This document shows, piece after piece, positions 1 through 64,000 of a stretch of DNA of 64,000 nucleotides. Source of the DNA: Fimbriimonadales bacterium (GTDB lineage: Bacteria; Armatimonadota; Fimbriimonadia; Fimbriimonadales; ATM1). The position numbers and the translations under genes were made by a program. The notes beneath the pieces are model-generated. The model made no database searches. It had not been told where the DNA came from and worked only from the letters and a program-made list of their open reading frames with translations. The number at the start of each line of letters is the position of its first letter. The stretch's first letter is position 1. Location of the stretch: positions 723,599 to 787,598 of the forward strand of contig JAXLTG010000001.1 of the NCBI GenBank assembly GCA_046330175.1. Reading direction: 5' to 3'.

Positions 1-266
1 ACCCCAGAAAGTACTGAGGGACCCCGCAAACGCGAAGGTCCCTCAACAGAAATCGTCTTAGGTTGCCATCCTCGGCCGGCTTTAGGGTTTAAGCCTCCTC
101 CAAGCGGAATCGGCGCCGACTGTCTGCGGAATTGTGCCGATTATGGCTCAAACGGGCCCCAGCCTGCAACCTGGTACGAACGCCCCGACACTTAAACATA
201 TAGCGGCGGTCTAACAGAACGAGCCCTGAAAACTGAACTCCCAGGGCCAAAAGCAGGTACTAAAGA

Positions 267-1157
267 ATGCACAGCGAAAAAGACATTTGGGACGAGATCG
301 AACAGGTTTGCCCCCCAGACAGCTTAGACGACGAAATGTTTGAGCTCATCTCGGCCTACGCAGACGGCGAATGCTCTCCAAAAGAGCGCCGACTCGTCGA
401 GGCCTACTTGGCCGAGAACCCGGCCGCCGAGCAGATTCTCAGCGAAATCCGCATCCAGTCGAGTGTCATGCTCCACCAGGCCGAGCCGCCAAGTTGGCTA
501 AAAGAGGAAATCCTCAAGCAAACTATTGGGGTTTCGAAGCCAAAGGCGCTTCCGACGCTCCGTTGGGCCATTCCAGCCCTTGCGGCCGCGGCTATTGCCG
601 GAATCTGGCTCTATCCACGCACCAACACAAACCAACCCGGACCAACCGGCGCAGACCTGCTCGCCGTGACCCCTGGGAAGCCTTCTAACTCCTCGGAACC
701 TGGGCAACAGCCGAATTCACGTCGAGGCGTGGTGCCAGATTCGCATAACTACGCTTCAAACGAGCCAATCACGCCACAGGTCCGTACGGCGGGACGATCC
801 GAAGGGCCGACCGTGCTGAACGCCTCGAAAGAGGTTCCAGAGCTTGTTGGAGGCGCGCCACCGAAGGCTGACCTGAAGCCAAGCGGCAGCGCCGGTGGAT
901 CGGGGTCCACAACCCCATCCGAGACCAAGGAGAAGAAGCCAATCGTGATGCCGACTGTCGAGGTGCCAACTGCCGATCCTGCAAGGCCGGATCTGGTTGC
1001 CGTCTCGACGGACGACCAATCGGGCGACACTCTGACCGCAGAGAAGAAACCGAAGTCGGACGAATCGGCCGAGTCGAGAGAGGCATTGAGACAAGCTCTA
1101 AGAGAGCATAACACAAACAAAACCGATATCAAAGAGGGAGCTAAGGGCCTGAAATAG
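267..1157 (+). CDS. Putative anti-sigma factor. The N-terminal region resembles zf-HC2/RsdA-like sigma-binding segments. One transmembrane helix is followed by a Pro/Ser/Thr-rich C-terminal tail.
   Basis: ORF of 296 aa. N-terminal motif ELISAYADGEC...RRLVEAYLAENP is typical of anti-sigma N-domains. Hydrophobic segment LPTLRWAIPALAAAAIAGIWLY. Low-complexity Pro-rich C-terminal half. Confidence 0.55.
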   Translation: MHSEKDIWDEIEQVCPPDSLDDEMFELISAYADGECSPKERRLVEAYLAENPAAEQILSEIRIQSSVMLHQAEPPSWLKEEILKQTIGVSKPKALPTLRWAIPALAAAAIAGIWLYPRTNTNQPGPTGADLLAVTPGKPSNSSEPGQQPNSRRGVVPDSHNYASNEPITPQVRTAGRSEGPTVLNASKEVPELVGGAPPKADLKPSGSAGGSGSTTPSETKEKKPIVMPTVEVPTADPARPDLVAVSTDDQSGDTLTAEKKPKSDESAESREALRQALREHNTNKTDIKEGAKGLK

Positions 1158-1177
1158 GGCAATTCTGATCGCCTGGC

Positions 1178-4100
1178 ATGCGCTATCGTAAGCTGGTTTT
1201 TGTAACCGTATCTGGTGCAGGCTGTTTGCCACTTATGGCATACGGCCAAGACATCTTTGGCGGGTCCCAAAAGGTCGAAGGCGCGCAAAGCGCGCAACTC
1301 GGCGGCCAGATGGCGGTAGATGTCATGCCGGGCTTCAGAACCGGGATTGGATATCCCTTGCGATACGCCGGAGTCATGAGGGGAAGCGTTCGTGTCGAAG
1401 TTGACGGAGCTCCTCTTGTCGAAGGCCGCGATTACACGATAGATTACGCCGGAGGTGTTGTCTACATCTCTGCAAAAGTTAGAAGCGAGCAAGCGATTAG
1501 AGTCGCGTATCGCCATGATCCAAAAGCGGCACAAAACCAGACAGGCGGTGGAGCGCTTCCACTTCTAAGCCTTAATTTCGGCGCAGTTGGCGACATTCAA
1601 ATGCTTCTGGGAATGAATGGCGTGAACCGCATGACGGACGGCTCACTCATGCAATCTCAAATGGCCGGAATGAAGAACTCATTCAACTTCGCCGGCGGGA
1701 GTTTGAACGGTGTGCTTTTGGTGTCTAGCCAATCGAAGTCCACCGTTCGCGCAGATTCATCTTCACCGGATCAAAACGCATCGAAGCAGGGCGTGGAAGG
1801 CACCGATCGGCTGATACTCCAAAGCTATGAAGATTCGGTCGGCGACTTCAAACTGAAACTCGATTACCAAGACGTAGGGAAGCGATTCGCAGGATTTGGA
1901 ATGCTGCAATCAGCGGGCTACAACGCCGCGACCGCAACTCAGCTTGAAAAAGAGAAAGGGCTGCAGCGGTTTGGTCTCGGCATGTCTGCGGGTAATGACA
2001 AAACCCTGTCGGTCTCAAACAGCTTCAAGGCTATTCAGGACGGCGACTCAAAGATTGAGTGGATGGGTTACAACATGAAGTCGAGCTTCTTCGACGCTTA
2101 CTTCAGTTCGCGAACAATTGACAAAGATTTCACGCGGTTCAGAGATATCGCAGAGGGTGATCGTGACCAGCTTTCAAAAGAAAAGGGAATAGATCGCCAG
2201 ACCATGGGCGGCGCAATGCGTTTCGCACAAGGCATGAGCCTGAAATTCGACCAGACCAAAATCGGCGACGCGAACGGCGATCTGGTGTTCAAGTCGCTGC
2301 AATATGCTTCGCCGTTCCTCAATATCGGATACTTGGATCAGTCATTTGGGAACGGCTTCGGGCGCGCCCGCGACCTCGTTGAAAACGAACGCGAGATTTG
2401 GGCGCGCCAACGCGGATTTGAGCGCAAGGACTTCACTGTTTCAACGCCGGAAAAGTTCAAAGGTCCGGCGCTGTCGTTCTCCACGCGAGAGGTAGCGGAT
2501 CGCAATAAAGACTTCTCTTCGAGCGCATTCAGCGTTTCACATGCGGGACACGCTTTCGAGTATTGGAATCGAGAATCGGAGAAGGGGTTCGGTCGTCTTG
2601 GAGACCTGCCACCGGGTGAGATTGACTCGATGATCGTGCAGACGCTGAAGGCTTACGACCCAAACGCAGGGCTCAATCCAAACGACCGAGGCGCATTCCC
2701 GCGGCAGGGCGGACTCAACCGCGAGTTCTTCCGTTACACGGGGACACCCGCGAAAGGATGGGGAATTCGGTTCGACCAGACTTCGATCTCAGAAGGCACG
2801 AACGGGATTGACCGAACGACGTTATCCCTGAATTCAAGTCTTTTCAACTTCAACTACCGCGGAATGGATTACGACGCTCAGTTCGGACGCGCAGGCGATT
2901 TGATGGAGATGGAGCGCAACTTGTTTGGCCAACAGATCGGGTTCAAGCGCAGCGATTGGTCGTTCGACACCAAACTTGGCAAAACCGGATCTATGGCGTT
3001 TTCAAATCTGGATGTTGATTCGGCACAAGGCGGCGCAAACCGATTCACCGGCCAGTACATCTCTCCGCAAGCCGAAATTCGCGCCGCGTTCCGATCTGTT
3101 GACAGTACGTTCTCAAGAGCAGGAAGCGTTGTGGATCCCGAGGCGGCCGTTTTCGGAGCGCTCGTGGGTTACAACCAACATGACGTTAGCTTCAAACTCA
3201 ACTCGATAAAGAATCTCAAGTTTGAAGGATTGGTTTACGGGTCCGATAACAAATCGAGAGGAGAGGGCAGGGACCGCGACCGGATCGCGATGAGCTACGA
3301 TTTCAACAAGAAGACAAACCTCTCGGTGACGAGTGACAGGCAGCATTTCGATGGTCGAAACGGTGCGATTTACCACAACGATTTCCTGTCCACTCAGTTG
3401 TTCCAAGACCTTGGTAAATACGGCAAGCTGACGCTTCGTAACGAAACCGAGGAGATTCTCGGCTCAAGCGCGGATCGACCGAGTCGAGACACTCAATATC
3501 TGAAGTATGAAAGTCAGATTTCGAAATCGTTGGGTATCGGTACGGAGCAGGCTCGAACCCAATTCGCCGATGGCGGTTTTGAAAACGTTCAGATTTACAA
3601 AGCCGACTGGAAGGTCACACCGAAGCTCACCATCACCGGCTCGGATATTTTGATTGATCGCGACGGAACCAAGCCGGATATGAACACGTACGCATACGGC
3701 TTCTCCTACGACTTTGGAAACAACCTGAAAATCGGCTACACACACTGGCGGGAGCTAAATTCTGTCGGGCTCGGCAAGCGCAATATCCGATGGGACGTAA
3801 GCAACGGTGACTACTACGGTTTTGATTTCGGTGGATTTTACGACGAGAAGCGGATAGACAACACGCGCACGACGTCGCTTGGTAATTTTCACATCGCCAA
3901 CAAGAAACCGTTCGACTTTGGCCCGCTGAGTGGCATCATGGTCAAGCTGGGACTCGACGCACAGTCAGACAATCAGGTCATCCAGAAAGAGAACAAGCTC
4001 GCCGACTTCTCAGCCAAACTTTTCGGCGCGGAGATCGGAGCGAGCTATGCCCACGTCATACTCGCCGGAGAGCATATCGGTGCCGACCGCATCTTCAGAG

Positions 4101-4663
4101 TTAACCTCGACCCAACCGGCAAGAAGCCGTTCCAGGCGAAAATGCAGTACAAGGTTCGTACGCTGCCCGGCGACAAAAACTTCGTCATTCGAAATTATGA
4201 TTTGGGATACAAAATTGCGAACAACGTAAGCTTAACGCACCAAGCAACGACCCTGCCGGAACAGGCTAATGGAGGAGTCCCGTTAGGCTCTCAACTTCTC
4301 CCGACCGGCACAACAAACTGGCAGCTTGATTACAAAGCGAACAAGGGCACGGGTGTGCAGTTTGCATTCAGCGAACTGTTCAATTGGCAGCAGCGAACGT
4401 TGGCGCGAAAACTCGAAGCCGGTATATCGCTCTTCGCGGATTCGGGCAGTCCGCTCAGACTCAAGTACGGAATTGAGAACGCGGAGCCCGCACCCGGACA
4501 GCGAAGAACCAGAACGGTCTACGAGATAAGTTTCGATCAGCGACCCGGCCCAAACCAAGTGCTAAGCTTCGCAATCGGCACGGTCAACTGGAGCGACCTC
4601 CTTCCGACAACCGGGCCGGCGACAAACATCACTCTGCGAGTGGACTATCAGTTGAAGTTCTGA
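1178..4663 (+). CDS. Large secreted protein of 1161 aa, a putative outer-membrane beta-barrel. It has a signal peptide and a C-terminal ...YQLKF ending in an aromatic residue.
   Basis: Long ORF starting 21 nt after the anti-sigma stop. N-terminal signal-like MRYRKLVFVTVSGAGCLPLMAYGQ. Composition rich in G/Y/F/N/D/S with alternating pattern. Terminal Phe. No Walker or TonB-box motifs seen. Confidence 0.5.
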   Translation: MRYRKLVFVTVSGAGCLPLMAYGQDIFGGSQKVEGAQSAQLGGQMAVDVMPGFRTGIGYPLRYAGVMRGSVRVEVDGAPLVEGRDYTIDYAGGVVYISAKVRSEQAIRVAYRHDPKAAQNQTGGGALPLLSLNFGAVGDIQMLLGMNGVNRMTDGSLMQSQMAGMKNSFNFAGGSLNGVLLVSSQSKSTVRADSSSPDQNASKQGVEGTDRLILQSYEDSVGDFKLKLDYQDVGKRFAGFGMLQSAGYNAATATQLEKEKGLQRFGLGMSAGNDKTLSVSNSFKAIQDGDSKIEWMGYNMKSSFFDAYFSSRTIDKDFTRFRDIAEGDRDQLSKEKGIDRQTMGGAMRFAQGMSLKFDQTKIGDANGDLVFKSLQYASPFLNIGYLDQSFGNGFGRARDLVENEREIWARQRGFERKDFTVSTPEKFKGPALSFSTREVADRNKDFSSSAFSVSHAGHAFEYWNRESEKGFGRLGDLPPGEIDSMIVQTLKAYDPNAGLNPNDRGAFPRQGGLNREFFRYTGTPAKGWGIRFDQTSISEGTNGIDRTTLSLNSSLFNFNYRGMDYDAQFGRAGDLMEMERNLFGQQIGFKRSDWSFDTKLGKTGSMAFSNLDVDSAQGGANRFTGQYISPQAEIRAAFRSVDSTFSRAGSVVDPEAAVFGALVGYNQHDVSFKLNSIKNLKFEGLVYGSDNKSRGEGRDRDRIAMSYDFNKKTNLSVTSDRQHFDGRNGAIYHNDFLSTQLFQDLGKYGKLTLRNETEEILGSSADRPSRDTQYLKYESQISKSLGIGTEQARTQFADGGFENVQIYKADWKVTPKLTITGSDILIDRDGTKPDMNTYAYGFSYDFGNNLKIGYTHWRELNSVGLGKRNIRWDVSNGDYYGFDFGGFYDEKRIDNTRTTSLGNFHIANKKPFDFGPLSGIMVKLGLDAQSDNQVIQKENKLADFSAKLFGAEIGASYAHVILAGEHIGADRIFRVNLDPTGKKPFQAKMQYKVRTLPGDKNFVIRNYDLGYKIANNVSLTHQATTLPEQANGGVPLGSQLLPTGTTNWQLDYKANKGTGVQFAFSELFNWQQRTLARKLEAGISLFADSGSPLRLKYGIENAEPAPGQRRTRTVYEISFDQRPGPNQVLSFAIGTVNWSDLLPTTGPATNITLRVDYQLKF

Positions 4664-4699
4664 CCGTGATACACTTCGCGCACGTCGCGAGGTAACCGG

Positions 4700-6016
4700 T
4701 TGAAACATCTTTGGCTAAAGCTCACAAAAACCGACCTTGAGATCGAACTGCTTCAGTCAGAGCAGGAGGGAAGAGATGTGTCTGCGCTGCGTGCTAGGGT
4801 CGCCGCGCTCGACGAAACAGATCCAAGCTTTCAAGCCGCCGCCGACGGCTTGTATGCTCAATTCGCATCCTGCCCACGTCAGCAAGAATACGAATTCGAA
4901 GAGCCTTCAGGTTGGGATGAAATTCTTGCGACAGTCGTGACATCGCCGCAGCAACTCGCGGTCACTGGCGATTTAGAAGACAGAATCTATGGCGGCTGGC
5001 TCGGGCGGTGCGCGGGGTGTCTGCTCGGAAAGCCGATCGAAGGGTGGCATCGCACAAGGCTTCATTCGTACCTCAAAGCTTCAAAGCAGTTTCCGCTCAA
5101 CGACTACATCTCAATTGCGGCCGACCAACAAACGCTGCAAAACCATCAGGTTGACACGGAGCAACCGTTCAAAGAAAACGTTAACTGCATGGTCGAAGAT
5201 GACGACATCAACTACACGGTTACCGGGCTCGGCGTTATCGAAAGGTACGGACGCGAATTCAGCGCAAGCGACGTGTCCGAATTCTGGTTGGACTCGATTC
5301 CGATACTGAGAACTTGCACTGCAGAAAGAGTGGCGTACCGAAACGTAATGCTCGGTATTGCTCCACCTGATAGCGCGACGCATCGCAACCCGTATCGTGA
5401 GTGGATTGGCGCGCAAATACGCGCCGATTTCTGGGGATACATCAACCCTGGCGACCCGATGGCTGCGGCGGAGATGGCGTTTCGCGACGCTTCGGTTTCG
5501 CACATCAAGAACGGAATCTACGGAGAAATGTGGGCGGCCGCGATGGTCGCTCAAGCGTTCGCTGCAAATGACGCGCGCGAGTGCGTGACTGTTGCACTAA
5601 AATCGCTGCCGCCAAACTCGCGGCTTGCTCAAAGAATAAACCACCACCTGAAGTTTCACGATGACGGAGGGACGGTGGAGCAAGCCGTGAACGACATTCA
5701 CAGCTATTGGAACGAAGCGAACCCACACGATTGGTGCCACACTATCTCAAACGCGGAGGTTGTGGCTGTCGGATTGCTGTATGGCGAAAACGAGTTCGAG
5801 AAGTCCATCTGTATCGCAGTGGATGCCTGCTTCGACACGGATTGCAACGGTGCGACGGTCGGTTCGGTGCTGGGTGCCATGATTGGTTCGAAAGGTTTGC
5901 CGAAACGCTGGACTGGCATCCTCAACGACACGGTTCAAACTGGGGTCAGAGGTTTCGGGGAAGAGAGAATCTCAAAGCTCGCAGCGCGAACAGCCATGCT
6001 CGCAAAAAAAGAATGA
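4700..6016 (+). CDS. ADP-ribosylglycohydrolase family protein (DraG/ARH-like) with an N-terminal extension of about 90 aa.
   Basis: Motifs DRIYGGWLGRCAGCLLGKPIEGW (N-terminal Mg site region), DDDINYT, and C-terminal CFDTDCNGATVGSVLGAMIG typical of ARH fold. TTG start at 4700 is assumed, so the true start is uncertain. Confidence 0.7.
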   Translation: MKHLWLKLTKTDLEIELLQSEQEGRDVSALRARVAALDETDPSFQAAADGLYAQFASCPRQQEYEFEEPSGWDEILATVVTSPQQLAVTGDLEDRIYGGWLGRCAGCLLGKPIEGWHRTRLHSYLKASKQFPLNDYISIAADQQTLQNHQVDTEQPFKENVNCMVEDDDINYTVTGLGVIERYGREFSASDVSEFWLDSIPILRTCTAERVAYRNVMLGIAPPDSATHRNPYREWIGAQIRADFWGYINPGDPMAAAEMAFRDASVSHIKNGIYGEMWAAAMVAQAFAANDARECVTVALKSLPPNSRLAQRINHHLKFHDDGGTVEQAVNDIHSYWNEANPHDWCHTISNAEVVAVGLLYGENEFEKSICIAVDACFDTDCNGATVGSVLGAMIGSKGLPKRWTGILNDTVQTGVRGFGEERISKLAARTAMLAKKE

Positions 6017-6037
6017 GGCCCGATTGCTCGGGCCTCA
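6004..6037 (-). terminator. Rho-independent terminator for flagellin 1. A 9-bp GC stem (TGAGGCCCG/CGGGCCTCA) is followed on the minus strand by TTCTTTTTTT.
   Basis: Hairpin at 6014-6037. The run of A at 6004-6013 on the plus strand is a T-run on the minus strand. Sits immediately 3' of the fliC stop at 6062 and overlaps the stop of the convergent ARH gene. Confidence 0.6.
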
Positions 6038-6061
6038 TTACGCGCTGTCGCTCCGAGTAGA

Positions 6062-7501
6062 TTACTGGAGGAGCGAGAGCACGGACTGAGTGGAAGCGTT
6101 GGCCTGAGCCAAGATCGCGATGCCGGCCTGTGACAGGATCTGCAGCTTCGTGAAGTTGGTCATTTCTGCAGCCACGTCCAAGTCGCGGATGGTGCTTTCC
6201 GATGCAACCAGGTTCTCTCGAGCAACGCCGAGGCTTCGGACGTTAGATTCGAGAATGTTGCGTTGGAAGTTACCGATGCCGCCTCGCATTGAGGTGACCT
6301 GGCTAATCGCTGCGTCAATGATCTTCATGCCGTCGCTGACGCCCTGTGCAGTCGTGATGTCCACGCTTGCGAGGCTCGACGAGCCGACAACGCCTGTACC
6401 GAGCTGAGTCGTTGCAACGTTCGACAGCGAGAGGCTCGCGGTCTGTCCGGCGTTTGCGCCGAGCTGGAACGATGCAGAACCGGCTTGGATTCGGCCAACC
6501 GCAGCAGCGGCTGCGACGGCGTTACCGTCTTCGGTCAAGAGGACCGCGTTGCCGTATGCGTCGGTGAGTCGAAGACCTTCGTCGCCGTTTCGGCCGCCAG
6601 TGAACGTCGCAGAAGTTGCGCCGTTAGCGGTGGTGACAGAGACGGTTGCGATGGCGTTGCTGCCAGCGTCGTTCGCGAAACCAGCGGCATTCAGGATGCC
6701 GGCGTGGTCCGTGAAGTTAATCTGGAAGTTAGCGCCGTACTTGTTGTGCTCGAGAACAACGTTGGTTCCGTCGAACTGGAAGGTGACTCCAGTCTGACCA
6801 GAAGCGTTGTTGAGTCGAGAGAGCAAGCCGCCGAGAGTTTCGGTGCCGTCGGTGCTGAACGAGGTGCCGTTCACGATGAACGAACCCGCGCCAAGAACCG
6901 TGGCGAGGCCGTTTGCAGAGAGGTCAACCGAGCCGGTGATGACCGCTTTCGAAGCGGCGGTCGTAACCTGAACGGTGACGTTGCCGTTGGCGTTCACGGC
7001 GTATCCGCCGAAAGTGCCGCCCACGTTGATCGCAGCGTAGTTAGCTGCGTCGGTAACGGTCGAAACGATGCCCGCAGAACCGTCAAGAAGCTTCTTGTTG
7101 CCGAACTGAGTTTGGCTGGCGATTCGGTCAAGCGATGTAAGAATTGACTGAATCTGGTTCTGGTTAGCTTGGATGGCGTTTGAGTCGAGTGAGCCGCTGT
7201 TGCCTGAAGCGACCGCGAGTTTTCGCATGTCGTTGAGCAGCTTGCTAACTTCGTCAAGGGCGCCTTCAGCGGTCTTCGCATAGTTCACAGCGTCTTGGCT
7301 GTTTTGAATTGCCTGCTCCATACCACCGATCTGAGCTCGGAAGTTTTCCGAAATGATGAGGCCCGCCGGGTCGTCGGCTGCGTTAGTAATGCGCAAACCG
7401 GTCGAGAGGCGAGTCGCTGATTTCGAGAATTCGCCGCGCGTCGAGTTCAAGTTGCGAAGCGCGTTAATGCTCGAAAGGTTTGTGTTAATCCTGAATGACA
7501 T
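6062..7501 (-). CDS. fliC: Flagellin (FliC family), 479 aa, with a long variable central domain.
   Basis: N-terminus MSFRINTNLSSINALRNLN...LSTGLRITNAADDPAGL and C-terminus ...FTKLQILSQAGIAILAQANASTQSVLSLLQ are canonical D0/D1 flagellin segments. SD GGAGGAG lies 7 nt upstream of the ATG (7499-7501). Confidence 0.95.
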   Translation of the reverse strand: MSFRINTNLSSINALRNLNSTRGEFSKSATRLSTGLRITNAADDPAGLIISENFRAQIGGMEQAIQNSQDAVNYAKTAEGALDEVSKLLNDMRKLAVASGNSGSLDSNAIQANQNQIQSILTSLDRIASQTQFGNKKLLDGSAGIVSTVTDAANYAAINVGGTFGGYAVNANGNVTVQVTTAASKAVITGSVDLSANGLATVLGAGSFIVNGTSFSTDGTETLGGLLSRLNNASGQTGVTFQFDGTNVVLEHNKYGANFQINFTDHAGILNAAGFANDAGSNAIATVSVTTANGATSATFTGGRNGDEGLRLTDAYGNAVLLTEDGNAVAAAAAVGRIQAGSASFQLGANAGQTASLSLSNVATTQLGTGVVGSSSLASVDITTAQGVSDGMKIIDAAISQVTSMRGGIGNFQRNILESNVRSLGVARENLVASESTIRDLDVAAEMTNFTKLQILSQAGIAILAQANASTQSVLSLLQ

Positions 7502-7728
7502 TTAGTCTCCTCCATGAATGAGTCCCGTGTCCGGGATTTGATACTGCTTTTCTGCCTGCTGCTGCCGTCCGGGGCTTAGAGGCCGGTGCGCGAAGGCCAA
7601 ATCCTTGGTCTTATGCGCCCACGCAGTTTGTTCCGCCCGGTTTGCGGTCGAAAGGACAGGAAAAATACGGGGTACATAAAGAGCCGGCACATCTGCGGGC
7701 TGGTGAATCTGCCAGATACAATCGCACA

Positions 7729-8025
7729 ATGACCATCGAGTTCAGTGGGAGCATCTGGTACTGGAGGGGGCCGGCGCCGCACTACTTCGTCAGCGTTCCC
7801 GAGTCGGAGGCGGAGGAGCTGAAGGAGATTCTGAAGTCGGTCAGCTACGGCTGGGGCATGATCCCGGTGCGCGCGACCATCCGCGGTATCACGTTTGAAA
7901 CCTCGCTGTTCCCGAAAGATGGCGCGTACATCGTTCCTATTAAGATGAGTGTGCGAAAGCCGCTGGGGTTGGATGAGGGGGACGAGGTGGATATTCTGCT
8001 TGAGGTGATTTTCGCCGAGGGGTAG
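7729..8025 (+). CDS. DUF1905 domain protein.
   Basis: MTIEFSGSIWYWRGPAPHYFVSVPE...GWGMIPVRATIRGITFETSLFPKDGAYIVPIK matches the DUF1905 pattern. The longer ORF from 7642 is judged an N-terminal over-extension. Confidence 0.55.
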   Translation: MTIEFSGSIWYWRGPAPHYFVSVPESEAEELKEILKSVSYGWGMIPVRATIRGITFETSLFPKDGAYIVPIKMSVRKPLGLDEGDEVDILLEVIFAEG

Positions 8026-8183
8026 TTCACCGTATGAGATCCGCGGCAAATTATTGTTAGCACTAACGGCTGGACGGGCGTAGCGCAATCGAATCAGTTT
8101 CTGCGAGTTGTGAGTGTTGGCGCAGTTTAGTTCTACGACTATGCGAGAGAGGACACGCGGGGCGAAAGGTAATGAGAAAATTA

Positions 8184-8266
8184 TGCTCACCCTTTAGGGG
8201 GAGCCGCCGGAGCGAAGCGACGGCTGAGGGGGTAGAATCGGTCGTCACCTGTCTTCGAATCTGCGC
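8184..8266. repeat. Repeat family R1, copy a (about 83 bp).
   Basis: Direct sequence match to 8788-8913 apart from an insertion of about 44 bp in the latter. Begins with an imperfect hairpin GCTCACCC-TTTA-GGGGGAGC. Confidence 0.7.
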
Positions 8267-8661
8267 ACTACAACTCGCGTTTTGCACAATTCGTAGATCG
8301 CCCCCACAATTCCATCCAGATTTGTTTCGATCTCGCACGCGTGAACGCGCAGCGTCAAGATCCGTTTGTCGCTCAAATAACCGTCCCGCTTGGCGTCGCG
8401 CTCAACTCTGTCGTCGTGAAAGCGGCTGTCAATTTCTACGCAGAGTTTTGCTCGTGCACAATAGAAGTCCAAAACATACGGACCGAGCGGGAACTGACGC
8501 CGAAAACGATATCCAGTCGCGTCACCTTTGAGACACGACCAGAGGATCGCCTCTGGCTCTGAGAGGTTCTTGCGAGCCAATTTCGCTCGGCGGAGCGCGC
8601 TCTGATTTCGATTTTGGTGGAGCATCTGGGAAGTGTTGTCAATTGTAGTCCACCCCCTCAC
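8245..8661 (-). CDS. DUF559 domain endonuclease (Vsr-like fold).
   Basis: LRRAKLARKNLSEPEAILWSCLKG...RFRRQFPLGPYVLDFYCARAKLCVEIDSRFHDDRVERDAKRDGYLSDKRILTLRV matches the DUF559 signature. Start is GTG at 8661 or ATG at 8625. Confidence 0.7.
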   Translation of the reverse strand: MRGWTTIDNTSQMLHQNRNQSALRRAKLARKNLSEPEAILWSCLKGDATGYRFRRQFPLGPYVLDFYCARAKLCVEIDSRFHDDRVERDAKRDGYLSDKRILTLRVHACEIETNLDGIVGAIYELCKTRVVVRRFEDR

Positions 8662-8787
8662 CGTTCGTCCCGACTACCGTCGAAACTCACGGGGCTCCCC
8701 CTAAAGTGGGAGCAGGTTTTTGCTAAGCTGCGTGTTTTCCCGTTCTACTTACGTGCCTACTCATTGAGAATAGTGACCAGAAGAGTC

Positions 8788-8913
8788 TGCTCCCCCTTCA
8801 GGGGGAGCCGCCGGAGCGGAGTCGCAGACCCCGCCGAAGGGAAATGAACGGAGTGAATCGGGGCGACGGCTGAGGGGGTGGAATCGAGTCGTCACTTGTC
8901 TTCGAATCTCCGC
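8788..8913. repeat. Repeat family R1, copy b (126 bp). It begins with a perfect 8-bp hairpin GCTCCCCC-TTCA-GGGGGAGC and carries an insertion of about 44 bp relative to copy a.
   Basis: Alignment by eye with 8184-8266. Shared blocks are GGGGGAGCCGCCGGAGCG and GACGGCTGAGGGGGT.GAATCG.GTCGTCAC.TGTCTTCGAATCT. Confidence 0.7.
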
Positions 8914-9184
8914 GGAAGCTTCGCGGTCAATTTCAACGGAAGCACCTTGACGCAGAACCGTACGGTGTGCATAATGCGAAGAATGAGTGAGAGATTTATC
9001 GTGCCGCGCTCGTCCTCGCCGCGAGTCACCGGACAACCGGAGACTCGCGAGTATCGGTGTCAGGGAATGGAAGCCAACGCACGGGTCGGCAACCTAAGCG
9101 CAACCGTCTCGGCGGTAACCACACCGTGAGGGATGAGGGGTAGACCAATCCTCTATCTGCCGCCCCGTGCGGGAGGAACACTAG

Positions 9185-10243
9185 GTGCTTGACGCTCTTT
9201 CAAAATCGGAAGTGCCCTTGTGGGTGACGATCTTGCTTACGGTAGTCTCGCCGTTCCTCCTCGAGATTTCAAAGAGGTTGGTTCGCAAGACGCCGCCAGC
9301 CAATGACTCTCCCACTGCTGTCATACAAGGGCGCGAGGGGCAAACCGTGACCACAATCGTCTCGACGCAGCCGCACGCCGGCAGCGCATACAACGTCGGC
9401 CTCATGGACCGCCTGACTGCGAGCGTTCCCTTGCAAGGCTCTGGGGCTCAAGGCACAAATGCGTCCGAATTGCTCTTCCAAAAGGGTTTGGAATCGGCAA
9501 GGGCAGGTCACTGGGAAGCGACTCGTGACATCCTTGCGGTGGCGGTGCAGGTGGACCCGGCTCATCTGCGTTCGGTGAGAGGATTGATCGTGGCGGAGGC
9601 AGCCTTGGGGAACGACACGGTCGCCCTGGAACGCGTGAACCGCTCCCTCGATGCCGATCCTGCCGACCCGGAGATGTTGGAACTCCGGGCAATTATCCTG
9701 TCTGACACGGGCTTCTTTGCGGAAGCCGTACAAGTATTCGACGAAGCTGAACGAATTGGCGGGCCGAACTTTGCGATCTTCGTCAACCGAGCAATTTGCT
9801 ATCACTTGCTGGGGGAGGAAGGGATGTCGGAACTGGATTTTCGCCGTGCGCTCGCGATAAAACCCGACTGCACAGAAGCGCGCATCGGCTTAGCAAACGC
9901 CCGGACGAGCCAAGGCGACTACACCTCAGCGATGCCCGTCTACGACAAAGCAATACGCGAAGATTCTGACAACGCAATCGCTTTCGCGGCTAGAGCTATT
10001 GCCAGGGCGAACCTTCGCGATTGGAAAGGCGCGGTCGAGGACCTCGATGAGGCAGTCCGTCTCGACCCAGCCAATGACCGGGTGTTCCGCTTACGTGCGC
10101 GGGCCAAACTTGAATTAGGAGACGGAGGGGGTGCAGAAGTCGATAGGCGCATTGCAGATGCCTTGGCAAAAAGTCCCAAGCTCAGGAGCAACGTTTTTGG
10201 AGAGACAATTCTCTTTCGCCTGCCACCCCGGGTCGAAGAATAG
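9185..10243 (+). CDS. Tetratricopeptide-repeat protein with an N-terminal membrane anchor.
   Basis: GTG start. N-terminal hydrophobic VPLWVTILLTVVSPFLL. Repeated 34-residue A/L/Y/G patterns (e.g. ...AICYHLLGEEGMSELDFRRALAIKPDCTEARIGLANARTSQGDYTSAMPVYDKAIRED...). Confidence 0.7.
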   Translation: MLDALSKSEVPLWVTILLTVVSPFLLEISKRLVRKTPPANDSPTAVIQGREGQTVTTIVSTQPHAGSAYNVGLMDRLTASVPLQGSGAQGTNASELLFQKGLESARAGHWEATRDILAVAVQVDPAHLRSVRGLIVAEAALGNDTVALERVNRSLDADPADPEMLELRAIILSDTGFFAEAVQVFDEAERIGGPNFAIFVNRAICYHLLGEEGMSELDFRRALAIKPDCTEARIGLANARTSQGDYTSAMPVYDKAIREDSDNAIAFAARAIARANLRDWKGAVEDLDEAVRLDPANDRVFRLRARAKLELGDGGGAEVDRRIADALAKSPKLRSNVFGETILFRLPPRVEE

Positions 10244-10265
10244 TTTCGGGGCGAGTGACACGGTC

Positions 10266-10310
10266 GGGTGGCACGGACAACTCGTAGATGTTGTCCGTGC
10301 TTGATGCGGT
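10266..10310. repeat. Repeat family R2, copy 1. Hairpin with an 11-bp perfect stem: GCACGGACAAC-TCGTAGAT-GTTGTCCGTGC.
   Basis: Nearly identical to 11606-11640 (GGTGGCACGGGCAACTCGTAGATGTTGTCCGCG). Related to 10397-10428. Confidence 0.7.
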
Positions 10311-10396
10311 CTCAAACTAATCGCGTCAAGCGCGGAGAATCGTTCGAGCGGAAGTCGGTAATAATCATGATTATGATTGTTGAACAGCAGAAAGGT

Positions 10397-10482
10397 CGCA
10401 CACGGACAAGCGCTCCGCGTTGTCCGTGCCACCCGTCCGTGAGTGATGCGAAAAAAAAGGCGGGGGCGATGAACGCCACCCC
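10397..10482. repeat. Repeat family R2, copy 2. A CACGGACAA...TTGTCCGTG hairpin is followed by GATGCGAAAAAAAA and the hairpin GGCGGGGGCG-ATGAA-CGCCACCCCC, which is terminator-like on the minus strand.
   Basis: Block GCGAAAAAAAAGGCGGGGGCGATGAACGCCACCC is shared with 11646-11683. Confidence 0.65.
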
Positions 10483-10492
10483 CAGCGACTGA

Positions 10493-10517
10493 TCCCCTTC
10501 CTCCCGGCGCGGGAGGA
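10493..10517. repeat. Perfect GC-rich palindrome CCTTCCTCCCG-GCG-CGGGAGGAAGG.
   Basis: Reverse-complement symmetry read directly from the sequence. Confidence 0.6.
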
Positions 10518-10644
10518 AGGGCCAGGGATGGAGGGCTCGACGTTTGGCAAAATGCTCGGTGCGAAGAGAGTGAGCGAGCGATCGTCGTGAAGGAGATCGC
10601 GAATAACGGCGTGGGTACTCGAATGATTGAAACCTCCTATTCCG

Positions 10645-10671
10645 ACCTTTCCTCCTTGCCAAGGAGGAAAG
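10645..10671. repeat. Near-perfect 27-bp palindrome CCTTTCCTCCTTG-C-CAAGGAGGAAAGG. Each arm contains a Shine-Dalgarno-like AAGGAGGAAAGG.
   Basis: 13-bp arms are exact reverse complements around a single central base. Confidence 0.6.
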
Positions 10672-10713
10672 GGGCTGTTCGCACAACCACGCCAGCAGCA
10701 TCCGCGATTCAAA

Positions 10714-11445
10714 TCACCCGGATTCCTCGATCAGTTTCGACCATCGTTTCAATCGCCCGTCAATTATTCTGCGCTGTGCTCCACGCGATTCTAATCTCAG
10801 CCGCTCCAACTTCTCAACCCGTTGCTTCGCGATTCCAATAACGTGAGCTTGCACCGCGGCGAAATCCTCCTCGCTTCGAAACGCCGATTTCGGAATGAAG
10901 TACACAGTGGCGTTGGGAAGCTCGAATTGGAAAGAACCCTCGACGGCAGAGATCATGTTGATAACATCCCAATCGCAGGTAGTTCGAATACCCGAGGACT
11001 CAATGAGAATCGCCTTATCGGAGAGTGTGCCGTTTCTTTCGTCATAAAAAGAGTTGTACAGCGGGCTTTCGAGCCACGCATTAGTTTGTCGCAGCCGTTT
11101 TGCCTTTGAGATCGCGACACTCCCCCAAAGGATTATCGCGATTCCGAACGACAACAGATACATACCAAACGGCGAGGGCTCGTCGCTGTAAAGATATGTC
11201 CAAAAAGGCACGAATGCCGTGACCAAGCCGATCCACATAATTACGCAATTGGACGCCCCATGCTCGCGCCGGTATTGGCTCGCCGCCCAACGGTTACCGT
11301 CATCTTTAGTAAACCGCCAGGGGTTTAGCTGTATCTCCACGTAGGTAATTATGAAGCGGGTGCGTGGCAGGGTGCCGCGGATGAATCGTTGCTGTTGTCC
11401 GAGAGTGATGCGAATGCCGCCGCTCCGAATCCCCCTCTCATGCAT
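10714..11445 (-). CDS. Hypothetical membrane protein of YcxB-like architecture, with two TM helices and a C-terminal PH-like domain. It is flanked by direct R2 repeat copies.
   Basis: Hydrophobic pair VIMWIGLVTAFVPFWTYLY / MYLLSFGIAIILWGSVAI followed by a soluble domain. The start codon is uncertain, since an internal Met is possible. Assignment is by architecture only. Confidence 0.45.
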   Translation of the reverse strand: MHERGIRSGGIRITLGQQQRFIRGTLPRTRFIITYVEIQLNPWRFTKDDGNRWAASQYRREHGASNCVIMWIGLVTAFVPFWTYLYSDEPSPFGMYLLSFGIAIILWGSVAISKAKRLRQTNAWLESPLYNSFYDERNGTLSDKAILIESSGIRTTCDWDVINMISAVEGSFQFELPNATVYFIPKSAFRSEEDFAAVQAHVIGIAKQRVEKLERLRLESRGAQRRIIDGRLKRWSKLIEESG

Positions 11446-11605
11446 CTGTGCGGGAGAGGGGCAAGGGGAGAGGGTGTCCCGAAACCGATCGTCAAGTTAG
11501 TTGACCTGATCAACCGCAACCCGATCAAATCTCATCCTCACCCCCTCTCTATGTCTCTCCCCCGCGCCGACGCAGGGGAGAGATTTCCTAATGCGATACC
11601 ACGGC

Positions 11606-11686
11606 GGGTGGCACGGGCAACTCGTAGATGTTGTCCGCGAGCAATGCGAACAAAAAAGGCGGGGGCGATGAACGCCACCCGCCTTG
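11606..11686. repeat. Repeat family R2, copy 3. It contains the hairpin GGCACGGGCAAC-TCGTAGAT-GTTGTCCGCG, an A-run, and the hairpin GGCGGGGGCG-ATGAA-CGCCACCCGCC.
   Basis: Matches copies 1 and 2. Located in the 3' UTR of flagellin 2. Confidence 0.7.
11649..11683 (-). terminator. Rho-independent terminator of flagellin 2. On the minus strand the GC hairpin (11658-11683) is followed by TTTTTTG.
   Basis: Stem GGCGGGGGCG/CGCC(A)CCCGCC with loop ATGAA. The A6 run at 11652-11657 on the plus strand is a U-run on the minus transcript. It is 24 nt downstream of the TAG at 11707-11709. Confidence 0.65.
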
Positions 11687-11706
11687 CGTGTTTTCCCCTT
11701 ACGTGC

Positions 11707-13146
11707 CTACCTGAAAAGACTAAGTACGTTCTGTGAGCTCTGATTCGCTTGGGAAAGAACCGCCAAACCGGCTTGGCTAAGAATCTGCAGCTTTGTGAAC
11801 TGCGTCATCTCCGCCGCCACGTCCAGATCGCGAATCGTGCTTTCGGTAACAATCACGTTTTCACGCGTGATGTTGAGCGAGCGCACGTTGCTTTCAAGAA
11901 CGTTTCGCTGGAAGTTTCCGATGTTGCCTCGAATGGACGTGACGTGCGTAATCGCTTCGTCAATAATCCTAATCGCTTCATTGACACCGTTCGCAGTGGT
12001 GATGTCAATGGTCGAGAGGTTTTTGCCGTTGATGACGCCGCCTCCGAGCTGACTGGTCATGATGTTCGAGAGCGAGAGCGACACCGATTGTCCCGCATTC
12101 GATCCGATTTGGAACGATGCAGATCCGGCGTCAATTCGACCGACCGCAGCGGCTGCGCCAACGGCGTTGCCTGCTTCGGTAAGAACGATTGCGTTTCCGT
12201 AGTTGTCGGTGAGCTTCAGGCCCTGGTCGCTGTTTCGTCCACCAGTGAACGTTGCAGTCATCGGCCCGTTCGCAGTTGTGACGGTCACGTCGGCGATCGC
12301 ATCCGTGCCTGCCGCGTTGACGTTGCCCGCGCCGTTAATCAGACCCGCAGTGTCCGTAAAGCTAATCTTAAAGTTCGAGCCATACGTGGACTGTGTGAGA
12401 ACGACGTTTGTGCCGTCGAAGTTGAACGACACGCCGGTAATGTTCGATGCGGCATTGAATCGCGAGAGAAGCGATTGCAGCGATTCGGTGCCGTCGGTGC
12501 TGAACGCCATTCCGTTTACGACGAATGTGCCTGCGCCAAGAATGGTGTCCATTCCATTTGCAGAGAGGTCAACCGAACCAGTGATGGTGGCTCGCGAGGC
12601 TGCGGTTGTGACTTGAACGGTCACGGTGCCGCTGCTGTTGACGCTGACGTTGCTAAACGTTCCGCCAACGTTGATGTAGTCGTAGTTGGCGGCGTCGGTA
12701 ACGGTTGAGACGATTCCAGCAGAACCGTCGAGCAGCTTCTTGTTGCCGAATTGGGTTTGGGTTGCGATTCTGTCAATCGAAGAAAGGATGGACTGAATCT
12801 GGTTCTGGTTTGCGCGAATAGCTGTGCTGTCGAGCGCGCCGGTGTTGCCCGATGCGACTGCGAGCTTTCTTGCGTCGGTGAGCAGTCGGCTCACTTCGTC
12901 GAAAGCGCCTTCGGCGGTCTTTGCGTAGTTGATGGCGTCCTGGTTGTTTTGGACGGCCTGTTCCAAGCCTTTGATTTGGGCCCGGAAGTTTTCAGAGATG
13001 ATAAGGCCGGCAGGGTCATCCGCAGCAGTGGTGATTCGCAAGCCGGTCGAAAGCCGAGTGATGGAGTGTGTGAAGTCTGAGGTTGTATTGCCCAGATTTC
13101 GGAGCGCGGTAAGCGCGCCAACGTTGGTATTGACACGAAACGACAT
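11707..13146 (-). CDS. fliC: Flagellin (FliC family) paralog, 479 aa, about 80% identical to the 6062-7501 copy. The start is reassigned to the internal ATG.
   Basis: MSFRVNTNVGALTALRNLGNT...LSTGLRITTAADDPAGLIISENFRAQ and C-terminus ...TQFTKLQILSQAGLAVLSQANQSSQNVLSLFR. The ATG at 13144-13146 is preceded by AAGGAGGA 6 nt upstream. The 27-codon extension to 13227 has no RBS. Confidence 0.95.
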   Translation of the reverse strand: MSFRVNTNVGALTALRNLGNTTSDFTHSITRLSTGLRITTAADDPAGLIISENFRAQIKGLEQAVQNNQDAINYAKTAEGAFDEVSRLLTDARKLAVASGNTGALDSTAIRANQNQIQSILSSIDRIATQTQFGNKKLLDGSAGIVSTVTDAANYDYINVGGTFSNVSVNSSGTVTVQVTTAASRATITGSVDLSANGMDTILGAGTFVVNGMAFSTDGTESLQSLLSRFNAASNITGVSFNFDGTNVVLTQSTYGSNFKISFTDTAGLINGAGNVNAAGTDAIADVTVTTANGPMTATFTGGRNSDQGLKLTDNYGNAIVLTEAGNAVGAAAAVGRIDAGSASFQIGSNAGQSVSLSLSNIMTSQLGGGVINGKNLSTIDITTANGVNEAIRIIDEAITHVTSIRGNIGNFQRNVLESNVRSLNITRENVIVTESTIRDLDVAAEMTQFTKLQILSQAGLAVLSQANQSSQNVLSLFR

Positions 13147-13350
13147 GTGATCCTCCTTGATGTCGTAAGGGTTGTAAGAGATCGCGTCGGTCTGGCAATC
13201 CGTCGCCTTCCTTGGCGTCTCTGGCACTTTCGCAGGGAAAAACTGCGAATCTTGCCTGGGATATTCCTGTTAGAACTGCCTGAATCCCAAGCAGAATTAC
13301 CGGGTTTGGTCCCGATATTTCTGCTGGGTTGGTTCGAGCATAATCAGCTC

Positions 13351-14724
13351 ATGGCTGAAATCATCGAGCCCTTTCGCATCAAGGCCGTCGAACCGATCCG
13401 GTTCACCACCCCCGATGAGAGGCGGCGAATTCTCCAGGAGGCCCACTTCAACCCGTTCCTGATTCACGCTGACGACATCCTGATTGACCTCCTCACCGAC
13501 AGCGGAACGAGCGCGATGTCCGCCGCTCAGTGGGGGGCAATGATGGTAGGGGATGAAAGCTACGCGGGTTCTCGAAGTTTTCTGCGGTTCGAGGCGAAAG
13601 TTCGGGAGATTACGGGCCTGAAGCACATCATTCCGGTGCACCAGGGTCGTGCTGCTGAGAGGCTGCTGTTTTCGATCGTTGGGGGCGAAGGGAAGTGCAT
13701 TCCCAACAACAACCATTTTGATACGACGCGCGCGAACATTGAGTACACCGGAGCAGAGGCGCTTGATCTGGTTGTGGCGGAGGCTGCGCAGCTTGAGGCG
13801 CCGCTGCACTTTAAGGGAAATATGGATTGCCGAAAGCTCGAGGAAGTTATTAAGTTTCGTGGGGCTTCGAGTATTCCTTGTGTGATGCTGACAATCACAA
13901 ACAACACCGGTGGCGGTCAGCCGGTGAGCATGGCGAACATTCGCCAAGTCTCAGAAATCGCTCGAAGTTTTGGCATTCCGTTCTACCTTGACGCGTGTCG
14001 GTTTGCGGAGAATTCGTACTTCATAAAGCTCGATGAGCCTGGCTATGCAGACATGTCTCCGAAACAGATTGCTCAAGAGATGTTCTCTTATTGCGACGGT
14101 GCAACGATGTCTGCAAAGAAAGATGCGTTTGGGAATATGGGTGGATTTTTGGCGCTGAACGATGATTCGCTTGCTGAAAAGGCGCGCAACTTACTCATCT
14201 TGACGGAAGGGTTCCCGACGTATGGCGGGCTGGCTGGAAGAGATTTGGAAGCGCTTGCCGTTGGTTTGGATGAGGTACTGGATCCACACTATCTTGAGTA
14301 CCGACTGGCGTGCGCGCGATATCTCGCGGCGAAGTGTGTTGACGCGGGAGTGAGCGTAGTGCAGCCGGCTGGTGGACACGCGGTTTACATAGATGCGAAG
14401 AAGTTCTATCCGAACATTCCTTACTACGAGTACCCAGCACAAAGGCTGGTCTGTGAGCTTTACGAGACCGGCGGAATTAGGGCCGTGGAGATCGGCACGG
14501 TGATGTTCGGGCGTCCCGATGCGGCGACGGGGAAGGACACTCCCGCAAAGAACGAGCTCGTAAGGCTCGCGCTCCCCCGTCGTGTTTACACACAATCGCA
14601 TGTGAACTATGTTGGTGAGATTATTGTTGAAGTGTTTCGACGTCGGGACACGGCGAAAGGGCTAAGGATCACAAAGCAGCCTGAGTTCCTGCGGCACTTT
14701 ACGGCTGAGTTCGCCGAGTGTTGA
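13351..14724 (+). CDS. Tryptophanase / tyrosine phenol-lyase family (beta-eliminating lyase, PLP-dependent), 457 aa.
   Basis: MAEIIEPFRIKAVEPIRFTTPDERRRILQEAHFNPFLIHADDILIDLLTDSGTSAMS...SAKKDAFGNMGGFLALNDD...RLALPRRVYTQSHVNYVGEIIVEV. End-to-end resemblance to TnaA/TPL, including the PLP-Lys region. ATG at 13351. The upstream in-frame ORF extension overlapping fliC is rejected. Confidence 0.85.
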   Translation: MAEIIEPFRIKAVEPIRFTTPDERRRILQEAHFNPFLIHADDILIDLLTDSGTSAMSAAQWGAMMVGDESYAGSRSFLRFEAKVREITGLKHIIPVHQGRAAERLLFSIVGGEGKCIPNNNHFDTTRANIEYTGAEALDLVVAEAAQLEAPLHFKGNMDCRKLEEVIKFRGASSIPCVMLTITNNTGGGQPVSMANIRQVSEIARSFGIPFYLDACRFAENSYFIKLDEPGYADMSPKQIAQEMFSYCDGATMSAKKDAFGNMGGFLALNDDSLAEKARNLLILTEGFPTYGGLAGRDLEALAVGLDEVLDPHYLEYRLACARYLAAKCVDAGVSVVQPAGGHAVYIDAKKFYPNIPYYEYPAQRLVCELYETGGIRAVEIGTVMFGRPDAATGKDTPAKNELVRLALPRRVYTQSHVNYVGEIIVEVFRRRDTAKGLRITKQPEFLRHFTAEFAEC

Positions 14725-14785
14725 AGCCGTTCTGTTGCCGGAGTCGTATACTGTTCTTGTTGAGTCCTAATCAAAGGAAAAAGTT

Positions 14786-15910
14786 TTGTTAGAAGTTATC
14801 TGGCAGATTCTTGCCGTTGCGCTGGTCTTCACCGTGGTCGTGGGTTTTCACGAGCTCGGCCACTTCCTACTTGCACGTAGGTACGGCATGGATGTGGACG
14901 AGTTTGCCGTGGGTTTTGGGCCCAAGCTGTTCAGCAGGAAGAGTAAGCGCGGGACGGTTTTCGCGTTTCGGATGATCCCGCTTGGCGGATTTGTGAGGGT
15001 GAAGGGATCCGAGCCGAAAGCTGACGGGAGTGAGGTGTTGATTCCCGGCGGTTTCTTCAGTCAGGGTCCGTGGCGCAGAGGAGTTGTGTTTCTCGCTGGA
15101 CCAATTTTTAGCCTCCTTCTTGGGGTGCTGATGTTCTTCGCGGTGTCGTTTGTTTACGGCGTGCCTGGCAAAGAGCCGGTGATCGGCGATGTGCTCGCGG
15201 GGACACCCGCTCAGAAAGGTGGGCTGCTTCCGGGTGACCGGGTCGTGAGCATTGACGGCAGGCGAGTGGAGAGTTACCAGGCGATGAGGGAGATGGTTCG
15301 TCCGAGTAAGGGAGAACTGTCGTTCGTCGTGGCACGAGGCGGTCTGGAGCAGACCCTGAAGATCACTCCCGAGCAGAAGCTTCAAAAGCTGACTGACGGG
15401 GATGGCGCCGTGATGTATGACGATTCGGGCAAGCCGATCTCGAAGGTGATGGGCTACATGGGAGCCGCGCCCGAGTCCGTTTTGTTCCAGTTCGGAGATT
15501 CGATGAGAGGGGCCATTCGGGACTCGGTTACGGTAGTAACGGAGACCGCAAAGGTGCTCGTGAACTGGCGGCGGCTGAAGGAGGAGGCAGGTGGACCGAT
15601 TACGATTGTGCAAACAACCACCGAGGTCGCCAAGTCCGGCCTCCGACCGCTGATCTTTTTAGCTGGGTTGATTAGCTTGTCGCTTGGCTTGCTCAACCTC
15701 CTGCCGATTCCGCTGCTTGATGGCGGACAGATTGTAGTAGCTCTGATTGAGGGGCTTCGCGGAGGCAAACGGCTGTCGCTCCGAGTTCAGGAAGTGGTAG
15801 CGACTGTTGGGATCGGGCTGTTGTTGCTCATCATGGTAAGCGTGATGGCGCTTGACATAGGCCGGCTCACGAACCCCAAGCCAAAGCCTGCCCCCGAGTC
15901 CGGCAAGTAG
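14786..15910 (+). CDS. rseP: RIP metalloprotease RseP (site-2 protease, M50 family) with a PDZ domain.
   Basis: HELGHFLLAR zinc motif in the first TM helix. PDZ-like GDVLAGTPAQKGGLLPGDRVVSIDGRRVESYQAM. C-terminal LLNLLPIPLLDGGQIV motif. TTG start. Confidence 0.85.
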   Translation: MLEVIWQILAVALVFTVVVGFHELGHFLLARRYGMDVDEFAVGFGPKLFSRKSKRGTVFAFRMIPLGGFVRVKGSEPKADGSEVLIPGGFFSQGPWRRGVVFLAGPIFSLLLGVLMFFAVSFVYGVPGKEPVIGDVLAGTPAQKGGLLPGDRVVSIDGRRVESYQAMREMVRPSKGELSFVVARGGLEQTLKITPEQKLQKLTDGDGAVMYDDSGKPISKVMGYMGAAPESVLFQFGDSMRGAIRDSVTVVTETAKVLVNWRRLKEEAGGPITIVQTTTEVAKSGLRPLIFLAGLISLSLGLLNLLPIPLLDGGQIVVALIEGLRGGKRLSLRVQEVVATVGIGLLLLIMVSVMALDIGRLTNPKPKPAPESGK

Positions 15911-16378
15911 CTACCGAGAGGCGGAGATTATCGGCGCGGACCTCGACCGCCCAACAAACTCGTTGGCGAGGTAACGGCCGTCCACCCGCAAGTTGCCAAT
16001 CTGCCATGTTCCGGTTGAGGGTAGGCGTACCGCTTTTTGGGCTGATCTCAACTCGACTGTGTGGTCGTTGGCGCGAGCGGTGTTGGCCGCGGAGTATTCG
16101 AAGGTCTCGAAGCGCATTGGGCCTGATATCTCGACGCATTCGGGGCCGAATGTGACCGTTGCGAGGCGGTCGCGGCCGGTGTAGGCCACGCTAAGCATCG
16201 CCGAAGCAAGCGCGCTCGTCGCGAGTGGTGCAATGAGCGACAGAGCACCAGACCGGTCGGACCGGAACCGGACCGACGCCCGGACTCCGAGGAGAACCAC
16301 GACGAGAGTAAGGAAGAGCGGGGTGAGCACGGCGGCCCACTCCCAGATTCCCAAGCTCGGTTCAAAGATGTATTTCAC
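15911..16378 (-). CDS. Hypothetical membrane protein.
   Basis: ORF of 155 aa with an N-terminal TM segment WEWAAVLTPLFLTLVVVLLGV. No recognisable domain. Confidence 0.4.
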   Translation of the reverse strand: MKYIFEPSLGIWEWAAVLTPLFLTLVVVLLGVRASVRFRSDRSGALSLIAPLATSALASAMLSVAYTGRDRLATVTFGPECVEISGPMRFETFEYSAANTARANDHTVELRSAQKAVRLPSTGTWQIGNLRVDGRYLANEFVGRSRSAPIISASR

Positions 16379-16415
16379 GGCGTCTGCCTATTATTGTCGG
16401 TTCGGGGGTGCGGTA

Positions 16416-16507
16416 TGGCGGAGAGGGTGGGATTCGAACCCACGGGAGCCTTGCGACCCCACCGCATTTCGAGTGCGGCGCACTAGACCGGGCTATGCGA
16501 CCTCTCC
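16416..16507 (-). tRNA. tRNA-Ser (anticodon CGA), 92 nt with a long variable arm. CCA is encoded.
   Basis: The reverse complement folds as a cloverleaf: acceptor GGAGAGG/CCUCUCC, anticodon stem CCGCA/UGCGG with loop CUCGAAA, long extra arm, T-loop GUUCGAAUC, discriminator G plus CCA. Confidence 0.85.
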
Positions 16508-16557
16508 GCGAAGAGACGCCATTTTATCAGAGATTGGCTCCAACTCCAAAATCCCGC

Positions 16558-16917
16558 ATGTCTCACAGTGAGGATTTCGGGCTGCGGCGGAATCTCACTC
16601 ATGCTGTGAGCATAAACTTTCTGAACGAGCCACGGAAGTTCATCCCTTCCGATATCGTCCTTTACGCGGCCCTCGCGCTGTTGGATTTTGCGCTCACCAT
16701 CTTCGCCATTCAGATGGGCCACTCGGAGTCGAACCCGATCCTTGCGCCGGCGGTTGACAATGGCCTGTTCGACTTTCTGAAGTTGTCGCTCACCCTGTTG
16801 GTCGTCTGTACGGCGTTTTACATGTGGCGGAAGCGACTCACCCGGCATGTCATGGCGGGAGCTAACGCGCTCATGGTCTCGGTGATCGTTTACCACGTCA
16901 GCCTGCACATGGGATAG
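16558..16917 (+). CDS. Small membrane protein (DUF5658-like).
   Basis: About 120 aa with three hydrophobic helices and an SNPIL motif. Start is trimmed to the ATG at 16558 because the longer ORF overlaps the tRNA. Confidence 0.4.
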   Translation: MSHSEDFGLRRNLTHAVSINFLNEPRKFIPSDIVLYAALALLDFALTIFAIQMGHSESNPILAPAVDNGLFDFLKLSLTLLVVCTAFYMWRKRLTRHVMAGANALMVSVIVYHVSLHMG

Positions 16918-16938
16918 CTTTGGTAGACTCGGACCCGG

Positions 16939-18387
16939 GTGTTCGAGTCATTTCAATCGTTTATCGCGGCTCTGCGTGAGTCCGGCGAACTTCGTGAAAT
17001 CTCCGAGCCACTCGATCCCAGATTAGAGATCACCGAAGTCGCGGATCGGTGCATGAAAATGCCGGGTGGCGGCCCGGCGCTGCTCATTCAGAATCCCAAA
17101 GGGTTTGACATTCCCGTCGCCATCAATTGTTTTGGTTCGAAGCGACGCATGGCGATGGCGCTGGGAGTTTCGGATGTTGAACAGATCGCGGCGGAGATCG
17201 GCGACCTCATCAAGTCTGAAATTCCGCGAAGCCTCTCAGAAAAAGTTGGGATGCTGAAGAAGTTGATGGGTGTTGCGAAAGCGGCGCCGAAAACCGTGAG
17301 CAGCGGCGATTGTCAGCAAGTCGTGATGATGGGCGACGAAGTTGACCTGACTAAGCTGCCGATTCTCACTTGTTGGCCGCAGGATGGAGGCCCGTTCATC
17401 ACTCTTCCGCTTGTGTTCACGCACGATCCTCGGACGGGCAAGCGCAACGTCGGGATGTATCGGATTCAGATTTACGATAAGCGCACCACCGGGATGCATT
17501 GGCAGATGCACAAAACCGGAGCCGAGCATGAGAGGCTAGCGCGAGAATCGCATGAGAAGATCCAGGCATGCGTTGTGTTGGGTGGCGATCCGGCGATAAC
17601 GTTTTCTGCGATCGCTCCTCTGCCGCCAGGGATTGACGAGATGATGTTTGCCGGTTTCCTTCGAAAGCAGGGTGTTTCGATGGTCAAGGCGAAAACCGCA
17701 GACATCTTGGTGCCTGCGGATGCTGAGATCGTGATTGAGGGGGAGATTGATCCAACTGAGCGGCGCATCGAAGGGCCTTTCGGCGATCACACGGGTTACT
17801 ATTCGATGCCGGAGCCGTTTCCGGTGTTTCATGTGAAGTGCGTGACGATGCGCTCGAGACCTGTTTATCCGGCGACGATTGTTGGTATTCCGCCGATGGA
17901 AGACGCATATCTTGGAAAAGCGGTTGAACGTGTGTTTTTGCCGCTGGTCAAGCTGATGGTCCCGGAGATGGTGGACATGAACTTGCCAGTTGACGCATGC
18001 TTCCACAACATGGCATTTGTGAGCATTCGGAAACGATATCCAGGTCATGCATTCAAGGTGATGAATGCGCTGTGGGGATTGGGCCAGTTAATGTTCACAA
18101 AGTTCATCTTTGTGTTTGAGCACGATGTGGATGTGCAAGATATGCGCGACGTTATTTTCAGAATCGGGGCCAATTGCGACCCTTCGCGGGACACTTTGAT
18201 CGTTAAGGGGCCGCTGGATCACTTGGATCATGCTGCGCCAGAGATCGGTTTCGGTGGGAAGATTGGATTTGATTGCACGCACAAAATTGCCGCCGAAGGT
18301 TACAACCGTGAGTGGCCTCCGCTGATTACGATGTCGGAAGATGTCAAGCGCCGAGTGGACGCCGTCTGGCCGAAGTTAGGCTTGTAG
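16939..18387 (+). CDS. UbiD-family decarboxylase (menaquinone / ubiquinone biosynthesis decarboxylase-like).
   Basis: N-terminus FQSFIAALRESGELREISEPLDP, PGGGPALLIQNPKG, and a family-wide match through the C-terminus. GTG start. Confidence 0.85.
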   Translation: MFESFQSFIAALRESGELREISEPLDPRLEITEVADRCMKMPGGGPALLIQNPKGFDIPVAINCFGSKRRMAMALGVSDVEQIAAEIGDLIKSEIPRSLSEKVGMLKKLMGVAKAAPKTVSSGDCQQVVMMGDEVDLTKLPILTCWPQDGGPFITLPLVFTHDPRTGKRNVGMYRIQIYDKRTTGMHWQMHKTGAEHERLARESHEKIQACVVLGGDPAITFSAIAPLPPGIDEMMFAGFLRKQGVSMVKAKTADILVPADAEIVIEGEIDPTERRIEGPFGDHTGYYSMPEPFPVFHVKCVTMRSRPVYPATIVGIPPMEDAYLGKAVERVFLPLVKLMVPEMVDMNLPVDACFHNMAFVSIRKRYPGHAFKVMNALWGLGQLMFTKFIFVFEHDVDVQDMRDVIFRIGANCDPSRDTLIVKGPLDHLDHAAPEIGFGGKIGFDCTHKIAAEGYNREWPPLITMSEDVKRRVDAVWPKLGL

Positions 18388-20187
18388 TTACCTTTCGAGA
18401 GATTCGAGAAACTTTTGGAGTTTTTCGCGAGCATCTGTGTCGCCCGTCTTCTCCATAGCTTTTTTCGCAGTCGCGCGGGCGTTTGCGGGGTCGTCGTTTG
18501 CGGCATAAGCAATTGCGAGGGCGAATAGGTGCGCTCCAGTCGCGGCTTTCCGATCTTCGCATGCTTTGCGTGCAGCTGCGAGCGCCTCGGCCGGGTTATG
18601 CAACTTGGATTCCGGATTGCACAGCGCGGAAACGAGCAACTGAAGACTCAGTGGGTCGCCGTACTTTGTGCCAGTGTCGGCGGCCGTCTTGAAAAGCTCC
18701 CACTGTTCCAACTTTGCGAGTTTGTCTGCCGCTAAGCCGAGCAGCGACGCGTATCTTGCATCAGCACCGCAGATGCGGGTGTAGCGATTCACCGCCGCTT
18801 CTGGATTGTTGGAGGAAAGCTCGAAGGCTGCGATTCTCATTTGCAGTTCGAGGTTTGTGGGATTCATCTGTTCAGCCTTTGCGTAGGCTGTTTGAGCTTC
18901 AGAAATCTTTCGGTTCCTTCCAAGTGATTCGGCCAACATGAGCTGCGCTGGCCAAGACGTATTTTGCTGTGCCGTCGTCACTCGGAACATCTGCTCTTCG
19001 CTCACATAGTCTGAGGCTCGCGAGAAGGTGACCGCGAAGAGTGGGGCAACGACAGCGAGCATCGGGATCAGCAGACTCGGCGATGCGTTTGATTTTGCGC
19101 TTAGCGTTTCGACGAGGCGCCCGAAGAGCCATGCAACCAGCGCGCAAAACGGCAAAAGCGAAAAGTACGCGAAGTGATCCGTCACAAACGTGTAGCGGTG
19201 GATGTCAACGTCGAGGAAACCGATGACAGGGAGCATTCCCGCGAAAAAACCCGATACGCCGAAGGCGACTTGCGGATGATGCTTGGCCCTTATCGTCGCA
19301 ACGAGGACGATAGCAAGCGATAGAATTAGAAGGGTGACTCCCGCGAATCGCAGGGACGCCAAATCCCATCTTGGGTAAATGAATGAGAGGTTGGCTGGCA
19401 CGACCATTTTGGAGCCGTAGAACCACGGTGCTAATCCTGCGAGCGTGAGCCGATCCATTACCGGCAACGGTTCAAGCGGCGGCAGTTTGTTGACGCCCAG
19501 CTCTAACCAGACCGTGAGCGCCGATGACGCGACGGACAAACCGAAAAATGGCAGTACACACCATTTCTTCCAACGGGTTAGTGGAATCAACGCGAGTGGC
19601 AGGGCGACGACAGCAGACTTGCTGAGCAATGCCAGCGCGAAAAACAGCAGTGAAACCCAGAAATCTCTGTTGGAGCTCTCGGCTTGGGACTTGACGAACC
19701 AAATTACCGATAACAAGGCGAAGGAACAGGCAAGCAGATTCTTTCGCTCGCACATCCATGCGACAGACTCCACGGCGAGTGGATGGAAAGCGAAGATTAG
19801 CGCTGCGACGATGGCGAACTTGAACTTTAGCCGCTGCAGCAACACGAGGAGGAGGACGGAGTTCATGGCGTGCAGCAATACGTTTACAATGTGGTGCGAA
19901 GCTGTGCCGTCACCAAACAGTTGAGCCTCTATCCACCACGTTGTGTCGGTGAGGGGGTAGTACTGAACGCTGTTTCGAAGGTTGAACCAGATGTTTTTGA
20001 GAGCGTCGGTTCCATGTGAGCCTGGATGGCCGTAGATAAGGCCAAAGTCATCCCAGATTGGCGTGCCCGTTAGCGCCGGGAGGTACGCGAGCAGCAGCGC
20101 CAATGCTAACAAAGAGTAAAAGATTGCGAGTTTGCGAAAACTCCAGACTCCGCTTTCGCTCACGCTTGAATCCTCCCCTCGTTTCAT
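18388..20187 (-). CDS. Polytopic membrane protein resembling GT-C (PMT/ArnT-like) glycosyltransferases. It has a C-terminal TPR domain.
   Basis: Roughly 10 predicted TM helices in the N-terminal 400 aa, followed by TPR-like repeats (AYAKAEQMNPTNLELQMRIAAFELSSNNPEAAVNRY...). This architecture is common for O-mannosyltransferase-like TPR proteins. Confidence 0.5.
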   Translation of the reverse strand: MKRGEDSSVSESGVWSFRKLAIFYSLLALALLLAYLPALTGTPIWDDFGLIYGHPGSHGTDALKNIWFNLRNSVQYYPLTDTTWWIEAQLFGDGTASHHIVNVLLHAMNSVLLLVLLQRLKFKFAIVAALIFAFHPLAVESVAWMCERKNLLACSFALLSVIWFVKSQAESSNRDFWVSLLFFALALLSKSAVVALPLALIPLTRWKKWCVLPFFGLSVASSALTVWLELGVNKLPPLEPLPVMDRLTLAGLAPWFYGSKMVVPANLSFIYPRWDLASLRFAGVTLLILSLAIVLVATIRAKHHPQVAFGVSGFFAGMLPVIGFLDVDIHRYTFVTDHFAYFSLLPFCALVAWLFGRLVETLSAKSNASPSLLIPMLAVVAPLFAVTFSRASDYVSEEQMFRVTTAQQNTSWPAQLMLAESLGRNRKISEAQTAYAKAEQMNPTNLELQMRIAAFELSSNNPEAAVNRYTRICGADARYASLLGLAADKLAKLEQWELFKTAADTGTKYGDPLSLQLLVSALCNPESKLHNPAEALAAARKACEDRKAATGAHLFALAIAYAANDDPANARATAKKAMEKTGDTDAREKLQKFLESLER

Positions 20188-20202
20188 AGTTTTGCGCTCT
20201 AA

Positions 20203-20724
20203 TTACGGGCGTGAGAACTCTTGGGGGAGTATGCGGAAGAACTCGAGCTCATGTTCGTGAAATTCGGTCGTTTGGCCCTGGTGTTTCAATCCAATTTTGT
20301 TGCACACGCGCAACGACGCTGCGTTCCACGGGAACACGATTGCGTATATCGCATCGAGGCCGACGGTTTCAAAACCGTGCCGAACTGCGGCTTCACCGAA
20401 TTCTGTTGCGTATCCGTTGCCCCAATCGCTCATACCGACGTGCCAACCAACTTCAATGAGTTCGGAGTTGGGAAGTGGTTTTAGCAAACAGGTTGCGACC
20501 ACCCGCGATTCTGATTTGAGTTCTACAGCCCACACGCCAAGTCTATCAAGGTGTGACCATCGTTGGCGGATGTTTGCCAATCGTTCTCGCATCTCCATTA
20601 CGCTCGTTGGTTCGGTTCCCATGATCCCTTTGTTGACTTCGGGTTCGGAGTAAATGCGATATGCATCTTCGGCGTCGTCGTCTCGCCACTCCCGCACTAT
20701 GAGGCGGTCGGTTTCAAATATCAT
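20203..20724 (-). CDS. GNAT family N-acetyltransferase (RimJ/RimL-like).
   Basis: MIFETDRLIVREWRDDDAEDAYRIYSEPEV...GYATEFGEAAVRHGFETVGLDAIYAIVFPWNAASLRVCNKIGL. Start is trimmed to the internal Met. Confidence 0.8.
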   Translation of the reverse strand: MIFETDRLIVREWRDDDAEDAYRIYSEPEVNKGIMGTEPTSVMEMRERLANIRQRWSHLDRLGVWAVELKSESRVVATCLLKPLPNSELIEVGWHVGMSDWGNGYATEFGEAAVRHGFETVGLDAIYAIVFPWNAASLRVCNKIGLKHQGQTTEFHEHELEFFRILPQEFSRP

Positions 20725-20761
20725 TCCAAAAGTGTAACACATCGTGCGGTAGAATCGGCGA

Positions 20762-21949
20762 ATGCCCAGTCGTTCGAAACGAATTGACACGATTCCTCCC
20801 TATCTGTTTGCTGAAATCGCCCGCGTGAAGGCCGAAATGCGCGCCAAAGGCGAAGACATTATTGACCTGGGAATCGGCGATCCTGACCAGCCTACGCCAG
20901 CGGCGATCGTAGAGGCTGCGCAGCGGGCAGTCCAAAAACCGGAGACTCATTGTTATGATGAGTCTGCACGTGGATATGTGCCTTTTCTTAATTCTGCGGC
21001 GAAATGGTATCAGAAGAATTTTGGTGTTGAAATTGATCCATCAACAGAAATGCTTGAGGTCATCGGCAGCAAAGAGGGGCTCGCCCATTTGGTGTGGGCG
21101 TTCGCCGATCCGGGTGATGCGGTGATCGTTCCCGATCCCGGTTATCCCGTGTATCGGATTCAGGCCGCGATGTGTGGCGCGGAAGTGTACGATGCGAAAC
21201 TCACTGAAGAGAACGGGTTTTTGCCGAAGCTGGAAGATATCCCGACGGATGTTGCCAAACGCGCGAAGTTGTTTTTCACCTGCTATCCGGGGAACCCGAC
21301 TGGGGCCGTCGCGCCGATTTCGTTTTATGAAGATGCAGTTCGATTCTGCAAAGATCACGACATCATTTTGGTCGGTGACTTAGCGTACGCGATGGTGACA
21401 TACGATGGGTACAGGTGCCCGTCTCCACTGCAGGTGGACGGCTCGAAAGATTGCGTCATCGAATTCCATTCGCTAAGCAAGCCGTTCAACATGACTGGAT
21501 GGCGCATCGGCTTCGCTTGTGGCAACACGGATGCAATCGCCGCGTTGAGCAGGCTGAAGGACAACATTGACAGCAAACAGTTCGCCGCGATTGCCGACAC
21601 GGGAGCGTGGGCGCTCGAAAACGGAGACAACAGTGCAACGATGGCGCTGTACAAGAAGCGACGAGATGTGTTAGTGTCCACATTGAACGGCGCTGGCTGG
21701 AAAGTGCGGAGCCCTGAAGCAACGTTTTACATTTGGGCGCGTGTGCCGACGAATGAAACGAGCGCGGAGTTTTCGAAACGTTTGCTCGAACAAGCGAAAG
21801 TTTTGGTGATTCCTGGGAATGGATATGGACCTGGCGGCGAAGGTTTCGTGCGAATGAGCCTGACGGTGAATGGAGACGTAGATGGGGAACGAGTTGCCGA
21901 AGCCGCGAAGCGGATGGCGGCGGTTGCGCTCGGCTCGACGGTTGGTTAG
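20762..21949 (+). CDS. Class I aminotransferase, most like LL-diaminopimelate aminotransferase (DapL).
   Basis: IPPYLFAEIARVKAEMRAKGEDIIDLGIGDPDQPTP N-terminal signature. PLP-Lys region SLSKPFNMTGWRIGF. Confidence 0.7.
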   Translation: MPSRSKRIDTIPPYLFAEIARVKAEMRAKGEDIIDLGIGDPDQPTPAAIVEAAQRAVQKPETHCYDESARGYVPFLNSAAKWYQKNFGVEIDPSTEMLEVIGSKEGLAHLVWAFADPGDAVIVPDPGYPVYRIQAAMCGAEVYDAKLTEENGFLPKLEDIPTDVAKRAKLFFTCYPGNPTGAVAPISFYEDAVRFCKDHDIILVGDLAYAMVTYDGYRCPSPLQVDGSKDCVIEFHSLSKPFNMTGWRIGFACGNTDAIAALSRLKDNIDSKQFAAIADTGAWALENGDNSATMALYKKRRDVLVSTLNGAGWKVRSPEATFYIWARVPTNETSAEFSKRLLEQAKVLVIPGNGYGPGGEGFVRMSLTVNGDVDGERVAEAAKRMAAVALGSTVG

Positions 21950-22935
21950 AAAGTTAGCTCAAAGTACACGTTCTTTAGATCCTGAAACGTCCGCTCCGTA
22001 CGGATTGGCGCTCCTGGAACCATCCAGCCCGACGGACTCGCGAGTTGCTTTCTCTCGTCCGCGCTAAATGGAGGGTTTTGCTTAAACCTTCGGAGGCGCT
22101 CTTTGACTTCGAGCTGCATCATTTGGGCAGAAGCCAGCACCGTGAAGAACCTTCCATAAACATTCGTGTTGGACTCGATTCTTTTCTTGAGTTTGGCTAA
22201 GGCGTTTTCGAAATCGGTGGCTGCTGGCCCGAGTTTCGCGGCGAGTTCTGCTTCGGGCGTCTCAATAGCAACTGTTGCTGCGACAGTCGCCTTGTCGTAC
22301 ATGGTGCGAACGAGTAGCTCAATCTCGTCGTCTTGGTTGGATGCGTCGTTTAGCTTCTGCTTGTGCCAAATCATCAGCAGTCTGTCAATTTCTGCTAACA
22401 GCGGCGCACAATCAGATTTCAGCTCGCTGAAGGCGTTGATGAGTTTTCTGTGCATGGCGATGCCTTCGCGCATGCCGTCTTTGCGATAAAGGTTGTTCTT
22501 GTAGTAGGCCGCCGCGCTGTCTATGATTGGTTCATTTGTGTTCAGTGACTCGGACAGCTTGCGGGCGAGGTTGATGAGCGCTTTCTCCTCCGGCTTCCGC
22601 GACTCAGAGAGTTTTATGGCCGCCTCCATCCGAGATTGTGCATTTACGAGATCGAGAAGCCCCGCTGGTTGTTTTGCGCTTGGTGAGGGACCGAGTTTAG
22701 GATTAGCCCATTCCAAGTACTTGCGTTCGCTGTCCCTGACTCGTCGATCCACGAACGATGTGATGGCGCGCAAGGGTTGGACTTTTGCCATGATTGCGGC
22801 GGCATCGGAAGTATCGGGCGGCGGATTGTTTCCGACCGGTGACGGTCTTTGGTCGGAAGAGCTGTTTGCCCGAGAGCCCGAATCAGCGCACCCCGCGATG
22901 ATCGTCAAGAGGATCAGCAGCAACCAGGTGTTTCG
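21946..22935 (-). CDS. Putative lipoprotein (DUF3829-like).
   Basis: Lipobox LLTIIAGCADSG after MRNTWLLLILL. Helical K/E/A-rich mature protein. Start is assigned to the internal Met. Confidence 0.45.
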   Translation of the reverse strand, partial: RNTWLLLILLTIIAGCADSGSRANSSSDQRPSPVGNNPPPDTSDAAAIMAKVQPLRAITSFVDRRVRDSERKYLEWANPKLGPSPSAKQPAGLLDLVNAQSRMEAAIKLSESRKPEEKALINLARKLSESLNTNEPIIDSAAAYYKNNLYRKDGMREGIAMHRKLINAFSELKSDCAPLLAEIDRLLMIWHKQKLNDASNQDDEIELLVRTMYDKATVAATVAIETPEAELAAKLGPAATDFENALAKLKKRIESNTNVYGRFFTVLASAQMMQLEVKERLRRFKQNPPFSADERKQLASPSGWMVPGAPIRTERTFQDLKNVYFELTF

Positions 22936-22998
22936 CATGAAGTTTGAATTTTGGCTTATTTTGGGTCGGGCGACGAACCGTTCGGTTAGAATGGCGCC

Positions 22999-24252
22999 GT
23001 GACTTTTGAGGGGGCCGTTCAATATCTGGGGACGCTTCGGTCGCGAGGTTGGCGACTGGGTCTCGACCGTATGGAGCAGTTTCTCGAGAGGTTAGACAAC
23101 CCTCACCTCGCTGGGACGAAGTTTTTGCACGTCGCAGGAACGAACGGCAAGGGAACAACCACACGGTTCATTGAGTGCATTTTGAATGCTGCAGGATACG
23201 AAGCAGGTGGCTACTACTCGCCCTATGTTTACAATATTCGCGAGCGAATAAGCGTCCGAACAGAGATGGTTAGTGAGGAGATGTTTGCGGCTGCGGCTAC
23301 TGCGGTGAAGAGGGCAGCAGAGCAGATGGAATCAACAGAGTTCGGCGGTCCGACAGAGTTTGAATTCAAGACCGCGATGGCGTTTTGGGTCTACCGCGAA
23401 CTTGGTTTAGAGTTTGTTTCTTTCGAAACGGGCTTGGGCGGAAGACTTGACGCGACAAACGTTGTGGCGCCGGTCGTCAGCGTGATAACCGAAATAGGCT
23501 TGGATCACCAACAGTTTCTGGGCGACACGCTGGAAAAGATTGCTTTCGAAAAGGCGGGGATTATCAAGCCTGGGGTTCCGTGCGTTTCAGGCGTTAGCGA
23601 TCCGCGGGCAGTGGAAGTCATCGGCAACAGGGCAAGAGAGTTGGGATCGCAGTGTTGGCAGTTGGGTGAGCAGTTTGAGTTTGAGGCGGCTACTGATGAG
23701 TTTCGAGTGAGAACGCCTCTGCGGGAGTTTGCCAGCGAACCAATTCATGGCGGCACTTCGATCTCTGCCCGGAACGCGGCCATCGCGGTTGCCGCGATTG
23801 ATGCGGCGGCGATCAGGGTCACGGATGATGAGGTGGAGAGGGGCGTGGCGATGACCGGTTTGCCGGGCAGGTTGGAGAGGGTCCGCAAACAGCCGGAGGT
23901 CATTTTGGACGGCGCTCACAATCCGCAGGCGGCTGGAGCGGTCGCGGCTGTTGTCGGAAGGTGCCACCTGGTTTACTCGTGTGCAACCGGGCATGACCCG
24001 GCGCAGGTGCTTGAGGCGCTCGCTCCGTACATTGAGCGGCTGTACTTGTGCCAAATGGATTCGGACAGAGCTCTTGGCCTTGAGGAGATTGCCTTGGGGG
24101 CGAGGAGGATCGGGCTGGGGTTTTCGGCCCACCGGACCGTTGCCGATGCGGTGGAATTGGCGGTTGCAGAGTGTCAGGTTTCAGGGCGAATCTTGGTCAC
24201 CGGCAGCTTCTATCTGCTAGCCGAAGCCCGGGCGGCCCTTGACCTAATGTGA
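22999..24252 (+). CDS. folC: Bifunctional folylpolyglutamate synthase / dihydrofolate synthase.
   Basis: P-loop HVAGTNGKGTT, Mur-ligase middle domain, and DGAHNPQAAGAV near the C-terminus. Confidence 0.85.
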   Translation: MTFEGAVQYLGTLRSRGWRLGLDRMEQFLERLDNPHLAGTKFLHVAGTNGKGTTTRFIECILNAAGYEAGGYYSPYVYNIRERISVRTEMVSEEMFAAAATAVKRAAEQMESTEFGGPTEFEFKTAMAFWVYRELGLEFVSFETGLGGRLDATNVVAPVVSVITEIGLDHQQFLGDTLEKIAFEKAGIIKPGVPCVSGVSDPRAVEVIGNRARELGSQCWQLGEQFEFEAATDEFRVRTPLREFASEPIHGGTSISARNAAIAVAAIDAAAIRVTDDEVERGVAMTGLPGRLERVRKQPEVILDGAHNPQAAGAVAAVVGRCHLVYSCATGHDPAQVLEALAPYIERLYLCQMDSDRALGLEEIALGARRIGLGFSAHRTVADAVELAVAECQVSGRILVTGSFYLLAEARAALDLM

Positions 24253-24273
24253 AGAATGAAGCATGATAGCAAC

Positions 24274-25884
24274 ATGCAGAGATTTCTTCTGGCCATGCTT
24301 GCGCTCGCCCTCCTGGTCGGGTTGGGTTGTGGCAAAGGCAAGTTCAACAAGACCGCCGAAAACAAGGCCGACCACCAACTGGTTGCGACAATCCCAACAA
24401 ACCTGACGAAGATGGACCCGGCTCAAGTTGAGGACGGGGACTCGATCGAAGTTTTGAACCAAGTTTTCGAGGGGTTAGTTCAATACGACGAGCACAATGA
24501 ACTCGTGAATAACCTTGCTTCGGATTGGACGGTGTCGGGAGATGGGACTACCTACACATTCAAGTTGAAAACGGGTGTCAAATTCCACTCGGGTCGCGAA
24601 ATGACCGCCGAGGATGTGAAATACAGTTGGGACAGAGCCGCGAACAAAAACGTGCTAAGTCCGACGGTTGAAGGCTATATGGCAGACATCGTCGGTTTCA
24701 AAGACTGTTGGGATGGCAAAACGAAAAGCCTCAGCGGAGTCAGGGTGGTTGACGCCAATACAATCGAAGTGAAGATCACGAGCGCAAAAGGGTATTGGCC
24801 GATGTATCTGCAATATCCGTGCTATTTCGTCGTGGATCGAGATGCGGCGGGAATGAAGCCGATCACTTCAGTGAAAGAGATGGTGGGTACCGGCCCGTAT
24901 AAGATGGAATCTTATGTCGAGAATCAGCAGATTGATCTCGTTCGGTTTGATGACTATCACGGCGGCAAGCCGAAGTTGGAACGGGTTACGCGTTTGATTG
25001 CGAAAGACGCTCAAACACGCCGATCGCTGTACGAAAGCGGTCGTGCTGACTGGGTCTCGTTGGAGCGTCAGGATAAGACATATGTGGATGAGCATGCGGA
25101 CCTGAAGGAAGCGCTGACAACAGTTGACCGCGCCGCGATCTGGTACGTCGGATTCGGCCTCACCCAAAACGAGCAGCTTCGTGACCCTCGCGTTCGCAAA
25201 GCGTTTGCAATGGCGATTAACAAGGATCGCATTATCAAGGAAGGATTTGACGGCATCAATGTGAAAGCGAACGGAATCATTCCGCCAAGTGTGCCGGGAT
25301 TTGACTCCGCCTACGGTGGGATCGCTTTCGACCCTGCGGCGGCGAAGAAGTTGTTCGCAGAAGCCGGCTATCCTGATGGCAAAGGGTTCAAGCCTTTGAA
25401 GATGTATTTCCGAGCCGACCGCGCTGACCCAAAAATCGTATCCGAAATGGTTGCGCAGGACTTAGAGCAAAACCTCGGCGTGAAAATTGAGCTTGCGCCC
25501 ACCGAGTGGAAAGCGCTTTTGGAAATGAGGGCAAAGGGAGAGTTGCCGTTCTTCCACCTCAGATGGGGCGCAGACTATCTGGATCCGCAGAACTTCTTGA
25601 CGTTCATGCTGCACACGAACGCGAAGGAGAACAGCTTAGGTTATTCAAACAAGACGTTTGATCAGCTTTGCGAAATGGCTGACAAGTTGCCGCTGTCGCA
25701 AAAAGATCAGCGGCACACGCTTTATCGCCAAGCGCAAAAAATCGCCGTCGAAGAGGATGCAATCTGGATCCCGATCTACTTCCAGCGCGACCTTGAACTA
25801 GTCCGCCCTGGCGTCGAAGGGATTCGGCGTTCTGCCATGGGGCCGCTGCCTCACACCACTGCTGACGTTGTCTGGAACAAGTAG
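24274..25884 (+). CDS. ABC transporter substrate-binding protein, family 5 (peptide/nickel-type, Dpp/Opp-like). A lipoprotein.
   Basis: Signal and lipobox LLVGLGCGKG. Family-5 SBP length of about 535 aa. Motifs such as WDRAANKNV and GTGPYKMESY. Confidence 0.85.
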   Translation: MQRFLLAMLALALLVGLGCGKGKFNKTAENKADHQLVATIPTNLTKMDPAQVEDGDSIEVLNQVFEGLVQYDEHNELVNNLASDWTVSGDGTTYTFKLKTGVKFHSGREMTAEDVKYSWDRAANKNVLSPTVEGYMADIVGFKDCWDGKTKSLSGVRVVDANTIEVKITSAKGYWPMYLQYPCYFVVDRDAAGMKPITSVKEMVGTGPYKMESYVENQQIDLVRFDDYHGGKPKLERVTRLIAKDAQTRRSLYESGRADWVSLERQDKTYVDEHADLKEALTTVDRAAIWYVGFGLTQNEQLRDPRVRKAFAMAINKDRIIKEGFDGINVKANGIIPPSVPGFDSAYGGIAFDPAAAKKLFAEAGYPDGKGFKPLKMYFRADRADPKIVSEMVAQDLEQNLGVKIELAPTEWKALLEMRAKGELPFFHLRWGADYLDPQNFLTFMLHTNAKENSLGYSNKTFDQLCEMADKLPLSQKDQRHTLYRQAQKIAVEEDAIWIPIYFQRDLELVRPGVEGIRRSAMGPLPHTTADVVWNK

Positions 25885-26878
25885 TCCGAGCATCGCTGTA
25901 ATTGATCAGCCCGTGCGCCGGGCCGGTAATCCGGTCTGGCGTCAGGTTTTGTCGCGCCTGCTTTGGTCCATTCCAACTCTCATCTTCATCACGCTTCTCA
26001 CTTTCATTATTGGGGAGCTTGCACCAGGGGATGCGGCGACAGTCATCGCTGGCGAAAAGGGATCCGAAGAGGTCAAAGCGCGAATCCGAGCGGAGATGGG
26101 TTTGAACGACCCGGTTGCGATTCGATATGTGCGCTTTGTGCGCGACGCATGTTCGCTCAATTTTGGAAAGTCGCTTTTTCCTCCGTATGGCGAGGTGAAG
26201 GCCGTGATTTTGGATGGCATGAAGCTGACGGCGTTGCTTGCCGTGCTTGCGATCATCGTCGCTTCAGTCATCGGAATTAGTTTGGGGTTTGTTGCAGGGA
26301 TTTGGCACGGCAAATGGCCCGATAGGTTGGCGACGACGTTTTCAACTCTGGGTGTTTGTATTCCGAACTTCGTTCTCGCGCCGGTGTTCGTTCTCATATT
26401 TGCGCTTAAACTGCAGGTTCTTCCAGACACATGGGTGAACAATCCAGAAGAAGGGGTTTTTTGGTATCTCATTCTTCCGGTTGTGATTTTGGCGATGCGT
26501 CCGGCAGCGGTCATCACACGACTTACGCGGGCGAGCATGATTGACACGCTTGGTCAGGATTTCGTTCGCACGGCCGTCGCAAAAGGTGTGCCGTTCTGGC
26601 GGGTGATGACTAAGCACGCGTTTAGGAACTCACTGGTAACGGTTGTTACGGCGATCGGAACAAGTTTTGGGTTCTTGCTAACCGGGTCATTCATTCTCGA
26701 GACTTATTTTCGAATTCCGGGGTTAGGCTTGAAAAGCATTGATGCGATCTACCAAGGCGATTACCCTGTTATTCAGGCGACCGTTCTTCTTTTCGCCGTG
26801 CTGTTCATTCTTGTAAACCTTGTTGTTGACATCTTGCTGCCTCTGCTCGATCCGCGGATTAGGAGTGGCGCATCATGA
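25868..26878 (+). CDS. ABC transporter permease (DppB/OppB-like).
   Basis: Six TM helices. EAA-like loop region ...TAVAKGVPFWRVMTKHAFRNSLV. Confidence 0.85.
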   Translation: MSGTSSPSIAVIDQPVRRAGNPVWRQVLSRLLWSIPTLIFITLLTFIIGELAPGDAATVIAGEKGSEEVKARIRAEMGLNDPVAIRYVRFVRDACSLNFGKSLFPPYGEVKAVILDGMKLTALLAVLAIIVASVIGISLGFVAGIWHGKWPDRLATTFSTLGVCIPNFVLAPVFVLIFALKLQVLPDTWVNNPEEGVFWYLILPVVILAMRPAAVITRLTRASMIDTLGQDFVRTAVAKGVPFWRVMTKHAFRNSLVTVVTAIGTSFGFLLTGSFILETYFRIPGLGLKSIDAIYQGDYPVIQATVLLFAVLFILVNLVVDILLPLLDPRIRSGAS

Positions 26879-27729
26879 GGCGGGACTGGCTATTCACGCT
26901 GGGCTATCTGTTTTTGGGTCTGCTGGTTATCGTCGCGATATTTGGACCTATGCGATATGACGTGACGAAAGCCGTTGGCGCAAAATTCATGCCTCCAAGC
27001 GGCGAGCATTGGTTCGGCACCGATCACCTAGGTCGCGATGTTTTCTGTAGGCTTGCGTATGGCGCGCGCATGAGCCTACTTATAGGTGTGTGCGTTCAAG
27101 TGGTCGCCGTGTTCTTTGGATTGTTGATTGGAACAGGTGCCGGATATGGACCGAAATGGGTTGGGAACGGATTGATGAGGTTCACCGACTCGATGTTTGC
27201 GTTTCCGGATATTTTGTTGGCGATATTGATGATGGGAGTTTTGCGCTCGGCTCAGGTGACCTGGTTTGACTCTTTGCCAAAGGTCGTAGCGGCTGCTCTG
27301 CCCGTATTCGCAGCGCTTGCGGTTGTCGGCTGGCCCAGCGTGGCTCGGCTCGTGCGAAATCAGGTTTTGAGTCTGAAGGAGCAGGAGTTCATCGTCGCGA
27401 GCAAAGCGCTGGGAGCCTCGCATGGTCACGTTGTGTTCAAGCACATATTGCCCCACTTGTGGGGAGTGATTATGGCGGTCGCGATGGTGAACATGGCGAT
27501 GGTCATTCTCGCGGAGGGCTCACTCAGCTTTCTCGGCATTGGCATCCCGCCGCCTTGGCCCAGTTGGGGCTCGATGATTAACGACGCGCGGCCTCATATG
27601 TCCTCGCAACCGATGCTATTGGCTTATCCCTGCATCGCGCTGAGTTTGGCTGTGCTTGCTCTGAACTTCGTGGGGGATGGCCTCAGGGACCGATTTGACC
27701 CGAAACTGAGTACAAGAAAGGCGACTTAA
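26875..27729 (+). CDS. ABC transporter permease (DppC/OppC-like).
   Basis: Overlaps the previous stop (ATGA). TM topology and conserved loop ...VASKALGASHGHVVFKHILPHL. Confidence 0.85.
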   Translation: MRRDWLFTLGYLFLGLLVIVAIFGPMRYDVTKAVGAKFMPPSGEHWFGTDHLGRDVFCRLAYGARMSLLIGVCVQVVAVFFGLLIGTGAGYGPKWVGNGLMRFTDSMFAFPDILLAILMMGVLRSAQVTWFDSLPKVVAAALPVFAALAVVGWPSVARLVRNQVLSLKEQEFIVASKALGASHGHVVFKHILPHLWGVIMAVAMVNMAMVILAEGSLSFLGIGIPPPWPSWGSMINDARPHMSSQPMLLAYPCIALSLAVLALNFVGDGLRDRFDPKLSTRKAT

Positions 27730-27811
27730 GGCCCAGCGGAAACTTGATCCTCGCCGCTGACGTAAGATAATTCCAGACGGCCGCGATGAAGCGGTACTGG
27801 AGGCAACAAGG

Positions 27812-28948
27812 ATGGTAACAACACTTCTGGGAATGGCGGCAGCAGCCCTCTTCCCTCAGGGCTCGGCAGCAGAGGCTCCCGTGCAAGCACCGACCAAGGC
27901 CAAAGACGCAGTGTTCGAGGTTCGAACGCAGTCTGGGGTTCCTATTGTAGATTTCGTAGGTCAGGCACCTCTGTCGAAGGACCCGGCGTTGCAAAAACCG
28001 GTTTCCATTACATTTACGAATGGCAACCTCGGCGATGTCCTGCGAACGCTTTCAAAAAACGGGCTGAGCTTCATTGTCGAAGAGACGGATCGGGCAAAGT
28101 CTGCACGATTCACGTTGAGCATCACCAACAAACCTCTCTCGCACGTTCTCGAAGCCATTGCTGACGTGTATGGCGGCAGTTGGAGCAACAAGAACGGCAT
28201 TTACACCTTGAAGCAGGGCGGCATGGTGTTTGGGGGCGCGACTGCGATTGCCCCGAGCGGTGGGATGTTCGCAAACCCGAAAGAGTTGAAGGAATGGCAA
28301 GGTCAGATTCCTCCTGAAGCGATGAAGGAGATAGAAGAGGCCATGAAGATGCTCGGCAAGGGTGAGATGAAGGAGCTTCCGGATCTAGAACACTACAATC
28401 CGTTTATGAGGGAGCCCGGCGCAAAAAATGAAAACCCATTCGATGCCAATGAAATGAAGAAGGCGATTGAGGAGATGATCAAGAGCCACAAAGATTGGAA
28501 ACAGATGGAGTCGGGCAAGCTGTCCCAGAAGGAGCTTGAGGAGCTGCACAAAGAGCTCGGTCAGCTTCATAAAGAGCTCGCGCTGCCTGAAGGCGCCATG
28601 AAGTTCCTGATGGTTCCTGAACTCGAAGGCAAAGAGCGAGAGGAGATGAAGCAGAAAATCCAGGAGTTGATGAAGAAGGGCGGCGACGGCAAGTTCGAAC
28701 TTCGCCTTGAGCCTGGCAAACCGATGCCGGAAGGCGAATGGTCGGTGTTTGTTGGCGGCGGAGGCAACTTCCCGAAGCTGCTTGACAGCCTGACGCCTGC
28801 ACAGCTCGAGCTGAGCAAGAAGCAAGGCTACTTGACTCCCAAAGACCTGACCGACGCGCAGAAGAAACTGCTCGGAAAGCAACCGGAAGGCGATTGGATG
28901 ATCAGCGTTTCGATGAACGGTAAGTCGCTGACGATTAAGTCCAAATAG
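27812..28948 (+). CDS. Secreted protein with an N-terminal secretin/TonB N-terminal-like (STN-like) domain and a K/E-rich coiled-coil region.
   Basis: Signal peptide MVTTLLGMAAAALFPQGSAAEA. VSITFTNGNLGDVLRTLSKNGLSFIVEE and FTLSITNKPLSHVLEAIADVYGGSW resemble STN / secretin N0 folds. Heptad-like KELEELHKELGQLHKELALPEG. Confidence 0.45.
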   Translation: MVTTLLGMAAAALFPQGSAAEAPVQAPTKAKDAVFEVRTQSGVPIVDFVGQAPLSKDPALQKPVSITFTNGNLGDVLRTLSKNGLSFIVEETDRAKSARFTLSITNKPLSHVLEAIADVYGGSWSNKNGIYTLKQGGMVFGGATAIAPSGGMFANPKELKEWQGQIPPEAMKEIEEAMKMLGKGEMKELPDLEHYNPFMREPGAKNENPFDANEMKKAIEEMIKSHKDWKQMESGKLSQKELEELHKELGQLHKELALPEGAMKFLMVPELEGKEREEMKQKIQELMKKGGDGKFELRLEPGKPMPEGEWSVFVGGGGNFPKLLDSLTPAQLELSKKQGYLTPKDLTDAQKKLLGKQPEGDWMISVSMNGKSLTIKSK

Positions 28949-28970
28949 CGTCTACTTCGGCTGAAGGTCA

Positions 28971-29012
28971 CCAGCGTCCAAGCCGCATGGCTTGGACGCT
29001 GGTTTCGTTTTG
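28971..29012 (+). terminator. Strong intrinsic terminator. A 14-bp perfect stem CCAGCGTCCAAGCC-GCAT-GGCTTGGACGCTGG is followed by TTTCGTTTTG.
   Basis: Read directly from the sequence. Lies 23 nt after the stop at 28948. Confidence 0.8.
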
Positions 29013-29027
29013 CAGTAAACTTTTTGC

Positions 29028-29756
29028 GTGGCTGTATTTCCGCCGCCAATTTTTCCAGAACCGATAACGCTGAAAGGGTGCGCCGCAGAAGCGCCTTATA
29101 ACCAGCGCATCGGATTTATTCGCCGCGTCGCTGCAAATAGCTCGCTAAGCGCGTTGGTGTTCGCTGGGATGACGTTCGCGTGGAGCCGGCCGCCTATGAT
29201 TAGCGCGCTGATGGATCTGCACTGGAGCAGTGTTTACTTCGCCGCCTTCGTCTCGCTGTTGGTATTGATCGCCGCTCGGCGAGTGAGTACTCCGCTGCAG
29301 GTCGTATTCGCGACTCTGTTTTTTGTTTGTTGGTCTGCGTTCTTCGCTGTTGTGGGGCTCAGCCTGCGTGATGCGTTCTCTGGTTTCGTATATGGCGGAG
29401 CGACGCTTTATGTGGGGCTCGCGCTCGGTTTTGGCGCTTACGCGCTGCTTTGCGGTCGAGACTACACGCACGTTGGCTCGTTTGTTCTCACCAGCCTATT
29501 CATTGTTGCAGTCTGGGGAGTCTGCTGGGCGCTGTTCCACCCCTCTGCCGTAGAGGCGGTTTCGTTGCTGGTAGGGACAATTTGTGCGAATTTATACTGG
29601 CACTATGACTTGGCAATGATATTGCGTAGGAGACGCTTGAGCGAGCCGTTTAGCGCCATCGTGGACCTTTACCGTGATATGCTGAACTTTATTAGCTATC
29701 CTGTCAGGGTGTACATGTATCAGCGTGAGCGGCCAAAGGTGCAGTTAAGATGGTAG
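29028..29756 (+). CDS. Bax inhibitor-1 / YccA (TMBIM) family membrane protein.
   Basis: N-terminal NQRIGFIRRVAANSSLSALVFAGMT matches the BI-1 family pattern. Seven hydrophobic segments. GTG start assumed. Confidence 0.55.
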   Translation: MAVFPPPIFPEPITLKGCAAEAPYNQRIGFIRRVAANSSLSALVFAGMTFAWSRPPMISALMDLHWSSVYFAAFVSLLVLIAARRVSTPLQVVFATLFFVCWSAFFAVVGLSLRDAFSGFVYGGATLYVGLALGFGAYALLCGRDYTHVGSFVLTSLFIVAVWGVCWALFHPSAVEAVSLLVGTICANLYWHYDLAMILRRRRLSEPFSAIVDLYRDMLNFISYPVRVYMYQRERPKVQLRW

Positions 29757-30799
29757 TCGTTATGAAAGCCGACGCCACGGATGCCGACATCCGGGGCGTG
29801 TGCCAACTTATCGAGTCACACAAACTCGAGCCTCTTTTGATGCCTGGCAACGTGATGGCCATTGGCATTCCTTCAGAGGTGCCGACCGACCTGCGCGAAC
29901 CGCTGCAGCAGCAGCTTCAGATTTTGCCGGGAGTGAGCAAAGTCACTCAAGTCAGTCGTCCGTTCAAGCTTGCTTCGCGGGAATTTAACCCGCACTCGAC
30001 GATTGTCGAGGCGGCAGGCGTAAAGATTGGTGGTGTCTCGCTCTCTGTGATGGCGGGGCCATGCAGCATCGAGAGTTACGAACAGCTTCGATCGGCGGCA
30101 CAGATCGTAAAGGCGGCCGGTGCGACGGTGCTTAGGGGCGGCGCGTTCAAGCCGCGAACGTCACCCTATTCATTTCAGGGGTTGGCGCTCGAAGGGTTGC
30201 AAATCATGCAGTCGGTGGGTCGAGAGTTCGGCATCGCAACCGTTTCTGAAGTGATGTCGCCGGACATGGTGGAGACGGTCGCTGCGCATGTTGATATTTT
30301 GCAAATCGGCGCGCGGAGCATGCAGAACTTTCCACTACTAATCGAAGCGGGAAAGAGCAAGAAGCCGACGCTTCTTAAGCGCGGTATGTGGGCGCCCATT
30401 GACGACTTTCTTCTTGCAGCGGAGTATGTGCTCGCACACGGCAATCCCAATGTCATTCTTTGCGAACGCGGCATTACGCCGCTTGATAAATCGTACACAC
30501 GAAACACACTTGATCTTGCCGCAGTTCCGGTGCTCAAAGAGTATTCGCATTTACCGGTGATCGTTGATCCGAGCCACGGCACGGGCGTCGCGAAGTATGT
30601 TCCCACAATGTCTTATGCGGCGATTGCAGCAGGCGCGGATGGGCTCATGATCGAGGTTCATCCGAATCCGAGGGAAGCACTTTCGGACGCGGCGCAGGCG
30701 TTGAGTCCGGCGGTTTTTGCTGAGATGATGTCCAAGCTGCGAGAGTACGCGGCGGTGCAGGGAAGAACCTTGTGCGACGTTGGCACGATCACCCTGTAG
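29750..30799 (+). CDS. aroF: 3-deoxy-7-phosphoheptulonate (DAHP) synthase, type I-beta, with an N-terminal ferredoxin-like regulatory domain (Thermotoga-type).
   Basis: AGPCSIESYEQLRSAAQIVKAAGATVLRGGAFKPRTSPYSFQGL, ILQIGARSMQNF, and LLKRGMWAPIDDFLLAAEYVLAHGN are colinear with T. maritima DAHPS. Overlaps the upstream gene by 7 nt. Confidence 0.85.
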   Translation: MVVVMKADATDADIRGVCQLIESHKLEPLLMPGNVMAIGIPSEVPTDLREPLQQQLQILPGVSKVTQVSRPFKLASREFNPHSTIVEAAGVKIGGVSLSVMAGPCSIESYEQLRSAAQIVKAAGATVLRGGAFKPRTSPYSFQGLALEGLQIMQSVGREFGIATVSEVMSPDMVETVAAHVDILQIGARSMQNFPLLIEAGKSKKPTLLKRGMWAPIDDFLLAAEYVLAHGNPNVILCERGITPLDKSYTRNTLDLAAVPVLKEYSHLPVIVDPSHGTGVAKYVPTMSYAAIAAGADGLMIEVHPNPREALSDAAQALSPAVFAEMMSKLREYAAVQGRTLCDVGTITL

Positions 30800-30852
30800 G
30801 CCTGAACTAAGTGGGGCTCTCGACCGACTGAAAGGTATACTTTTCGCGCCGT

Positions 30853-30926
30853 TGCCCTCTAGTTTAATGGCAGAACGACTGACTCTGGATCAGTTGGTTG
30901 GGGTTCGAATCCCTGGAGGGCAGCCA
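30853..30926 (+). tRNA. tRNA-Gln (anticodon CUG), 74 nt including the 3' CCA.
   Basis: Acceptor UGCCCUC/GAGGGCA, anticodon stem ACUGA/UCAGU with loop CUCUGGA, T-loop UUCGAAU, discriminator G, CCA at 30924-30926. Confidence 0.75.
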
Positions 30927-31046
30927 ACCCCACCCGCAACCTGTCCAGCCCATTCCGCGTACCATTGTTTTTGGCAGAGCCTAAACACCCCGGTGCTTAT
31001 GGGGGAGCGCCGAATCGTCGTCGCGTCAGCCGTTTAGGCCGAAAAA

Positions 31047-32954
31047 ATGAACTACAACTTAATCTCTCAAACTGAGAGCTTCTCGAACTACTGGTGGGTA
31101 CTCATACCGGTCGTCTGCATCATTCTGTTCAAGCCGATTCTGCGGCTTTTGTTCGGAATGGTGATTGTTCCCGAAAACCGAATTGGGCTTGTCACAAAGA
31201 AATTTGTGTTGCTTGGTTCGAACCGTCAGCTTCCCGATGGTCGCATTTTGGCAACTCGCGGTGAAGCGGGTATTCAAGCTCATGCGCTTGCTCCAGGTCT
31301 TTACTGGTTTATGTGGCCATGGCAGTACGCGGTCACAATGCAGCCGTTCACGGTTATTCCTGAAGGGCGCATCGGTATCGTGCTTTCTAACGATGGCGCG
31401 CCGCTTCCAACTGGAAACATACTCGGGCGCTCGGTTCCTTGTGACAACTTTCAGAACGCCGCACAGTTCCTGACAAACGGCGGGCAAAAGGGTCGCCAAA
31501 CGCGGATCCTAACGCCCGGTACATACCGTATCAACACTCTGGCGTTCACGGTTACATTGTACGACCTGACTATTATCCATGAGAACATGGTCGGAATCGT
31601 GACCGCGCTCGATGGCCAGCCTATTCGCGCGAACCAAATCGCAGGCGATGTTATTGAAGGTCACAATAACTTCCAAGACGTTGATACATTTCTGCAAAAC
31701 GGCGGAAACCGCGGACTTCAGCCGTCGGTGATGCTCGCGGGCAGTTATTACATCAACCCATGGGCTATTCAAATTGAGGAAGTTCCGATGACTGAAGTTC
31801 CGATTGGCCACGTTGGTGTCGTTGTGTCTTTCATCGGCCAGGATGGCGAGGATTTGACTGGCGATCAGTTCAAGCACGGCAACATCGTGCGTCGAGGATT
31901 TCGAGGCGTGTGGAACGACCCCCTCGGCCCCGGAAAGTATCCGATTAACATCTACACGATGAAAGTCGAACTCGTGCCAACGACTAACTTGGTGCTGAAC
32001 TGGGCAAACGCACGTTCGGAGTCGCATAATCTTGACAAACATCTCAGCACGATCACTGTTCGCAGCAAGGACGGATTCCCGTTCAACCTCGACGTGTCGC
32101 AGATCATTCACGTTCCGGCTACGGAGGCGCCGAAAGTCATCGCGCGATTCGGAAGCATGAACAACTTGGTTTCGCAGGTGTTGGAGCCGACAATCGGAAA
32201 CTATTTTCGAAACAGCGCACAAGACAGCGACGTGATCAGCTTCCTAAGCACACGCAAAGAGCGTCAGGCATCGGCTAAGGACCACATCCGCGAAGTGCTG
32301 GATGAGTACAACGTGAACGCGGTGGATACGCTCATCGGCGACATCAACCCGCCGGAACCGCTGATGAAAACGCTTACGGATCGAAAGTTGGCGCAGGAAG
32401 AGGAGAAGACATACGAAACTCAGCGAATGGCGCAAGAGAAGCGACAAGGAACTGAGCGCGAAACGGCGATTGCCGATATGCAGCGCGAAATCGTTAAGGC
32501 CCAGCAGAGCGTCGAAATCTCGCAACGCACCGCTGATGCGACGGTCAAAAAGGCTGAGGGTGATGCCGCGAGCCTCAAGCTTCAGGCAAACGCTGAAGCG
32601 GAGGCCACGAAAATGCGCGGTGCCGCTCAAGCCGAGTTCACGAAGATGAACGCCGAGGCGGAGGCTTCGCGCATATCGCAGACAGGCCTCGCTGAAGCCG
32701 AGAAGATTATGGCGATTGGTAAATCAACCGCCGAAGCTTACGAGCTCCAAGTGAAAGCGATGGGTGGAGACAACTTCACTCGATTCAAGATCACAGAAGA
32801 GATCTCGAAGGGCAAAATCAAGATCATTCCGGACCTTATCGTGGCCGGTGGTGATGGCGAGGGCGGCAACGGAACGCTTAGCGGACTGCTTGGATTTCAA
32901 CTGATGCAGATGATGCAAGAGAGAAATCACAAGCAAGATGCGCCAGTCCAATAG
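31047..32954 (+). CDS. Flotillin / SPFH (band 7) family protein, YqiK/FloA-like, 635 aa.
   Basis: N-terminal TM helix, SPFH domain, and C-terminal Ala/Glu-rich flotillin repeats (AEAEATKMRGAAQAEFTKMNAEAEASRISQTGLAEAEKIMAIGKSTAEA). Confidence 0.85.
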   Translation: MNYNLISQTESFSNYWWVLIPVVCIILFKPILRLLFGMVIVPENRIGLVTKKFVLLGSNRQLPDGRILATRGEAGIQAHALAPGLYWFMWPWQYAVTMQPFTVIPEGRIGIVLSNDGAPLPTGNILGRSVPCDNFQNAAQFLTNGGQKGRQTRILTPGTYRINTLAFTVTLYDLTIIHENMVGIVTALDGQPIRANQIAGDVIEGHNNFQDVDTFLQNGGNRGLQPSVMLAGSYYINPWAIQIEEVPMTEVPIGHVGVVVSFIGQDGEDLTGDQFKHGNIVRRGFRGVWNDPLGPGKYPINIYTMKVELVPTTNLVLNWANARSESHNLDKHLSTITVRSKDGFPFNLDVSQIIHVPATEAPKVIARFGSMNNLVSQVLEPTIGNYFRNSAQDSDVISFLSTRKERQASAKDHIREVLDEYNVNAVDTLIGDINPPEPLMKTLTDRKLAQEEEKTYETQRMAQEKRQGTERETAIADMQREIVKAQQSVEISQRTADATVKKAEGDAASLKLQANAEAEATKMRGAAQAEFTKMNAEAEASRISQTGLAEAEKIMAIGKSTAEAYELQVKAMGGDNFTRFKITEEISKGKIKIIPDLIVAGGDGEGGNGTLSGLLGFQLMQMMQERNHKQDAPVQ

Positions 32955-32965
32955 GACTTTCGGAA

Positions 32966-33002
32966 AGAGCCCACCTGTGAAAAGGTGGGCTCTTATTTTT
33001 TA
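32966..33002 (+). terminator. Intrinsic terminator. Hairpin GAGCCCACC-TGTGAAAA-GGTGGGCTC is followed by TTATTTTTT. It overlaps the stop of the convergent gene and is probably bidirectional.
   Basis: Read directly from the sequence. Lies 12 nt after the flotillin stop. Confidence 0.75.
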
Positions 33003-33572
33003 TTTGAGCGCGCGTTCGATTCGCTGGTCTGGGACGATCCACATGATGGCCACCAGAACGTAGATCGCGCAGGAAATTAGCGGTATGAACAAACTCACAC
33101 CAAGCGCTGCACCGTACATGAGTATGGATATCTTTCCTTTTTGGTCTTTGCCGACTGCTTGTGCGAGTGCGGATTCTTCGCCGTGAAGCCCGATGAGGGT
33201 TCGGCTCAACAGGAAGTACGCGATCGCCGCAAGCAGAAGAATCAGCCCATACACAAATACGGGCCACTTTGCGAAGTCCGTAGCTCCTGCCCAGGCAGTT
33301 GCGAATGGGATAAGCGATAGCCAAAACAGAAGATGCATATTTGCCCAAAGCACTTTTCCGTTGACGTGTTGAACCGTCTGGAGTAGGTGGTGATGGTTGT
33401 TCCAGTAGATTCCTAAGAACGCGAAGCTCACGGCGTAACTCGCGAGCTCCTGACGCAGCTCCCAGATTCCACCGATCTCTGCGGTGGCTGGATGGCGTAG
33501 TTCAAGCACCATGATTGTGATGACAATCGCGAGGACGCCGTCGCTAAACGCTTCGAGGCGCGATTTTCTCAC
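33000..33572 (-). CDS. TMEM175-family (DUF1211) putative potassium channel.
   Basis: N-terminal signature RLEAFSDGVLAIVITIMVLEL, the hallmark of TMEM175 / DUF1211. Six TM helices. Confidence 0.75.
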   Translation of the reverse strand: MRKSRLEAFSDGVLAIVITIMVLELRHPATAEIGGIWELRQELASYAVSFAFLGIYWNNHHHLLQTVQHVNGKVLWANMHLLFWLSLIPFATAWAGATDFAKWPVFVYGLILLLAAIAYFLLSRTLIGLHGEESALAQAVGKDQKGKISILMYGAALGVSLFIPLISCAIYVLVAIMWIVPDQRIERALK

Positions 33573-34642
33573 GGTCGCCTGCTCATTTGTCGCGACACAT
33601 CTTCAGCTTGCCGGAGCACTCGAATGACATTCAGCCCGAGAATCTTTCTTATGTCGCTATCGGCGTAGCCGCGTCGAAGCAGTTCGACGGTTAGATTCGG
33701 GAACTGCGAAACATCCTTAAGGCCTGGAAAACCGCCGCCACCGTCGAAATCTGATCCGAGTCCGATGTGATCAATGCCAGCTATTCGCCGAATGTGGTCA
33801 ATGTGATCGGCGAGCTTTGAGACCGTAGGTTTTCCTGAAGAGGTTACGTACTTGTCTAGAAAAACGACCATCACCACACCGCCGTTTCGCGCGACCATTC
33901 GGAGCACATCATCGGGAACGTTGCGGACATTTTCGCAGACGGCTCTTGCGCAGGAGTGAGAGAAGATTACCGGCGCCTTGGTTATGCGCAGGGCGTCGCG
34001 CATTGTGTCGGCGGAGACATGGGATAGGTCCACGAGCATGCCGAGGCGATTCATCTCAAGCACGATTTTTTCGCCGAGCGCAGAGAGCCCTCCGTTTGCT
34101 GCGCGATCGTTGGCCGAATCAGCCCAGGGCGTATTCTTCGAGTGCGTTAGAGTCATGTACCTCGCGCCGAGCTTGTACATTTCGCGAAGAGTGCTGATCG
34201 AGGAGTTTATTGAGTGTCCCCCCTCCATGCCGATGAGTGAAGATATCTTGCCGCTTCGGAAGTTTTTCGCGATGTCGTCTGCGGTGTACGCGAGCGCAAA
34301 AGTGCTGGGGTATGCGGCAACCATCCGTTTGACAGTTGCAATCTGCTCACGAACAACCCGGGGCGCTTCGGTTGCCGAAAGAGAAGTTGGAACCCAGACT
34401 GACCAGAACTGGCCTCCGAGGTGACCGGCGCGCAGTCGAGGGATGTCTGTGCACCCATCCGGCTTGCCTCTGTTCAAGTTTACGTTTGCAACACCGCCGG
34501 CTTTTCGAATATCCCAGGGCAGATCGTTGTGCCCGTCAATAACTGGAACCGAATCATGCAGCACGAGCGCATGGGCGTAGTCGTCCACTCCGACCGCAGA
34601 AGAGCGTAATCCGATACACGCGGCGATCAGAAGAGGAAGCAT
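33569..34642 (-). CDS. Membrane dipeptidase (peptidase M19, renal dipeptidase family).
   Basis: VIDGHNDLPW motif and a family-wide match. N-terminal signal peptide. Its stop overlaps the start of the downstream TMEM175 gene (ATGA). Confidence 0.85.
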   Translation of the reverse strand: MLPLLIAACIGLRSSAVGVDDYAHALVLHDSVPVIDGHNDLPWDIRKAGGVANVNLNRGKPDGCTDIPRLRAGHLGGQFWSVWVPTSLSATEAPRVVREQIATVKRMVAAYPSTFALAYTADDIAKNFRSGKISSLIGMEGGHSINSSISTLREMYKLGARYMTLTHSKNTPWADSANDRAANGGLSALGEKIVLEMNRLGMLVDLSHVSADTMRDALRITKAPVIFSHSCARAVCENVRNVPDDVLRMVARNGGVVMVVFLDKYVTSSGKPTVSKLADHIDHIRRIAGIDHIGLGSDFDGGGGFPGLKDVSQFPNLTVELLRRGYADSDIRKILGLNVIRVLRQAEDVSRQMSRRP

Positions 34643-34663
34643 ACAACTGGAACTGAGCGGCCG

Positions 34664-35545
34664 TTAACTCCCGTCGTGCGGCTGCTGGTCGAACGCTGCG
34701 TTGTTCGTCAGGTTCGTGATTTTTGAACCGTCGAAGAAAGCTGAGTAGATTTCGAAATTTCCATCGCGAGTTGACGACCACAGAATCTTTCGGTCGTCGG
34801 GCGAGTAAACAGGCGAAAAGTCTGCCTGCTCGTGGTTGGTCACGCGGAACAGGTTTGCACCATCCGAGTCAATCGTATAAATTTCGAAGTTTCCGCTTCG
34901 GTCACTTGAAAACACGATCTTGTCGCTTTTCGAGTTCCATGAGGGATAGAGATCGGACGCAGAGTTCGATGTGACCTGTGCGACGGTTCCGCCGCTTGTA
35001 TCCATGGTATAGATTTCGTAGTTTCCGCTGCGGTCCGACGCAAACGCAATTCTGAGTCCGTTGTGCGACCAAGCGGGCATCTCATCATTGCCTGCATCAA
35101 AGGTGAGCTGAGTTGGAGCTCCTCCCGCTGCCGGAATCTTGTAAATCTCCATGTCGCCGTCAACGTCTGACTGAAAAGCGATCTGAGTTCCATCCGGCGA
35201 CCAAGAAGGCGAGCGCTCATCGGCAGCGTTGGCTGTCAACTGCACGACGCCGCTTCCGTCCGCATTCATCACAAATAGGTCGAGGTCTCCGCCATCCCTG
35301 GTCGAAATAAACGCCACCTTCGATTTGTCGGGCGAAAGCGCGGGATCGCTGTCAGAATTTGGGTTGTTCGACAAATTTGTCACGCCGCCACCGTTTGCGT
35401 TCATAACAAAAACGTCAAAATTCCCAGACCTGTCGCTCGAAAACACGACCTTTGCCGGTGCAGGATTCCCCGCCGGGTCGCAGCCAGCCATAAGCCCGAC
35501 AAGCGGCAAGGCGGCAAGAATGGCGATGATGGAACGGGATTTCAT
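34664..35545 (-). CDS. TolB-like lipoprotein with WD40-like beta-propeller (PD40) repeats.
   Basis: Lipobox LMAGCDP. At least six repeats of the ...SPDG..IAF.SDRSGN.EIY... pattern. Confidence 0.75.
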   Translation of the reverse strand: MKSRSIIAILAALPLVGLMAGCDPAGNPAPAKVVFSSDRSGNFDVFVMNANGGGVTNLSNNPNSDSDPALSPDKSKVAFISTRDGGDLDLFVMNADGSGVVQLTANAADERSPSWSPDGTQIAFQSDVDGDMEIYKIPAAGGAPTQLTFDAGNDEMPAWSHNGLRIAFASDRSGNYEIYTMDTSGGTVAQVTSNSASDLYPSWNSKSDKIVFSSDRSGNFEIYTIDSDGANLFRVTNHEQADFSPVYSPDDRKILWSSTRDGNFEIYSAFFDGSKITNLTNNAAFDQQPHDGS

Positions 35546-35603
35546 TTTGTTTGGCTCTCCTTAGCTCAGTAAGTCCTGTTAGTATTCCCCAGAATACGAG
35601 GAA

Positions 35604-37109
35604 CTATCCCAGTTTGACAGGCTCGATGCCCAAAGAGTGGCAGGCCGCCTCCAATTCTCCAATCCAGTCTCCAAAAACGGCGTGTATGTGGTTACTTGCG
35701 TAATGATTCGCAAGCTCTTGCTTAGAGCAATCAAAAACTGCCCAGCAGTGGGGCCACTCGGGAGTTGTCTGTGCCGCGAGATTTCTGTCCACTGCTTCAC
35801 CGAAAAGTGTAAATCCACCAGTGAACATATGCATCCGGAACTGGCCAGACTTTCGCGTGATTCTCGCGAACGTGACCTTTTCTGCCGGCTCAGCAAAGAA
35901 CTCGACGCTCGCGCCACCATTCGGGAAATACATCGGAATGCTTGGGTGCAGCGTCACGTTCTTCCAGTTTTCACGGAAGTCATCGGATCGTTTTGAAAAC
36001 CAGGGCGCGTGTTGTCCGCTGTTTACTAAGTCGTACACACCGTCGTACTTGCACTCTCCACCGGCGGCACGCACATCGTTCGCCGAGAAGTAGTGCCGAA
36101 GGTCGGCAAACAGGGCGGGTGTGCCGGTTAGTAAGTGCATGATCTGCATGGTAAGCGCGCCATTACTGTCACATTCGGTCGCGCAAATTAGCGGCTTCTT
36201 GTTCTCATCTTCCCAATCTGCCGTGTCGTTGAGAAGGGCTTCGGGAACATCCATGATCGTGCCTTGAGGCCACTCAGTGTAATCGAGCTGACCAGTGAGC
36301 CCTAAGAAATCAATACCTTCATCACGGCAGTAGTCTTTGATTGCGAGATACAGCCGAACCTGTTTCGCGAGGTGGCCGTCCATCCCATCGCGCAATCGCT
36401 CATCGTTCCAATGAATCTTTCCACAATGCGTTTTTAGCCATTCAAGGCCGGTTTTCACCCGGTCGTTGGCAATCGAGTCGCACAGCCAAGCGAGCGTCAA
36501 TTGCGAGCGATGGAACACATGGACTCCGAATTGGGACATCCATTGGCTGGGATCAATGTGGCCCGTGTACATTCCCATGCTCGGCCCGTCGAACTCGCCA
36601 TATCGTTGGCCATGAAGCTGCTCTGCGGCGGCGTGACCTCGTGCTCTTTTATCAGGGTTGTGGTCGGCTAGCCACTGTCGCATCGCGGAAGAGGTTGCTT
36701 CTTCTGATTCCAAGTCGCCGAGCACGCGTCCATACGGCACTCCAAACTCATCGAGAGTTCCGGTGCAAGCGAAGAAAGCCACCCAACCTGGGAAACCGGG
36801 ATTAACGTTGCCAAGGAAGCAGATTGGGATGTCTTCCAATGCGAGGTCTCGCGCGGCCTGAGCCACGAAGTCTGGATACGCCCATACGCAGAAGTTGAAA
36901 ATTACTGCGTCGCACTCCTTTTCAACCATTCGAGCGGCGTTATCTAGAGAGGTTCGGTAGTTCCAAGAGATTGCAGTTGCCTGGACCGGCTCATGCCCAT
37001 TCGATTGCAGCCAAGTCGCAACCCGATTCTGAAAGTCAAAGCACTGTTTTTCGAGCATGTCTGCGGCTCGCTTTCGGCCATCGGTAAAAGTGATAATCCC
37101 AACTTTCAT
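35604..37109 (-). CDS. Sugar isomerase of the L-fucose / L-arabinose isomerase-like family.
   Basis: N-terminus MKVGIITFTDGRKR and overall length and pattern resemble uncharacterised FucI-like family proteins. Assignment is tentative. Confidence 0.5.
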   Translation of the reverse strand: MKVGIITFTDGRKRAADMLEKQCFDFQNRVATWLQSNGHEPVQATAISWNYRTSLDNAARMVEKECDAVIFNFCVWAYPDFVAQAARDLALEDIPICFLGNVNPGFPGWVAFFACTGTLDEFGVPYGRVLGDLESEEATSSAMRQWLADHNPDKRARGHAAAEQLHGQRYGEFDGPSMGMYTGHIDPSQWMSQFGVHVFHRSQLTLAWLCDSIANDRVKTGLEWLKTHCGKIHWNDERLRDGMDGHLAKQVRLYLAIKDYCRDEGIDFLGLTGQLDYTEWPQGTIMDVPEALLNDTADWEDENKKPLICATECDSNGALTMQIMHLLTGTPALFADLRHYFSANDVRAAGGECKYDGVYDLVNSGQHAPWFSKRSDDFRENWKNVTLHPSIPMYFPNGGASVEFFAEPAEKVTFARITRKSGQFRMHMFTGGFTLFGEAVDRNLAAQTTPEWPHCWAVFDCSKQELANHYASNHIHAVFGDWIGELEAACHSLGIEPVKLG

Positions 37110-37144
37110 GACGTCACAAGTGTACGCTTAAGACAGGGAGCAAC

Positions 37145-37651
37145 ATGGAGATCAGCATCCGGCGATTTTCCGAGCAAGACTCGGTAGATGACTTGACCGA
37201 ACTGATTCGGTCGGCATATCGGCGCCTGGCCGCCATGGGTCTGCGGTTCCTCGGCACGTGGCAGGATGCCGAGTTGACGAAGAAGCGCCTTGAGGCCGGT
37301 GAGTGCTATGTAGCTGTTGTCGGTGGCGTAGTTGTCGGCACGATTACGCTGTATCTGCCTGAGTCACACCGCGAATGCGCGCATTATGATTTGCCTGGTG
37401 TCGCCTACTTCGGGCAGTTCGCCGTTGATCCCGCGCTTCAGGAAAAAGGAATCGGCGGCACATTGCTCGATTTTGTTGAGCAACGAGCCGCCGAAGTTGG
37501 CTGTCTCGAACTTGCGCTCGACACAGCGGAGTCAGCTCACCATCTAATCGCATACTACGAAAAACGTGGTTACCGATTCGTGCAATACATTCAGTGGGAA
37601 TCCACGAACTATCGCAGCGTAGTGATGAGCAAACCGTTAGCTTATCTCTGA
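37145..37651 (+). CDS. GNAT family N-acetyltransferase.
   Basis: Acetyl-CoA binding motif QFAVDPALQEKGIGGTLLDFVEQRAAEVG. Confidence 0.8.
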   Translation: MEISIRRFSEQDSVDDLTELIRSAYRRLAAMGLRFLGTWQDAELTKKRLEAGECYVAVVGGVVVGTITLYLPESHRECAHYDLPGVAYFGQFAVDPALQEKGIGGTLLDFVEQRAAEVGCLELALDTAESAHHLIAYYEKRGYRFVQYIQWESTNYRSVVMSKPLAYL

Positions 37652-37652
37652 G

Positions 37653-37988
37653 TTACCAGTCTCGCGAACCGCCGCGACCGCCGCCACCGCGACCGCCGCC
37701 ACCACCACCGCCGCGGTAACCACCGCCACCGCCTCCGCCGCCACCTGGGCGTTTCGGACGGTCTTCGCGTGGTCGCGCTTCGTTGACGATGATCTTTCGT
37801 CCGCCGACATCGGCACCGCTTTTGTCGTTAATCGCAGCTTCAACGTTGGCGTCTTCGACATCAACAAACCCGAAACCGCGGCCTTCCACGATTCGTGCAG
37901 CCGATGCGCCGTACGCAGAGAACAGGTCGAGGAGATTTTCCTCGGTATATGAGTAGGGAAGGTTTCCCACATAGAGTGACTTTGCCAT
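37653..37988 (-). CDS. RRM-type RNA-binding protein with a Gly/Arg-rich (RGG) C-terminal tail.
   Basis: RNP2 LYVGNLPY and RNP1 RGFGFVDV motifs. Tail GGGGGGGGYRGGGGGGGRGGGGRGG. Confidence 0.85.
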   Translation of the reverse strand: MAKSLYVGNLPYSYTEENLLDLFSAYGASAARIVEGRGFGFVDVEDANVEAAINDKSGADVGGRKIIVNEARPREDRPKRPGGGGGGGGGYRGGGGGGGRGGGGRGGSRDW

Positions 37989-38165
37989 TCTTGCCTCCAG
38001 ATTTCTTCGCTGCGCCTTTGTTCTCTTTCTAACAATCTGGTTTCAAGGCAGAATGTCTCGGATCGCTTCTCGCGCAGCCATAAGGGATTATTGCACACCC
38101 ACCACGGGCTCATAGCCCGCAATACCCAGGCGGGCATTCTGGGGGGTGGGCTAAAATTCCCCCTG

Positions 38166-39779
38166 ATGACCCTGCTACTCACAATCCCACTGTTCCTATC
38201 GCCAATAGCGAGCGTCGCGCCGCCTCAGACCGACTGGCCTCTGACTCGGGCAGAGAAGTCGAACTACGCTGAAACCTCGACGTACGATGACGTGGTGCAG
38301 TTCGTTCATGCGCTTCAGCAACAGAGGGCTCCCCTGCGGGTTGCCTACATTGGCAAGAGTACAGAGGGAAGGCCGATTCCGATGGTGATCTGCTCCAACC
38401 CACTTGTCGCAAATCCGCTGGAGGCGAAGCGTTCCGGAAAACCGATTGTTTACATTCAGGCGAATATCCACGCAGGTGAAATCGAAGGGAAGGAGGCGGC
38501 GCAACAGCTTCTGCGCGACTATTGCCGAGACCATAGCAAAGTTCTTGATAAGTTGATTCTGATTGTAAACCCGATCTACAACGCCGACGGCAACGAAAAG
38601 TTCGGACCGATGTCTCGAAACCGCCCCGGACAAAATGGTCCTGAAAGCGTTGGAGTTCGCGCGAATGGCCAAGGTCTCGACTTGAACAGAGACTGTGTAA
38701 AGGCGGAATCACCGGAGATGCAGGCGGCGCTCGATAGCATTTACACAAAGTGGGACCCCGATGTGATTATGGACCTGCATACAACCGACGGCGTGCGACA
38801 TGGCTACGACCTGACTTATTCGCCGCCCACCAATCCGAACTGCGACCCGGGAGTGCTGCATTACAGTCGGGATCTACTTTTGCCTGCTGTGCGAACAGAG
38901 ATGCGAAGCAAACACAAATGGGAGTTTTTCGATTACATCGGCGACCTTCAATTTCAAGGCAAACAAGCCTGGTGTACGTTCGGGTCGGAAGCTCGATATG
39001 TTTCAAATTACGCCGGTTTCCGTAATCGAATCGGAATATTGTCTGAAGCCGTTAACTATCTTCCGTTCAAAGATCGGGTTTACACAACTTACGAGTTTGT
39101 TGACTCCGTATTGAACAAAATTGCGAAGGACGCGGCGACCGTTGTCAAATTGACGACGCAAGCTGACGAAAACGCAACAAAAATGGCGAATGCTTCTGGA
39201 AAGTCGGAGCTCGGTGTTCGTTTTGACCTTGAGTCTCGCGGGGACGAGTTTGTTTTGCTTGAGAAGCGGCCTGCGGCCGGAGCAACGAGGCCGAGTGGGC
39301 GTCCGACCGAGATTGAGCGAGTGAAGATGCCTGTGATGGATCGCTTCAAATCTACTCGTACGGCGAAATATCCGTGCGCATACATCATCCCGGCGGCAGA
39401 AACCAAAACCATCGAATTGCTGCTTCGACATGGAATTGTCGTGGAGAGATTTCGCACAGAAGTCAACTTCGGCGTTGATGAATTCATTGTCGGCGAGTTC
39501 TTACAAGCGCCAACCCCGTTCCAGAACCACAAGTTGATAAGGTTGGAAGGCAAGTTTGAGCGCACAAAGCACACTGTTGAGCCGGGTGATTTCATCGTGA
39601 GTTGTGCTCAACCGATGGGACCGCTTGCGTTTCACCTGCTCGAAGCGGAAAGCGTTGACGGGGCGATGGCTTGGGGATTCCTCGGAGAGAAGTTCGAGGT
39701 CGGATCCAAATTCCCGATTAGGAAGACATACCAGTGGCCAAACGTTCCGACGGAAGTGGTTCGTTCAGTTTCTAACTAA
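38166..39779 (+). CDS. Zinc carboxypeptidase, M14 family. Secreted.
   Basis: HAGE zinc motif in ANIHAGEIEGKEAA. Signal peptide MTLLLTIPLFLSPIASVA. M14 length and pattern. Start trimmed to the Met preceding the signal peptide. Confidence 0.8.
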   Translation: MTLLLTIPLFLSPIASVAPPQTDWPLTRAEKSNYAETSTYDDVVQFVHALQQQRAPLRVAYIGKSTEGRPIPMVICSNPLVANPLEAKRSGKPIVYIQANIHAGEIEGKEAAQQLLRDYCRDHSKVLDKLILIVNPIYNADGNEKFGPMSRNRPGQNGPESVGVRANGQGLDLNRDCVKAESPEMQAALDSIYTKWDPDVIMDLHTTDGVRHGYDLTYSPPTNPNCDPGVLHYSRDLLLPAVRTEMRSKHKWEFFDYIGDLQFQGKQAWCTFGSEARYVSNYAGFRNRIGILSEAVNYLPFKDRVYTTYEFVDSVLNKIAKDAATVVKLTTQADENATKMANASGKSELGVRFDLESRGDEFVLLEKRPAAGATRPSGRPTEIERVKMPVMDRFKSTRTAKYPCAYIIPAAETKTIELLLRHGIVVERFRTEVNFGVDEFIVGEFLQAPTPFQNHKLIRLEGKFERTKHTVEPGDFIVSCAQPMGPLAFHLLEAESVDGAMAWGFLGEKFEVGSKFPIRKTYQWPNVPTEVVRSVSN

Positions 39780-41515
39780 AGAGACTGAACGAACTCTCCG
39801 AGCGATCGTGCACCGAGGTCCCCATCTTCCCGGGAGCGGACACTCACGGTGCCGTTTTCGATGTCCTTATCTCCTACCACGAGCATGAACGGAATCTTCA
39901 TCTTCTGATTCATCACGATCTTCTTGCCGAGTCGCTCGCTCGACGCATCAATTGTCACTCGATACTTTCGGTCTCGATTCCAAATGGCCTCTCGAACCTT
40001 TTCGGCGTATTCGACGTGGCGATCCGAAATCGGAAGCACCGCAATTTGAATTGGCGCTAGCCAGAATGGGAATGCACCGGCGTAGTGCTCTGTTAGCAAA
40101 CCAATCATTCTTTCGAGCGAACCGAAAGGTGCGCGGTGAATCATGATCGGGCGATGGGGTTGACCATCTTCACCGATGTACTCCAAATCGAACCTTTCGG
40201 GAAGGTTGTAATCCACCTGCACCGTTCCCATTTGCCACGTTCTGCCAAGCGCGTCGCGAAGCATGAGGTCGAGCTTCGGACCATAAAAGGCTGCGTCACC
40301 GGCCGAGACAACATACTCGAGGTTCATCTCTTTACACGACTGCTCGATCGCTGCTTCTGCAAGTTTCCAGTTTTCGTCGGAACCTACGTATTTGTCGCTG
40401 GACGGATCCTTCGTACCGATTCGAACTGAGTAGTCGCTCAGTCCGAGCTTTTCGCACACGAAGATCGTGAGGTCAACGACACCTTTGAACTCTTCAAGCA
40501 GTTGGTCGGGACGCACAAACAGATGCGCGTCGTCTTGTGTAAATCCTCGAACTCGAAGCATGCCGGCGAGCTCGCCGCTTTGTTCGTAGCGATAGACGGT
40601 ACCGAATTCTGCAAATCGAACAGGCAGATCGCGATAACTTCTCATCTCGCTTCGATAAATTTCGATGTGGAACGGGCAGTTCATCGGCTTCAGAATATGA
40701 GTGTCACCGTCTTCGTCTTCCATGAACGGGAACATCTTCTCTTTGTATGTGATGATGTGTCCGGATTTCTCGTACAGCGCCTTGTTGCCGATGTTAGGAG
40801 TGACGACAGGTGAGTAGCCGCGCTTCATCTGTTCATCTTTCAAAAACTCAGTAAGCGTTTCGCGCAGCACAGCGCCGTTGGGCAGCCACAGCGGCAATCC
40901 CTGACCCACGACTGGCGAAAACATGAACAAACCAAGCTCCCGACCCAGCAGTCGGTGGTCCCGTTTCTTCGCTTCTTCAAGGTTGTGAAGATGCGTTTCC
41001 AACTCTTGCTGGCTCTCAAAGGCCGTCCCATAAATGCGCGTGAGCATTTTGTTCTTCACGTTGCCGCGCCAATACGCGCCTGCAATCGTTTGAAGCTTGA
41101 AGTGTTCAATTTTGTCAGTGGATTCGACATGCGGACCGCGGCAGAGGTCAGTAAACTCGCCTTGAGTGTAAAAACTGATCGTGTCGCTTTCTGGAATGTC
41201 TGCGAGCAGCTCAACTTTGTATGGAGCTTGGTTCAGACTCCGGATTCGCGCGCATGCTTCGTCGCGAGACATCTCTTCGCGGACGATGGGCAGCTTGCGG
41301 GAGGCGTTCTCGCGCATCTTCGCTTCGATTTTTTCCAGGTCTGCCTCAACAATTTTCGCATCGCCAAAGTCAACGTCGTAGTAGAACCCGTTTTCAATGG
41401 GTGGTCCGATGGTGAGTTTCGCACCGGGATAAAGCTGCAAAATTGACTGCGCCATGAGATGGGCAGCCGAATGACGAAGCGCGTAAAGGCGCGATTGCTC
41501 GTAAGCGACGCTCAT
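39776..41515 (-). CDS. thrS: Threonine--tRNA ligase.
   Basis: N2-domain YALRHSAAHLMAQSI and class II motifs (FRYEQSGELAGMLRVRGFTQDDAHLF). Anticodon-binding C-terminus. Confidence 0.9.
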   Translation of the reverse strand: MSVAYEQSRLYALRHSAAHLMAQSILQLYPGAKLTIGPPIENGFYYDVDFGDAKIVEADLEKIEAKMRENASRKLPIVREEMSRDEACARIRSLNQAPYKVELLADIPESDTISFYTQGEFTDLCRGPHVESTDKIEHFKLQTIAGAYWRGNVKNKMLTRIYGTAFESQQELETHLHNLEEAKKRDHRLLGRELGLFMFSPVVGQGLPLWLPNGAVLRETLTEFLKDEQMKRGYSPVVTPNIGNKALYEKSGHIITYKEKMFPFMEDEDGDTHILKPMNCPFHIEIYRSEMRSYRDLPVRFAEFGTVYRYEQSGELAGMLRVRGFTQDDAHLFVRPDQLLEEFKGVVDLTIFVCEKLGLSDYSVRIGTKDPSSDKYVGSDENWKLAEAAIEQSCKEMNLEYVVSAGDAAFYGPKLDLMLRDALGRTWQMGTVQVDYNLPERFDLEYIGEDGQPHRPIMIHRAPFGSLERMIGLLTEHYAGAFPFWLAPIQIAVLPISDRHVEYAEKVREAIWNRDRKYRVTIDASSERLGKKIVMNQKMKIPFMLVVGDKDIENGTVSVRSREDGDLGARSLGEFVQSL

Positions 41516-41674
41516 AGTGGAATCCTCGGGAGGTTGGAGTAGTTAGGCGAGACTGAATGGAGCTGTGCGGCCATTTTGCCGCATAACCTTGCTAATGAAC
41601 GGACTCGAATCGGGTTCCCAAGCATTTGCCTCGCGGAGAGAGGTCATTTTACCCACCGAGGAAAAGTCAGATGC

Positions 41675-43033
41675 TTAGGCGCGAGCTTCAAGTAGGCCTT
41701 TTGATACGATCACCGGCGGCGTCTTTCCGTTCGGCAGCGGCTCGATGCGCTCAACTCTCTCGGTTACAAGGTGCGGTTTCGTGCCAATCAGCCGTTCCAG
41801 CATATTTGCAATTTCCCGCTGCGTGGCCAGGTCAAACTCTTTAGGCGCAACATAAAGGAGTTTGAACTGATCAAACTCCTCCTGATGAAGCTGGGACCGG
41901 TTGCAGTTCGGCATATCCAATAGCGAGATGACGAGACCGGTCGCGACTCGGAATCTGCCATCTGGCAACGCGATTCTTGATACTTGCCGGCCGTGAAAAG
42001 TCTTTATTGAGCTCAACGTGCTTCCGCAGCGATTTGGGTGACTCGGGCGCTCCGCGACATCTCCAATTTCGTACCGGATTATCGGTGTGGCGAGGTTGTG
42101 AAGACTCGTGCCGTACAGTTTTCCCGTTTGCCCAGGTCCAACCTCGTTACCGCTTTCGTCCAGCACCTCCAGAATCACATTCTCATCATGAACGTGATAC
42201 AGATCACACTCACGGCAATAGAAAGCGACCCGGTTGAATTCAACAGTTCCGAATAGGTCATGTACGAGGCAGCCGTAACTTTCTTCAAGCTTTCTTCTTT
42301 CGCTGGCGAACAGTTGCTCGCTGGTCGTCATAATCGCTTTTGGCGCGAAACCGTCCAGTAAGTCAATGAGCGAAAGCATCATGCTCGGAGTGCCGTAGAG
42401 CAAATCTGGTTTGAGCTTTCTTATTCCGTCGGCGATAGACTCCAGCGGTTGCCGAATATCAAAGTCGTAACCGGCACCCATTCCCACGAGCTCGCGAATC
42501 TCATCGGAGAGCCAACTTCTTCTTCGCGCAGCGCCTAAGTTCGGATCCCAATCCGGATCTCTCGGAGAAACTGGAGTTCGGATGATCGCGCAGCTCGAGA
42601 GTGTGTCTATTCCGAGCTTCTCGCATTCGCGCAAGATGCATGCTGAGCGCCAAACGCGAACCAGTTTCGTCGCGGCTATCGAAATGGGTTGGCCGGTCGT
42701 GCCGGATGTTTTCATGAACAACAGCGGGCGGGAGTGTTCGGGACCACGCACGGCGACCTTCGATTCCTGTTGGGCGTTTGAGTACTCGGTTCGAGAAGTC
42801 AGCGGGAGTGATTGGAACGCAGCCCAATTTGTAACGTCGCTGTCGTTGAACCTTTCGCGATAGAACGCGACATTTGCCGCAGAATGCTCCACCAACTCAC
42901 GCAGTCTAAGTAGCTGCCATGAGGTTCGCTCGGCGTCGGACCAACTCCACGAGGAGTCGAGCAGACGACATGAGTCGCGCATTGCATCGAAGAGCGCTCC
43001 TTCAACTCCTGTGTCGCCACACAACATCCGCAA
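41675..43033 (-). CDS. Adenylate-forming enzyme of the phenylacetate-CoA ligase (PaaK / coenzyme F390 synthetase / CapK) family.
   Basis: AMP-binding P-loop MKTSGTTGQPISI. Length and pattern of PaaK-like ligases. Confidence 0.65.
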   Translation of the reverse strand: MRMLCGDTGVEGALFDAMRDSCRLLDSSWSWSDAERTSWQLLRLRELVEHSAANVAFYRERFNDSDVTNWAAFQSLPLTSRTEYSNAQQESKVAVRGPEHSRPLLFMKTSGTTGQPISIAATKLVRVWRSACILRECEKLGIDTLSSCAIIRTPVSPRDPDWDPNLGAARRRSWLSDEIRELVGMGAGYDFDIRQPLESIADGIRKLKPDLLYGTPSMMLSLIDLLDGFAPKAIMTTSEQLFASERRKLEESYGCLVHDLFGTVEFNRVAFYCRECDLYHVHDENVILEVLDESGNEVGPGQTGKLYGTSLHNLATPIIRYEIGDVAERPSHPNRCGSTLSSIKTFHGRQVSRIALPDGRFRVATGLVISLLDMPNCNRSQLHQEEFDQFKLLYVAPKEFDLATQREIANMLERLIGTKPHLVTERVERIEPLPNGKTPPVIVSKGLLEARA

Positions 43034-43045
43034 GGTGTCCGTTGT

Positions 43046-44221
43046 CTACACCTCGATCATGATCGCCGTCGCTTCGCCGCCACCGATGCATGGCGAGGCG
43101 ATACCGATGCCGCCGCCCCGTCGCTTCAATTCGTAGGCAAGAGTCAGGATGAGTCGGGTTCCGGTCATGCCGATCGGATGTCCAAGGGCGACCGCACCGC
43201 CATTCACGTTGAGCTTGTCCATCGGAATCCCGACTTTATCGGAAACTGCAAGAGCCACAACTGAGAATGCTTCGTTGACTTCGAACAGCGCAACATCGTT
43301 TACCGACTTGCCGGTCTTGTCAAGAAGTTTCGAGATCGCAGTAGCGGGGGCGGTTGTAAACCATTCAGGCGCCTGAGCGTGCTGAGCATAGCCGAGGATT
43401 TTTGCCAGCGGCTCGACTCCGGACTTCGACACGGCTGCCTTGTCCCCGATGACAAGCGCCGCGCCGCCATCGTTGATCGCGGAAGCGTTTCCTGCAGTCA
43501 CCGCACCGTCCTTTTCAAACGCTGGGCGCAGGGAGGGGAGTTTTGAGATATTGCCTCGGCCGGGCTCCTCATCCTGAGAAACTTCAATTGCATCTCCCTT
43601 GCCTTGCTGGACAGAAATCAGCACGATTTCATCTGAAAATCTGCCGGCCTCCTGCGCGTCCAGCGCTCGCCGATAAGATTCGGCCGCGAACTCGTCTTGT
43701 CGCTCACGCGGAATGCCGCATTCCCGCGAGCAAAGTTCGCCAGCGCCCCCCATGTGGATGTTCTTGTACGGGTCCCAGAGGCCGTCATGGATCATCATGT
43801 CAATGAGTTCACCGTTGCCCATTCTGTAGCCGGTTCTCGCCTTTTGCAGGATGTACGGAGCGTTGGACATGCTCTCCATACCGCCAGCCACGACCACGGA
43901 CGCGTCGCCAGACTTGATGGCCTGCGCAGCCATCATTGCCGTCTTCATGCCGCTGCCGCAGACCTTGTTGACAGTTGTACAGGGGACGGCTTCCGGGATT
44001 CCCGCAAAAATGGCCGCTTGGCGTGCCGGGGCCTGCCCGATCCCCCCAGACAGGACGTTGCCCATCAGCGCCTCATCAACCTCGTCGGGGGTCAACTCCG
44101 CTCGTTTGACGGCTTCCGCGATGGCGGCGGCTCCTAGTTTTGGGGCCGAAAGGGACGAAATGCTCCCCATGAAACTTCCAATGGGTGTTCGGGCTCCAGA
44201 AATAATGAATACTTCCGACAT
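43046..44221 (-). CDS. Acetyl-CoA C-acetyltransferase (thiolase II).
   Basis: VCGSGMKT active-site Cys region. NVNGGAVALGHPIGMTG and CIGGGEATA C-terminal signatures. Confidence 0.9.
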   Translation of the reverse strand: MSEVFIISGARTPIGSFMGSISSLSAPKLGAAAIAEAVKRAELTPDEVDEALMGNVLSGGIGQAPARQAAIFAGIPEAVPCTTVNKVCGSGMKTAMMAAQAIKSGDASVVVAGGMESMSNAPYILQKARTGYRMGNGELIDMMIHDGLWDPYKNIHMGGAGELCSRECGIPRERQDEFAAESYRRALDAQEAGRFSDEIVLISVQQGKGDAIEVSQDEEPGRGNISKLPSLRPAFEKDGAVTAGNASAINDGGAALVIGDKAAVSKSGVEPLAKILGYAQHAQAPEWFTTAPATAISKLLDKTGKSVNDVALFEVNEAFSVVALAVSDKVGIPMDKLNVNGGAVALGHPIGMTGTRLILTLAYELKRRGGGIGIASPCIGGGEATAIMIEV

Positions 44222-44374
44222 ATTGGCTACGTCCTTCAAATATTCTTGAAATCTAGTAAATCTCGTTAGTTTGGCTGACGAAATTTCTGATACAAAATGT
44301 ATTAGTTTTTGAGGATACCAGGCTGCCGCCGAGAAGCGGTCTCCGAACGTAACCTAAAAATTGCGGAGACAAAT

Positions 44375-44944
44375 ATGCAAAATGGCATGGCACAACGCGT
44401 GTTAATCGCGGATGACGAGAGTTCTGCTCGAGATCTCTGGCGCGCTCAACTGGCCGAACTCGGGCTGGAAGTTTGCGCTGAGGCGTCTACGGGTGATGAC
44501 GCCGTGAAACTCGCCGAAGAAACCCAACCCGATATCGCCCTGGTTGACATCAATATGCCTGGTCGCACAGGCCTCGAGGTCGCCAAGGAGATTTCTGAAC
44601 GGGCCAATTGCCCCGTCGTGCTCCTCACGGGAGCCACAAACCCAGACCTCATTTCGGCTGCCGCAGAGTCCGGCGTGTACGGCTATTTAACCAAGCCGGT
44701 CCGCCTCGGGGACCTCGGTCCGATGATCACGCTGACTATGGCCCGGTTTCGTGAATTCGATTCTGTTCGAAGACGACTCGAAACGAGGACAGTTCTGCAA
44801 CGGGCAAAGGGAATCCTGATGGATAACTTTGGGTTGACTGAAGATGAGGCTCACAAGAAGATTCACTTCGCGGCGAGGAGCAACAACCTTCCGATTTTGA
44901 AGGTTGCCACCGACGTTATCGAAACCAAAAACCTGCCGGTCTGA
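44375..44944 (+). CDS. Response regulator with an ANTAR RNA-binding output domain (AmiR/NasT-like).
   Basis: Receiver domain with phospho-acceptor Asp in [15 protein letters not shown] motif [32 protein letters not shown]. Confidence 0.85.
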
Positions 44945-44970
44945 CGCCGGTCCGAGGGTACGCTTCGGAC

Positions 44971-46917
44971 ATGCCTGCGGCCCATCAAACCGACATCGCG
45001 TCGCTGACTGTGAACACGATTCGAGGTCTCGCAATGGACGCGGTTCAGAAGGCAAATTCCGGGCATCCGGGCATGCCGATGGGCGCCGCCCCGATGGCGT
45101 ACGCGCTGTTTCGAGACCACCTCCGCTTTGATGCCGAGTGTCCAAATTGGTTCAACCGAGATCGGTTTATCCTCAGCGCGGGGCACGGCTCAATGCTGCT
45201 TTATTCGTTGCTGCACTTGACCGGATACTCGCTTTCGCTTGACGAGATAAAGGCGTTTAGGCAGTGGGGAAGCAAAACGCCAGGACATCCAGAAAACACG
45301 ATTACACCCGGGGTGGAGATGGCCACGGGCCCGCTAGGCCAGGGATTTGCCACGGGCGTCGGAATGGCGATTGCAGAGGCTCAGCTTTCGGCGCAATTCC
45401 CGGGACTGATTGATCACCACACTTACGCAATCTGCAGCGATGGCGATCTGATGGAAGGGATCAGCCACGAGGCGGCTTCGTTGGCGGGTCACCTTGGGTT
45501 AGGGAAGCTCATTTACTTGTATGACAGCAATGCGATTACAATTGATGGCGCTACATCGCTTTCCTTCTCCGAAGATGTTCGCCTGCGGTTTGAAGCGTAC
45601 GGCTGGCACGTTTCCGACTGCGACGGAATGTCTGTCAGTGAAGTATCTGAGCGAATCGGACAGGCAAAGGCAGCTCAAGACAAGCCATCGCTAATCATTT
45701 GTCGCACTGTCATCGGTTTTGGAAGTCCAAACAAGCAGGGGAAATCCTCGTCTCATGGCGCGCCACTTGGCGAAGAGGAAGTAAAGGCCGCGAAAACAGC
45801 ACTCGGAATTCCACTCGAGCCACTTTTCTACATTCCAGATGAAGTCCGGACTCATATGGCTGAGCTTGGCAAGCGATTTCGTGATGATCGAATCGCTTCA
45901 GAGCTGTTGGGTTCACAAAATACAGAGTTTTGCGCTCGAGCGGAGAACGCGGCTGCGGACATCACATTGCCCCAGTTCGACAAGCCGGTCGCGACGCGGG
46001 CTGCCAGCGGTCAAATCATCAATGCGTTAGCAGAAAGGCTGCCCGGCCTCGTGGGTGGAAGCGCTGACCTCGCGGAGTCGAACAACACACTCATCCACAA
46101 CTCAGGTCCGTACTCAAGGTCCGATCGGTTGGGCCGGAACATCTATTTTGGCGTTCGGGAGCATGCAATGGGAGCTGCGCTGAATGGTATTAATCTTCAC
46201 GGCGGTTTGCGCGCGTTTGGAGGCACATTTCTAATTTTCAGCGATTACATGCGGCCCGCGATTCGGCTCGCTGCTTTGATGCACGCGCCTTCGATTTTCG
46301 TCTTCACACACGACAGCATCGGACTTGGTGAGGACGGCCCCACCCACCAACCCATCGAGCAGCTAAGCTCACTTCGCGCGATTCCGAATTTGTGGGTGAT
46401 TCGTCCAGCCGACGCGAACGAAACCAAAACGGCTTGGCAGATGGCGCTGGGTCGGAAGGAAGGTCCAACAACGCTCGTGCTAACGCGACAGGCGTTGCCG
46501 ATACTGTCCCCGAACGATGACAGCGCTTCAAAAGGTGCATATGTTCTGAGATCGAGTGGGAACGATGTTGCGGCTATTATCGCAACCGGTTCCGAGGTCG
46601 AGATCGCGGTGAGTGCTGCTGTTCGGCTCGGCGAAGCGGGGATAAACGTCCGTGTCGTTTCGGTGCCGTGTTGGGAGGCGTTTGATTCGCAGTCGGATGC
46701 ATACAAAGAGTCCGTTCTCCCTCGCTCGCTGACTATTCGCGTTTCTATTGAGGCTGCCTCCACGCATGGCTGGGCGAATTTCGTCGGCTTGAACGGAGTC
46801 TCAATCGGGATTGACCACTTCGGCGCAAGCGCACCTTACAAGACTCTTTATGATCAGTTCGGCCTAACCGCAGACCGGGTTGTTGAAGCGGTGAAGGGAC
46901 TACTCACGGCCCAATAA
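44971..46917 (+). CDS. tkt: Transketolase.
   Basis: [29 protein letters not shown], and thiamine-PP motifs. Full-length 648 aa. Confidence 0.95.
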
Positions 46918-46999
46918 TCCCACTCGTAGGTCATTCCCTCGGTGTCGGCTACCAGTGTCTCCGCGGCCGTGAGCACCCCGGTACAATCTGTCGGCCATT

Positions 47000-47584
47000 G
47001 TGAAGCAGGAATCGCAAGAACTAACCCGACTCCTCGAGCGCGCCAGAAATGGCGATCAGAGGTCCTGGGAGCAGCTCGTGAAGCGGTTCCAAAGCCTCGT
47101 CTGGTCCATCCCGATGCGCAAGGGTCTCAGCCGAGAGGACTGTGCCGACACCTTCCAGAACACGTTTTTGCAGTTTCACCGGAATTTGGATCGCATCGAG
47201 AGCGCGCTCGCCGTACCGAAGTGGCTGGCGGTGACCGCTTCACGCGAGGCTCTCCGGATTCTGAGAACCAATCCAAAGCGGGCATCCCTGGACGATCCGG
47301 AAGAGCAGGGCCTGGACGAACTCGTGGCGCTGGAGGATAGATCAGCAGAGGTGTCGGCGATAGAGTCGGTGAGGGCCGATCTGCTCAGGGAATCCGTTCG
47401 TGCCGTTGGTGGCAAGTGCTCGAAATTGCTCTGGGTGCTGTTTTTCGAGGATTTCGAGAGTTACGAGGAGGTCGGTACCAAACTCGGGATGCCGGTTGGG
47501 GCCATTGGACCGACTCGCTCAAGGTGCTTGGCGAAGCTGAGGGAGCTGCTTAAAAGGGAGGATTTCTTCGATGAGGACTGTTAA
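47000..47584 (+). CDS. ECF-type RNA polymerase sigma-70 factor.
   Basis: Region 2 (SWEQLVKRFQSLVWSIPMRKGLSREDCADTFQNTFLQFHRN) and region 4 HTH (SYEEVGTKLGMPVGAIGPTRSRCLAKLRELL). Confidence 0.85.
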   Translation: MKQESQELTRLLERARNGDQRSWEQLVKRFQSLVWSIPMRKGLSREDCADTFQNTFLQFHRNLDRIESALAVPKWLAVTASREALRILRTNPKRASLDDPEEQGLDELVALEDRSAEVSAIESVRADLLRESVRAVGGKCSKLLWVLFFEDFESYEEVGTKLGMPVGAIGPTRSRCLAKLRELLKREDFFDEDC

Positions 47585-47623
47585 TGTATCAGGCCATCCC
47601 CTCTGTGGCTCAAGAATAAGCGT

Positions 47624-48163
47624 ATGAACTCGGAATGCAAACTGATCCAAGATCGGCTTGTCGCCGTCGCGTTTGGGGAAAACGACGCCGAGGCGGAAGC
47701 CCATGCCAACCTATGCACCGGGTGCGCACAGTTCCTTGCGGAGTTGCGGTCCATCCAGACCGTGTCTGCGATAACGGTTCAGAATGCGCCATCCGACGTG
47801 CTTGCTGCAGCCATCGGGATTGTGGGGGACAGTAGCCCAGGGCTGGTTCGGCTCATCGCGTCGAACTTGGCCACAGCCGGCGTTCGAGCCGCTGCCGCTG
47901 TGCACGCAGTCCAATTGGTGTTCGAAACACCGATAGGAATCGTGCGAGTGCAGTACACCAAAGAGGGAAAGGCTTGGGTTGCGAGCTGTGAGCTGCCGGA
48001 AGGTGTAGAGCTTATTCGCCGAGGCACGGCTGTAGCTGTGAACAACGGAATTGCGGAATTCGGGTTCGCCAGACCACAAGATTCATCATTTGTCGTTCGG
48101 CGCGGAAACATTGAGGCTAAAATCCCCTCATTCAATGAGGCGGCAAGTCTCGACACCGACTGA
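47624..48163 (+). CDS. Putative anti-sigma factor (zf-HC2 type), 179 aa.
   Basis: HANLCTGC zinc-finger motif (H-x3-C-x2-C) about 30 aa from the N-terminus. Lies 39 nt after the sigma gene. A hydrophobic stretch is present mid-protein. Confidence 0.6.
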   Translation: MNSECKLIQDRLVAVAFGENDAEAEAHANLCTGCAQFLAELRSIQTVSAITVQNAPSDVLAAAIGIVGDSSPGLVRLIASNLATAGVRAAAAVHAVQLVFETPIGIVRVQYTKEGKAWVASCELPEGVELIRRGTAVAVNNGIAEFGFARPQDSSFVVRRGNIEAKIPSFNEAASLDTD

Positions 48164-50771
48164 AGAGTTACAGTTACTGCTTAGCGCCACAAGTCCCGCT
48201 TCAAGGCAACGGACGGTTGACACGTCTGCCGACCCGGCGGGATTGGCGGCGGCGCTCTTCGATCATGTGACGACTCTCGCGGCGTCAGATCCGCGAAGCT
48301 CTGAGCACGCTTCTCGGCTTTACAAGCATTTCAATCGGAACTCAGCGGCGGTGGTTTATGCGGCAAGAGCACGTGCCACCGGCTTGCGATCACAAGGAAA
48401 GTGGATCGCGGCAGCCGAGCTGCTCAACGAACGGGCAGATGTTGTTTCAGATACCGCCGACAAATGGATCTTAAGGACGGGTGTGGTTGATTCTCTTGCT
48501 CGAGCAGGGATGACACTCGAAGCGATCGCCCTCGGCGAACGCGGCTACCAGGAGCTGCAAAGCATTGGCCGAAACGATTTAGCGCGACGCATCGCTCTGA
48601 ACCTTGGAAACGCTTATCTTTGGTCTGATCGTTATGCGGATGCCATCCGCTGTTATGCGCTTGCTCACGAAGATTCGGGTCCCAAAGACGAAGCATTGAG
48701 GGCGTACGCGTATTTAGGGCAGTCCTCAGCGAATCTGTATGGAGGTGACGTTAAGGAGGCCCAGACGCTTGCTTTGCTTGCGCGTGATCTGTTCACGAAG
48801 ATGGGAGCAGATTACTACGCGATTATCTGCGGAGAGAATCTTGCACGGGCACAGATGCTGCTCGGTAACCCGGAGCAAGCTGTTCGCACACTCCGTGACA
48901 TGAATCGTCTGATAGATCGAGAAGATGCAGAGACGGGTCGAGTGAACGAATTCCTCGGCGATGCTCTGTTCAGTCTCAACCTGTTCACTGAATCCGCCGC
49001 GTCATATCGGAAGGCTCTTTCGATGCCGCAGAGTCAAACAACTCCGCTGCAGCGAGGCAATTGCGCACTCGGTCTTGGAAAATGTTATTCAGAATTAGGT
49101 GAATACCGTCTTTCGCTAATCTGGCTCAACAAGGCGGAGAGGATGTTCGCAAAGGCTGCGAATGAGCCGTGGAGGGCGGCTGCGTTTGCGGACATCGCTA
49201 AGACGCTGCGAAGGTCTGGTCGGCCCGCAAAGGCAATCGAGAAAATTGATATCGCGATACAGAAGTTGAAAGAGACCGATTCTTACGCCAGTCTGGCAGT
49301 GGCGTTGATTGAGAGGCATCTGATCATGATGGCGACAGGCGATTCTGACTTGCGGTCTCTCGTGGAGGCAATTGAGATCATCGAGCGATTCGGGGTTCAC
49401 AGCCTTCGGTGGGAGACGGAGTGGCGAGTTGCGCAGCAGTGCCCGCACAAAGAGGAGCAGCTTCAATCGCTGCTTGGAATTTGTGGAAATCTGATAGCGG
49501 GTGCTCGTGCAATAGAAACGCTTCCCGCGAGAATTGCCTACTTTCACGATAAGACTGAACTGTTCCGCGAGACGATTGATCTCCTCTTGGACAGCGGCAG
49601 AAACGACCACGTTCAATCAGCCGTGAACCTGATCGGTGCCATTCGCGGTTCTACGCTTATCGTGCAGCGTAATGAAGAAGTAGACGATCGGTTCTTGGAA
49701 GTAAGTGAGCTTCGTCAGGAGATCAGTGTGTTGACCGGCGCATACAAGCGCGGGCTTCCGACCCCCCGAGCGAAGTGGGAAACGGCTCAGAAGCGGCTGC
49801 GGGAGCTGCTTGAGTCTGAACCTTTGATTCCTGGAACGGTCGCCTCGCCGTCGCCAAAGTGCGTCATTTATCATGTTCGCGAAGCTCGTGTAGCGGCGTT
49901 ATTCGGCTCGGTAACGAGCGAACTGAGCTTATCGGAAAGTTCGATTCGCTCAGAAGCCCGAGCTAGTGCAATGAGAATCGGCTCGTTTGAAACGGGAAGG
50001 CCGGTAGCTGCTGACGTAATTGAGAGCCACGCGATCGCACTGGCGAGTGAATTGGGACTGAGCGGAACTGAGGCGCGTGGTTTGATTTCGCCGGACGCGG
50101 ATATGTGGCGACTTCCCTGGGGGTTGATTGGCGGCGCCGCAGGTTTTGAACCGCTGCTTGCAATCAGTCCTGCGGTGCCCGATGCAGTACTTCGTTCAAA
50201 ACTGCCTGCGAATCCTTCGGCGATGGTGTTCGCGTACGATGGCAAAGATCTGCCTTTAGCAAAACTAGAACTTCGGCAGTTCCTTAACAGGTTTCCGAGT
50301 TCGGTCGTAATACGCAATGCAGCCCAACTCGAATCCGCGATGAAGCGATCCCGCGCAGATATTCTTCACATCATTGGACACGGGCAGTTCAACCGCGAGA
50401 ACCCGATGTTTTCAACCGTTGAGACGGCTGGCACTTCCGTGACAGCGGCAGAGATTGCCACAAGTGGGATTCGAGCACGGTTTGTTTCTCTGTCGGCGTG
50501 CCAACTTGGCGGTCTAGGAGGCAGCAGAGTTGAGCCGGAGGGAATGGTGAGGGCGTTTCTGTCGGCCCGGTCTGAGTTCGTCCTCGCGAGCGCGTGGAAC
50601 GTGGGGGATAAACAGGCGGCCCAATTTTCTGCGAGGTTTTTCGGGAGCCTAGCCGGGAATCGGCCCGATGAGGCTCTCAAGGATGCAAGAATGTATCTCA
50701 GAACGAAGGAGCCGCATCCTTACCACTGGGCCCCGTACCAACTTTACGTAGGCCCGAAACATTGGTCATGA
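48135..50771 (+). CDS. TPR-CHAT protein. An N-terminal TPR-like helical repeat region of about 600 aa precedes a C-terminal CHAT (caspase-like) protease domain.
   Basis: CHAT signature ADILHIIGHGQF (catalytic His) ... FVSLSACQLGG (catalytic Cys) ... LASAWNVGDKQAAQFSARFF. TPR-like repeats are present (e.g. LNLGNAYLWSDRYADAIRCYALA). Overlaps the anti-sigma stop. No NTPase motif. Confidence 0.8.
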   Translation: MRRQVSTPTEELQLLLSATSPASRQRTVDTSADPAGLAAALFDHVTTLAASDPRSSEHASRLYKHFNRNSAAVVYAARARATGLRSQGKWIAAAELLNERADVVSDTADKWILRTGVVDSLARAGMTLEAIALGERGYQELQSIGRNDLARRIALNLGNAYLWSDRYADAIRCYALAHEDSGPKDEALRAYAYLGQSSANLYGGDVKEAQTLALLARDLFTKMGADYYAIICGENLARAQMLLGNPEQAVRTLRDMNRLIDREDAETGRVNEFLGDALFSLNLFTESAASYRKALSMPQSQTTPLQRGNCALGLGKCYSELGEYRLSLIWLNKAERMFAKAANEPWRAAAFADIAKTLRRSGRPAKAIEKIDIAIQKLKETDSYASLAVALIERHLIMMATGDSDLRSLVEAIEIIERFGVHSLRWETEWRVAQQCPHKEEQLQSLLGICGNLIAGARAIETLPARIAYFHDKTELFRETIDLLLDSGRNDHVQSAVNLIGAIRGSTLIVQRNEEVDDRFLEVSELRQEISVLTGAYKRGLPTPRAKWETAQKRLRELLESEPLIPGTVASPSPKCVIYHVREARVAALFGSVTSELSLSESSIRSEARASAMRIGSFETGRPVAADVIESHAIALASELGLSGTEARGLISPDADMWRLPWGLIGGAAGFEPLLAISPAVPDAVLRSKLPANPSAMVFAYDGKDLPLAKLELRQFLNRFPSSVVIRNAAQLESAMKRSRADILHIIGHGQFNRENPMFSTVETAGTSVTAAEIATSGIRARFVSLSACQLGGLGGSRVEPEGMVRAFLSARSEFVLASAWNVGDKQAAQFSARFFGSLAGNRPDEALKDARMYLRTKEPHPYHWAPYQLYVGPKHWS

Positions 50772-51967
50772 GAATTTTTGCGAAGATTATTTGGACAGCT
50801 TGCCTGGTTAGCGTTATGGGAAGCGCTTCGGCGACGGGCTGGCTGATTTGTCAATTGGCGCCAGGCACAAATGAGAATGCGGTCGCGAGCGATTACGGTA
50901 TTGAGGTTAGAGACCACACGAAGCCTTCTCCGTTCTACTTGTTCTGGATTCCTGATTCTCGGCTGCCCGAGGACCTGCAAATTCAGATGCAGTTTGACAT
51001 TCGGGTTTTGTGGGCAGAAGACAATGTGGACGTCGAGATGCCCGAGCATGTCGGTGGAGGCAAGGGTGCATCAGTAGGTGTCGTCAACGACCCATTTGCG
51101 TTCTTCAACTTGAACGATCATGCCTTAGATCAAGTTTTCTATGCGCCTCCGACGTTTTTTGGAACGCCAACTCCGGTCAGAGTTGGTGTGATTGACACCG
51201 GACTTTCGGGGCTTGAACGTCGAACTTGGACGAAGCGAGTCGTTGCGAGCGCGAATTTTGTCGAGGCGTTGCGCCCAGCCTTCGACCGACCGATGAACAC
51301 AGACTCAAGCGGCAACGGTATTCCTGACGAAGCGGTCGGACACGGCACGATGGTGGCGAGCATGATTGCGGAAATGACAGTGAATTTTCCGCTCGTCATC
51401 GTCCGGGCAGCGGACAGCGATGGGAAGTCAAGTTCTTGGCTGCTTACGAAAGCGCTCGCGTTCGCCGCGCGCAACGGATGCCGCGTGATTAATCTCTCTC
51501 TTGGTTCGGTGGGCAGGATAGCTGCGATGAGCCACGTACTAGATTGGACACAAGGGCAGAATATTGCTGTCATCGCTGCAGCCGGAAACAATGGAATTCA
51601 GACCGACTTCTATCCGGCAAGCTACAGCAACGCGATCAGTGTTTGCGCAGTGGATCCGGGCGACATCAAGGCACCGTTCTCGAACTACGAAGGGACAGTT
51701 GATTCCGCTGCCCCCGGCACGGGAATTTTGGCCAAGTTTTGGAAGCTCGATTATGCGATTGGTTCGGGGACTTCGTTTTCCACGCCGTTCGTTTCGGCCG
51801 GCGTGGCGATTGCGTACGCCTTCAACCCTTCCGTGACAGTGAGCGAGTTGAGAGTCGCTGTCGAAGTCACTGGCGACAATATTGATGGGCTTAACCCCTT
51901 GTACCAGGGAAAGATCGGGACGAGGCTGAACATTATCCGTCTGGTTGAATACTTGCGCGGCAATTAG
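50762..51967 (+). CDS. Subtilisin-like serine protease (peptidase S8). Secreted.
   Basis: Catalytic triad contexts VIDTGL (Asp), GHGTMVASMIAE (His), GTSFSTPFVSAGVA (Ser). Signal peptide. Start overlaps the CHAT gene stop by 10 nt. Confidence 0.85.
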   Translation: MVMRIFAKIIWTACLVSVMGSASATGWLICQLAPGTNENAVASDYGIEVRDHTKPSPFYLFWIPDSRLPEDLQIQMQFDIRVLWAEDNVDVEMPEHVGGGKGASVGVVNDPFAFFNLNDHALDQVFYAPPTFFGTPTPVRVGVIDTGLSGLERRTWTKRVVASANFVEALRPAFDRPMNTDSSGNGIPDEAVGHGTMVASMIAEMTVNFPLVIVRAADSDGKSSSWLLTKALAFAARNGCRVINLSLGSVGRIAAMSHVLDWTQGQNIAVIAAAGNNGIQTDFYPASYSNAISVCAVDPGDIKAPFSNYEGTVDSAAPGTGILAKFWKLDYAIGSGTSFSTPFVSAGVAIAYAFNPSVTVSELRVAVEVTGDNIDGLNPLYQGKIGTRLNIIRLVEYLRGN

Positions 51968-52010
51968 CGTATTCTCTCGCTTTGTGAGTGACAGTCTGTT
52001 CTCTGAGCCG

Positions 52011-52454
52011 ATGCCCGGCGTCCTGGTTCGGTCTTTGCGCAAGTTTTCGGACGCCCGCGGCTGGCTTATCGAGACTTTTCGCGATGACGAGCTGCCCGAG
52101 GGGTTTGACCCAACGATGGGCTACATAAGTCTGACCCATCCCGGTGTTGCGCGCGGCCCTCACGAGCACAAAGATCAAACCGATGGATTTGTATTTCTTT
52201 CAGGCAAGTTTCGGCTGTACCTTTGGGAAAACAGGCAGGGAAGTGATCCGCAAGAGTTGACGATGGACGTAGGGGAGGAGAACCCGACTTTTGTGACAGT
52301 GCCTCCGGGTGTTGTGCACGCGTACAAAAACATCGGCGACGGCGATGCGTTTGTGTTGAACTTTCCAGACCAGTTGTTTATGGGATGGGGGAAGAAAGAG
52401 CCTGTGGATGAAATTCGGCACGAAGATGATCCTGATTCGAGGTTTCAGCTTTGA
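52011..52454 (+). CDS. rmlC: dTDP-4-dehydrorhamnose 3,5-epimerase (cupin).
   Basis: RKFSDARGWLIETFR and GVARGPHEHKDQTDGFVFLSG are RmlC-like. Start trimmed to the internal Met. Confidence 0.75.
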   Translation: MPGVLVRSLRKFSDARGWLIETFRDDELPEGFDPTMGYISLTHPGVARGPHEHKDQTDGFVFLSGKFRLYLWENRQGSDPQELTMDVGEENPTFVTVPPGVVHAYKNIGDGDAFVLNFPDQLFMGWGKKEPVDEIRHEDDPDSRFQL

Positions 52455-53479
52455 GGATTTTGGTGACCGGCTGCGCCGGATTTATCGGCAGCAACTTTTG
52501 CCGGTATGTGTTGGAAAAGTACGCGGACGATCATGTCATTGGGTTAGATGCGCTTACCTACTCTGGCAACCTTTCGACGATCGCTGATTTACAGCTGAAC
52601 GAGAAATTTTCTTTCGTCCATGCACGCATCGAGGATCAAGCCACCGTCGAAAAAGTGATCGTGGACGAGAAGATTGATTCAATTGTCAATTTCGCAGCGG
52701 AGACGCACAATGACAGAAGCATTTTGGAAGATGCTGACTTCTTGACGACAAACGTGATTGGAGTCAATCGCCTGTTATCTGCAGTTAGGAAGTTAGAAGT
52801 GCAGAAAATGGTGCACGTCAGCACGGACGAGGTTTACGGATCGATTGACGTCGGTGAGTTTACGGAAGAGTCGCCGATACAGCCGAACACCCCATACAGC
52901 GCGAGTAAAGCGTCTGGCGATTTGCAATGCCGGGCACACTTCGTCACCTACAAAACGCCAGTCGTTGTGACACGCGGCGGCAACACTTATGGGCCGTATC
53001 AATATCCGGAAAAGCTGATCTCGTTTTTCTCCGTTCGACTCATAGACGGAAAGAAGGTGCCGGTGTACGGCGATGGCACTCAGGTGAGAGAGTGGATTCA
53101 TGCACGCGACCACGCGGCGGGAATTGACCTTGCACTACGCCGAGGTGAGCCTGGGGAGGTTTACAACATCGGCGATCAGAACGAAAGACAGAATATGCAG
53201 ATTGTTTCGCTGTTGCTGTCTGAATTGGGGCAGTCAAGTGAGTTGGTTAAGCAGATTCCTGACCCAAGAAAAGGCGCGCACGATAAGCGATACAGCATGA
53301 GCGCGGCGAAGATTTCGTCTTTAGGTTGGTCGCCGCAAGTTCCGTTTGAGCAAGGGATGCGTGAAACCATTCGTTGGTATAAAGAAAACCGTGAATGGTG
53401 GGGGCCGATTTGCGATCGAGCCGAGTACCAGGCGTTTGTGAAGCGGTTCTACGGCCCGGGGCTGGGCGAAGACCTTTAG
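52451..53479 (+). CDS. rmlB: dTDP-glucose 4,6-dehydratase.
   Basis: MRILVTGCAGFIGSNF Rossmann motif. YSASKASGD catalytic YxxxK. Overlaps rmlC (ATGA). Confidence 0.9.
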   Translation: MRILVTGCAGFIGSNFCRYVLEKYADDHVIGLDALTYSGNLSTIADLQLNEKFSFVHARIEDQATVEKVIVDEKIDSIVNFAAETHNDRSILEDADFLTTNVIGVNRLLSAVRKLEVQKMVHVSTDEVYGSIDVGEFTEESPIQPNTPYSASKASGDLQCRAHFVTYKTPVVVTRGGNTYGPYQYPEKLISFFSVRLIDGKKVPVYGDGTQVREWIHARDHAAGIDLALRRGEPGEVYNIGDQNERQNMQIVSLLLSELGQSSELVKQIPDPRKGAHDKRYSMSAAKISSLGWSPQVPFEQGMRETIRWYKENREWWGPICDRAEYQAFVKRFYGPGLGEDL

Positions 53480-53566
53480 CTGGCCCCGCGCCCTGCGAAG
53501 AAAAACATTCGACGTAAAGGAACGAAACAGTACTCGTCAATCGTTTGTCAAAGGAGAGGTGAGAGG

Positions 53567-54187
53567 ATGAAGTTATTTCCCGTGGTGGTTCTGTTCGGTG
53601 CCGTCGCAGCGATTATCGGTGCAAGGTGGGTTGGCTCACCTGCGGTTGACAGAGAAACTCAACCGAACTCCGAGGCGGATGGAAAAGCGGAGAAGTTCCT
53701 CGAATGGGTTGAGAGCATCCTAAACGAACTGCCGACTGACGGCCAGTTCGGGATAAGTCGTGTTCCTCGTCTCCATGGCACCGACCTTCGGGAGGGTGGG
53801 CTGAATAGGCCGGATGGTGCTCTTCCCAAGAATCAGAACTTTCAAGAGCTCTCAAAAGATTACTTGCTTTGGTTTCAAACGTGGAGTTCATCGGAATCTG
53901 CTGACACGATGAGAGTCAGAAGGTGGGGTGAAGGCAAAGGCGGAGATGCAAAAGATGCGCTGCAGTTTTACAAAACGCTCTACGGTACTGAGACGAAGAA
54001 GAAAATTTTGGATTTCTTGGGTTCGCACAAGAAATCCGGGCGATTAACCCTGACTTCCGGTTCGCACAAAATGACCATGAACCTACGGGCCATCTATGCC
54101 TCTTCTGAAAAGTGTTACTCGTGTCACACGAATGTGAAGAAGGGTGATCCTATTGGCGTGGTTACTCTGACGAGAGTCCAACAGTAG
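53567..54187 (+). CDS. Secreted protein with a single C-terminal CxxCH haem-binding motif (Tll0287/DUF3365-like).
   Basis: Signal peptide MKLFPVVVLFGAVAAIIG. CYSCH located 22 aa from the C-terminus. Confidence 0.4.
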   Translation: MKLFPVVVLFGAVAAIIGARWVGSPAVDRETQPNSEADGKAEKFLEWVESILNELPTDGQFGISRVPRLHGTDLREGGLNRPDGALPKNQNFQELSKDYLLWFQTWSSSESADTMRVRRWGEGKGGDAKDALQFYKTLYGTETKKKILDFLGSHKKSGRLTLTSGSHKMTMNLRAIYASSEKCYSCHTNVKKGDPIGVVTLTRVQQ

Positions 54188-54228
54188 ATGTAAGGCTTGC
54201 GCTCTCGTGCGGGATCGGATTACCCACT

Positions 54229-56568
54229 CTATTCTCTTCGAATCGGTATCTCGACGCGACTCGGATTTCCGAGAACCGGAATAACCCACACAGGCTCGAG
54301 GTTGACCGCGAGCTCAGGGTCCTCTAACGAGTCCGGATTGATTGAAAGCTCGACAGGAACCGAAGGAGCGAAACCAGTCAGCAGCGCGATGCCGTCCTCA
54401 TCGGTTATGCCGACGAGATCGCGTCGGGCGACGCGAAAACTTGCGCCCGCAATAGGCGTGTCTCCATCGTCAAACCTTCCATTGCGATTCACATCAACAA
54501 ATGCGCGAACCGAAACGAGACCCGATGCTGCCGAGCCTTCCGGCAACAAGCGAACAGCGCCGGAACGTGGATCTGCGCCAATACTCGTTGAGTATGTGAG
54601 CGACCCGAAAAACCGCCCATCTTGGTTCACTTGCAGATCAAGTCCAAAATTGCCGGTGGAAAACGCGCGCACCAAACTCACGAATGCGACCAGGTCGTCT
54701 TCTCCGTAGAATAGCTTGCGAATCCCTGTGTTCAGGCGAAAAGTTTTCGAGCTCCCGAAGTCTGCGCTGACGGATGCGCTTCTAAGAAACTGATTGCCGA
54801 GCGCGTAACCGAGTTCGCCTCGGAGCCACTGCGACCCGATCTTTTTCCGAACGGCGAACCGGCCCCATTCTGTTCCGTCAATTGTTGACTCGCTCCTCAT
54901 ATAAAGGCTGTTCGAAACGCTGATGCCTCCGAACGTTCCTGCGATCCGGCTGGAGAGCTGAAACTGTGGTCCTCGGTTTGTGAACTCTCGATATCTGAGT
55001 GTGATTGAGCCAAACAGCGGTATGTAAGAGGAGAATCGAAGAGGCGTGTCAACCCGCAAGTTTGCATCCAACCGAATAGGAGTTGAAACCGAGGAGATCG
55101 TTTCACTGATGTAGCCACCAGCAAAAACCCCCACGCTTGCCGCGACATTCTTGTCGCCAACGCGGGTTTGAAGTGAAGCCACCGAGCCCAGTGCGCCGTC
55201 TGAGTTGGCAATGACGTCAAACGAGCCGAGCGCAGATCCGATTTTTAGCCTTACGCCGAGGGAAAAGTAGTCTCTTGGCTCTGCGAGAACGGCTCTGCCG
55301 GAGATTGAGGTTTGCGAGTTGATTGTGTGTTCGACCTCTGCGAGCAGCCTCCAGTCAGGATTCACACCATTGCCACGAAGATACTCCTGCATCGCCGAAA
55401 TTCGGTAGTTGGTCTCGCCGGGCCTCGTGTATCCATAGCCAACAAACTGCTTTCGCTCATCTGTTTTGGTTTCGCCGTTAGGTCCGATTGAGACGATTTT
55501 AAACCGGTTTTCACCAACCACTAACGCGACGTTTGTAAATTTGTAGCCACCGAATTCATCCGTCGTACCCGTATCTATCAGTAGTCCGTCACGGTATAGC
55601 TCAGTTCGCCAACCAGGAAGGCTCGTGCCGACAATCGTTGTCTCGTTGAGATCGGCAGAACGCGAGACAGGAAAGCTTGAAACCTCGAAACCTCTGCCAC
55701 GCTTTGGAAGCGCAACATGGGAGATGCTGGCAGACCAAACGTCACCAAGCGCAAAAGTTCGCGCCCGCAATGGTCCTAAGAGGTTCCCCTCTTCGCTTGT
55801 CCGCGAAAGCTGGAATCTGACCGATTCGAGCGGGCGGGTCCAGTCACCGATAGCGGAAAGTCTCGCGTTCATGCTCAGAAGGTCCGCAGTGGCGAACAGA
55901 TTGAATCTTTGCGAAATATCTCCTGATCCATCTTGGCGCGTGGAGGTAAGTGAGAAGTCGAGCGTCGGAACGGAAAACATTGCGGGAATCGGGGCTTTCA
56001 ATCCTGGCGGTGGCGTTCGCTTCGGCTTTGCATATGCGGGGACGCGAGGCACCGCGCGATTTGCGCGAATAGCTTCCTCGATTGGCAATTCGAACTCCGG
56101 ATTGAGCCGAAGCTCGAGTTTTGGGAATGAGAACTCGAAGTCCGATTTCAACCAAGCCGCGATGATGCTGACGTCAAGATGAATCTCCCCGTCAAGCATC
56201 AGCACGCTGCCTATAGGCATCTGCTGCGTAACTCTTGCAATCGTTAGTGTGGCGGTTCCGGACGAGTACGCGAGACCGCGATCTCGCTTCGGCAGGTCAG
56301 CCCGAAATTCGCCATTCAGCTCCGACGAAGCGATGCCGAGTGAACTACAGAAGACGTGAATGGGAAAGAACAGCCGCGAATTTCCGTCAACGGCGGCAGG
56401 AATCGCCTCGGAAACCAGACGATTTCGTAACCGTATCGCGACAAGAATGCGTTCGTAGTCACCCGCCGGGCGGCTAACCTCATCGTCCGACTTTGGTTGC
56501 GCCCAAGCGACGCACATGCACCCGATCAGAGCGATGTGTGAGAGTCCCCTAGTGAGCGCCATGACCAA
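54229..56568 (-). CDS. Outer-membrane usher of an archaic chaperone-usher pilus system.
   Basis: 779-aa beta-rich secreted protein immediately downstream of a PapD-like chaperone and an SCPU pilin, in the canonical gene order. Assignment rests mainly on context and size. Confidence 0.55.
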   Translation of the reverse strand: MVMALTRGLSHIALIGCMCVAWAQPKSDDEVSRPAGDYERILVAIRLRNRLVSEAIPAAVDGNSRLFFPIHVFCSSLGIASSELNGEFRADLPKRDRGLAYSSGTATLTIARVTQQMPIGSVLMLDGEIHLDVSIIAAWLKSDFEFSFPKLELRLNPEFELPIEEAIRANRAVPRVPAYAKPKRTPPPGLKAPIPAMFSVPTLDFSLTSTRQDGSGDISQRFNLFATADLLSMNARLSAIGDWTRPLESVRFQLSRTSEEGNLLGPLRARTFALGDVWSASISHVALPKRGRGFEVSSFPVSRSADLNETTIVGTSLPGWRTELYRDGLLIDTGTTDEFGGYKFTNVALVVGENRFKIVSIGPNGETKTDERKQFVGYGYTRPGETNYRISAMQEYLRGNGVNPDWRLLAEVEHTINSQTSISGRAVLAEPRDYFSLGVRLKIGSALGSFDVIANSDGALGSVASLQTRVGDKNVAASVGVFAGGYISETISSVSTPIRLDANLRVDTPLRFSSYIPLFGSITLRYREFTNRGPQFQLSSRIAGTFGGISVSNSLYMRSESTIDGTEWGRFAVRKKIGSQWLRGELGYALGNQFLRSASVSADFGSSKTFRLNTGIRKLFYGEDDLVAFVSLVRAFSTGNFGLDLQVNQDGRFFGSLTYSTSIGADPRSGAVRLLPEGSAASGLVSVRAFVDVNRNGRFDDGDTPIAGASFRVARRDLVGITDEDGIALLTGFAPSVPVELSINPDSLEDPELAVNLEPVWVIPVLGNPSRVEIPIRRE

Positions 56569-56572
56569 GCCG

Positions 56573-57403
56573 CTACTCCTTCCGTCGAACCAGCAGGCCC
56601 GCCTTGGCGGGGTTCTTTACGCGAGTCTCGGAGAACTCAACTCGCAAATTCGTTGCCTTGGCGATTGGCTTTAGTGGGACCACAACTTTTCGGACACTGT
56701 TCGGATAGTAAACCGTTAGGTCGCGAACGAGGCCAACTTGCTCCCTTCGTTTTTCGTTTGACTCGACATACACAGCGAGGTCACCGCGAATGGAGCGCTC
56801 GCCTGTTCGGCATAACTCCACATGAAGCTGGTTGCCGATGACCGAGCCATTTGCCAAGGTTGCTGACGCTGTCGGATTGCCGGCGCGGAACAGCACGGGG
56901 ATAGAAATTGCCGGCACAACCCTAAACCGGATTGAAATGCGTGAGGGATCAGGGTCAGTTGATTCGACTCCCGATGGCACGACTGCCACCTGCAGGTGTG
57001 TGCGGTATTCGCCCGCCTGCAATTTATTGGGGCCAACGGCGACTCGAATCTTCTGTGCGCCGTGAGCGCCAACTGTCACTTGTTGAGGAGCAAACTTCAG
57101 GAGCGGCTTCAGCGATCGCTCCGACGTTGTTCCAACCGGCAGTCTGGCAAGCTTTCCACTCTCATCCATCTGCATTTCGATGAGAGTAACTTTGTAGGAG
57201 ACCGGTTTATCCGAAGGATTAACAAGCAAGACTTCGCCGGATCGAGATGAATCGTCCAGCATAATCCTGCGCGATGACAGAAGAATGGTTTGTTGCGGTC
57301 CGTTCCTGGGTGAGGCGAACAGAATCGCTGCCGCGCCTATCGCGAAGAGCATCGCGCAGCGCAACATCGGCAAGAATCGGAAAGTCACTGGGGGAAATGA
57401 CAT
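56573..57403 (-). CDS. Periplasmic pilus chaperone (PapD/CsuC-like).
   Basis: Signal peptide, then GEVLLVNPSDKPVSYKVTLIEM and later beta-strand pattern typical of the Ig-like chaperone N-domain. Five nt from the usher start. Confidence 0.55.
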   Translation of the reverse strand: MSFPPVTFRFLPMLRCAMLFAIGAAAILFASPRNGPQQTILLSSRRIMLDDSSRSGEVLLVNPSDKPVSYKVTLIEMQMDESGKLARLPVGTTSERSLKPLLKFAPQQVTVGAHGAQKIRVAVGPNKLQAGEYRTHLQVAVVPSGVESTDPDPSRISIRFRVVPAISIPVLFRAGNPTASATLANGSVIGNQLHVELCRTGERSIRGDLAVYVESNEKRREQVGLVRDLTVYYPNSVRKVVVPLKPIAKATNLRVEFSETRVKNPAKAGLLVRRKE

Positions 57404-57427
57404 TCGACATCCTCCGTAGAGGTGAAA

Positions 57428-57946
57428 TTAGTCGTAGTCCGCAGTCACCGTCACGACGGAGGTATGCAAACCGAGCGTCGCGTTTGCAGCGACTCGAATA
57501 ATTCCACCAAGGTTCAGATCGAGATCTCCGGATCCGTCCAGTGTTCCAGTGCCGCTTGCGCTCGTCCCATTGATATGAGATGCGAGAACGGTGACACCGG
57601 TGCCGTCGAAGGCTCCGATCGAAACGCTGAACGAAACGTTAGCGTTCGCGTCGCCTGCGAGCGCCCACAAACCTGCGGCGCCGTTGTCCCACGAATATCC
57701 AGGAAACGTTGTGCTTGTCGAAGCGGTTAGCGTCACCGCTCCCGTCGCATAGTTCAGAGTGTAGTCTGCAGTGCCGTCACCAGGAGCCGCTACCGTGCCC
57801 CAGCTCATCGGTGTAGTTTCCGCGAGCGTCAGAGCGGCGGCGATCGTTACTGTTCCGCTGCCGTCATCGCTCAACTGAGCCGATGCCGAGCCCCAAATCC
57901 CCATGGCGAAAATTGCCGCGAGCGTAAGTTTGATAATGTTGTTCAT
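57428..57946 (-). CDS. Spore-coat-protein-U (SCPU) domain pilin subunit (Csu-type).
   Basis: Signal peptide MNNIIKLTLAAIFAMGIWGSASA. Gly/Thr/Ser/Ala-rich beta protein of about 170 aa. Ends ...VTVTADYD, characteristic of the SCPU family. Confidence 0.65.
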   Translation of the reverse strand: MNNIIKLTLAAIFAMGIWGSASAQLSDDGSGTVTIAAALTLAETTPMSWGTVAAPGDGTADYTLNYATGAVTLTASTSTTFPGYSWDNGAAGLWALAGDANANVSFSVSIGAFDGTGVTVLASHINGTSASGTGTLDGSGDLDLNLGGIIRVAANATLGLHTSVVTVTADYD

Positions 57947-58301
57947 GTTTTCACCCAACTTTTGTCGAGCATTCATGCTAAGCGTCGCGGCCCATGCTGC
58001 TCAATCGGAATTATCGGTCCCGCACCCAGTCATCCTTACACTTCCGGCGCTCGCACCCGTTTGTTCCGGGTAACAGCCTCATAATCCTCCAGGCAAGTAT
58101 CCTGTACAAACTCGTTCATTGAGCTCAAACTCGAGCTTGAGCCGCACCGGGAGTCAAAACCTGAGGATTTGTGTTAGGTTTTCGATCTCTCTGACTAGCC
58201 GATTCTCTGGAGGCGGGGACCGTATTCGAGAGACACGAATTGGCAGTGCAAGGGCGCCAGGTTGCCAGCTTAATGCGAACTAACAAATAGGAGAGCTAGA
58301 A

Positions 58302-58805
58302 ATGCAAACCATGTCCATAACCGAAACCATCATCTCTGAAGCAAAGGCGCACACCGAGCGCAACTGCGCTCAGTTCCTTCATACCTTTTCGTTTGTCCCA
58401 GATGACAAGCTTAGTTGGAGCCCGTCCGCTACCAGCAAGTCCGCGTTGCAAATCGCTGCCCATTTGGCCGTCAGCAATTTCGGCATCTCTAGCGTGATTC
58501 GCGGAGAGGGGTCGGGTGACATGCCGATGGAAGAGCTGATGAAACATATGGCTGAGCAAGAAGCGGCGCTAACGACGCGTGAGGCCGTGATCGCAGCCAT
58601 CAACGAATCAACGAAAGTGGTCATCGCTTCGCTCGACTCCATAAACGACAGCAACATTGATGCAATGCTTGCAAGCCCATTCGGCGAGTTTCCGGCGAAA
58701 TTCTGGATGTTTCTGCCCGGAAACCACATGATGGGTCACGCCTACCAAGTGGATTACATCCAGACCATATACGGCGACGTGGACTTTCATTTCGTAAGCA
58801 TGTAG
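58302..58805 (+). CDS. DinB/YfiT-like (DinB_2) metal-dependent hydrolase superfamily protein.
   Basis: His-containing helices AAHLAVSNFG and GNHMMGHAYQVDYI. Confidence 0.55.
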   Translation: MQTMSITETIISEAKAHTERNCAQFLHTFSFVPDDKLSWSPSATSKSALQIAAHLAVSNFGISSVIRGEGSGDMPMEELMKHMAEQEAALTTREAVIAAINESTKVVIASLDSINDSNIDAMLASPFGEFPAKFWMFLPGNHMMGHAYQVDYIQTIYGDVDFHFVSM

Positions 58806-58817
58806 CCTTGGGCTCGT

Positions 58818-58860
58818 TCCCTCCGTCCGGCCTGCTGGATGGAGGGAATGCTTTTTCTTT
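58818..58860 (+). terminator. Intrinsic terminator. Stem TTCCCTCC...GGAGGGAA is followed by TGCTTTTTCTTT.
   Basis: Read from the sequence 13 nt after the stop at 58805. Confidence 0.5.
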
Positions 58861-58885
58861 GCATAGAGAGTAATCTGCTTGCCGG

Positions 58886-60031
58886 ATGCTTGGGCTGGTG
58901 GTCGCCTTAGTCGCGCTCGACGAAATCGTCGTCAATGTTTCCAATCGCGCCGAATTGGCTGCTGCGCTCTCGTCCGCCAAGCCCGGACATACGATTCTGA
59001 TTGCCCCAGGTGAGTACCAGGGCAACTTGTGGGCCTCGAATTTACTTGGCACGAAGGATCGAAAAATCACGATTGCTGGCTCCGACAAATCAAACCCTCC
59101 AAGAATTAGGGGCGGCAGCACTGGAATCCAGCTATCACAAGTCAGTCACCTTGAAATCCGCGACCTCAGCATTAGCGGAATAAGCGCGAACGGAATCAAC
59201 ATTGACGATGGCGGGAGCATAACGAGCCCGTCCCACCACATCACACTTAAGCGCATCACCGTTGGTGACTTGCCCCAAGGAAACCATGACGGAATCAAAC
59301 TTTCCGGTGTTGATGATTTCGCAGTCGAAGAGTGCAAAGTCAGTCGTTGGGGAGGTTCTGGTATTGACATGGTTGGTTGCCACCGCGGCGCGATAAAGAG
59401 TTGCGAGTTCCGGGAAGGCGCCGACAGTGGAGTCCAGGCCAAGGGCGGATCAAGCGAAATTCGAATCGAATCCTGTTTGTTTGTAAACGGCGGACAGCGC
59501 GGAGTGAATATCGGCGGCAGCACAGGCGCGGCGTTCTTTCGCCCATCGCTGCAAACAATGGGAAACATGAGATACGAGGCCAAACAGATTAGCGTCAACG
59601 GTTGTATGTTTGTTGGCGGCGGCGCGGCAGTCGCATTCGTCGGAGTTGACGGTGCCGATGTTTCGTTCAACACGATGGTCAATCCTTCGCGCTGGGTCAT
59701 GCGGATCCTGCAGGAAACAACCGATCGCGACTTTGTGCCTTGCCAGTACGGACAATTCACTGACAACTTAGTCGTGTTCACATCGAGCAACTGGTCAGCA
59801 GGCGGGGTGAACGTCGGCCCGAACACCCGTCCGACTACGTTTCGATTCGCACGCAACTTCTGGTTTTGTGCAGACAGTCCCGACGTAAGTCGCCCAACGC
59901 TGCCGATGCCTGAGCAGGATGGAGTGTATGGAGTTAACCCTCAGATCTCTATGGGGACCGATAACCGAGTCGAAGTGCTCGCCTCGAGCTCAGCGAAGCA
60001 AGTCGGCGCCCATGCGTGGAAACGGTCTTAG
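58886..60031 (+). CDS. Right-handed parallel beta-helix repeat protein (pectate-lyase-like fold).
   Basis: Periodic G.N/D..I....G repeats (NGINIDDGGSIT, GNHDGIKLSGVDDFAVEEC, GGSGIDMVGCHRGAIKSC, GVNIGGSTGAAFF). N-terminal hydrophobic signal. Confidence 0.6.
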   Translation: MLGLVVALVALDEIVVNVSNRAELAAALSSAKPGHTILIAPGEYQGNLWASNLLGTKDRKITIAGSDKSNPPRIRGGSTGIQLSQVSHLEIRDLSISGISANGINIDDGGSITSPSHHITLKRITVGDLPQGNHDGIKLSGVDDFAVEECKVSRWGGSGIDMVGCHRGAIKSCEFREGADSGVQAKGGSSEIRIESCLFVNGGQRGVNIGGSTGAAFFRPSLQTMGNMRYEAKQISVNGCMFVGGGAAVAFVGVDGADVSFNTMVNPSRWVMRILQETTDRDFVPCQYGQFTDNLVVFTSSNWSAGGVNVGPNTRPTTFRFARNFWFCADSPDVSRPTLPMPEQDGVYGVNPQISMGTDNRVEVLASSSAKQVGAHAWKRS

Positions 60032-60080
60032 TCAGAGAAAATCCGCAACCTGAAAAAGCGCATACGGGTAAACAGGCTTA

Positions 60081-60962
60081 ATGCAAGCGTTACTTGTGGC
60101 ATTGTCTCTCGCAGCGGGCCAAAGCCCGAACACGCCTCCAGTCACAGACGCCTATTTCGACTCAGACGGAGTGAAGATTCACTACGTGACCGCTGGCGAA
60201 GGTGAGCCGGTTCTGCTCGTCCACGGTTGGATAAGCGATGCGACCATGTGGGGCAGCGATGCATCGGGCAACGCAAAACCGCGTCCGCCAGAAGGCTTCC
60301 AACTGATTGCGCTTGACTGCCGTGGGCACGGCAAAAGCGATAAGCCTCACGACGCAGCAAAGTACGGAGTCGAACTCGCGAACGACGTTGTGCGTCTGCT
60401 CGATCATCTCAAAATACGCAAAGCGCATCTTGTAGGCTATTCGATGGGCACATTCATTGTCGCCAAAGTTGCGGCGATGCATCCCGAACGCGTTCGATCG
60501 CTGGTGTTCGCTGGCCAATCGCCACTCATTGTTGGCGAGCCGTCTGCCGGCCCGAATGAAATAGATGTTCTCGCGAAAGCGGTCGAAGAAGGGAAGGGTT
60601 TGGGTGCGTACATCATGCACATCTGGCCGCCGGAGCGTGGCAAGCTAACAACGGAGCAGGCCGAGGCGTATGCAAAGCTGATGTTCAACGGCAAAGACCC
60701 AACAGCGTTGGCGCTCGCGGGACAAAGTTTTCCGAAACTCGGAGTCACCGCGGACCAGCTCAAAAACGTCAAAGTTCCGATGCTGTTTGTTTATGGGTCA
60801 AAAGAGGGCGACCGCTTGAAGCAGCGCGTTTCCGATCTCAGAAAACTGCTTGGAGAGACGGAGTTGAAAGTTGTCGAAGGCGCGGACCACACAACCACGT
60901 TGACCAAACCAGAATTTTCAACCACTCTCGTCGCCTTTTTACGCTCGCAGAAGGCGAAATAA
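60081..60962 (+). CDS. Alpha/beta-hydrolase fold protein.
   Basis: HGW oxyanion region VLLVHGWISD. Nucleophile elbow GYSMGTF. Confidence 0.8.
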   Translation: MQALLVALSLAAGQSPNTPPVTDAYFDSDGVKIHYVTAGEGEPVLLVHGWISDATMWGSDASGNAKPRPPEGFQLIALDCRGHGKSDKPHDAAKYGVELANDVVRLLDHLKIRKAHLVGYSMGTFIVAKVAAMHPERVRSLVFAGQSPLIVGEPSAGPNEIDVLAKAVEEGKGLGAYIMHIWPPERGKLTTEQAEAYAKLMFNGKDPTALALAGQSFPKLGVTADQLKNVKVPMLFVYGSKEGDRLKQRVSDLRKLLGETELKVVEGADHTTTLTKPEFSTTLVAFLRSQKAK

Positions 60963-61159
60963 TCACGATCGGGTTCTCTCCACTGTCGGCGCGGGGGAGA
61001 ACTAAAGAGTGGGGGTGGACTGTAGCACTCGCGGACAAACCCTCCGGGCCTGTCCGCGCCAACCATCCAAGTTGGTATCCGAATAACAGTAGGCAAGGGC
61101 GGTGGGTCTTGCGCATAATGCGTTCGGGCTACGGCTCGCCGAAGCTCGGGAGGTAACCC

Positions 61160-61696
61160 ATGTCGAGAATTTTTGGGTTGAGTTTGATGCTTGCACTGCC
61201 TTGTGCCAACGCGTTCGCGGGACTGTTTACGATTGGCGATGCTGTGGACACTCCGAAGCAATTCCGCGTGATCTATGGCTGGTCGCCGGAAGAGGATGAC
61301 AACCTCGACCTTAATTGGGCGAACTGGAGGGCTAGGGTGACGATTCGATGGAACGAACCGAGCGGTGAATGGGTGGGCTTTTGGGAAGCAAAACATCTCG
61401 TGACCGCGGACGACTTCGATCAGGGCGCGGGCGATGTCGCGCATATGAGCTTCGCTTTCAAGGGCACGGATTTCGGTCTTGTTGTGGATCAAGAACTGCG
61501 AGTGAGGCACAGCGCGCTGCCCACCGATCATAGCGATCTATACAAATTCAAATTCATTCGTGCGAGGCCGGACCTTGACACTCGGATTACGCTAACAGGC
61601 GAGCACCAAGACGTTGTCCCAGAACCGTCAACGATGGTTGCACTGGGTTCTGGAGTTCTACTTTTGCTCCGGCGACGAAAGAAGGGTTGCGCCTGA
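61160..61696 (+). CDS. PEP-CTERM sorting-domain protein.
   Basis: C-terminus VPEPSTMVALGSGVLLLLRRRKKGCA (PEP motif, TM helix, Arg cluster). N-terminal signal peptide. Confidence 0.8.
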   Translation: MSRIFGLSLMLALPCANAFAGLFTIGDAVDTPKQFRVIYGWSPEEDDNLDLNWANWRARVTIRWNEPSGEWVGFWEAKHLVTADDFDQGAGDVAHMSFAFKGTDFGLVVDQELRVRHSALPTDHSDLYKFKFIRARPDLDTRITLTGEHQDVVPEPSTMVALGSGVLLLLRRRKKGCA

Positions 61697-61754
61697 AGCT
61701 GACTGCGCTCAGGGTACGCGGCGGTTTGCGCAAACTTTGACGTGAGTGGTGTGG

Positions 61755-62144
61755 TTATCCTCCGCCGGGTTTGAAAACGTCCGGGATGCTCTGCGCCATG
61801 CCAACCAGTATCGTCATCGTTATCGCGCCAAGAAAATAATCGCCAATCCCTTTGAAATCATTGGGCAAAAACGGCGTAAGGACTAATAGCGTCAGCATGT
61901 TCGCCGCAAGCAGGATTATGACCGAGAGGATAAGATGCGGACGAAGGTTGAGTTTTTGGTGTGCGAACACCATCAGCCCGAAAAGAAGTGATACATTGAG
62001 CAGTCCGATGGCGCCCGCAATTACGATTGCCCAAAACAGGTGCGGCTTTATCCAATCGCCAAACTGTATGAGCAGAAAGAACGCAGCTGAGACCCAGAAC
62101 CACCTTCTGGCTATTGCCGAACCAATACTTTGTTCTTCTCCCAT
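61755..62144 (-). CDS. Hypothetical small membrane protein.
   Basis: ORF of 129 aa with four hydrophobic helices. Confidence 0.4.
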   Translation of the reverse strand: MGEEQSIGSAIARRWFWVSAAFFLLIQFGDWIKPHLFWAIVIAGAIGLLNVSLLFGLMVFAHQKLNLRPHLILSVIILLAANMLTLLVLTPFLPNDFKGIGDYFLGAITMTILVGMAQSIPDVFKPGGG

Positions 62145-62196
62145 TTGCGTTCAATTTTAGAACATAGGGAGTTGGTTCGATGCGCGCGGCCGAATT

Positions 62197-62385
62197 TCAG
62201 GGCACGATTTCGACATTCTTCGCAAGCGTTTTGAAACGCTCACCATCGCGCTGGAGCACGGTGATCGTTTTGTGGCCCGTTTTGCTGATGTTCACATCTT
62301 GAACCGTGCCCGATTTCCCTTTGTGCGTTCCACCGATCACGCGGCACTTCGCACCGTTTACGACATTGTCCCTTGAGTTGCTCAT
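62197..62385 (-). CDS. Small KOW/Tudor-like domain protein (DUF2945-like).
   Basis: About 62 aa, GAKCRVIGGTHKGKSGTVQDV. Assigned by pattern only. Confidence 0.3.
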   Translation of the reverse strand: MSNSRDNVVNGAKCRVIGGTHKGKSGTVQDVNISKTGHKTITVLQRDGERFKTLAKNVEIVP

Positions 62386-62498
62386 ATGATGCCGGGATTG
62401 TCGCACACTTGTGAGCCCCGATCAGCCCGTAAGGCTGCTGAATTCGACAGATTCCACATCGCTCTCAGCGCGACCAGCAGAAACATTGAAGTCGTCAC

Positions 62499-63158
62499 TC
62501 ATCTCCGGCGGCGGAGTAACACAGCCAGACCGGCGCCCAACGCGATAATCGTCGCCGGCTCTGGGACGGCTTGCGCGTCCATATGGAACGACCACGGAAC
62601 GCAGCCGGTCGAGTTTCCGACGGGATCGTAATGTCGTTCGGCTCGAAGCCGATAATCGCCCGGCCCCCAAAAGTTGCTGTAACTTTGGATCTGGTTTCGA
62701 TTGACAAGCAGGATCCACGAGTTGCCGTTCCAAATATCAATCTCTGCCCAAGAGTTCGGGAGGTCAAACGCCGATGCAATAGAGATGAAATTTGTAGTAT
62801 CGAGATTAATTCCAAGGTAAAGCTGACTGAGCATGTGCGCGCTGTTGCCCGCACCAAAGTCAACCGAATCCCAACATGCAGTGAGCTCGACATCGAGAGT
62901 TGTTGGCGTGCAATTCCAACCGACGGTGGACCACGAGTGAGCTGAACTCGGCAAATCGCTCGCAAACGCATCAACGCGGTCGAAAAAGCTTTGCTGCGGT
63001 CCGACATTGTTATTGAACGAAAGCTGGCTGTCGTTCGATTGGCCAGAGTGCGCGTCGGCTTCCAACCGATATGCCGCATCCCAGATGCTCAATGTTTGCG
63101 CTGCCCCAAGCGTGGGTGCAGCGATTGCCAAGAGAATTGAAAAATGTCGAAGGTTCAT
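62499..63158 (-). CDS. PEP-CTERM sorting-domain protein.
   Basis: C-terminus AVPEPATIIALGAGLAVLLRRRR. N-terminal signal peptide MNLRHFSILLAIAAPTLGAAQ. Confidence 0.8.
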   Translation of the reverse strand: MNLRHFSILLAIAAPTLGAAQTLSIWDAAYRLEADAHSGQSNDSQLSFNNNVGPQQSFFDRVDAFASDLPSSAHSWSTVGWNCTPTTLDVELTACWDSVDFGAGNSAHMLSQLYLGINLDTTNFISIASAFDLPNSWAEIDIWNGNSWILLVNRNQIQSYSNFWGPGDYRLRAERHYDPVGNSTGCVPWSFHMDAQAVPEPATIIALGAGLAVLLRRRR

Positions 63159-63350
63159 CTCGATCTCCCTGTTATGGCTTCCAGTATTGCTCTGCCTCTG
63201 AGGGAAGTCATACTGCAGGCCGACGGAAGTTACCAGGATTCGGAGAAGAGTGGCGCGGTGGGCCCTGATGGCAGCCGGTCATTCATCCGGCCAAATTTCG
63301 GCTCGGCGATCTGTGCCAGACTCAACGGCAACGCGACCAGGAGGAAGAAG

Positions 63351-63803
63351 ATGAGCGCAGGGAAGAAGAGTGCCGCGAAGAAGGACGAATCGTTTTCAAA
63401 AGAGGAGCGCGCAGCGATGCGAGAGCGCGCGAAGGAGCTGAAAGCGGCAGCAAACAAGGCGGATAGCGAGAAAACTCTGCTCGCAAAAATTTCCGAAATG
63501 AAGCAGCCCGATCGCGGCCTCTGCACAAAGCTGCACGCCATCATCAAGGCGAACGCGCCAAACCTTGTTCCGAAGACTTGGTACGGTATGCCGGCTTACG
63601 CAAATGCCGATGGCAAAGTTGTGCTGTTCTTCCGCGATACTCAAAAGTTCAAAGAGAGATACATCACCCTGGGGTTCAACGAAGATGCCAACCTCGATGA
63701 TGGAACGATGTGGCCCATCGCCTATGCACTGCAAAAGCTGACCCCTGCGGATGAAAAGAAGATCGCTGCACTCGTAAAGCGCGCAGTTCGCACTACGCGT
63801 TAG
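63351..63803 (+). CDS. DUF1801 (YdhG-like) domain protein.
   Basis: TWYGMPAYANADGKVVLFF motif. ATG at 63351 preceded by AGGAGGAAGAAG. Confidence 0.55.
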   Translation: MSAGKKSAAKKDESFSKEERAAMRERAKELKAAANKADSEKTLLAKISEMKQPDRGLCTKLHAIIKANAPNLVPKTWYGMPAYANADGKVVLFFRDTQKFKERYITLGFNEDANLDDGTMWPIAYALQKLTPADEKKIAALVKRAVRTTR

Positions 63804-63810
63804 AGGTCCG

Positions 63811-64000
63811 TCCTATTCCGGAAAGAACGACGCACGCCGCGAGACCATTTCCTCCGCAACCAAAGATGACTCGCCACCCTTTCGTTGGAGCGCATCAATC
63901 GTGTGCTCAAAGTCTTCGCGGCTCCGGTTCTGGCTAAGTTTGAACACCGCCTCCACTGAGTTGAGCGTGATTTCGAACCCCTCAATCGCCGGGATCAGTG
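63811..64000 (-). CDS. 3' end of a CDS that continues beyond the window. Product unknown.
   Basis: Open minus-strand frame reading ...LIPAIEGFEITLNSVEAVFKLSQNRSREDFEHTIDALQRKGGESSLVAEEMVSRRASFFPE, stopping at TAG (63811-63813). Codon bias is consistent with neighbouring genes. Confidence 0.3.

What the first reader, a model, noticed from the sequence alone, without database searches (positions are those of the whole stretch)
6062..13146. Two about 80% identical flagellin genes in direct orientation flank a 4.2 kb repeat- and hairpin-saturated island
Both fliC copies are on the minus strand and share near-identical D0/D1 termini, but differ in blocks of the central domain. Between them lies an accessory-looking island carrying DUF1905, DUF559, TPR and YcxB-like ORFs. 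The island also holds at least two short-repeat families and many perfect GC palindromes.

Direct repeats of about 1.4 kb (the flagellin genes themselves) plus internal repeats make this locus prone to homologous recombination. Deletion, duplication or gene conversion between flagellin copies would give antigenic or functional variation.
Basis: seen in the sequence. Interest (0 to 1): 0.55.

Follow-up and report, generated by a model that had tools for sequence, protein, structure and literature searches.

The report
Old flagellin pair flanking strain-variable islet
Two long-diverged flagellin genes of an uncultured Fimbriimonadia (Armatimonadota) bacterium sit either side of a 4.2 kb accessory island that related species lack; the island's gene content differs between near-identical strains, but the two flagellin copies show no sign of recombining with each other.

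Summary
The layout is real. Two intact 479-aa flagellin genes lie on the minus strand (6062-7501 and 11707-13146) and flank a 4205-nt island. The island carries DUF1905, DUF559, TPR and weakly YcxB-like ORFs, two locus-specific repeat families and six perfect hairpins (about 0.8 expected).

The identity figure is wrong. The copies are 72% identical in protein and 69.6% in DNA. Synonymous sites are saturated (dS 1.37), the longest exact run is 23 nt, and the gene ends are the least similar parts.

Five related lineages carry the same tandem pair with only a 247-365 nt spacer. The pair is therefore ancestral and the island is a lineage-specific insertion. Each copy groups with its positional counterpart in a sister species (bootstrap 95-100%). 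No A/B hybrid flagellin appears among the closest public homologues.

The island does vary. In strains 96-99.9% identical in the flanks, segment 9132-11604 (TPR plus YcxB-like) is replaced by a PIN_12 gene, an AbiJ-like candidate defence gene, or CHASE2 plus caspase-like genes. Where both junctions were recovered (PIN_12 and AbiJ-like alleles) they match the window's. SNP mosaics point to exchange between strains by homologous recombination in the conserved flanks.

Verdict: an ordinary old flagellin duplication plus a small hotspot of gene-content variation. Interest is modest.

The parts
6012..6039 (-). Terminator-like hairpin downstream of fliC-A (12-bp stem followed by a T run)
   Evidence: also one of the perfect hairpins
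6062..7501 (-). fliC-A, 479-aa flagellin. It is the positional orthologue of the downstream copy, next to the ADP-ribosylglycohydrolase gene, in related genomes
   Evidence: orthology
7729..8025 (+). DUF1905 gene (98 aa as called in public contigs; the ORF can be extended to 7642). It is the oldest island layer and is kept in strains about 94% identical
8164..8266 (.). Repeat B copy 1 (hairpin CTCACCCTTTAGGGGGAG plus GC-rich tail). It overlaps the 3' end of DUF559
8245..8661 (-). DUF559 (Vsr-like endonuclease fold) gene; 126 aa (8245-8625) in the NCBI annotation
8649..8721 (.). Repeat B, partial inverted copy at the 5' end of DUF559
   Evidence: (I3-I5)
8729..8760 (.). Relic copy of the sequence that immediately follows the fliC-B stop codon (compare 11685-11710)
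   Evidence: D14, D15; read directly
8768..8913 (.). Repeat B copy 3, a direct repeat of copy 1 with a 41-nt insert
8878..9129 (+). Small conserved ORF. Its real start is probably an internal ATG at 8974, 8983 or 9067, and its stop abuts the left edge of the variable slot
   Evidence: 13 of 13 differences from strain L100 are synonymous in this frame; no family hit
9132..11604 (.). Variable slot. It holds TPR plus YcxB-like here. Other strains have a PIN_12 gene (990 nt), an AbiJ_NTD4/PDC-S32 gene (860 nt), or CHASE2 plus caspase-like genes (>3.3 kb)
9185..10243 (+). TPR-repeat protein, 352 aa
10262..10310 (+). Palindrome A copy, 22 nt after the TPR stop (11-bp perfect stem, 8-nt loop)
   Evidence: z -5.2
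10398..10441 (-). Palindrome A, inverted copy
   Evidence: (I1)
10435..10481 (.). Duplicate of the right arm of A plus the fliC-B terminator. 29 nt are exact, and the copy is 97.6-97.9% identical to the fliC-B-proximal sequence of PIN-allele strains
   Evidence: (D6, D7)
10495..10521 (.). Perfect 12-bp hairpin CCCTTCCTCCCG..CGGGAGGAAGGG. Most short-read contigs of the YcxB module end 3-5 nt beyond it
10646..10672 (.). Perfect hairpin CCTTTCCTCCTTG.CAAGGAGGAAAGG
10714..11445 (-). 243-aa membrane-protein ORF, weakly YcxB-like. It lies in a 1.1 kb module (10490-11604) that is recovered as stand-alone contigs
11554..11583 (.). Perfect hairpin TCTCTCCCC..GGGGAGAGA
11605..11648 (+). Palindrome A copy between the slot and the fliC-B terminator. 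It is present in every allele, differs in sequence between alleles, and here its hairpin is degraded
   Evidence: z +0.4
11650..11684 (-). fliC-B intrinsic terminator (GC hairpin plus T6)
   Evidence: z -5.0
11707..13146 (-). fliC-B, 479-aa flagellin. It is the positional orthologue of the upstream copy, next to the beta-eliminating lyase gene

Best explanation
The locus has two superimposed and mechanistically separate features.

(1) An old tandem duplication of the flagellin gene. It is inherited from the common ancestor with at least one sister species, and both copies are kept intact by purifying selection. I infer that they serve as two filament subunits or as differently regulated flagellins.

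(2) A lineage-specific accessory islet that has grown inside the formerly ~250-370 nt spacer between the copies. It is layered:
- DUF1905 next to fliC-A is the oldest layer.
- A DUF559 gene bracketed by repeat B is intermediate.
- The segment next to the fliC-B terminator (9132-11604) is a replaceable slot. Its cargo differs between strains that are otherwise up to 99.9% identical.

Cargo most likely turns over through homologous recombination between strains. The crossovers would fall in the conserved flanks: the small ORF and DUF559 side on one side, and the terminator and fliC-B side on the other. This is the usual behaviour of core-gene-flanked hotspots.

The short repeats and hairpins are best read as scars and junction elements of successive insertions. 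These include duplicated pieces of the fliC-B 3' flank and terminator.

Shown: the anatomy, the ancestral short spacer, positional orthology, the alternative alleles with shared junctions, and the SNP mosaics. Inferred: the recombination route, the order of accretion, and any function of the cargo.
For: Ancestral pair and inserted island:
- The sister species (L094-L097) has the same gene order M50 - lyase - fliC - 264 nt - fliC - ADP-ribosylglycohydrolase - 1161-aa protein - L10 - L7/L12 and no island.
- Four more lineages have spacers of 253, 248, 247 and 365 nt.

Age and independence of the two copies:
- dS 1.37, dN 0.224.
- The NJ tree joins winA with L094_2 (95.5% bootstrap) and winB with L094_1 (100%).

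Alternative alleles:
- The PIN_12 allele occurs in four independent assemblies, including NCBI CAZCWP010000025.1. It joins the window at 11605 and 9132.
- The AbiJ_NTD4 allele (PADLOC PDC-S32, E 3e-48) occurs in two samples and joins at 11603 and 9131.
- The CHASE2 plus Peptidase_C14 allele joins at 11605.
- Strains about 94% identical keep DUF1905 but diverge beyond 8013.

Mosaicism:
- The PIN strain differs from the window at 10 sites in 11.5 kb, and 6 of them lie in the 40 nt next to the slot.
- In the AbiJ strain, 8017-9071 is 100% identical to the window. The next 52 nt carry 13 synonymous changes, and fliC-B is 2.3% divergent.

Scars:
- 47-nt direct repeats of A plus terminator flank the YcxB module.
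- A relic of the fliC-B 3' flank lies at 8729-8760.

No integrase or transposase gene lies in the island, or in window 1-23146, according to the gene tables.
Against: - The recombination route is inferred from SNP patterns in a handful of metagenome contigs, not from a population sample.
- Several alleles share nearly the same junctions. That could also result from a site-specific mechanism.
- No empty-slot haplotype was found.
- The 73 nt at 10300-10372, which link the TPR and YcxB modules, are supported only by the source assembly and not by any short-read contig I retrieved.
- Only one alternative cargo gene is a recognised candidate defence gene. The window's own cargo has no defence hit.
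- Expression and function of either flagellin are untested.
Confidence: 0.75

Rival explanations
1. One reading: the two flagellin genes act as 1.4 kb direct repeats. RecA-dependent recombination or gene conversion between them currently produces deletions, duplications or mosaic flagellins, and so antigenic or functional variation in this organism.
For: - The copies are in tandem direct orientation.
- A related genome (L098) carries a 749-nt identical tract flanked by 68-76% identical ends, which is a conversion signature.
- In four other lineages the two copies cluster by genome.
- Intragenomic flaA/flaB recombination is documented in Campylobacter (PMC5126078, citing Wassenaar 1995 and Harrington 1997).
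Against: - In this genome the copies share 69.6% nt identity, 48% identity at third positions, and a longest exact run of 23 nt.
- Positional orthology with the sister species has 95-100% bootstrap support.
- No chimeric flagellin is found among the closest homologues, and no cluster lies at 80-99% identity.
- Every contig with an identical fliC-A or fliC-B shows the gene intact in its usual flank.
- From general knowledge, recombination efficiency falls steeply with divergence and needs roughly 25 nt or more of identity.
Confidence: 0.07
2. The slot is a site-specific cassette array. Palindrome A (12-nt arms around an 8-nt spacer, the geometry of a tyrosine-recombinase core site) would be the recombination site. 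Each cargo gene would travel with its own A copy, inserted or exchanged by a recombinase encoded elsewhere.
For: - Three or four different cargos occupy the same slot, with junctions within 1-3 nt.
- Every allele has an A copy at the fliC-B side. The window has further copies after the TPR gene and next to the YcxB module.
- A differs between alleles while the surrounding 11 kb is nearly invariant: 6 of 10 SNPs fall in A.
- A is confined to this locus within the 64 kb window and within the fetched loci of this species.
- The YcxB module is flanked by 47-nt direct repeats.
Against: - No recombinase gene lies in the island or within window 1-23146. The nearest is a XerC/D-like gene just beyond the window start, and the island-free sister species has it too.
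- The left junction is simply the stop codon of a conserved small ORF, not an A half-site.
- The arms vary without compensation, and the fliC-B-proximal copy folds no better than shuffled sequence.
- A is too short and wrongly organised for an integron attC site.
- A metagenome-wide scan found no convincing family of A elements flanking cassettes elsewhere.
- SNP clustering in a quasi-palindrome can also arise from template-switch mutation.
Confidence: 0.1
3. The island is a single mobile element, such as a decayed transposon or integrative element, that inserted once between the flagellin genes.
For: It is absent from all other lineages examined. It contains repeats and a DUF559 nuclease-fold gene bracketed by direct repeats.
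Against: - It has no integrase, transposase or terminal inverted repeats spanning the whole island.
- Its layers have different phylogenetic depths. DUF1905 is shared with strains about 94% identical, DUF559 only with the closer strains (the window-type, PIN and AbiJ strains), and the slot varies between strains that differ by only about 0.1% in the flanks.
- GC content matches the surrounding genome.
Confidence: 0.05
4. The variants, or the island itself, are assembly artefacts of metagenome binning or repeat collapse.
For: - All data are metagenome assemblies.
- Short-read contigs break at the repeats.
- One 73-nt link (10300-10372) is not independently bridged.
Against: - The window arrangement is matched at 99.9-100% identity by many independent samples on both sides.
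- The PIN and AbiJ alleles each recur with identical junctions in independent runs. Single contigs span the slot: L153 runs from fliC-B to DUF1905, L100 from fliC-B through DUF559 into DUF1905, and L003 from the fliC-B terminator/A region through fliC-A.
Confidence: 0.03

Closest known systems
Tandem flagellin paralogues such as Campylobacter jejuni flaA/flaB
   Same: Two full-length flagellin genes lie head to tail on one strand. Both are intact. Related genomes show signs of concerted evolution or gene conversion (L098).
   Different: flaA and flaB are about 95% identical, lie adjacent, and recombine with each other (PMC5126078). Here the copies are 70% identical in DNA, are separated by 4.2 kb of unrelated genes, and show no exchange since before the split from a sister species.
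Core-gene-flanked hotspots of accessory and defence genes (P. aeruginosa cDHS1/2, PMC10250203; E. coli defence-island hotspots, PMC10121019)
   Same: The flanking genes are conserved while near-identical strains carry different cargo. The cargo includes a candidate defence gene (AbiJ_NTD4/PDC-S32) and conflict-type domains (PIN, caspase-like). No mobile-element genes lie within the spot.
   Different: This spot is very small, holding one or two genes (0.9 to >3.3 kb) against a median of 26 kb for cDHS1. The flanks are two paralogous flagellin genes. The cargo in this window has no recognised defence hit. The spot exists only in one species-level lineage.
Salmonella fliC/fljB phase variation (Hin invertase switch)
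   Same: There are two alternative flagellin genes in one genome. Inverted repeats (A+/A-) flank a 101-nt segment inside the island.
   Different: There is no invertase gene, no fljA-like repressor and no promoter-bearing invertible segment next to either flagellin gene. The inverted A copies lie 1.3 kb from the nearest flagellin gene, at its 3' side.
Flagellin glycosylation islands next to flagellin genes (Campylobacter, Aeromonas, Pseudomonas)
   Same: A strain-variable gene cluster is physically associated with flagellin genes.
   Different: There are no glycosyltransferase, Maf/motility-accessory or nonulosonic-acid synthesis genes. The Pfam content is DUF1905, DUF559, TPR and YcxB-like.
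Integron cassette arrays and CALINs
   Same: Single-gene units are each followed by an imperfect palindrome, and the units are arranged serially.
   Different: No integron integrase is present. A is about 32-45 nt and has its CAAC/GTTG motif at the inner stem, rather than the R''-L''...L'-R' layout of attC sites, which are 57-141 nt (from general knowledge). One module is in the opposite orientation.

Membership tests
Bacterial flagellin (FliC/Hag family) | N-terminal and C-terminal helical domains (Pfam Flagellin_N and Flagellin_C) in one full-length ORF | tested here: met
   Both ORFs hit PF00669 (E 7e-35 and 6e-34) and PF00700 (E 3e-21 and 1e-21) end to end. NCBIfam flagellin models hit below the equivalog cut-offs, as expected for a distant phylum.
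Recombining tandem flagellin pair (flaA/flaB type) | Tandem, same-strand arrangement of two flagellin genes | tested here: met
   Both are on the minus strand with a 5645-nt start-to-start distance.
Recombining tandem flagellin pair (flaA/flaB type) | High nucleotide identity or long identical tracts that can support homologous exchange | tested here: not met
   69.6% nt identity; longest exact run 23 nt; dS 1.37.
Recombining tandem flagellin pair (flaA/flaB type) | Evidence of intragenomic exchange (mosaic tracts, paralogues clustering by genome, hybrid genes) | tested here: not met
   Positional orthologues cluster across species (95.5% and 100% bootstrap), and winA+winB clusters in 0% of replicates. 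No chimeras were found. The feature is met in the relative L098, with a 749-nt identical tract.
Invertase-controlled flagellar phase variation (Hin/fljBA type) | Site-specific recombinase gene plus an invertible promoter segment adjacent to a flagellin operon | tested here: not met
   No recombinase domain occurs in any island ORF or in window 1-23146 (gene tables). The only inverted repeat pair (10259-10299 and 10401-10441) is distant from both flagellin promoters.
Flagellin glycosylation island | Glycosyltransferase or sugar-biosynthesis genes in the flagellin-linked variable region | tested here: not met
   Pfam content of the island and of the alternative alleles contains none.
Core-gene-flanked accessory/defence hotspot | Conserved flanking genes with different intervening gene content in closely related strains | tested here: met
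   Four cargo alleles lie between flanks that are 96-99.9% identical.
Core-gene-flanked accessory/defence hotspot | Cargo enriched in anti-phage defence systems | tested here: inconclusive
   One allele is PADLOC PDC-S32/AbiJ_NTD4 (E 3e-48). The PIN_12 and CHASE2 plus caspase alleles are conflict-type domains without a PADLOC hit. The window's own cargo has no hit apart from weak nuclease matches for DUF559.
Integron / attC cassette array | IntI integrase and attC sites with R''-L''/L'-R' architecture | tested here: not met
   No integrase lies within window 1-23146. A is a simple 11-12 bp stem with an 8-nt loop, about 32-45 nt in total. The rest of the genome could not be examined.

The most novel reading that the evidence does not exclude
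Palindrome A would be the recombination site of a compact cassette system that has no integrase gene within the 23 kb of flanking sequence examined. Single genes, each carrying its own A copy, would be swapped into a fixed slot beside the fliC-B terminator by a recombinase encoded elsewhere. A housekeeping Xer-type enzyme is one possible candidate, as proposed for dif-like modules in other bacteria. This would be a new way of building a strain-variable gene slot in Armatimonadota, possibly for defence genes.
Probability: 0.1. Interest if true: 0.6.

Novelty: new member of a known kind. Interest (0 to 1): 0.3.

Why it matters
The finding corrects a plausible but wrong reading: paired flagellin genes do not imply ongoing antigenic switching. 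The two genes here are old, independently evolving paralogues.

What changes quickly is a one- or two-gene slot between them. In some strains that slot carries a candidate anti-phage gene. This gives a clean, small example of a hotspot of gene-content variation in a poorly studied phylum known mostly from metagenomes.

It also gives a natural comparison set for asking when tandem flagellins undergo concerted evolution. Five related lineages have short spacers, and one of them shows an active conversion tract. Nothing here changes current understanding of flagella or of genome plasticity.

Tried and rejected
- **Genome-wide REP elements.** I searched for repeats A and B across the 64 kb window and all fetched loci. 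Both are confined to this locus, so they are not genome-wide REP elements.
- **Collection scans for A.** I scanned the metagenome collection (45 hits) and the viral collection (1 hit) for the A core. None came from this locus. A few share the GGGTGG flank but lie in unrelated contexts: L110 sits between two transposase-like ORFs, and L143 lies inside an ORF in an integrase-bearing contig. No family could be defined.
- **A half-site at the left junction.** I first read the left slot junction 'CTCACGG' as half of an A site. I rejected this because it is the reverse complement of the Pro-stop codons of a conserved small ORF.
- **DUF559 plus repeat B as a mobile unit.** I looked for evidence of mobility. 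Only one paralogue was found (P0122, 73% identical, same 2.23 Mb contig), and its DNA could not be retrieved. This remains untested.
- **Apparent variants L002 and L004.** They looked different in the gene tables. They proved colinear with the window at 99.9%, so the differences came from gene calling.
- **Flagellin promoters.** A motif CCYGGTAATTCTGC is shared upstream of fliC-B and most orthologues but is not evident upstream of fliC-A. I could not assign a sigma factor.
- **Rfam and tRNA scans.** They found only two tRNAs, both outside the region.
- **Literature.** Searches for DUF559 mobility and for Fimbriimonas flagellins returned nothing relevant.

Full report
**What is at the coordinates**

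ORF listing and Pfam scans confirm two complete 479-aa flagellin genes on the minus strand, at 6062-7501 (fliC-A) and 11707-13146 (fliC-B). Each has Flagellin_N and Flagellin_C domains.

The 4205 nt between them contain:
- DUF1905 (7729-8025, +).
- DUF559 (8245-8661, -).
- A TPR protein (9185-10243, +).
- A 243-aa membrane ORF (10714-11445, -). Its YcxB match is below Pfam's threshold.

The flanking genes are an ADP-ribosylglycohydrolase (4700-6016) and a beta-eliminating lyase (457 aa as called in public contigs, ending at 14724). The organism is an uncultured Fimbriimonadia/Fimbriimonadales bacterium of the phylum Armatimonadota.

**How similar the two flagellins are**

They align without gaps at 72% amino-acid identity and 69.6% nucleotide identity. 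Third codon positions are only 48% identical, and the longest exact runs are 20-23 nt. Nei-Gojobori estimates are dS 1.37 (saturated) and dN 0.224. Both copies are therefore old and under purifying selection.

The first and last 60 nt are the least similar stretches (57% and 50%). This contradicts 'near-identical termini'. Divergence is spread along the gene rather than confined to central blocks.

**Repeats and hairpins**

Two repeat families are real, and within the window they occur only here.

Family A is a 12-8-12 palindrome, GGGTGGCACGGACAAC-TCGTAGAT-GTTGTCCGTGC. It lies at 10265-10308, inverted at 10398-10441, and at 11605-11648, with a weak fourth copy at 11369-11412.

Family B is a CTCCCCCT..AGGGGGAG hairpin with a GC-rich tail. 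It lies at 8164-8266, inverted at 8649-8721, and at 8768-8913, bracketing DUF559.

Two further duplications involve the fliC-B 3' flank:
- A 29-nt exact copy of the fliC-B terminator lies at 10453-10481.
- A relic of the sequence just after the fliC-B stop codon lies at 8729-8760.

Six of the window's 18 perfect hairpins (stem >=8) lie in the island, which is 6.6% of the sequence. Binomial P is 7e-4, and simulations expect 0.8. Most fold far better than shuffled controls. The A copy next to fliC-B does not (z +0.4).

**The tandem pair is ancestral and the island is an insertion**

A sister species (L094-L097; flagellins 79-80% identical to the window's) has the same gene order over more than 16 kb. 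In it the two flagellin genes are separated by only 264 nt. Four further related lineages have tandem pairs with spacers of 253, 248, 247 and 365 nt. Only the 17 nt after the upstream gene's stop codon, and the region around the downstream gene's ribosome-binding site, are recognisably shared with the window. The 4.2 kb island is therefore a lineage-specific addition to a short ancestral spacer.

**No exchange between the two copies in this lineage**

In a neighbour-joining tree with 200 bootstraps, fliC-A groups with the downstream copy of the sister species (95.5%). fliC-B groups with the upstream copy (100%). The two window copies never group together (identity matrix).

Among the 45 best homologues, every 479-aa protein was checked segment by segment. 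None is A-like in one part and B-like in another. The full list of 120 contains no cluster between 80% and 99% identity to fliC-A, which is where a hybrid would fall. All public contigs that encode an identical fliC-A or fliC-B show it intact in its usual flank.

The L098 pair has a 749-nt exactly identical central tract between ends that are 68% and 76% identical. In four other lineages the two copies cluster by genome. From general knowledge, homologous recombination needs roughly 25 nt of identity and falls steeply with divergence. At 30% divergence the window's copies are poor substrates.

**The island varies between strains, but by cargo replacement**

Comparing public contigs with the window at the DNA level shows that the segment 9132-11604 (TPR plus YcxB-like, 2472 nt) is a replaceable slot. 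Three alternative alleles were found:
- A 990-nt segment with a PIN_12 gene. It occurs in four independent assemblies: L003, L088, L090 and L099 (= NCBI CAZCWP010000025.1). L099 is 99.91% identical to the window over 11.5 kb of flank.
- An 860-nt segment with an AbiJ_NTD4 protein that matches PADLOC candidate system PDC-S32 (E 3e-48). It occurs in L100 and L153.
- CHASE2 plus a caspase-like protein, in L101 and L102.

The junctions lie at 11603-11605 in all three alleles. They lie at 9131-9132 in the two alleles where that side was recovered.

Strains about 94% identical keep DUF1905 next to fliC-A but diverge beyond 8013 and show no DUF559 gene there. The island is therefore layered by age: DUF1905 is oldest, DUF559 is intermediate, and the slot next to fliC-B is youngest.

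The 1.1 kb YcxB module (10490-11604) is recovered as stand-alone contigs in eight or more samples. It is flanked by 47-nt direct repeats of A plus terminator.

**How the cargo is probably exchanged**

The SNP maps are mosaic. The PIN strain differs from the window at 10 positions in 11.5 kb, and six of these lie in the 40 nt of palindrome A next to the slot.

In the AbiJ strain, 8017-9071 (including DUF559 and both B repeats) is 100% identical to the window. The next 52 nt carry 13 differences, and fliC-B is 2.3% divergent. All 13 differences are synonymous in the + frame ending at 9129. This reveals a small conserved ORF whose stop codon abuts the slot. It also shows that a recombination breakpoint lies inside conserved flanking sequence.

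This pattern is what inter-strain homologous recombination in conserved flanks would produce. That is the usual explanation for hotspots that lack mobile-element genes (PMC10250203, PMC10121019). No integrase or transposase is encoded in the island or within window 1-23146. The nearest tyrosine recombinase is a XerC/D-like gene about 1 kb beyond the window start, and the island-free sister species has it too.

**The more exotic alternative**

Palindrome A has the geometry of a tyrosine-recombinase core site. It sits at the cargo boundary in every allele. It is repeated after the TPR gene and beside the YcxB module, and it differs between alleles. A site-specific cassette mechanism therefore cannot be excluded.

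Several observations count against it:
- The left junction is just a stop codon.
- The arms vary without compensation, and one copy no longer folds.
- No recombinase is nearby.
- A metagenome-wide scan gave no coherent family of A-flanked cassettes.

I give this reading about 10%.

**Comparison with known systems, and verdict**

The flagellin pair resembles tandem flagellin paralogues such as Campylobacter flaA/flaB in layout. It fails the features that make those recombinogenic.

The locus also lacks the defining features of three other systems:
- It is not a Hin-type switch, because it has no invertase and no invertible promoter.
- It is not a glycosylation island, because it has no sugar genes.
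- It is not an integron, because it has no IntI and no attC architecture.

The island fits the known category of core-gene-flanked hotspots of accessory and defence genes. Its unusual features are its very small size, its restriction to one lineage, and the fact that its flanks are two flagellin paralogues.

The locus is a new member of known kinds and of modest interest.

**Caveats**

All comparative data are metagenome assemblies. The 73 nt at 10300-10372 are not independently bridged. Expression and function are untested.

Noticed in passing
window 8878-9129 (+); likely start at ATG 8974, 8983 or 9067: An unannotated small ORF ends exactly at the left edge of the variable slot. All 13 nucleotide differences from strain L100 (at 9072-9123) are synonymous, so it appears to be a real gene under purifying selection. 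It has no Pfam or NCBIfam hit. A sigma-70-like site (TTGACG-17-CATAAT, 8947-8975) lies at its 5' end. It is on the same strand as the TPR, PIN and AbiJ cargo genes, so it could be co-transcribed with them.
   Followed up: partly
L098 8313-9752 and 10001-11440 (NCBI FWPU01001126.1): The tandem flagellin pair of a related genome has a 749-nt exactly identical central tract between ends that are 68% and 76% identical. This is a clear recent gene-conversion tract. Pairs in L092, L168 and L170 also cluster by genome.
   Followed up: partly
window 8017-9071 versus L100 and L153: The segment containing DUF559 and the B repeats is 100% identical between the window and the AbiJ-allele strain, although the neighbouring sequence differs by 1-2.3%. 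This suggests recent lateral exchange of that segment. A second DUF559 paralogue (P0122, 73% identical) is reported on the same 2.23 Mb NCBI contig, but its DNA could not be fetched.
   Followed up: partly
window 16416-16507 (tRNA-Ser); L100 909-2186: In strain L100, homology with the window stops at about 16435, inside or next to tRNA-Ser. A 425-aa phage-type integrase follows, so this looks like a separate strain-specific integrative element at the tRNA gene.
   Followed up: no
window 13190-13300 (upstream of fliC-B) and the equivalent regions of L094, L092, L007 and L098: A motif CCYGGTAATTCTGC(C/T)TGG, possibly a sigma-28-like -10 element, is conserved upstream of fliC-B and of most orthologous flagellin genes. 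It is not evident in the 230 nt upstream of fliC-A, which faces the divergent DUF1905 gene. The two copies may be regulated differently.
   Followed up: partly
window 1178-4663 (+): A 1161-aa protein has a signal-peptide-like N terminus and a C-terminal ...YQLKF (outer-membrane beta-barrel-like) but no significant Pfam hit. A protein of similar size lies near the flagellin locus in the relatives examined (L006 by tblastn, 45% identity; L092, L094, L168 and L170 by size and position in the gene tables). In L168 a FliD cap gene is also nearby.
   Followed up: no
window 10309-10397: A 101-nt segment containing an AT-rich palindrome (ATAATCATGATTAT) is bracketed by inverted copies of palindrome A (41-nt arms, 85% complementary). 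It is formally invertible, but no recombinase is nearby and no contig shows the opposite orientation.
   Followed up: no
L110 2075-2102 (also L117, L137, L141): Unrelated metagenome contigs carry GGGTGG-CACGGACAAC-N8-GTTGTCCGTG palindromes very like element A. In L110 the palindrome lies between two transposase-like ORFs. The resemblance may be coincidental.
   Followed up: partly

Follow-up and report, generated by a model that had tools for sequence, protein, structure and literature searches.

A conserved four-gene cassette encoding an ECF sigma factor, a putative soluble anti-sigma factor, a TPR-CHAT protease and a predicted secreted subtilase in Armatimonadota and Burkholderiales

In a 64,000-nucleotide stretch of DNA from a Fimbriimonadales bacterium of the Armatimonadota (hereafter, the window), four genes encoding an ECF sigma factor, a putative anti-sigma factor (ORF2), a TPR-CHAT protease and an S8 subtilase form a conserved, tightly coupled unit. 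We propose that this cassette is a switch for an ECF sigma factor that operates in the cytoplasm and is gated by proteolysis, and that it belongs to a four-gene module of wide distribution; to this reading we assign a probability of roughly 45%. The proposal builds on the gene order, the coupling, the domains, the catalytic residues, the predicted compartments, the cross-phylum conservation and an invariant linker arginine, all of which were computed here. Since the unit is conserved, the protease dyad is intact, its model has structural matches and ORF2 has a predicted anti-sigma-type domain, a stand-alone proteolysis-gated ECF switch is the most economical reading.

In the mechanism that we infer, ORF2 would be a soluble class-I anti-sigma factor that binds the co-encoded sigma factor and keeps it silent through an N-terminal helical domain of the ZAS type, and its C-terminal beta-sandwich and flexible linker would offer it to the TPR-CHAT protease. 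On a cue received by the TPR array, the His/Cys site of the CHAT domain would become active and the protease would then cut ORF2, with the best candidate site after an invariant Gly-hydrophobic-Arg (Arg88). Loss of the anti-sigma fragment would free the sigma factor to transcribe its regulon, and the pre-pro-subtilase encoded by the last gene would be an exported output of the operon, outside the switch itself. There are two precedents for a TPR-CHAT protein that governs an ECF sigma factor through an inhibitor, Csx29/Csx30/CASP-sigma (PMC10028731) and DdvA/DdvS (PMC11506125).

Results

The cassette occupies positions 47000-51967 of the window, with its genes in the order sigma, ORF2, TPR-CHAT and S8 (Table 1). 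An earlier reading made from the sequence alone (the sequence-only reading) had described the four ORFs as co-encoded on one strand with minimal spacing, and this description holds with one adjustment: the 10-nt overlap that it gave for the last two genes belongs to an alternative TTG start of the S8 gene at 50762, and the start chosen by gene callers is the ATG listed in Table 1. Overlaps of 4 nt were seen in homologous loci too. No CRISPR-like direct repeats were found in the 64-kb window, and the sequences on either side of the cassette and of homologous loci are free of cas domains, in agreement with the earlier statement that neither Cas7-11 nor a CRISPR array is present, and a Rfam scan of 40-58 kb returned no match. 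Upstream of the sigma genes, dyad and k-mer counts and a Gibbs sampler revealed no conserved ECF-type promoter (motif information content of 12.0 and 11.0 bits, compared to 10.3 and 10.1 bits for shuffled controls); these searches therefore gave no support for autoregulation or for S8 as a target of the sigma factor. A scan of 44000-54500 for Sigma-70 promoters and terminators gave counts that were not above those of shuffled sequences, and it showed no terminator between S8 and the following gene. A footprint that compared two species over the 82 nt preceding the sigma gene showed a single conserved element, TACAAT, located 12 nt before the GTG, which by itself is not enough for a promoter call.

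Table 1. Genes of the cassette and selected residues, in window coordinates.
Feature	Position	Strand	Remarks
Sigma gene	47000-47584	+	GTG start, 194 aa
ORF2	47624-48163	+	179 aa; 39-nt gap from sigma gene
ORF2 zinc-ligand motif	47636..47725	+	Cys5 ... His27-x3-Cys31-x2-Cys34; codons checked
ORF2 Arg88	47885..47887	+	Gly-hydrophobic-Arg-(Ser/Gly/Ala) motif, invariant
TPR-CHAT gene	48135-50771	+	ATG start, 878 aa; overlaps ORF2 by 29 nt
TPR-CHAT His749	50379-50381	+	catalytic residue
TPR-CHAT Cys789	50499-50501	+	catalytic residue
S8 subtilase gene	50768-51967	+	ATG start, 399 aa; ATGA, 4-nt overlap with the CHAT stop

The cassette order recurs, with differing flanks, at about 30 Armatimonadota loci and about 45 further loci, mostly from Burkholderiales, and is also kept in a third, distant lineage (L093). 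Among the loci with enough flanking sequence, the sigma gene lies upstream of the CHAT gene in 27 of 29 Armatimonadota and 32 of 38 Burkholderiales-type loci, and the S8 gene lies downstream of it in 33/34 and 40/40, respectively (73/74 in total). These counts reject a chance adjacency of the four genes and show that the gene order from which the sequence-only reading had argued is syntenic in relatives. Many soil and water bacteria harbor the cassette, among them the cultured Ideonella lacteola (DXS29W), Ideonella sp. A 288, Rubrivivax sp. A210 and Pseudaquabacterium pictum (W35), and two MAGs contain two paralogous cassettes each. At a Bryobacteraceae locus, orthologous sigma and TPR-CHAT genes occur with no ORF2 or S8 gene within 5 kb, which hints at a direct relationship between the sigma factor and the CHAT protein.

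Profile searches confirmed three of the domain assignments that had been made from the sequence, all with scores above the cut-offs: TIGR02937 (sigma70-ECF; 61.2 bits, cut-off 42.9, residues 22-184), the CHAT domain PF12770 (79.4 bits, cut-off 24), accompanied by several TPR families, and Peptidase_S8 (103.3 bits, cut-off 21.8). The first gene encodes an ECF (group IV) sigma-70 factor, which also matched Sigma70_r2 (24.7 bits, cut-off 24), with region 4 below threshold (Sigma70_r4, 14.9 bits against 24.1). The best PDB sequence matches of this protein were E. coli RpoE (1or7) and other ECF sigma factors including SigH and SigW, and the same length of 194 aa was called in a close relative (L094). 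In both phyla, orthologs of the sigma factor are encoded ahead of the CHAT gene and have a common signature that includes IGPTRaRCLxKLR.

The catalytic residues of the CHAT domain, His749 and Cys789, were found unsubstituted and invariant in 15 homologs. They align with His585 and Cys627 of the Sb TPR-CHAT protein (7x8a_D), which we take to be its catalytic dyad. With the PF12770 domain and both residues in place, the protein is predicted to be an active-type protease. The AF2 model (pLDDT 85.3) had as its top Foldseek matches Csx29 (8eey_B, E 4e-11), separase (7nj1_A) and DdvA (8rw5, E 2.4e-9, TMq 0.43). Csx29 being the best of these, the likeness to the type III-E module that had been noted from the sequence is supported by the modeled structure, and sequence similarity to Csx29 (26 bits) is confined to a stretch of about 90 residues that surrounds the active site. 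Superposition of the whole model was best with separase (TMq 0.52-0.56), and identity over the Foldseek alignments was 11-12%. No hydrophobic N-terminus, signal or transmembrane segment was detected in the CHAT protein, which is predicted to be cytoplasmic.

In ORF2, a predicted ZAS-type domain (about residues 1-70) is joined by a flexible linker to a beta-sandwich at the C-terminus. The window protein had no Pfam or NCBIfam match, even at E = 10, and the sole match in a single-sequence search was a relative with 94% identity; detection of homologs required profile searches, and the family comprises about 2,400 clusters at 50% identity. A profile of the Armatimonadota homologs matched RsiW (5wuq_C, E 7.9e-4) in an alignment that takes in both H-x3-C-x2-C and helix IV, and gave weak matches to the N-terminal anti-sigma domain of DdvA in both searches and to RslA in the first search. 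The H-x3-C-x2-C motif of ORF2 lies within an N-terminal helical bundle, as expected of a ZAS domain. Among 23 Armatimonadota homologs, conservation of His27, Cys31 and Cys34 was 90% or higher, and 19 of the 23 have all four zinc ligands. Across 38 family members, Pfam gave weak CarboxypepD_reg matches in 11/38 and zf-HC2 matches in 5/38 (best E 0.005), and two precomputed PF13620 labels were present in the family. The sequence-only reading had named ORF2 a zf-HC2 anti-sigma factor; because the window protein has no Pfam match, yet the family profile matches RsiW, this identity is supported at the level of the family only. ORF2 adjoins the sigma gene and is co-conserved with it, and as a putative anti-sigma factor it would bind and inhibit the co-encoded sigma factor.

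The AF2 model of ORF2 has helices at residues 3-16, 22-30, 32-48 and 57-67 (helix IV), a segment with pLDDT below 50 at residues 80-92, and a beta-sandwich at residues 95-167 with pLDDT above 90. No signal peptide or transmembrane-like segment was found in the protein. Arg88 lies in the low-confidence segment, which is predicted to be a flexible linker, and is invariant in 38/38 sequences of one alignment (A2) and 48/48 of another (A3); it is also found in the distant lineage L093, as 'ALAGFRA'. Based on its conservation and its place in the model, the motif is a candidate site at which CHAT would cleave ORF2 or dock onto it. For separase, cleavage is described to follow the Arg of an ExxR motif (PMC11506125). 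The separase motif is unstructured, which parallels the invariant Arg of the ORF2 linker. Craspase cleaves Csx30 at residues 427-429 (PMC10028731), a different kind of site, so that an Arg specificity of the CHAT protease would follow from the separase analogy only.

The ORF2 core that is common to all lineages consists of helix IV, the invariant Arg and the beta-sandwich, and does not include the zinc anti-sigma helices. Since the Burkholderiales-type proteins have neither the zinc motif nor anti-sigma helices I-II, anti-sigma function may not be universal across the family.

A similar set of neighbors appears in the passage on ECF54 in PMC8999054 (citing Huang 2015 and Casas-Pastor 2021, PMC7826278), in which carboxypeptidase(-regulatory-like), subtilase and CHAT proteins are listed around the sigma gene and proteolytic control is proposed. 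The same trio is found here, given the weak CarboxypepD_reg matches and modeled beta-sandwich of the ORF2 family, and the likeness is one of neighborhood. That passage describes ECF54 as actinobacterial and without any anti-sigma factor; in contrast, the cassette is hosted by Armatimonadota and Burkholderiales, and ORF2, which takes the place of the 'carboxypeptidase-like' partner, carries a predicted ZAS anti-sigma domain in the Armatimonadota. Tentatively, at somewhat less than even odds, we suggest that the cassette represents a fully cytoplasmic, separase/securin-like form of ECF control, in which the CHAT protease would cut an anti-sigma factor made of a ZAS or reduced anti-sigma domain and a beta-sandwich at the Gly-hydrophobic-Arg, free the sigma factor and trigger export of the subtilase. 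In view of the number of clusters in the ORF2 family, this would be a widespread cross-phylum class of signaling, and ORF2 would be the 'missing' anti-sigma factor of ECF54-like systems.

The parallel to securin could also be taken further, with ORF2 acting mainly as a pseudo-substrate inhibitor or adaptor of the CHAT protease that places its Gly-hydrophobic-Arg in the active site, the real substrate being the sigma factor or another protein. The composition of the all-lineage ORF2 core, the superposition of the CHAT model on separase, which securin holds, the Bryobacteraceae pair without ORF2 and the ECF54 proposal as reported in PMC8999054 are all consistent with such a role. However, the Armatimonadota ORF2 proteins, that of the window included, have a recognizable ZAS domain, which can be aligned with RsiW up to and including helix IV, and the sigma alignment lacks the kind of unusual but conserved linker or extension by which a cleavage site would be recognized. 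We consider this alternative unlikely, and retain cleavage of a true anti-sigma factor as the preferred reading.

Still less probable, in our judgment, is that proteolysis plays no part in the switch and that the TPR-CHAT protein serves as a co-anti-sigma or partner-switching scaffold for ORF2 or the sigma factor, with a catalytic site that only processes the protein itself or that signaling can do without. TPR arrays serve to bind proteins, and the CHAT site of DdvA has been described as incomplete, with autoproteolysis alone proposed (PMC11506125), but His749, Cys789 and the surrounding motifs are invariant among CHAT homologs with an identity of roughly 25-30%, which argues for selection on catalysis.

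The genes that flank the cassette are housekeeping genes (transketolase, thiolase, sugar-nucleotide enzymes, RuvC, photolyase, SMC and phosphate transport) that vary between loci, and no defense-associated Pfam families were found among them. IMG/VR viral contigs contained no relatives, and a plasmid search with the CHAT protein yielded three unrelated CHAT proteins, the only one of which inspected, that of an Azospirillum locus, was without the cassette. In PADLOC-DB 2.0 the matches were weak and to single proteins (CHAT to BovA, 20 bits; S8 to 'subtilase', 44 bits, and to IetS, 18 bits), with no match for the sigma factor or ORF2, and none of the listed defense systems was recovered. The sequence-only reading had suggested a defense or abortive-infection switch, for which infection would activate the CHAT protease and either the sigma regulon or the subtilase would be the effector. 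Although both characterized TPR-CHAT/sigma circuits are linked to defense, namely craspase (PMC10028731) and DdvA/DdvS with its CBASS-CRISPR island (PMC11506125), and the PADLOC matches point the same way, the suggestion is improbable given the changing housekeeping flanks, the window without a CRISPR array and the searches of viral contigs and plasmids. In addition, paired paralogous cassettes in single MAGs are typical of signaling families, and the subtilase is predicted to be exported and hence is not an intracellular toxin.

All 77 members of the S8 family keep Asp143, His192 and Asn274, and 76 of them keep Ser336, the remaining one having an alignment gap; the Asp/His/Ser triad, the oxyanion Asn and the domain score identify it as a subtilase. 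In all members inspected, from both phyla, the N-terminus resembles a signal peptide and leads into an I9-like propeptide, and the S8 protein is therefore predicted to be a secreted pre-pro-subtilase and would be the exported output of the operon rather than the anti-sigma protease. Although the gene adjoins the CHAT gene almost without exception, its catalytic residues are intact and some S8 enzymes of the kexin/furin type cleave after Arg, the possibility raised by the sequence-only reading that S8 removes the anti-sigma factor, as a site-1 protease in place of CHAT, is very remote, because its signal peptide and the lack of signal peptides and membrane segments in ORF2 and CHAT should place the enzyme and ORF2 in different compartments.

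Discussion

The interpretation given by the sequence-only reading is partly supported by these results. It had regarded the circuit as uncharacterized, which is true experimentally, but there are closer precedents than it had recognized in DdvS/DdvA (PMC11506125) and in the ECF54 neighborhood as presented in PMC8999054. In Myxococcus xanthus, DdvS is an ECF sigma factor and DdvA a transmembrane ZAS anti-sigma factor with a periplasmic TPR-CHAT domain (PMC11506125). The cassette shares with this pair an ECF sigma factor, a CHCC/ZAS-type domain (predicted in ORF2) and a separase/craspase-type TPR-CHAT domain with a His/Cys dyad. However, DdvA is a single polypeptide with a transmembrane helix and a dimeric TPR-CHAT region in the periplasm, and sigma release is proposed to occur via RseP, whereas the predicted ZAS domain and the TPR-CHAT protein of the window are on separate, soluble proteins with no transmembrane-like segment, which sets them outside the DdvA type. 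ORF2 has the additional beta-sandwich, and a secreted subtilase is constantly attached to the cassette. DdvS/DdvA regulates a neighboring CBASS-CRISPR island, in contrast to the window, where no defense genes lie nearby.

The accessory module of type III-E craspase comprises Csx29 (TPR-CHAT), Csx30, Csx31 and CASP-sigma/RpoE (PMC10028731). It combines genes for a TPR-CHAT protease, an ECF-type sigma factor and an inhibitor, as the cassette does if ORF2 is the inhibitor, and the craspase inhibitor binds the sigma factor and is cleaved in a flexible loop; the likeness extends to the structural match between Csx29 and the CHAT model and to the aligned catalytic dyads. Unlike craspase, the window has no Cas7-11/gRAMP, no CRISPR array and no RNA-guided activation. 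ORF2 has no similarity to Csx30 and carries a predicted ZAS domain of the classical kind instead, and the cassette has a subtilase.

The CHAT protein also resembles separase in its long helical-repeat N-terminus and caspase-fold C-terminus. The partners of the two proteases are unrelated and their biology is different, and we use the comparison with securin as a hypothesis only. Among ZAS anti-sigma factors, RsrA and ChrR are soluble proteins with a C-terminal sensor domain that are inactivated by redox or singlet-oxygen chemistry, and RsiW is inactivated by membrane site-1 and site-2 proteases. ORF2 is similar to RsiW (PDB 5wuq) in its N-terminal domain and to RsrA and ChrR in being soluble. 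To our knowledge, no CHAT protease and no CarboxypepD_reg-like sandwich accompanies any of the three.

ECF sigma factors are a main signaling device of bacteria, and several ECF groups are listed without a known regulator. The cassette offers a testable one, consisting of a putative soluble anti-sigma factor that domain libraries have missed and a caspase-like protease, and the single invariant Arg of ORF2 provides a precise target for mutation. The constant link to a secreted subtilase raises the question of what the switch is for, with regulated extracellular proteolysis as one example. If the proposal is true, the protease-rich neighborhoods of ECF54 would be explained, and TPR-CHAT-gated release of a sigma factor would be a general, stand-alone design of signaling that extends beyond one CRISPR type and one Myxococcus locus.

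Layout and conservation of the cassette

The four ORFs reported by the sequence-only reading were confirmed together with their spacing (see the table); independent gene callers chose ATG 50768 as the subtilase start, and the reported 10-nt overlap with the CHAT gene is obtained when TTG 50762 is used. Domain searches gave direct matches for three of the products: the sigma factor (TIGR02937 sigma70-ECF, 61.2 bits; Sigma70_r2, 24.7 bits), the CHAT protein (CHAT, 79.4 bits, and several TPR families) and the subtilase (Peptidase_S8, 103.3 bits). ORF2, previously labelled a zf-HC2 anti-sigma, had no Pfam or NCBIfam match, even at E = 10, and the support for its label came from a profile match to RsiW. 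No CRISPR-like repeats were found across the 64-kb window, in agreement with the earlier statement, and no Rfam RNA was found near the cassette.

Cassette genes and other features of the window
Feature	Position	Strand	Description
Canonical zf-HC2 anti-sigma gene	267-1157	+	second anti-sigma of the window; Pfam 24.5 bits, above cut-off
Gene after the zf-HC2 anti-sigma gene	1178-4663	+	1161-aa protein, no Pfam match
ANTAR-type response regulator gene	44309-44944	+	receiver and ANTAR RNA-binding domain; directly precedes the transketolase gene and lies two genes before the cassette
TACAAT	46982-46987		12 nt upstream of the sigma GTG
ECF sigma gene	47000-47584	+	GTG start, 194 aa
ORF2	47624-48163	+	179 aa; 39 nt downstream of sigma
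TPR-CHAT gene	48135-50771	+	ATG start, 878 aa; 29-nt overlap with ORF2
Subtilase (S8) gene	50768 (ATG) or 50762 (TTG) to 51967	+	ATG overlaps the CHAT stop as ATGA
Cupin/dTDP-sugar-isomerase-like gene	51984-52454	+	starts 16 nt past the subtilase stop
dTDP-glucose-4,6-dehydratase-like gene	52451-53479	+
Three adjacent genes	54229-57976	-	779-aa, 276-aa and 182-aa proteins

The same organism and locus were present in several public sequencing runs, and the whole arrangement was kept in a 94%-identical relative (L094). Full-length CHAT homologs were only 26-31% identical to the window CHAT, and at 4/4 homolog loci looked up the order was sigma, an unannotated 168-183-aa ORF, CHAT and S8, with unrelated flanks and frequent 4-nt gene overlaps. 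Scanning one genome per GTDB species yielded 80 loci, in which full-length relatives were confined to Armatimonadota (Fimbriimonadales/Fimbriimonadaceae) and those matching mainly in the CHAT domain were mostly Burkholderiales (Rubrivivax, Ideonella, Casimicrobium, Methylibium, Pseudaquabacterium), three of the latter kind also matching most of the TPR region. When all locus ORFs were searched with the four window proteins and loci with enough flanking sequence were counted, sigma lay upstream of CHAT at 27/29 Armatimonadota and 32/38 Burkholderiales-type loci, and S8 lay downstream at 33/34 and 40/40, respectively; several of the exceptions were fragmented ORFs. Sequence comparison shows clear orthology between the sigmas of the two phyla (phmmer E ~1e-30 across phyla; common signatures such as IGPTRaRCLxKLR). 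The synteny that the sequence-only reading had proposed to check thus recurred in both groups, and again at a metagenomic locus (L093), though its CHAT is much more distant (23% identity). Chance adjacency of the four genes was excluded by the conserved order with differing flanks. In a Bryobacteraceae genome (Acidobacteriota; L092:4365-7865), an orthologous sigma, 31% identical to that of the window, is directly followed by a TPR-CHAT gene, and neither ORF2 nor S8/subtilase was found within 5 kb of the pair; the sigma-CHAT pair may be the module core. Two MAGs each carry a paralogous pair of cassettes (L011 and L029 in Fimbriimonadaceae JTS-AC126; L016 and L035 in Fimbriimonadales Co_metawrap_422). 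A complete bacterial cassette, sharing about 30% identity with those of Armatimonadota, was also seen on a contig labelled 'Methanoregulaceae archaeon' (L013); misbinning in that MAG probably explains the label.

No terminator-like site was found between the subtilase and the cupin/isomerase-like gene. This gene and the dehydratase-like gene were kept in L094 and absent at four other cassette loci with genes listed (L007-L010), and they may be co-transcribed with the cassette in this lineage only. The TACAAT, conserved in L094 despite a 15-nt indel just upstream, may mark a promoter whose transcripts would have a very short leader; before the sigma GTG, no Shine-Dalgarno sequence was evident. 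At four Burkholderiales loci (L085, L087, L073, L080), TGGCAy-N5-TTGC-like strings resembling sigma-54 -24/-12 promoters lay upstream of the sigma gene; these came from Gibbs sampler output whose overall motif did not exceed the shuffled control. The three minus-strand genes, with weak Pfam matches to SdrD_B (779-aa) and DUF4402 (182-aa) and none for the 276-aa protein, may form a surface-structure operon.

ORF2 as a putative anti-sigma factor

ORF2 proteins from 23 Armatimonadota and 15 Burkholderiales were aligned. All four zinc ligands (Cys5 ... His27-x3-Cys31-x2-Cys34 in the window) were found in the N-terminal region of 19/23 Armatimonadota members; the motif was absent from the Burkholderiales-type proteins, and non-zinc helices take its place in L093. 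Common to all lineages were a 'DAP' helix and a linker with an invariant arginine (R88 in the window) in a Gly-hydrophobic-Arg-(Ser/Gly/Ala) motif, after which comes a beta-rich C-terminal domain. The Armatimonadota profile matched the cytoplasmic anti-sigma domain of RsiW in the SigW-RsiW complex (5wuq_C, E 7.9e-4), placing H-x3-C-x2-C on the RsiW zinc site and the 'DAP' helix on helix IV; both searches also listed the N-terminal anti-sigma domain of DdvA, and the first of them RslA (3hug_B), all with weak E-values. Scanned singly, members gave weak matches to CarboxypepD_reg (11/38, the most frequent family) and zf-HC2 (5/38, the third). The AlphaFold model (pLDDT 76) contained helices at 3-16, 22-30, 32-48 and 57-67, with Arg88 in a low-confidence segment (80-92), and no member had a transmembrane-like segment. 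On the basis of the profile, the model and the lack of such a segment, ORF2 is best described as a putative soluble class-I (ZAS-type) anti-sigma with a flexible linker and a CarboxypepD_reg-like sandwich. The family comprises 867 clusters at 90% identity and, at 50%, 2,421 representatives with E <=1e-3 (799 of them <=1e-10); it is unnamed, and listed members named by their sources were always 'hypothetical protein'. The canonical zf-HC2 anti-sigma, whose partner sigma gene would be found beyond the left end of the window, scores above the cut-off; ZAS proteins of the ordinary kind in this genome are therefore recognised by Pfam, which misses ORF2 all the same.

Two proteases and a proposed switch

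The CHAT dyad, whose substitution the sequence-only reading had named as a refuting outcome, was intact: His749 and Cys789 were invariant in 15 homologs and aligned with the catalytic residues of the Scalindua TPR-CHAT chain, His585 and Cys627. This invariance argues against a non-proteolytic scaffold role of TPR-CHAT, which we consider improbable. The AlphaFold model (pLDDT 85, pTM 0.86) showed an all-helical repeat array followed by a caspase-like domain, and the proposed structural comparison placed Csx29 (8eey_B, E 4e-11) among its best PDB matches, along with DdvA (8rw5, E 2.4e-9) and the separases of yeast and human (TMq up to 0.56); at the sequence level, similarity to Csx29 was confined to the surroundings of the active site (26 bits). 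All 77 subtilase sequences kept Asp143, His192 and Asn274, and 76 kept Ser336, the remaining one having an alignment gap there. Because the subtilase begins, in both phyla, with a signal-peptide-like segment and then an I9-like propeptide, and CHAT has no hydrophobic N-terminus, the subtilase is predicted to be exported and the other three proteins cytoplasmic.

The most economical reading, to which we give a probability of about 0.45, is that CHAT cuts the ORF2 anti-sigma to release sigma. The sigma would be sequestered by the anti-sigma domain of ORF2 until TPR-CHAT, activated by some presumed cue, cuts ORF2 and frees sigma to act on a presumed regulon; the subtilase would be an exported operon product. 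For the cut, the leading candidate is the invariant Gly-hydrophobic-Arg of the flexible linker. Cleavage by separase, a close structural relative of CHAT, takes place after an Arg within a motif that lacks structure (PMC11506125). The main rival, which we regard as unlikely, has ORF2 act in a securin-like manner, chiefly as pseudo-substrate or adaptor of CHAT, with sigma or another protein as the substrate; it draws on the universally conserved part of ORF2 not being the zinc domain, and on the sigma-CHAT pair standing alone in Bryobacteraceae. The standalone ECF switch by regulated proteolysis proposed earlier is partly supported, in its CHAT-driven form, and two of its other elements are not. 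A defence or abortive-infection role is very improbable, as the flanks are housekeeping genes that vary between loci, PADLOC matches were weak and single-protein, viral relatives were not found in IMG/VR, and the effector-like protease is predicted to be secreted. That the subtilase destroys the anti-sigma is scarcely credible given the mismatch of predicted compartments.

Relation to known systems

The closest characterised system is DdvS/DdvA of Myxococcus xanthus (PMC11506125), in which the anti-sigma partner of the ECF sigma has a three-helix zinc domain at its N-terminus, then a transmembrane helix, and carries its TPR-CHAT domain in the periplasm. In the cassette, by contrast, the anti-sigma and TPR-CHAT functions sit on separate soluble proteins, and the beta-sandwich and the subtilase are additional. 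In type III-E systems, Csx29 cleaves Csx30, relieving inhibition of CASP-sigma (PMC10028731); the likeness drawn earlier to this module holds in outline but does not extend to membership, as the cassette has no Cas7-11, array or Csx30-like protein. ECF54 was listed among groups without a clear regulator by Casas-Pastor et al. (PMC7826278), and the cassette matches its published neighbourhood (carboxypeptidase, subtilase and CHAT proteins; PMC8999054), a likeness that concerns the neighbours. By this fit, the 'carboxypeptidase-like' neighbour may be the ECF54 regulator that had been overlooked. The description of the circuit as uncharacterised holds experimentally, although its gene neighbourhood had already been noted for this one ECF group. 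Overall, the cassette is a widespread and experimentally uncharacterised variant of the TPR-CHAT-linked ECF sigma/anti-sigma switches. With craspase and DdvA known, the general switch logic comes as no surprise; the value to specialists lies in the identification of the hidden putative anti-sigma, the invariant arginine in it, the conservation of the cassette across phyla and the cultured carriers.

Follow-up and report, generated by a model that had tools for sequence, protein, structure and literature searches.

The CHAT protease gene of the window (the whole 64-kb stretch of Fimbriimonadales DNA analysed here) comes third in a cassette of four genes, in which an ECF sigma factor, a putative zinc-type anti-sigma protein, the TPR-CHAT protease and a secreted S8 subtilisin are encoded in that order, and the cassette is conserved in two phyla (Armatimonadota and Betaproteobacteria). 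We propose that the TPR-CHAT protein is the protease part of a four-gene ECF sigma switch, cleaving the anti-sigma protein to free the sigma factor, a reading to which we give an even chance of being right. A sequence-only reading of the same DNA had taken the protease for a standalone protein without a partner; this view is not supported, since translational coupling links the gene to both of its neighbours: it overlaps the anti-sigma gene by 29 nt and shares an ATGA between its own stop codon and the S8 start codon (Table 1), with similar gene overlaps (4–26 nt) in homologous loci.

Table 1 Features of the four-gene cassette, with positions in the window.
Feature	Position	Strand	Basis or detail
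TACAAT, -10-like box	46982..46987	+	13 nt 5′ of the sigma start codon; direct sequence reading
Sigma factor of the ECF type (sigma-70 family), 194 aa, starting with GTG	47000..47584	+	TIGR02937 sigma70-ECF, E 8.9e-17; Pfam Sigma70_r2
Soluble anti-sigma-like protein, 179 aa	47624..48163	+	N-terminal four-helix domain, linker, C-terminal beta-sandwich; zinc signature C5...H27-x3-C31-x2-C34
Linker motif ARL-x-SSL-x-x-AGAR, aa 75–88, with invariant Arg88	47846..47887	+	Most conserved element outside the zinc site
TPR-CHAT protease, 878 aa	48135..50771	+	ATG to stop; Pfam CHAT and TPR matches, AlphaFold2, Foldseek
TPR-like helical repeat region, aa 8–561	48156..49817	+	All helical hairpins in the AlphaFold2 model; TPR_12, TPR_1, TPR_2 and TPR_8 matches
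CHAT caspase-fold domain, aa 577–872	49863..50750	+	Catalytic His749 codon 50379–50381, Cys789 codon 50499–50501
Peptidase_S8 subtilisin-like serine protease, 399 aa	50768..51967	+	Pfam Peptidase_S8, E 1.9e-29; ATG overlaps the CHAT stop
S8 catalytic triad D143, H192, S336	51194–51196, 51341–51343, 51773–51775	+	Oxyanion Asn is N274

The order of sigma, small protein, TPR-CHAT and S8 genes recurs in approximately 30 Fimbriimonadia and approximately 40 Burkholderiales genomes, with flanks that are unrelated between loci. Among testable loci, the Fimbriimonadia carried the sigma gene in 27 of 29 cases, the small open reading frame in all 29 and the S8 gene in all 34, and the Burkholderiales carried a same-strand sigma gene in 33 of 39, the small open reading frame in 34 of 39 and an S8 gene downstream of the CHAT gene in 41 of 42; searches seeded with the sigma factor recovered the same four-gene cassette. 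The sigma factor of the window, which belongs to a family of at least 1,581 clusters (E ≤ 1e-10), is 30–52% identical to the cassette sigma factors of Fimbriimonadia, Burkholderiales and Bryobacteraceae, and a sigma-4 signature (G[SA]IGPTRxRCLxKLR) is common to the cassette sigma genes. A fixed four-gene order with translational coupling in two phyla argues that the sigma factor, the anti-sigma protein and the S8 protein are functional partners of the protease and not just its regulators.

The flanking genes in the scanned interval of the window (approximately 35.6–61 kb) either have housekeeping functions (for example, transketolase, ThrRS, thiolase and dTDP-sugar genes) or lack an assignment, and no signs of a defence island or mobile element were found in this context. 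Neither a CRISPR-like array or repeats in the 64-kb window nor cas genes in its neighbourhood and in six homologous loci were found, in agreement with the earlier claim that the protease has no Cas partner. These observations bear on a view in line with the sensor role that the sequence-only reading gave to the TPR region, namely that the protein is a self-contained immune or abortive-infection protease resembling Borvo (BovA), whose TPR region senses an invader and whose CHAT domain degrades cell proteins, with the sigma pair only setting expression. We consider this improbable. Borvo is indeed a single-gene CHAT defence system, PADLOC returned a weak BovA match (E 5.8e-5) together with a 'subtilase' match for the S8 protein, and the paralogous pairs of cassettes present in some MAGs (for example, L009 with L027, and L014 with L033) could mean diversifying sensors; however, the BovA match does not reach beyond the CHAT core (540–670 of the 711 profile positions) and thus falls short of a full-length BovA, the surroundings are of the housekeeping kind, and a fixed, coupled four-gene operon kept in two phyla contrasts with the single gene of Borvo. 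As a CHAT protease that, like the protein of the window, has neither a Cas nor an NTPase partner, Borvo also weakens the earlier premise that characterised CHAT proteases require a sensor partner.

Judged by the conservation of its dyad, the TPR-CHAT protein is a catalytically intact, caspase-like protease. Pfam CHAT (PF12770) matched aa 651–871 far beyond chance (E 1.6e-22; 80.7 bits, the cut-off being 24), aa 150–370 gave matches to several TPR families, and an AlphaFold2 model (pLDDT 85.3, pTM 0.86) comprised an all-helical stretch and an alpha/beta domain, so that both the CHAT hallmarks and the preceding TPR-like repeats named in the sequence-only reading are borne out. The structure prediction proposed at that stage gave a TPR-CHAT/separase-like fold, with Csx29 as the top Foldseek match (8eey_B, E 2.5e-11) and the Craspase TPR-CHAT, separase and DdvA (8rw5, 8rot) among the best matches (E 2.5e-11 to 1e-8). 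When the protein was aligned on the caspase fold, the comparison named beforehand as the one on which the assignment could fail, His and Cys fell at the canonical sites, with H749 on Craspase H585 (numbering from PMC9729208) and C789 on both Craspase C627 and DdvA C907 (the latter numbered as in PMC11506125). The HIIGHG motif (aa 745–750) had been named as the site of the catalytic His, with LSAC (aa 786–789) bearing the Cys; the motif stands, and the exact residue is its second His (H749, before Gly), the first (H745) being invariant as well.

H745, H749 and C789 were conserved in all 86 homologous loci. TPR-CHAT homologues in different phyla are only 25–30% identical overall, yet the dyad and its surrounding motifs are invariant, which argues strongly for retained catalysis and makes it extremely improbable that the protein is a non-catalytic scaffold or co-anti-sigma factor controlling the sigma factor through partner switching (binding) and not proteolysis, even though TPR arrays are protein-binding modules and dyad mutants of DdvA were without a phenotype in the conditions examined (PMC11506125). 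On the model, the TPR region of the protease is a candidate sensor and/or substrate-docking platform, and a sensor role for it is plausible. Separately, a STAND or Avs-type NTPase sensor identity was ruled out, as the sequence-only reading had also concluded: the TPR-CHAT protein has no Walker A/B module, both patterns ([GA]x4GK[ST] and hhhhD[DE]) being absent from it, and neither Pfam nor PADLOC returned an NTPase match.

Several features of the small middle gene suggest that it encodes a zinc-type anti-sigma protein that would bind the sigma factor. Its family comprises 96 representatives, nearly all of 172–185 aa, and the AlphaFold2 model (pLDDT 91.3) places four helices (residues 3–16, 22–30, 32–48 and 57–67) ahead of a beta-sandwich (residues 95–167), the two domains being joined by a conserved linker of lower confidence (pLDDT 71–82). 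The N-terminal helical domain carries a ZAS-type H-x3-C-x2-C motif with an upstream Cys ligand; among 67 sequences, H27, C31, C34 and R88 never vary, and C5 is kept in 97%. A Pfam search of the small protein gave no match reaching threshold, and the only solved-structure match of the family profile, lying across the zinc motif, was RsiW, a ZAS anti-sigma factor (E 0.027). We count the four-helix N-terminal domain encoded directly 3′ of an ECF sigma gene, the zinc motif and the RsiW match in favour of an anti-sigma identity. The protein is predicted to be soluble, with no transmembrane-length hydrophobic segment found: in a scan of 19-residue segments, with a mean hydropathy above 1.7 taken as the cut-off, the highest values were 1.50 for the anti-sigma protein and 1.34 for the TPR-CHAT protein of the window, and no segment of their homologues exceeded 1.7.

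The zinc ligands are missing from the Burkholderiales counterparts and from one Fimbriimonadia member (L001), which counts against the proposed switch. The Burkholderiales small open reading frames without these ligands nevertheless retain the core linker motif ([DS]S[WL]..A.G.RS), and because the linker with Arg88 is kept across phyla even where the zinc ligands are lost, we count it as a candidate cleavage site: the stretch around Arg88 may be where the protease recognizes or cuts the anti-sigma protein. An Arg at P1 is a guess, since CHAT specificities vary between systems. The loss of zinc ligands in the Burkholderiales also favours an arrangement in which the CHAT domain processes or degrades the sigma factor itself, with the small protein as an adaptor or carboxypeptidase-regulatory-like accessory and not an anti-sigma factor. 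CarboxypepD_reg is a recurrent sub-threshold match in six of the eight Burkholderiales small open reading frames (Pfam did not detect it in the small protein of the window); a Bryobacteraceae relative has only the sigma and TPR-CHAT genes, with the small open reading frame and the S8 gene both absent; the type III-B PCaspase cuts PCc-sigma itself; and direct action on the sigma factor would fit the statement on ECF54 in a review (PMC8999054) and the report of Casas-Pastor et al. (2021) that ECF54 has no anti-sigma factor, a description that we likewise count against the proposed switch. We nonetheless regard direct action on the sigma factor as unlikely, given that the Fimbriimonadia small protein has a complete and invariant ZAS signature, a four-helix domain and an anti-sigma factor as its sole PDB match, and that the sigma factor, a minimal ECF protein of 194 aa, has no extension in need of processing.

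The S8 gene, which the sequence-only reading had missed, encodes a protease whose family has invariant D143, H192, N274 and S336. Of the 81 S8 homologues, 77 have a hydrophobic N-terminus; that of the window protein is signal-peptide-like, and the region following it resembles, by eye, the propeptide of a subtilisin, a feature that would point to autoprocessing. No signal peptide or transmembrane segment was found in the TPR-CHAT protein, the small protein or the sigma factor; given the S8 export signal and the cytoplasmic prediction for the TPR-CHAT protein, the two proteases should occupy different compartments. Separate compartments and the propeptide-like region both speak against a two-protease cascade in which the TPR-CHAT protein activates an S8 zymogen (or the reverse) and the sigma pair provides transcriptional control. 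Such a cascade seems to us decidedly unlikely, even with the ATGA coupling of the CHAT and S8 genes, their co-conservation in 75 of the 76 testable loci, the demonstration of a CHAT-to-second-protease cascade in a type III-B system, and a DdvS/DdvA operon that likewise closes with a peptidase gene (of the C25 type).

As for expression of the operon, TANAAT-like boxes, often with TG upstream, lie 8–15 nt 5′ of the sigma start in most of 28 Fimbriimonadia loci, and by its position the TACAAT box of the window is a candidate housekeeping-type promoter that would yield a near-leaderless operon mRNA. A search upstream of the operon detected no promoter motif of the ECF type, which counts against the S8 protease as a sigma-dependent output. 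That an exported protease belongs to a module otherwise confined to the cytoplasm also counts against the proposed switch.

In the sigma switch that we propose, the 179-aa protein would use its N-terminal four-helix anti-sigma domain to keep the sigma factor inactive, and the TPR-CHAT protein, predicted to be cytoplasmic, would bind the sigma/anti-sigma complex and/or a cytoplasmic signal through its platform of approximately 550 aa of TPR repeats. Once triggered, the His749/Cys789 dyad would cut the anti-sigma protein, most likely in the linker near the invariant Arg88, and the freed sigma factor would redirect RNA polymerase to a presumed regulon; the coupled S8 protease, which bears a signal peptide, would be the conserved component that the module exports and, on the simplest view, its output. 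The sequence-only reading had cast the sigma and anti-sigma proteins as regulators of the protease; by analogy with Craspase and DdvA, the direction is probably the reverse, the pair being more likely the target of the protease. There are precedents: Csx29 cleaves Csx30, the inhibitor of the ECF-like CASP-sigma (PMC10028731); CalpT is cut by CalpL, releasing CalpS; a type III-B SAVED-CHAT protein activates the caspase-like PCaspase, which cleaves the sigma factor PCc-sigma; DdvA joins a ZAS domain to a TPR-CHAT region in one protein (PMC11506125); and ECF54 has been proposed to be under the control of proteolysis on account of its CHAT, subtilase and carboxypeptidase-like context (PMC8999054).

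By these analogies, the module is best read as a functional, CRISPR-independent counterpart of Craspase and as a DdvA equivalent that is split in two and cytoplasmic. The Craspase likeness lies in a TPR-CHAT protein encoded beside an ECF-like sigma factor and its inhibitor, in the best structural match (8eey_B) and in a dyad that aligns residue for residue; the sequence identity of Csx29 to the TPR-CHAT protein is only about 12%. The window differs in having no Cas7-11, crRNA or CRISPR array, so the RNA-guided activator of Craspase is missing and the protein falls outside Csx29 proper. By size and description, the candidate inhibitor (179 aa, ZAS-type) is set apart from the 565-aa Csx30, and, again by description, a secreted S8 protease stands at the locus in place of Csx31. 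With DdvA/DdvS of Myxococcus xanthus (PMC11506125) the cassette shares a ZAS domain, a TPR-CHAT region with the canonical dyad, a cognate ECF sigma factor and an operon ending in a peptidase gene. DdvA, however, is a single transmembrane polypeptide of 991 aa whose TPR-CHAT region is periplasmic and is proposed to act as a self-cleaving site-1 protease (PMC11506125), whereas the anti-sigma and TPR-CHAT proteins of the window are separate, soluble and predicted to be cytoplasmic, an architecture distinct from the DdvA type; the extra peptidase is S8 instead of C25, and there is no evident CBASS or CRISPR regulon. Separase resembles the TPR-CHAT protein in fold only (a helical-repeat platform with a CHAT-type caspase domain, at approximately 11–13% identity), and is eukaryotic, far larger and dedicated to chromosome segregation. 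In separase–securin, the bound inhibitor is a pseudo-substrate and cleavage follows an Arg, which would parallel the invariant Arg88 of the anti-sigma protein.

The cassette probably also matches the actinobacterial ECF54 context, a likeness drawn from the neighbouring genes. In the ECF literature (Huang et al. 2015; Casas-Pastor et al. 2021; via PMC8999054), ECF54 is an ECF sigma factor with CHAT, subtilase and 'carboxypeptidase' neighbours, which corresponds to the sigma factor, small beta-sandwich protein, TPR-CHAT protease and S8 protease of the window. ECF54 was defined in Actinobacteria and is described as devoid of an anti-sigma factor, whereas the cassette of the window comes from the Fimbriimonadales (Armatimonadota) and carries a zinc anti-sigma signature; it thus departs from the 'no anti-sigma' trait, which in that literature is a negative annotation and does not strictly define the group. 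No actinobacterial names occurred among the top 120 sigma homologues, and the searchable literature showed no experimental study of any member of an ECF54-type context.

A more specific form of the switch is a closed feedback sensor of extracellular proteolysis, in which peptides made by the S8 protease from environmental, competitor or self proteins would be imported and bind the TPR region (as in peptide receptors of the RRNPP type), the CHAT dyad, activated by this binding, would cut the anti-sigma protein at Arg88 and the sigma regulon would be turned on; type III-E CRISPR systems could have recruited their Csx29/Csx30/sigma arm from a free-living ancestor of this kind. We consider this very unlikely; if true, it would make a caspase-like protease a ligand-gated transcriptional switch without a nucleic-acid or nucleotide sensor.

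TPR-CHAT protease-gated sigma switches have been experimentally studied in two settings only, Craspase (triggered by target RNA) and DdvA, and the cassette described here is a widespread form that is independent of CRISPR and of the membrane. The ECF literature had catalogued a context like that of this cassette, without experiments, as having 'no anti-sigma'; the present analysis adds the putative zinc-type anti-sigma identity of the small gene and the conserved Arg linker as a candidate cleavage site. Together with these two results, the existence of culturable carriers (Ideonella, Rubrivivax and Pseudaquabacterium) turns a catalogue entry into a directly testable mechanism. If that mechanism holds, it would reveal the signal to which a caspase-like protease of bacteria responds in the absence of an attached Cas or nucleotide sensor, and would provide a compact, orthogonal protease-to-transcription switch.

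The TPR-CHAT gene proposed by the sequence-only reading was borne out at its predicted position by the open reading frame, Pfam and an AlphaFold2 model. Pfam placed a CHAT domain at aa 651-871 of the protein (E 1.6e-22; 80.7 bits, cut-off 24) and matched aa 150-370 to several TPR families, and the model, built on a 15-sequence alignment, was confident (pLDDT 85.3, pTM 0.86), with helical hairpins over aa 8-561, where TPR-like repeats had been proposed, and an alpha/beta domain over aa 577-872. The best Foldseek matches in the PDB were themselves TPR-CHAT proteases, with Csx29 (8eey_B, E 2.5e-11) and the Craspase TPR-CHAT protein (8d9f) in a top group that also held human and yeast separase and the anti-sigma DdvA (8rw5, 8rot). 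Neither Walker A nor Walker B patterns were found in the protein, in agreement with the proposed lack of an NTPase; a STAND/Avs reading was rejected for want of a P-loop, and a Borvo reading because the match was limited to the core (E 5.8e-5).

In a profile alignment of the CHAT domain alone to Craspase and DdvA, H749 (the family's second His) paired with Craspase H585, and C789 paired with both Craspase C627 and DdvA C907; H585/C627 form the published catalytic dyad of Craspase (PMC9729208), and C907 is part of that of DdvA (PMC11506125). Given these pairings and the invariance of H745, H749 and C789 (in 15 of 15 full-length homologues, then in 86 of 86 homologous loci), the dyad read from the HIIGHG and LSAC motifs occupies the canonical caspase-fold catalytic positions rather than lying off them. 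Judging from the aligned sequences, the catalytic His of HIIGHG is H749, the one preceding Gly.

The description of the protease as standalone did not hold, as its gene overlaps those of the small protein and of an S8 subtilase that the sequence-only reading had missed, and the arrangement is conserved in two phyla. Because the TPR-CHAT start overlaps the small-protein gene, the TPR-CHAT stop and S8 start share ATGA, and the sigma gene precedes the small open reading frame (ORF), the four genes form a tightly packed unit (the cassette). The S8 protein keeps intact Asp, His, Asn and Ser, begins with a signal-peptide-like N terminus (MRIFAKIIWTACLVSVMGSASA) and has an N-terminal region that, judged by eye, resembles a subtilisin propeptide. 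Cassette aside, genes scanned over ~35.6-61 kb of the window were housekeeping or unassigned (including transketolase, ThrRS, thiolase, dTDP-glucose dehydratase and an ANTAR response regulator), and no CRISPR-like array was found across the window, consistent with the proposed absence of a Cas partner; a Craspase reading was rejected on the lack of Cas7-11 and of an array. The ANTAR-output regulator is unrelated to the cassette at other loci. Elsewhere in the window, three consecutive genes look like an uncharacterized surface or fibre assembly cluster, and a 15-nt tandem repeat (CCGCCACCGCCGCCA, ~5 copies) within overlapping ORFs probably encodes a Gly/Ala/Pro-rich low-complexity stretch.

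Coordinates of cassette genes, protein features and other elements in the window and in homologous loci (L numbers, each with its own coordinates)
Feature	Position	Strand	Remarks
Window, 15-nt tandem repeat	37672-37745
Window, ANTAR-output response regulator gene	44309-44944	+	directly 5' of transketolase
Window, TANAAT-like -10 box	46982-46987		5' of sigma start codon
Window, ECF sigma factor gene	47000-47584	+	TIGR02937 E 8.9e-17; 5' of small-protein gene
Window, small-protein gene	47624-48163	+	179 aa; 29-nt overlap with TPR-CHAT start
Small protein, four N-terminal helices	aa 3-67		AlphaFold2 model
Small protein, linker	aa 68-94		lower confidence, pLDDT 71-82
Small protein, C-terminal beta-sandwich	aa 95-167		AlphaFold2 model
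Window, TPR-CHAT gene	48135-50771	+	ATG to stop, 878 aa
TPR-CHAT protein, HIIGHG	aa 745-750		motif read from sequence
TPR-CHAT protein, LSAC	aa 786-789		motif read from sequence
Window, S8 gene (Peptidase_S8)	50768-51967	+	399 aa; Pfam E 1.9e-29
Window, three-gene cluster	54229-57976	-	779-aa and 276-aa proteins without Pfam family, then 182 aa with sub-threshold DUF4402
L007/L008, Bryobacteraceae locus	5434-8865		sigma directly 5' of 954-aa TPR-CHAT; without small ORF, without S8
L090, TPR-CHAT gene	8534-11302		several short called genes
L001, divergent secreted protein	4388-4774	-	also in L011, L012, L018, L020, L024, L038
L003, divergent secreted protein	4367-4750	-
L002, divergent secreted protein	4471-4830	-
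L001, small protein without Zn ligands	5489-6004		Fimbriimonadia
L039, small protein without Zn ligands	2099-2731		Burkholderiales

A first genome scan with a single-protein query recovered no relative; an alignment-seeded scan, with one genome per species, recovered full-length TPR-CHAT relatives in ~30 Fimbriimonadia genomes and CHAT-level relatives in ~45 Burkholderiales genomes. Homologous loci (26-31% identity) keep the order sigma, ~170-183-aa ORF, TPR-CHAT and S8, with overlaps of 4-26 nt between neighbouring cassette genes and flanks that are unrelated from locus to locus. When all loci were scored with HMMs from six seed loci, the Fimbriimonadia retained sigma in 27 of 29 testable cases, the small ORF in 29 of 29 and S8 in 34 of 34, and the Burkholderiales retained sigma on the same strand in 33 of 39, the small ORF in 34 of 39 and S8 in 41 of 42; the S8 catalytic residues were kept wherever covered. 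The sigma factors of both phyla belong to one family (30-52% identity, a common sigma-4 signature; at least 1,581 clusters), and two loci reached from sigma homologues carried the cassette again. A relative in the Bryobacteraceae (Acidobacteriota) consists of sigma and TPR-CHAT only, and the control logic of this two-gene version may differ.

Several loci depart from this pattern in other ways. Some Fimbriimonadia MAGs carry two paralogous cassettes on separate contigs (L009 and L027 in JTS-AC126; L014 and L033 in Co_metawrap_422), a hint that the sensor-protease has been duplicated and has diversified. A typical Fimbriimonadia-type cassette on a 228-kb contig labelled 'Methanoregulaceae archaeon' (L011, JADZEW010000021.1) probably reflects a mis-binned bacterial contig within an archaeal MAG. 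At one locus (L090) the TPR-CHAT gene is split between intact sigma and S8 genes, reflecting either a pseudogenized cassette or frameshift errors of long-read assembly. In ~9 Fimbriimonadia loci, a small secreted protein (119-128 aa, signal peptide, no Pfam family) is encoded divergently, just 5' of the sigma gene; it may be an accessory component, and was rejected as a fifth core component because it is confined to those loci and the window has transketolase in its place.

Enumeration of ECF-type two-block promoter motifs 5' of 28 Fimbriimonadia and 34 Burkholderiales sigma genes yielded nothing convincing versus shuffled controls. In most Fimbriimonadia loci the sigma start is preceded, at 8-15 nt, by a TANAAT-like -10 box that often has a TG upstream of it (equivalents were seen in L001, L003, L012, L018, L028, L032 and others), and some Burkholderiales loci have boxes like it (GCTATGCTT, CTACCAT); these sequences suggest housekeeping-type basal transcription and a near-leaderless operon mRNA, not ECF autoregulation.

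A word-indexed search with the small protein returned one near-identical copy and nothing else; an exhaustive HMMER search gave a family of 96 representatives, nearly all of which are 172-185 aa long and align over their full length. Among 67 aligned sequences, H27, C31, C34 and R88 were invariant and C5 was 97% conserved, such that the protein bears C...H-x3-C-x2-C, the signature of zinc-binding (ZAS) class I anti-sigma domains, and the only match of the family profile to solved structures was the anti-sigma RsiW, over the Zn motif (E 0.027). Its AlphaFold2 model (pLDDT 91.3) has three parts: N-terminal helices, a linker and a beta-sandwich. Pfam gave no significant family (zf-HC2 was sub-threshold in one of six members), and matches in structural searches were confined to the beta-sandwich; for these two reasons the assignment of the small protein of the window's lineage as a ZAS-type anti-sigma falls short of proof, though it is well supported and we consider it quite probable. 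Besides the Zn site, the best-conserved element is the linker motif ARL-x-SSL-x-x-AGAR, whose last residue is the invariant Arg88; from its conservation, this motif is a candidate cleavage site. In the Burkholderiales counterparts the motif core ([DS]S[WL]..A.G.RS) is retained, as is the beta-sandwich (HMM E down to 1e-8; recurrent sub-threshold CarboxypepD_reg matches in 6 of 8 proteins), and the Zn ligands are gone from all those examined and from one Fimbriimonadia member; the module can therefore do without zinc or redox sensing.

The sequence-only reading had treated the sigma/anti-sigma pair as candidate regulators of the protease; by analogy with Craspase and DdvA, the pair is more likely its target. 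Three systems studied by experiment tie a dedicated protease to a sigma inhibitor. In Craspase, Csx30 binds and inhibits the ECF-like CASP-sigma and is cleaved by the TPR-CHAT protein Csx29 (PMC10028731); CalpT is cut by CalpL, releasing CalpS, and PCc-sigma is cut by a SAVED-CHAT/PCaspase cascade; and DdvA joins a ZAS domain, a TM helix and a periplasmic TPR-CHAT region with proposed self-cleavage, in an operon that ends in a peptidase (PMC11506125). A DdvA-type reading was rejected, as the cassette's anti-sigma and TPR-CHAT are unfused and lack a TM segment.

No signal sequence or TM-length hydrophobic segment was found in the sigma, small or TPR-CHAT proteins of six loci, and the S8 proteins carry an N-terminal hydrophobic segment (77 of 81 homologues); on this basis the first three are predicted to be cytoplasmic and S8 to be exported. 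A protease cascade in which CHAT acts directly on S8 is unlikely, as this predicted topology speaks against it. In the most economical reading, whose inferred parts are the binding of sigma, the cut and where it falls, the trigger and the regulon, the small protein would sequester the sigma factor until TPR-CHAT, activated by some cytoplasmic cue or by a substrate that docks on the TPR platform, cuts the small protein within the conserved linker (Arg as P1 would resemble separase); the cut would free the sigma factor, and the exported S8 would be the module's conserved output. We classify the cassette as a putative TPR-CHAT-gated ECF sigma/anti-sigma switch, which has the parts of the three systems above in split, soluble form, without a Cas component.

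Proteolytic regulation has been proposed for the sigma group ECF54 because of its conserved context of carboxypeptidase, subtilase and CHAT domain proteins (PMC8999054); ECF54 is described as actinobacterial and without a putative anti-sigma (Casas-Pastor et al.), and neither CHAT nor subtilase comes up in the main text of the ECF reclassification paper. As this context matches the cassette gene for gene, with the 'carboxypeptidase' protein as counterpart of the beta-sandwich small ORF, the neighbourhood was already catalogued; the likeness is one of gene context. A literature search found no experimental work on ECF54-type neighbourhoods. New here are the occurrence of the cassette in Armatimonadota and Betaproteobacteria as well, recognition of the small ORF's product as a probable ZAS-type anti-sigma in the lineage of the window, a candidate cleavage site in the conserved linker that holds the invariant Arg, a dyad confirmed residue by residue on solved TPR-CHAT structures, and the predicted split of two proteases, one cytoplasmic and one exported. 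Culturable hosts exist, among them Ideonella lacteola, Rubrivivax sp. A210 and Pseudaquabacterium pictum, and the system, whose context had been noted before, is widespread.
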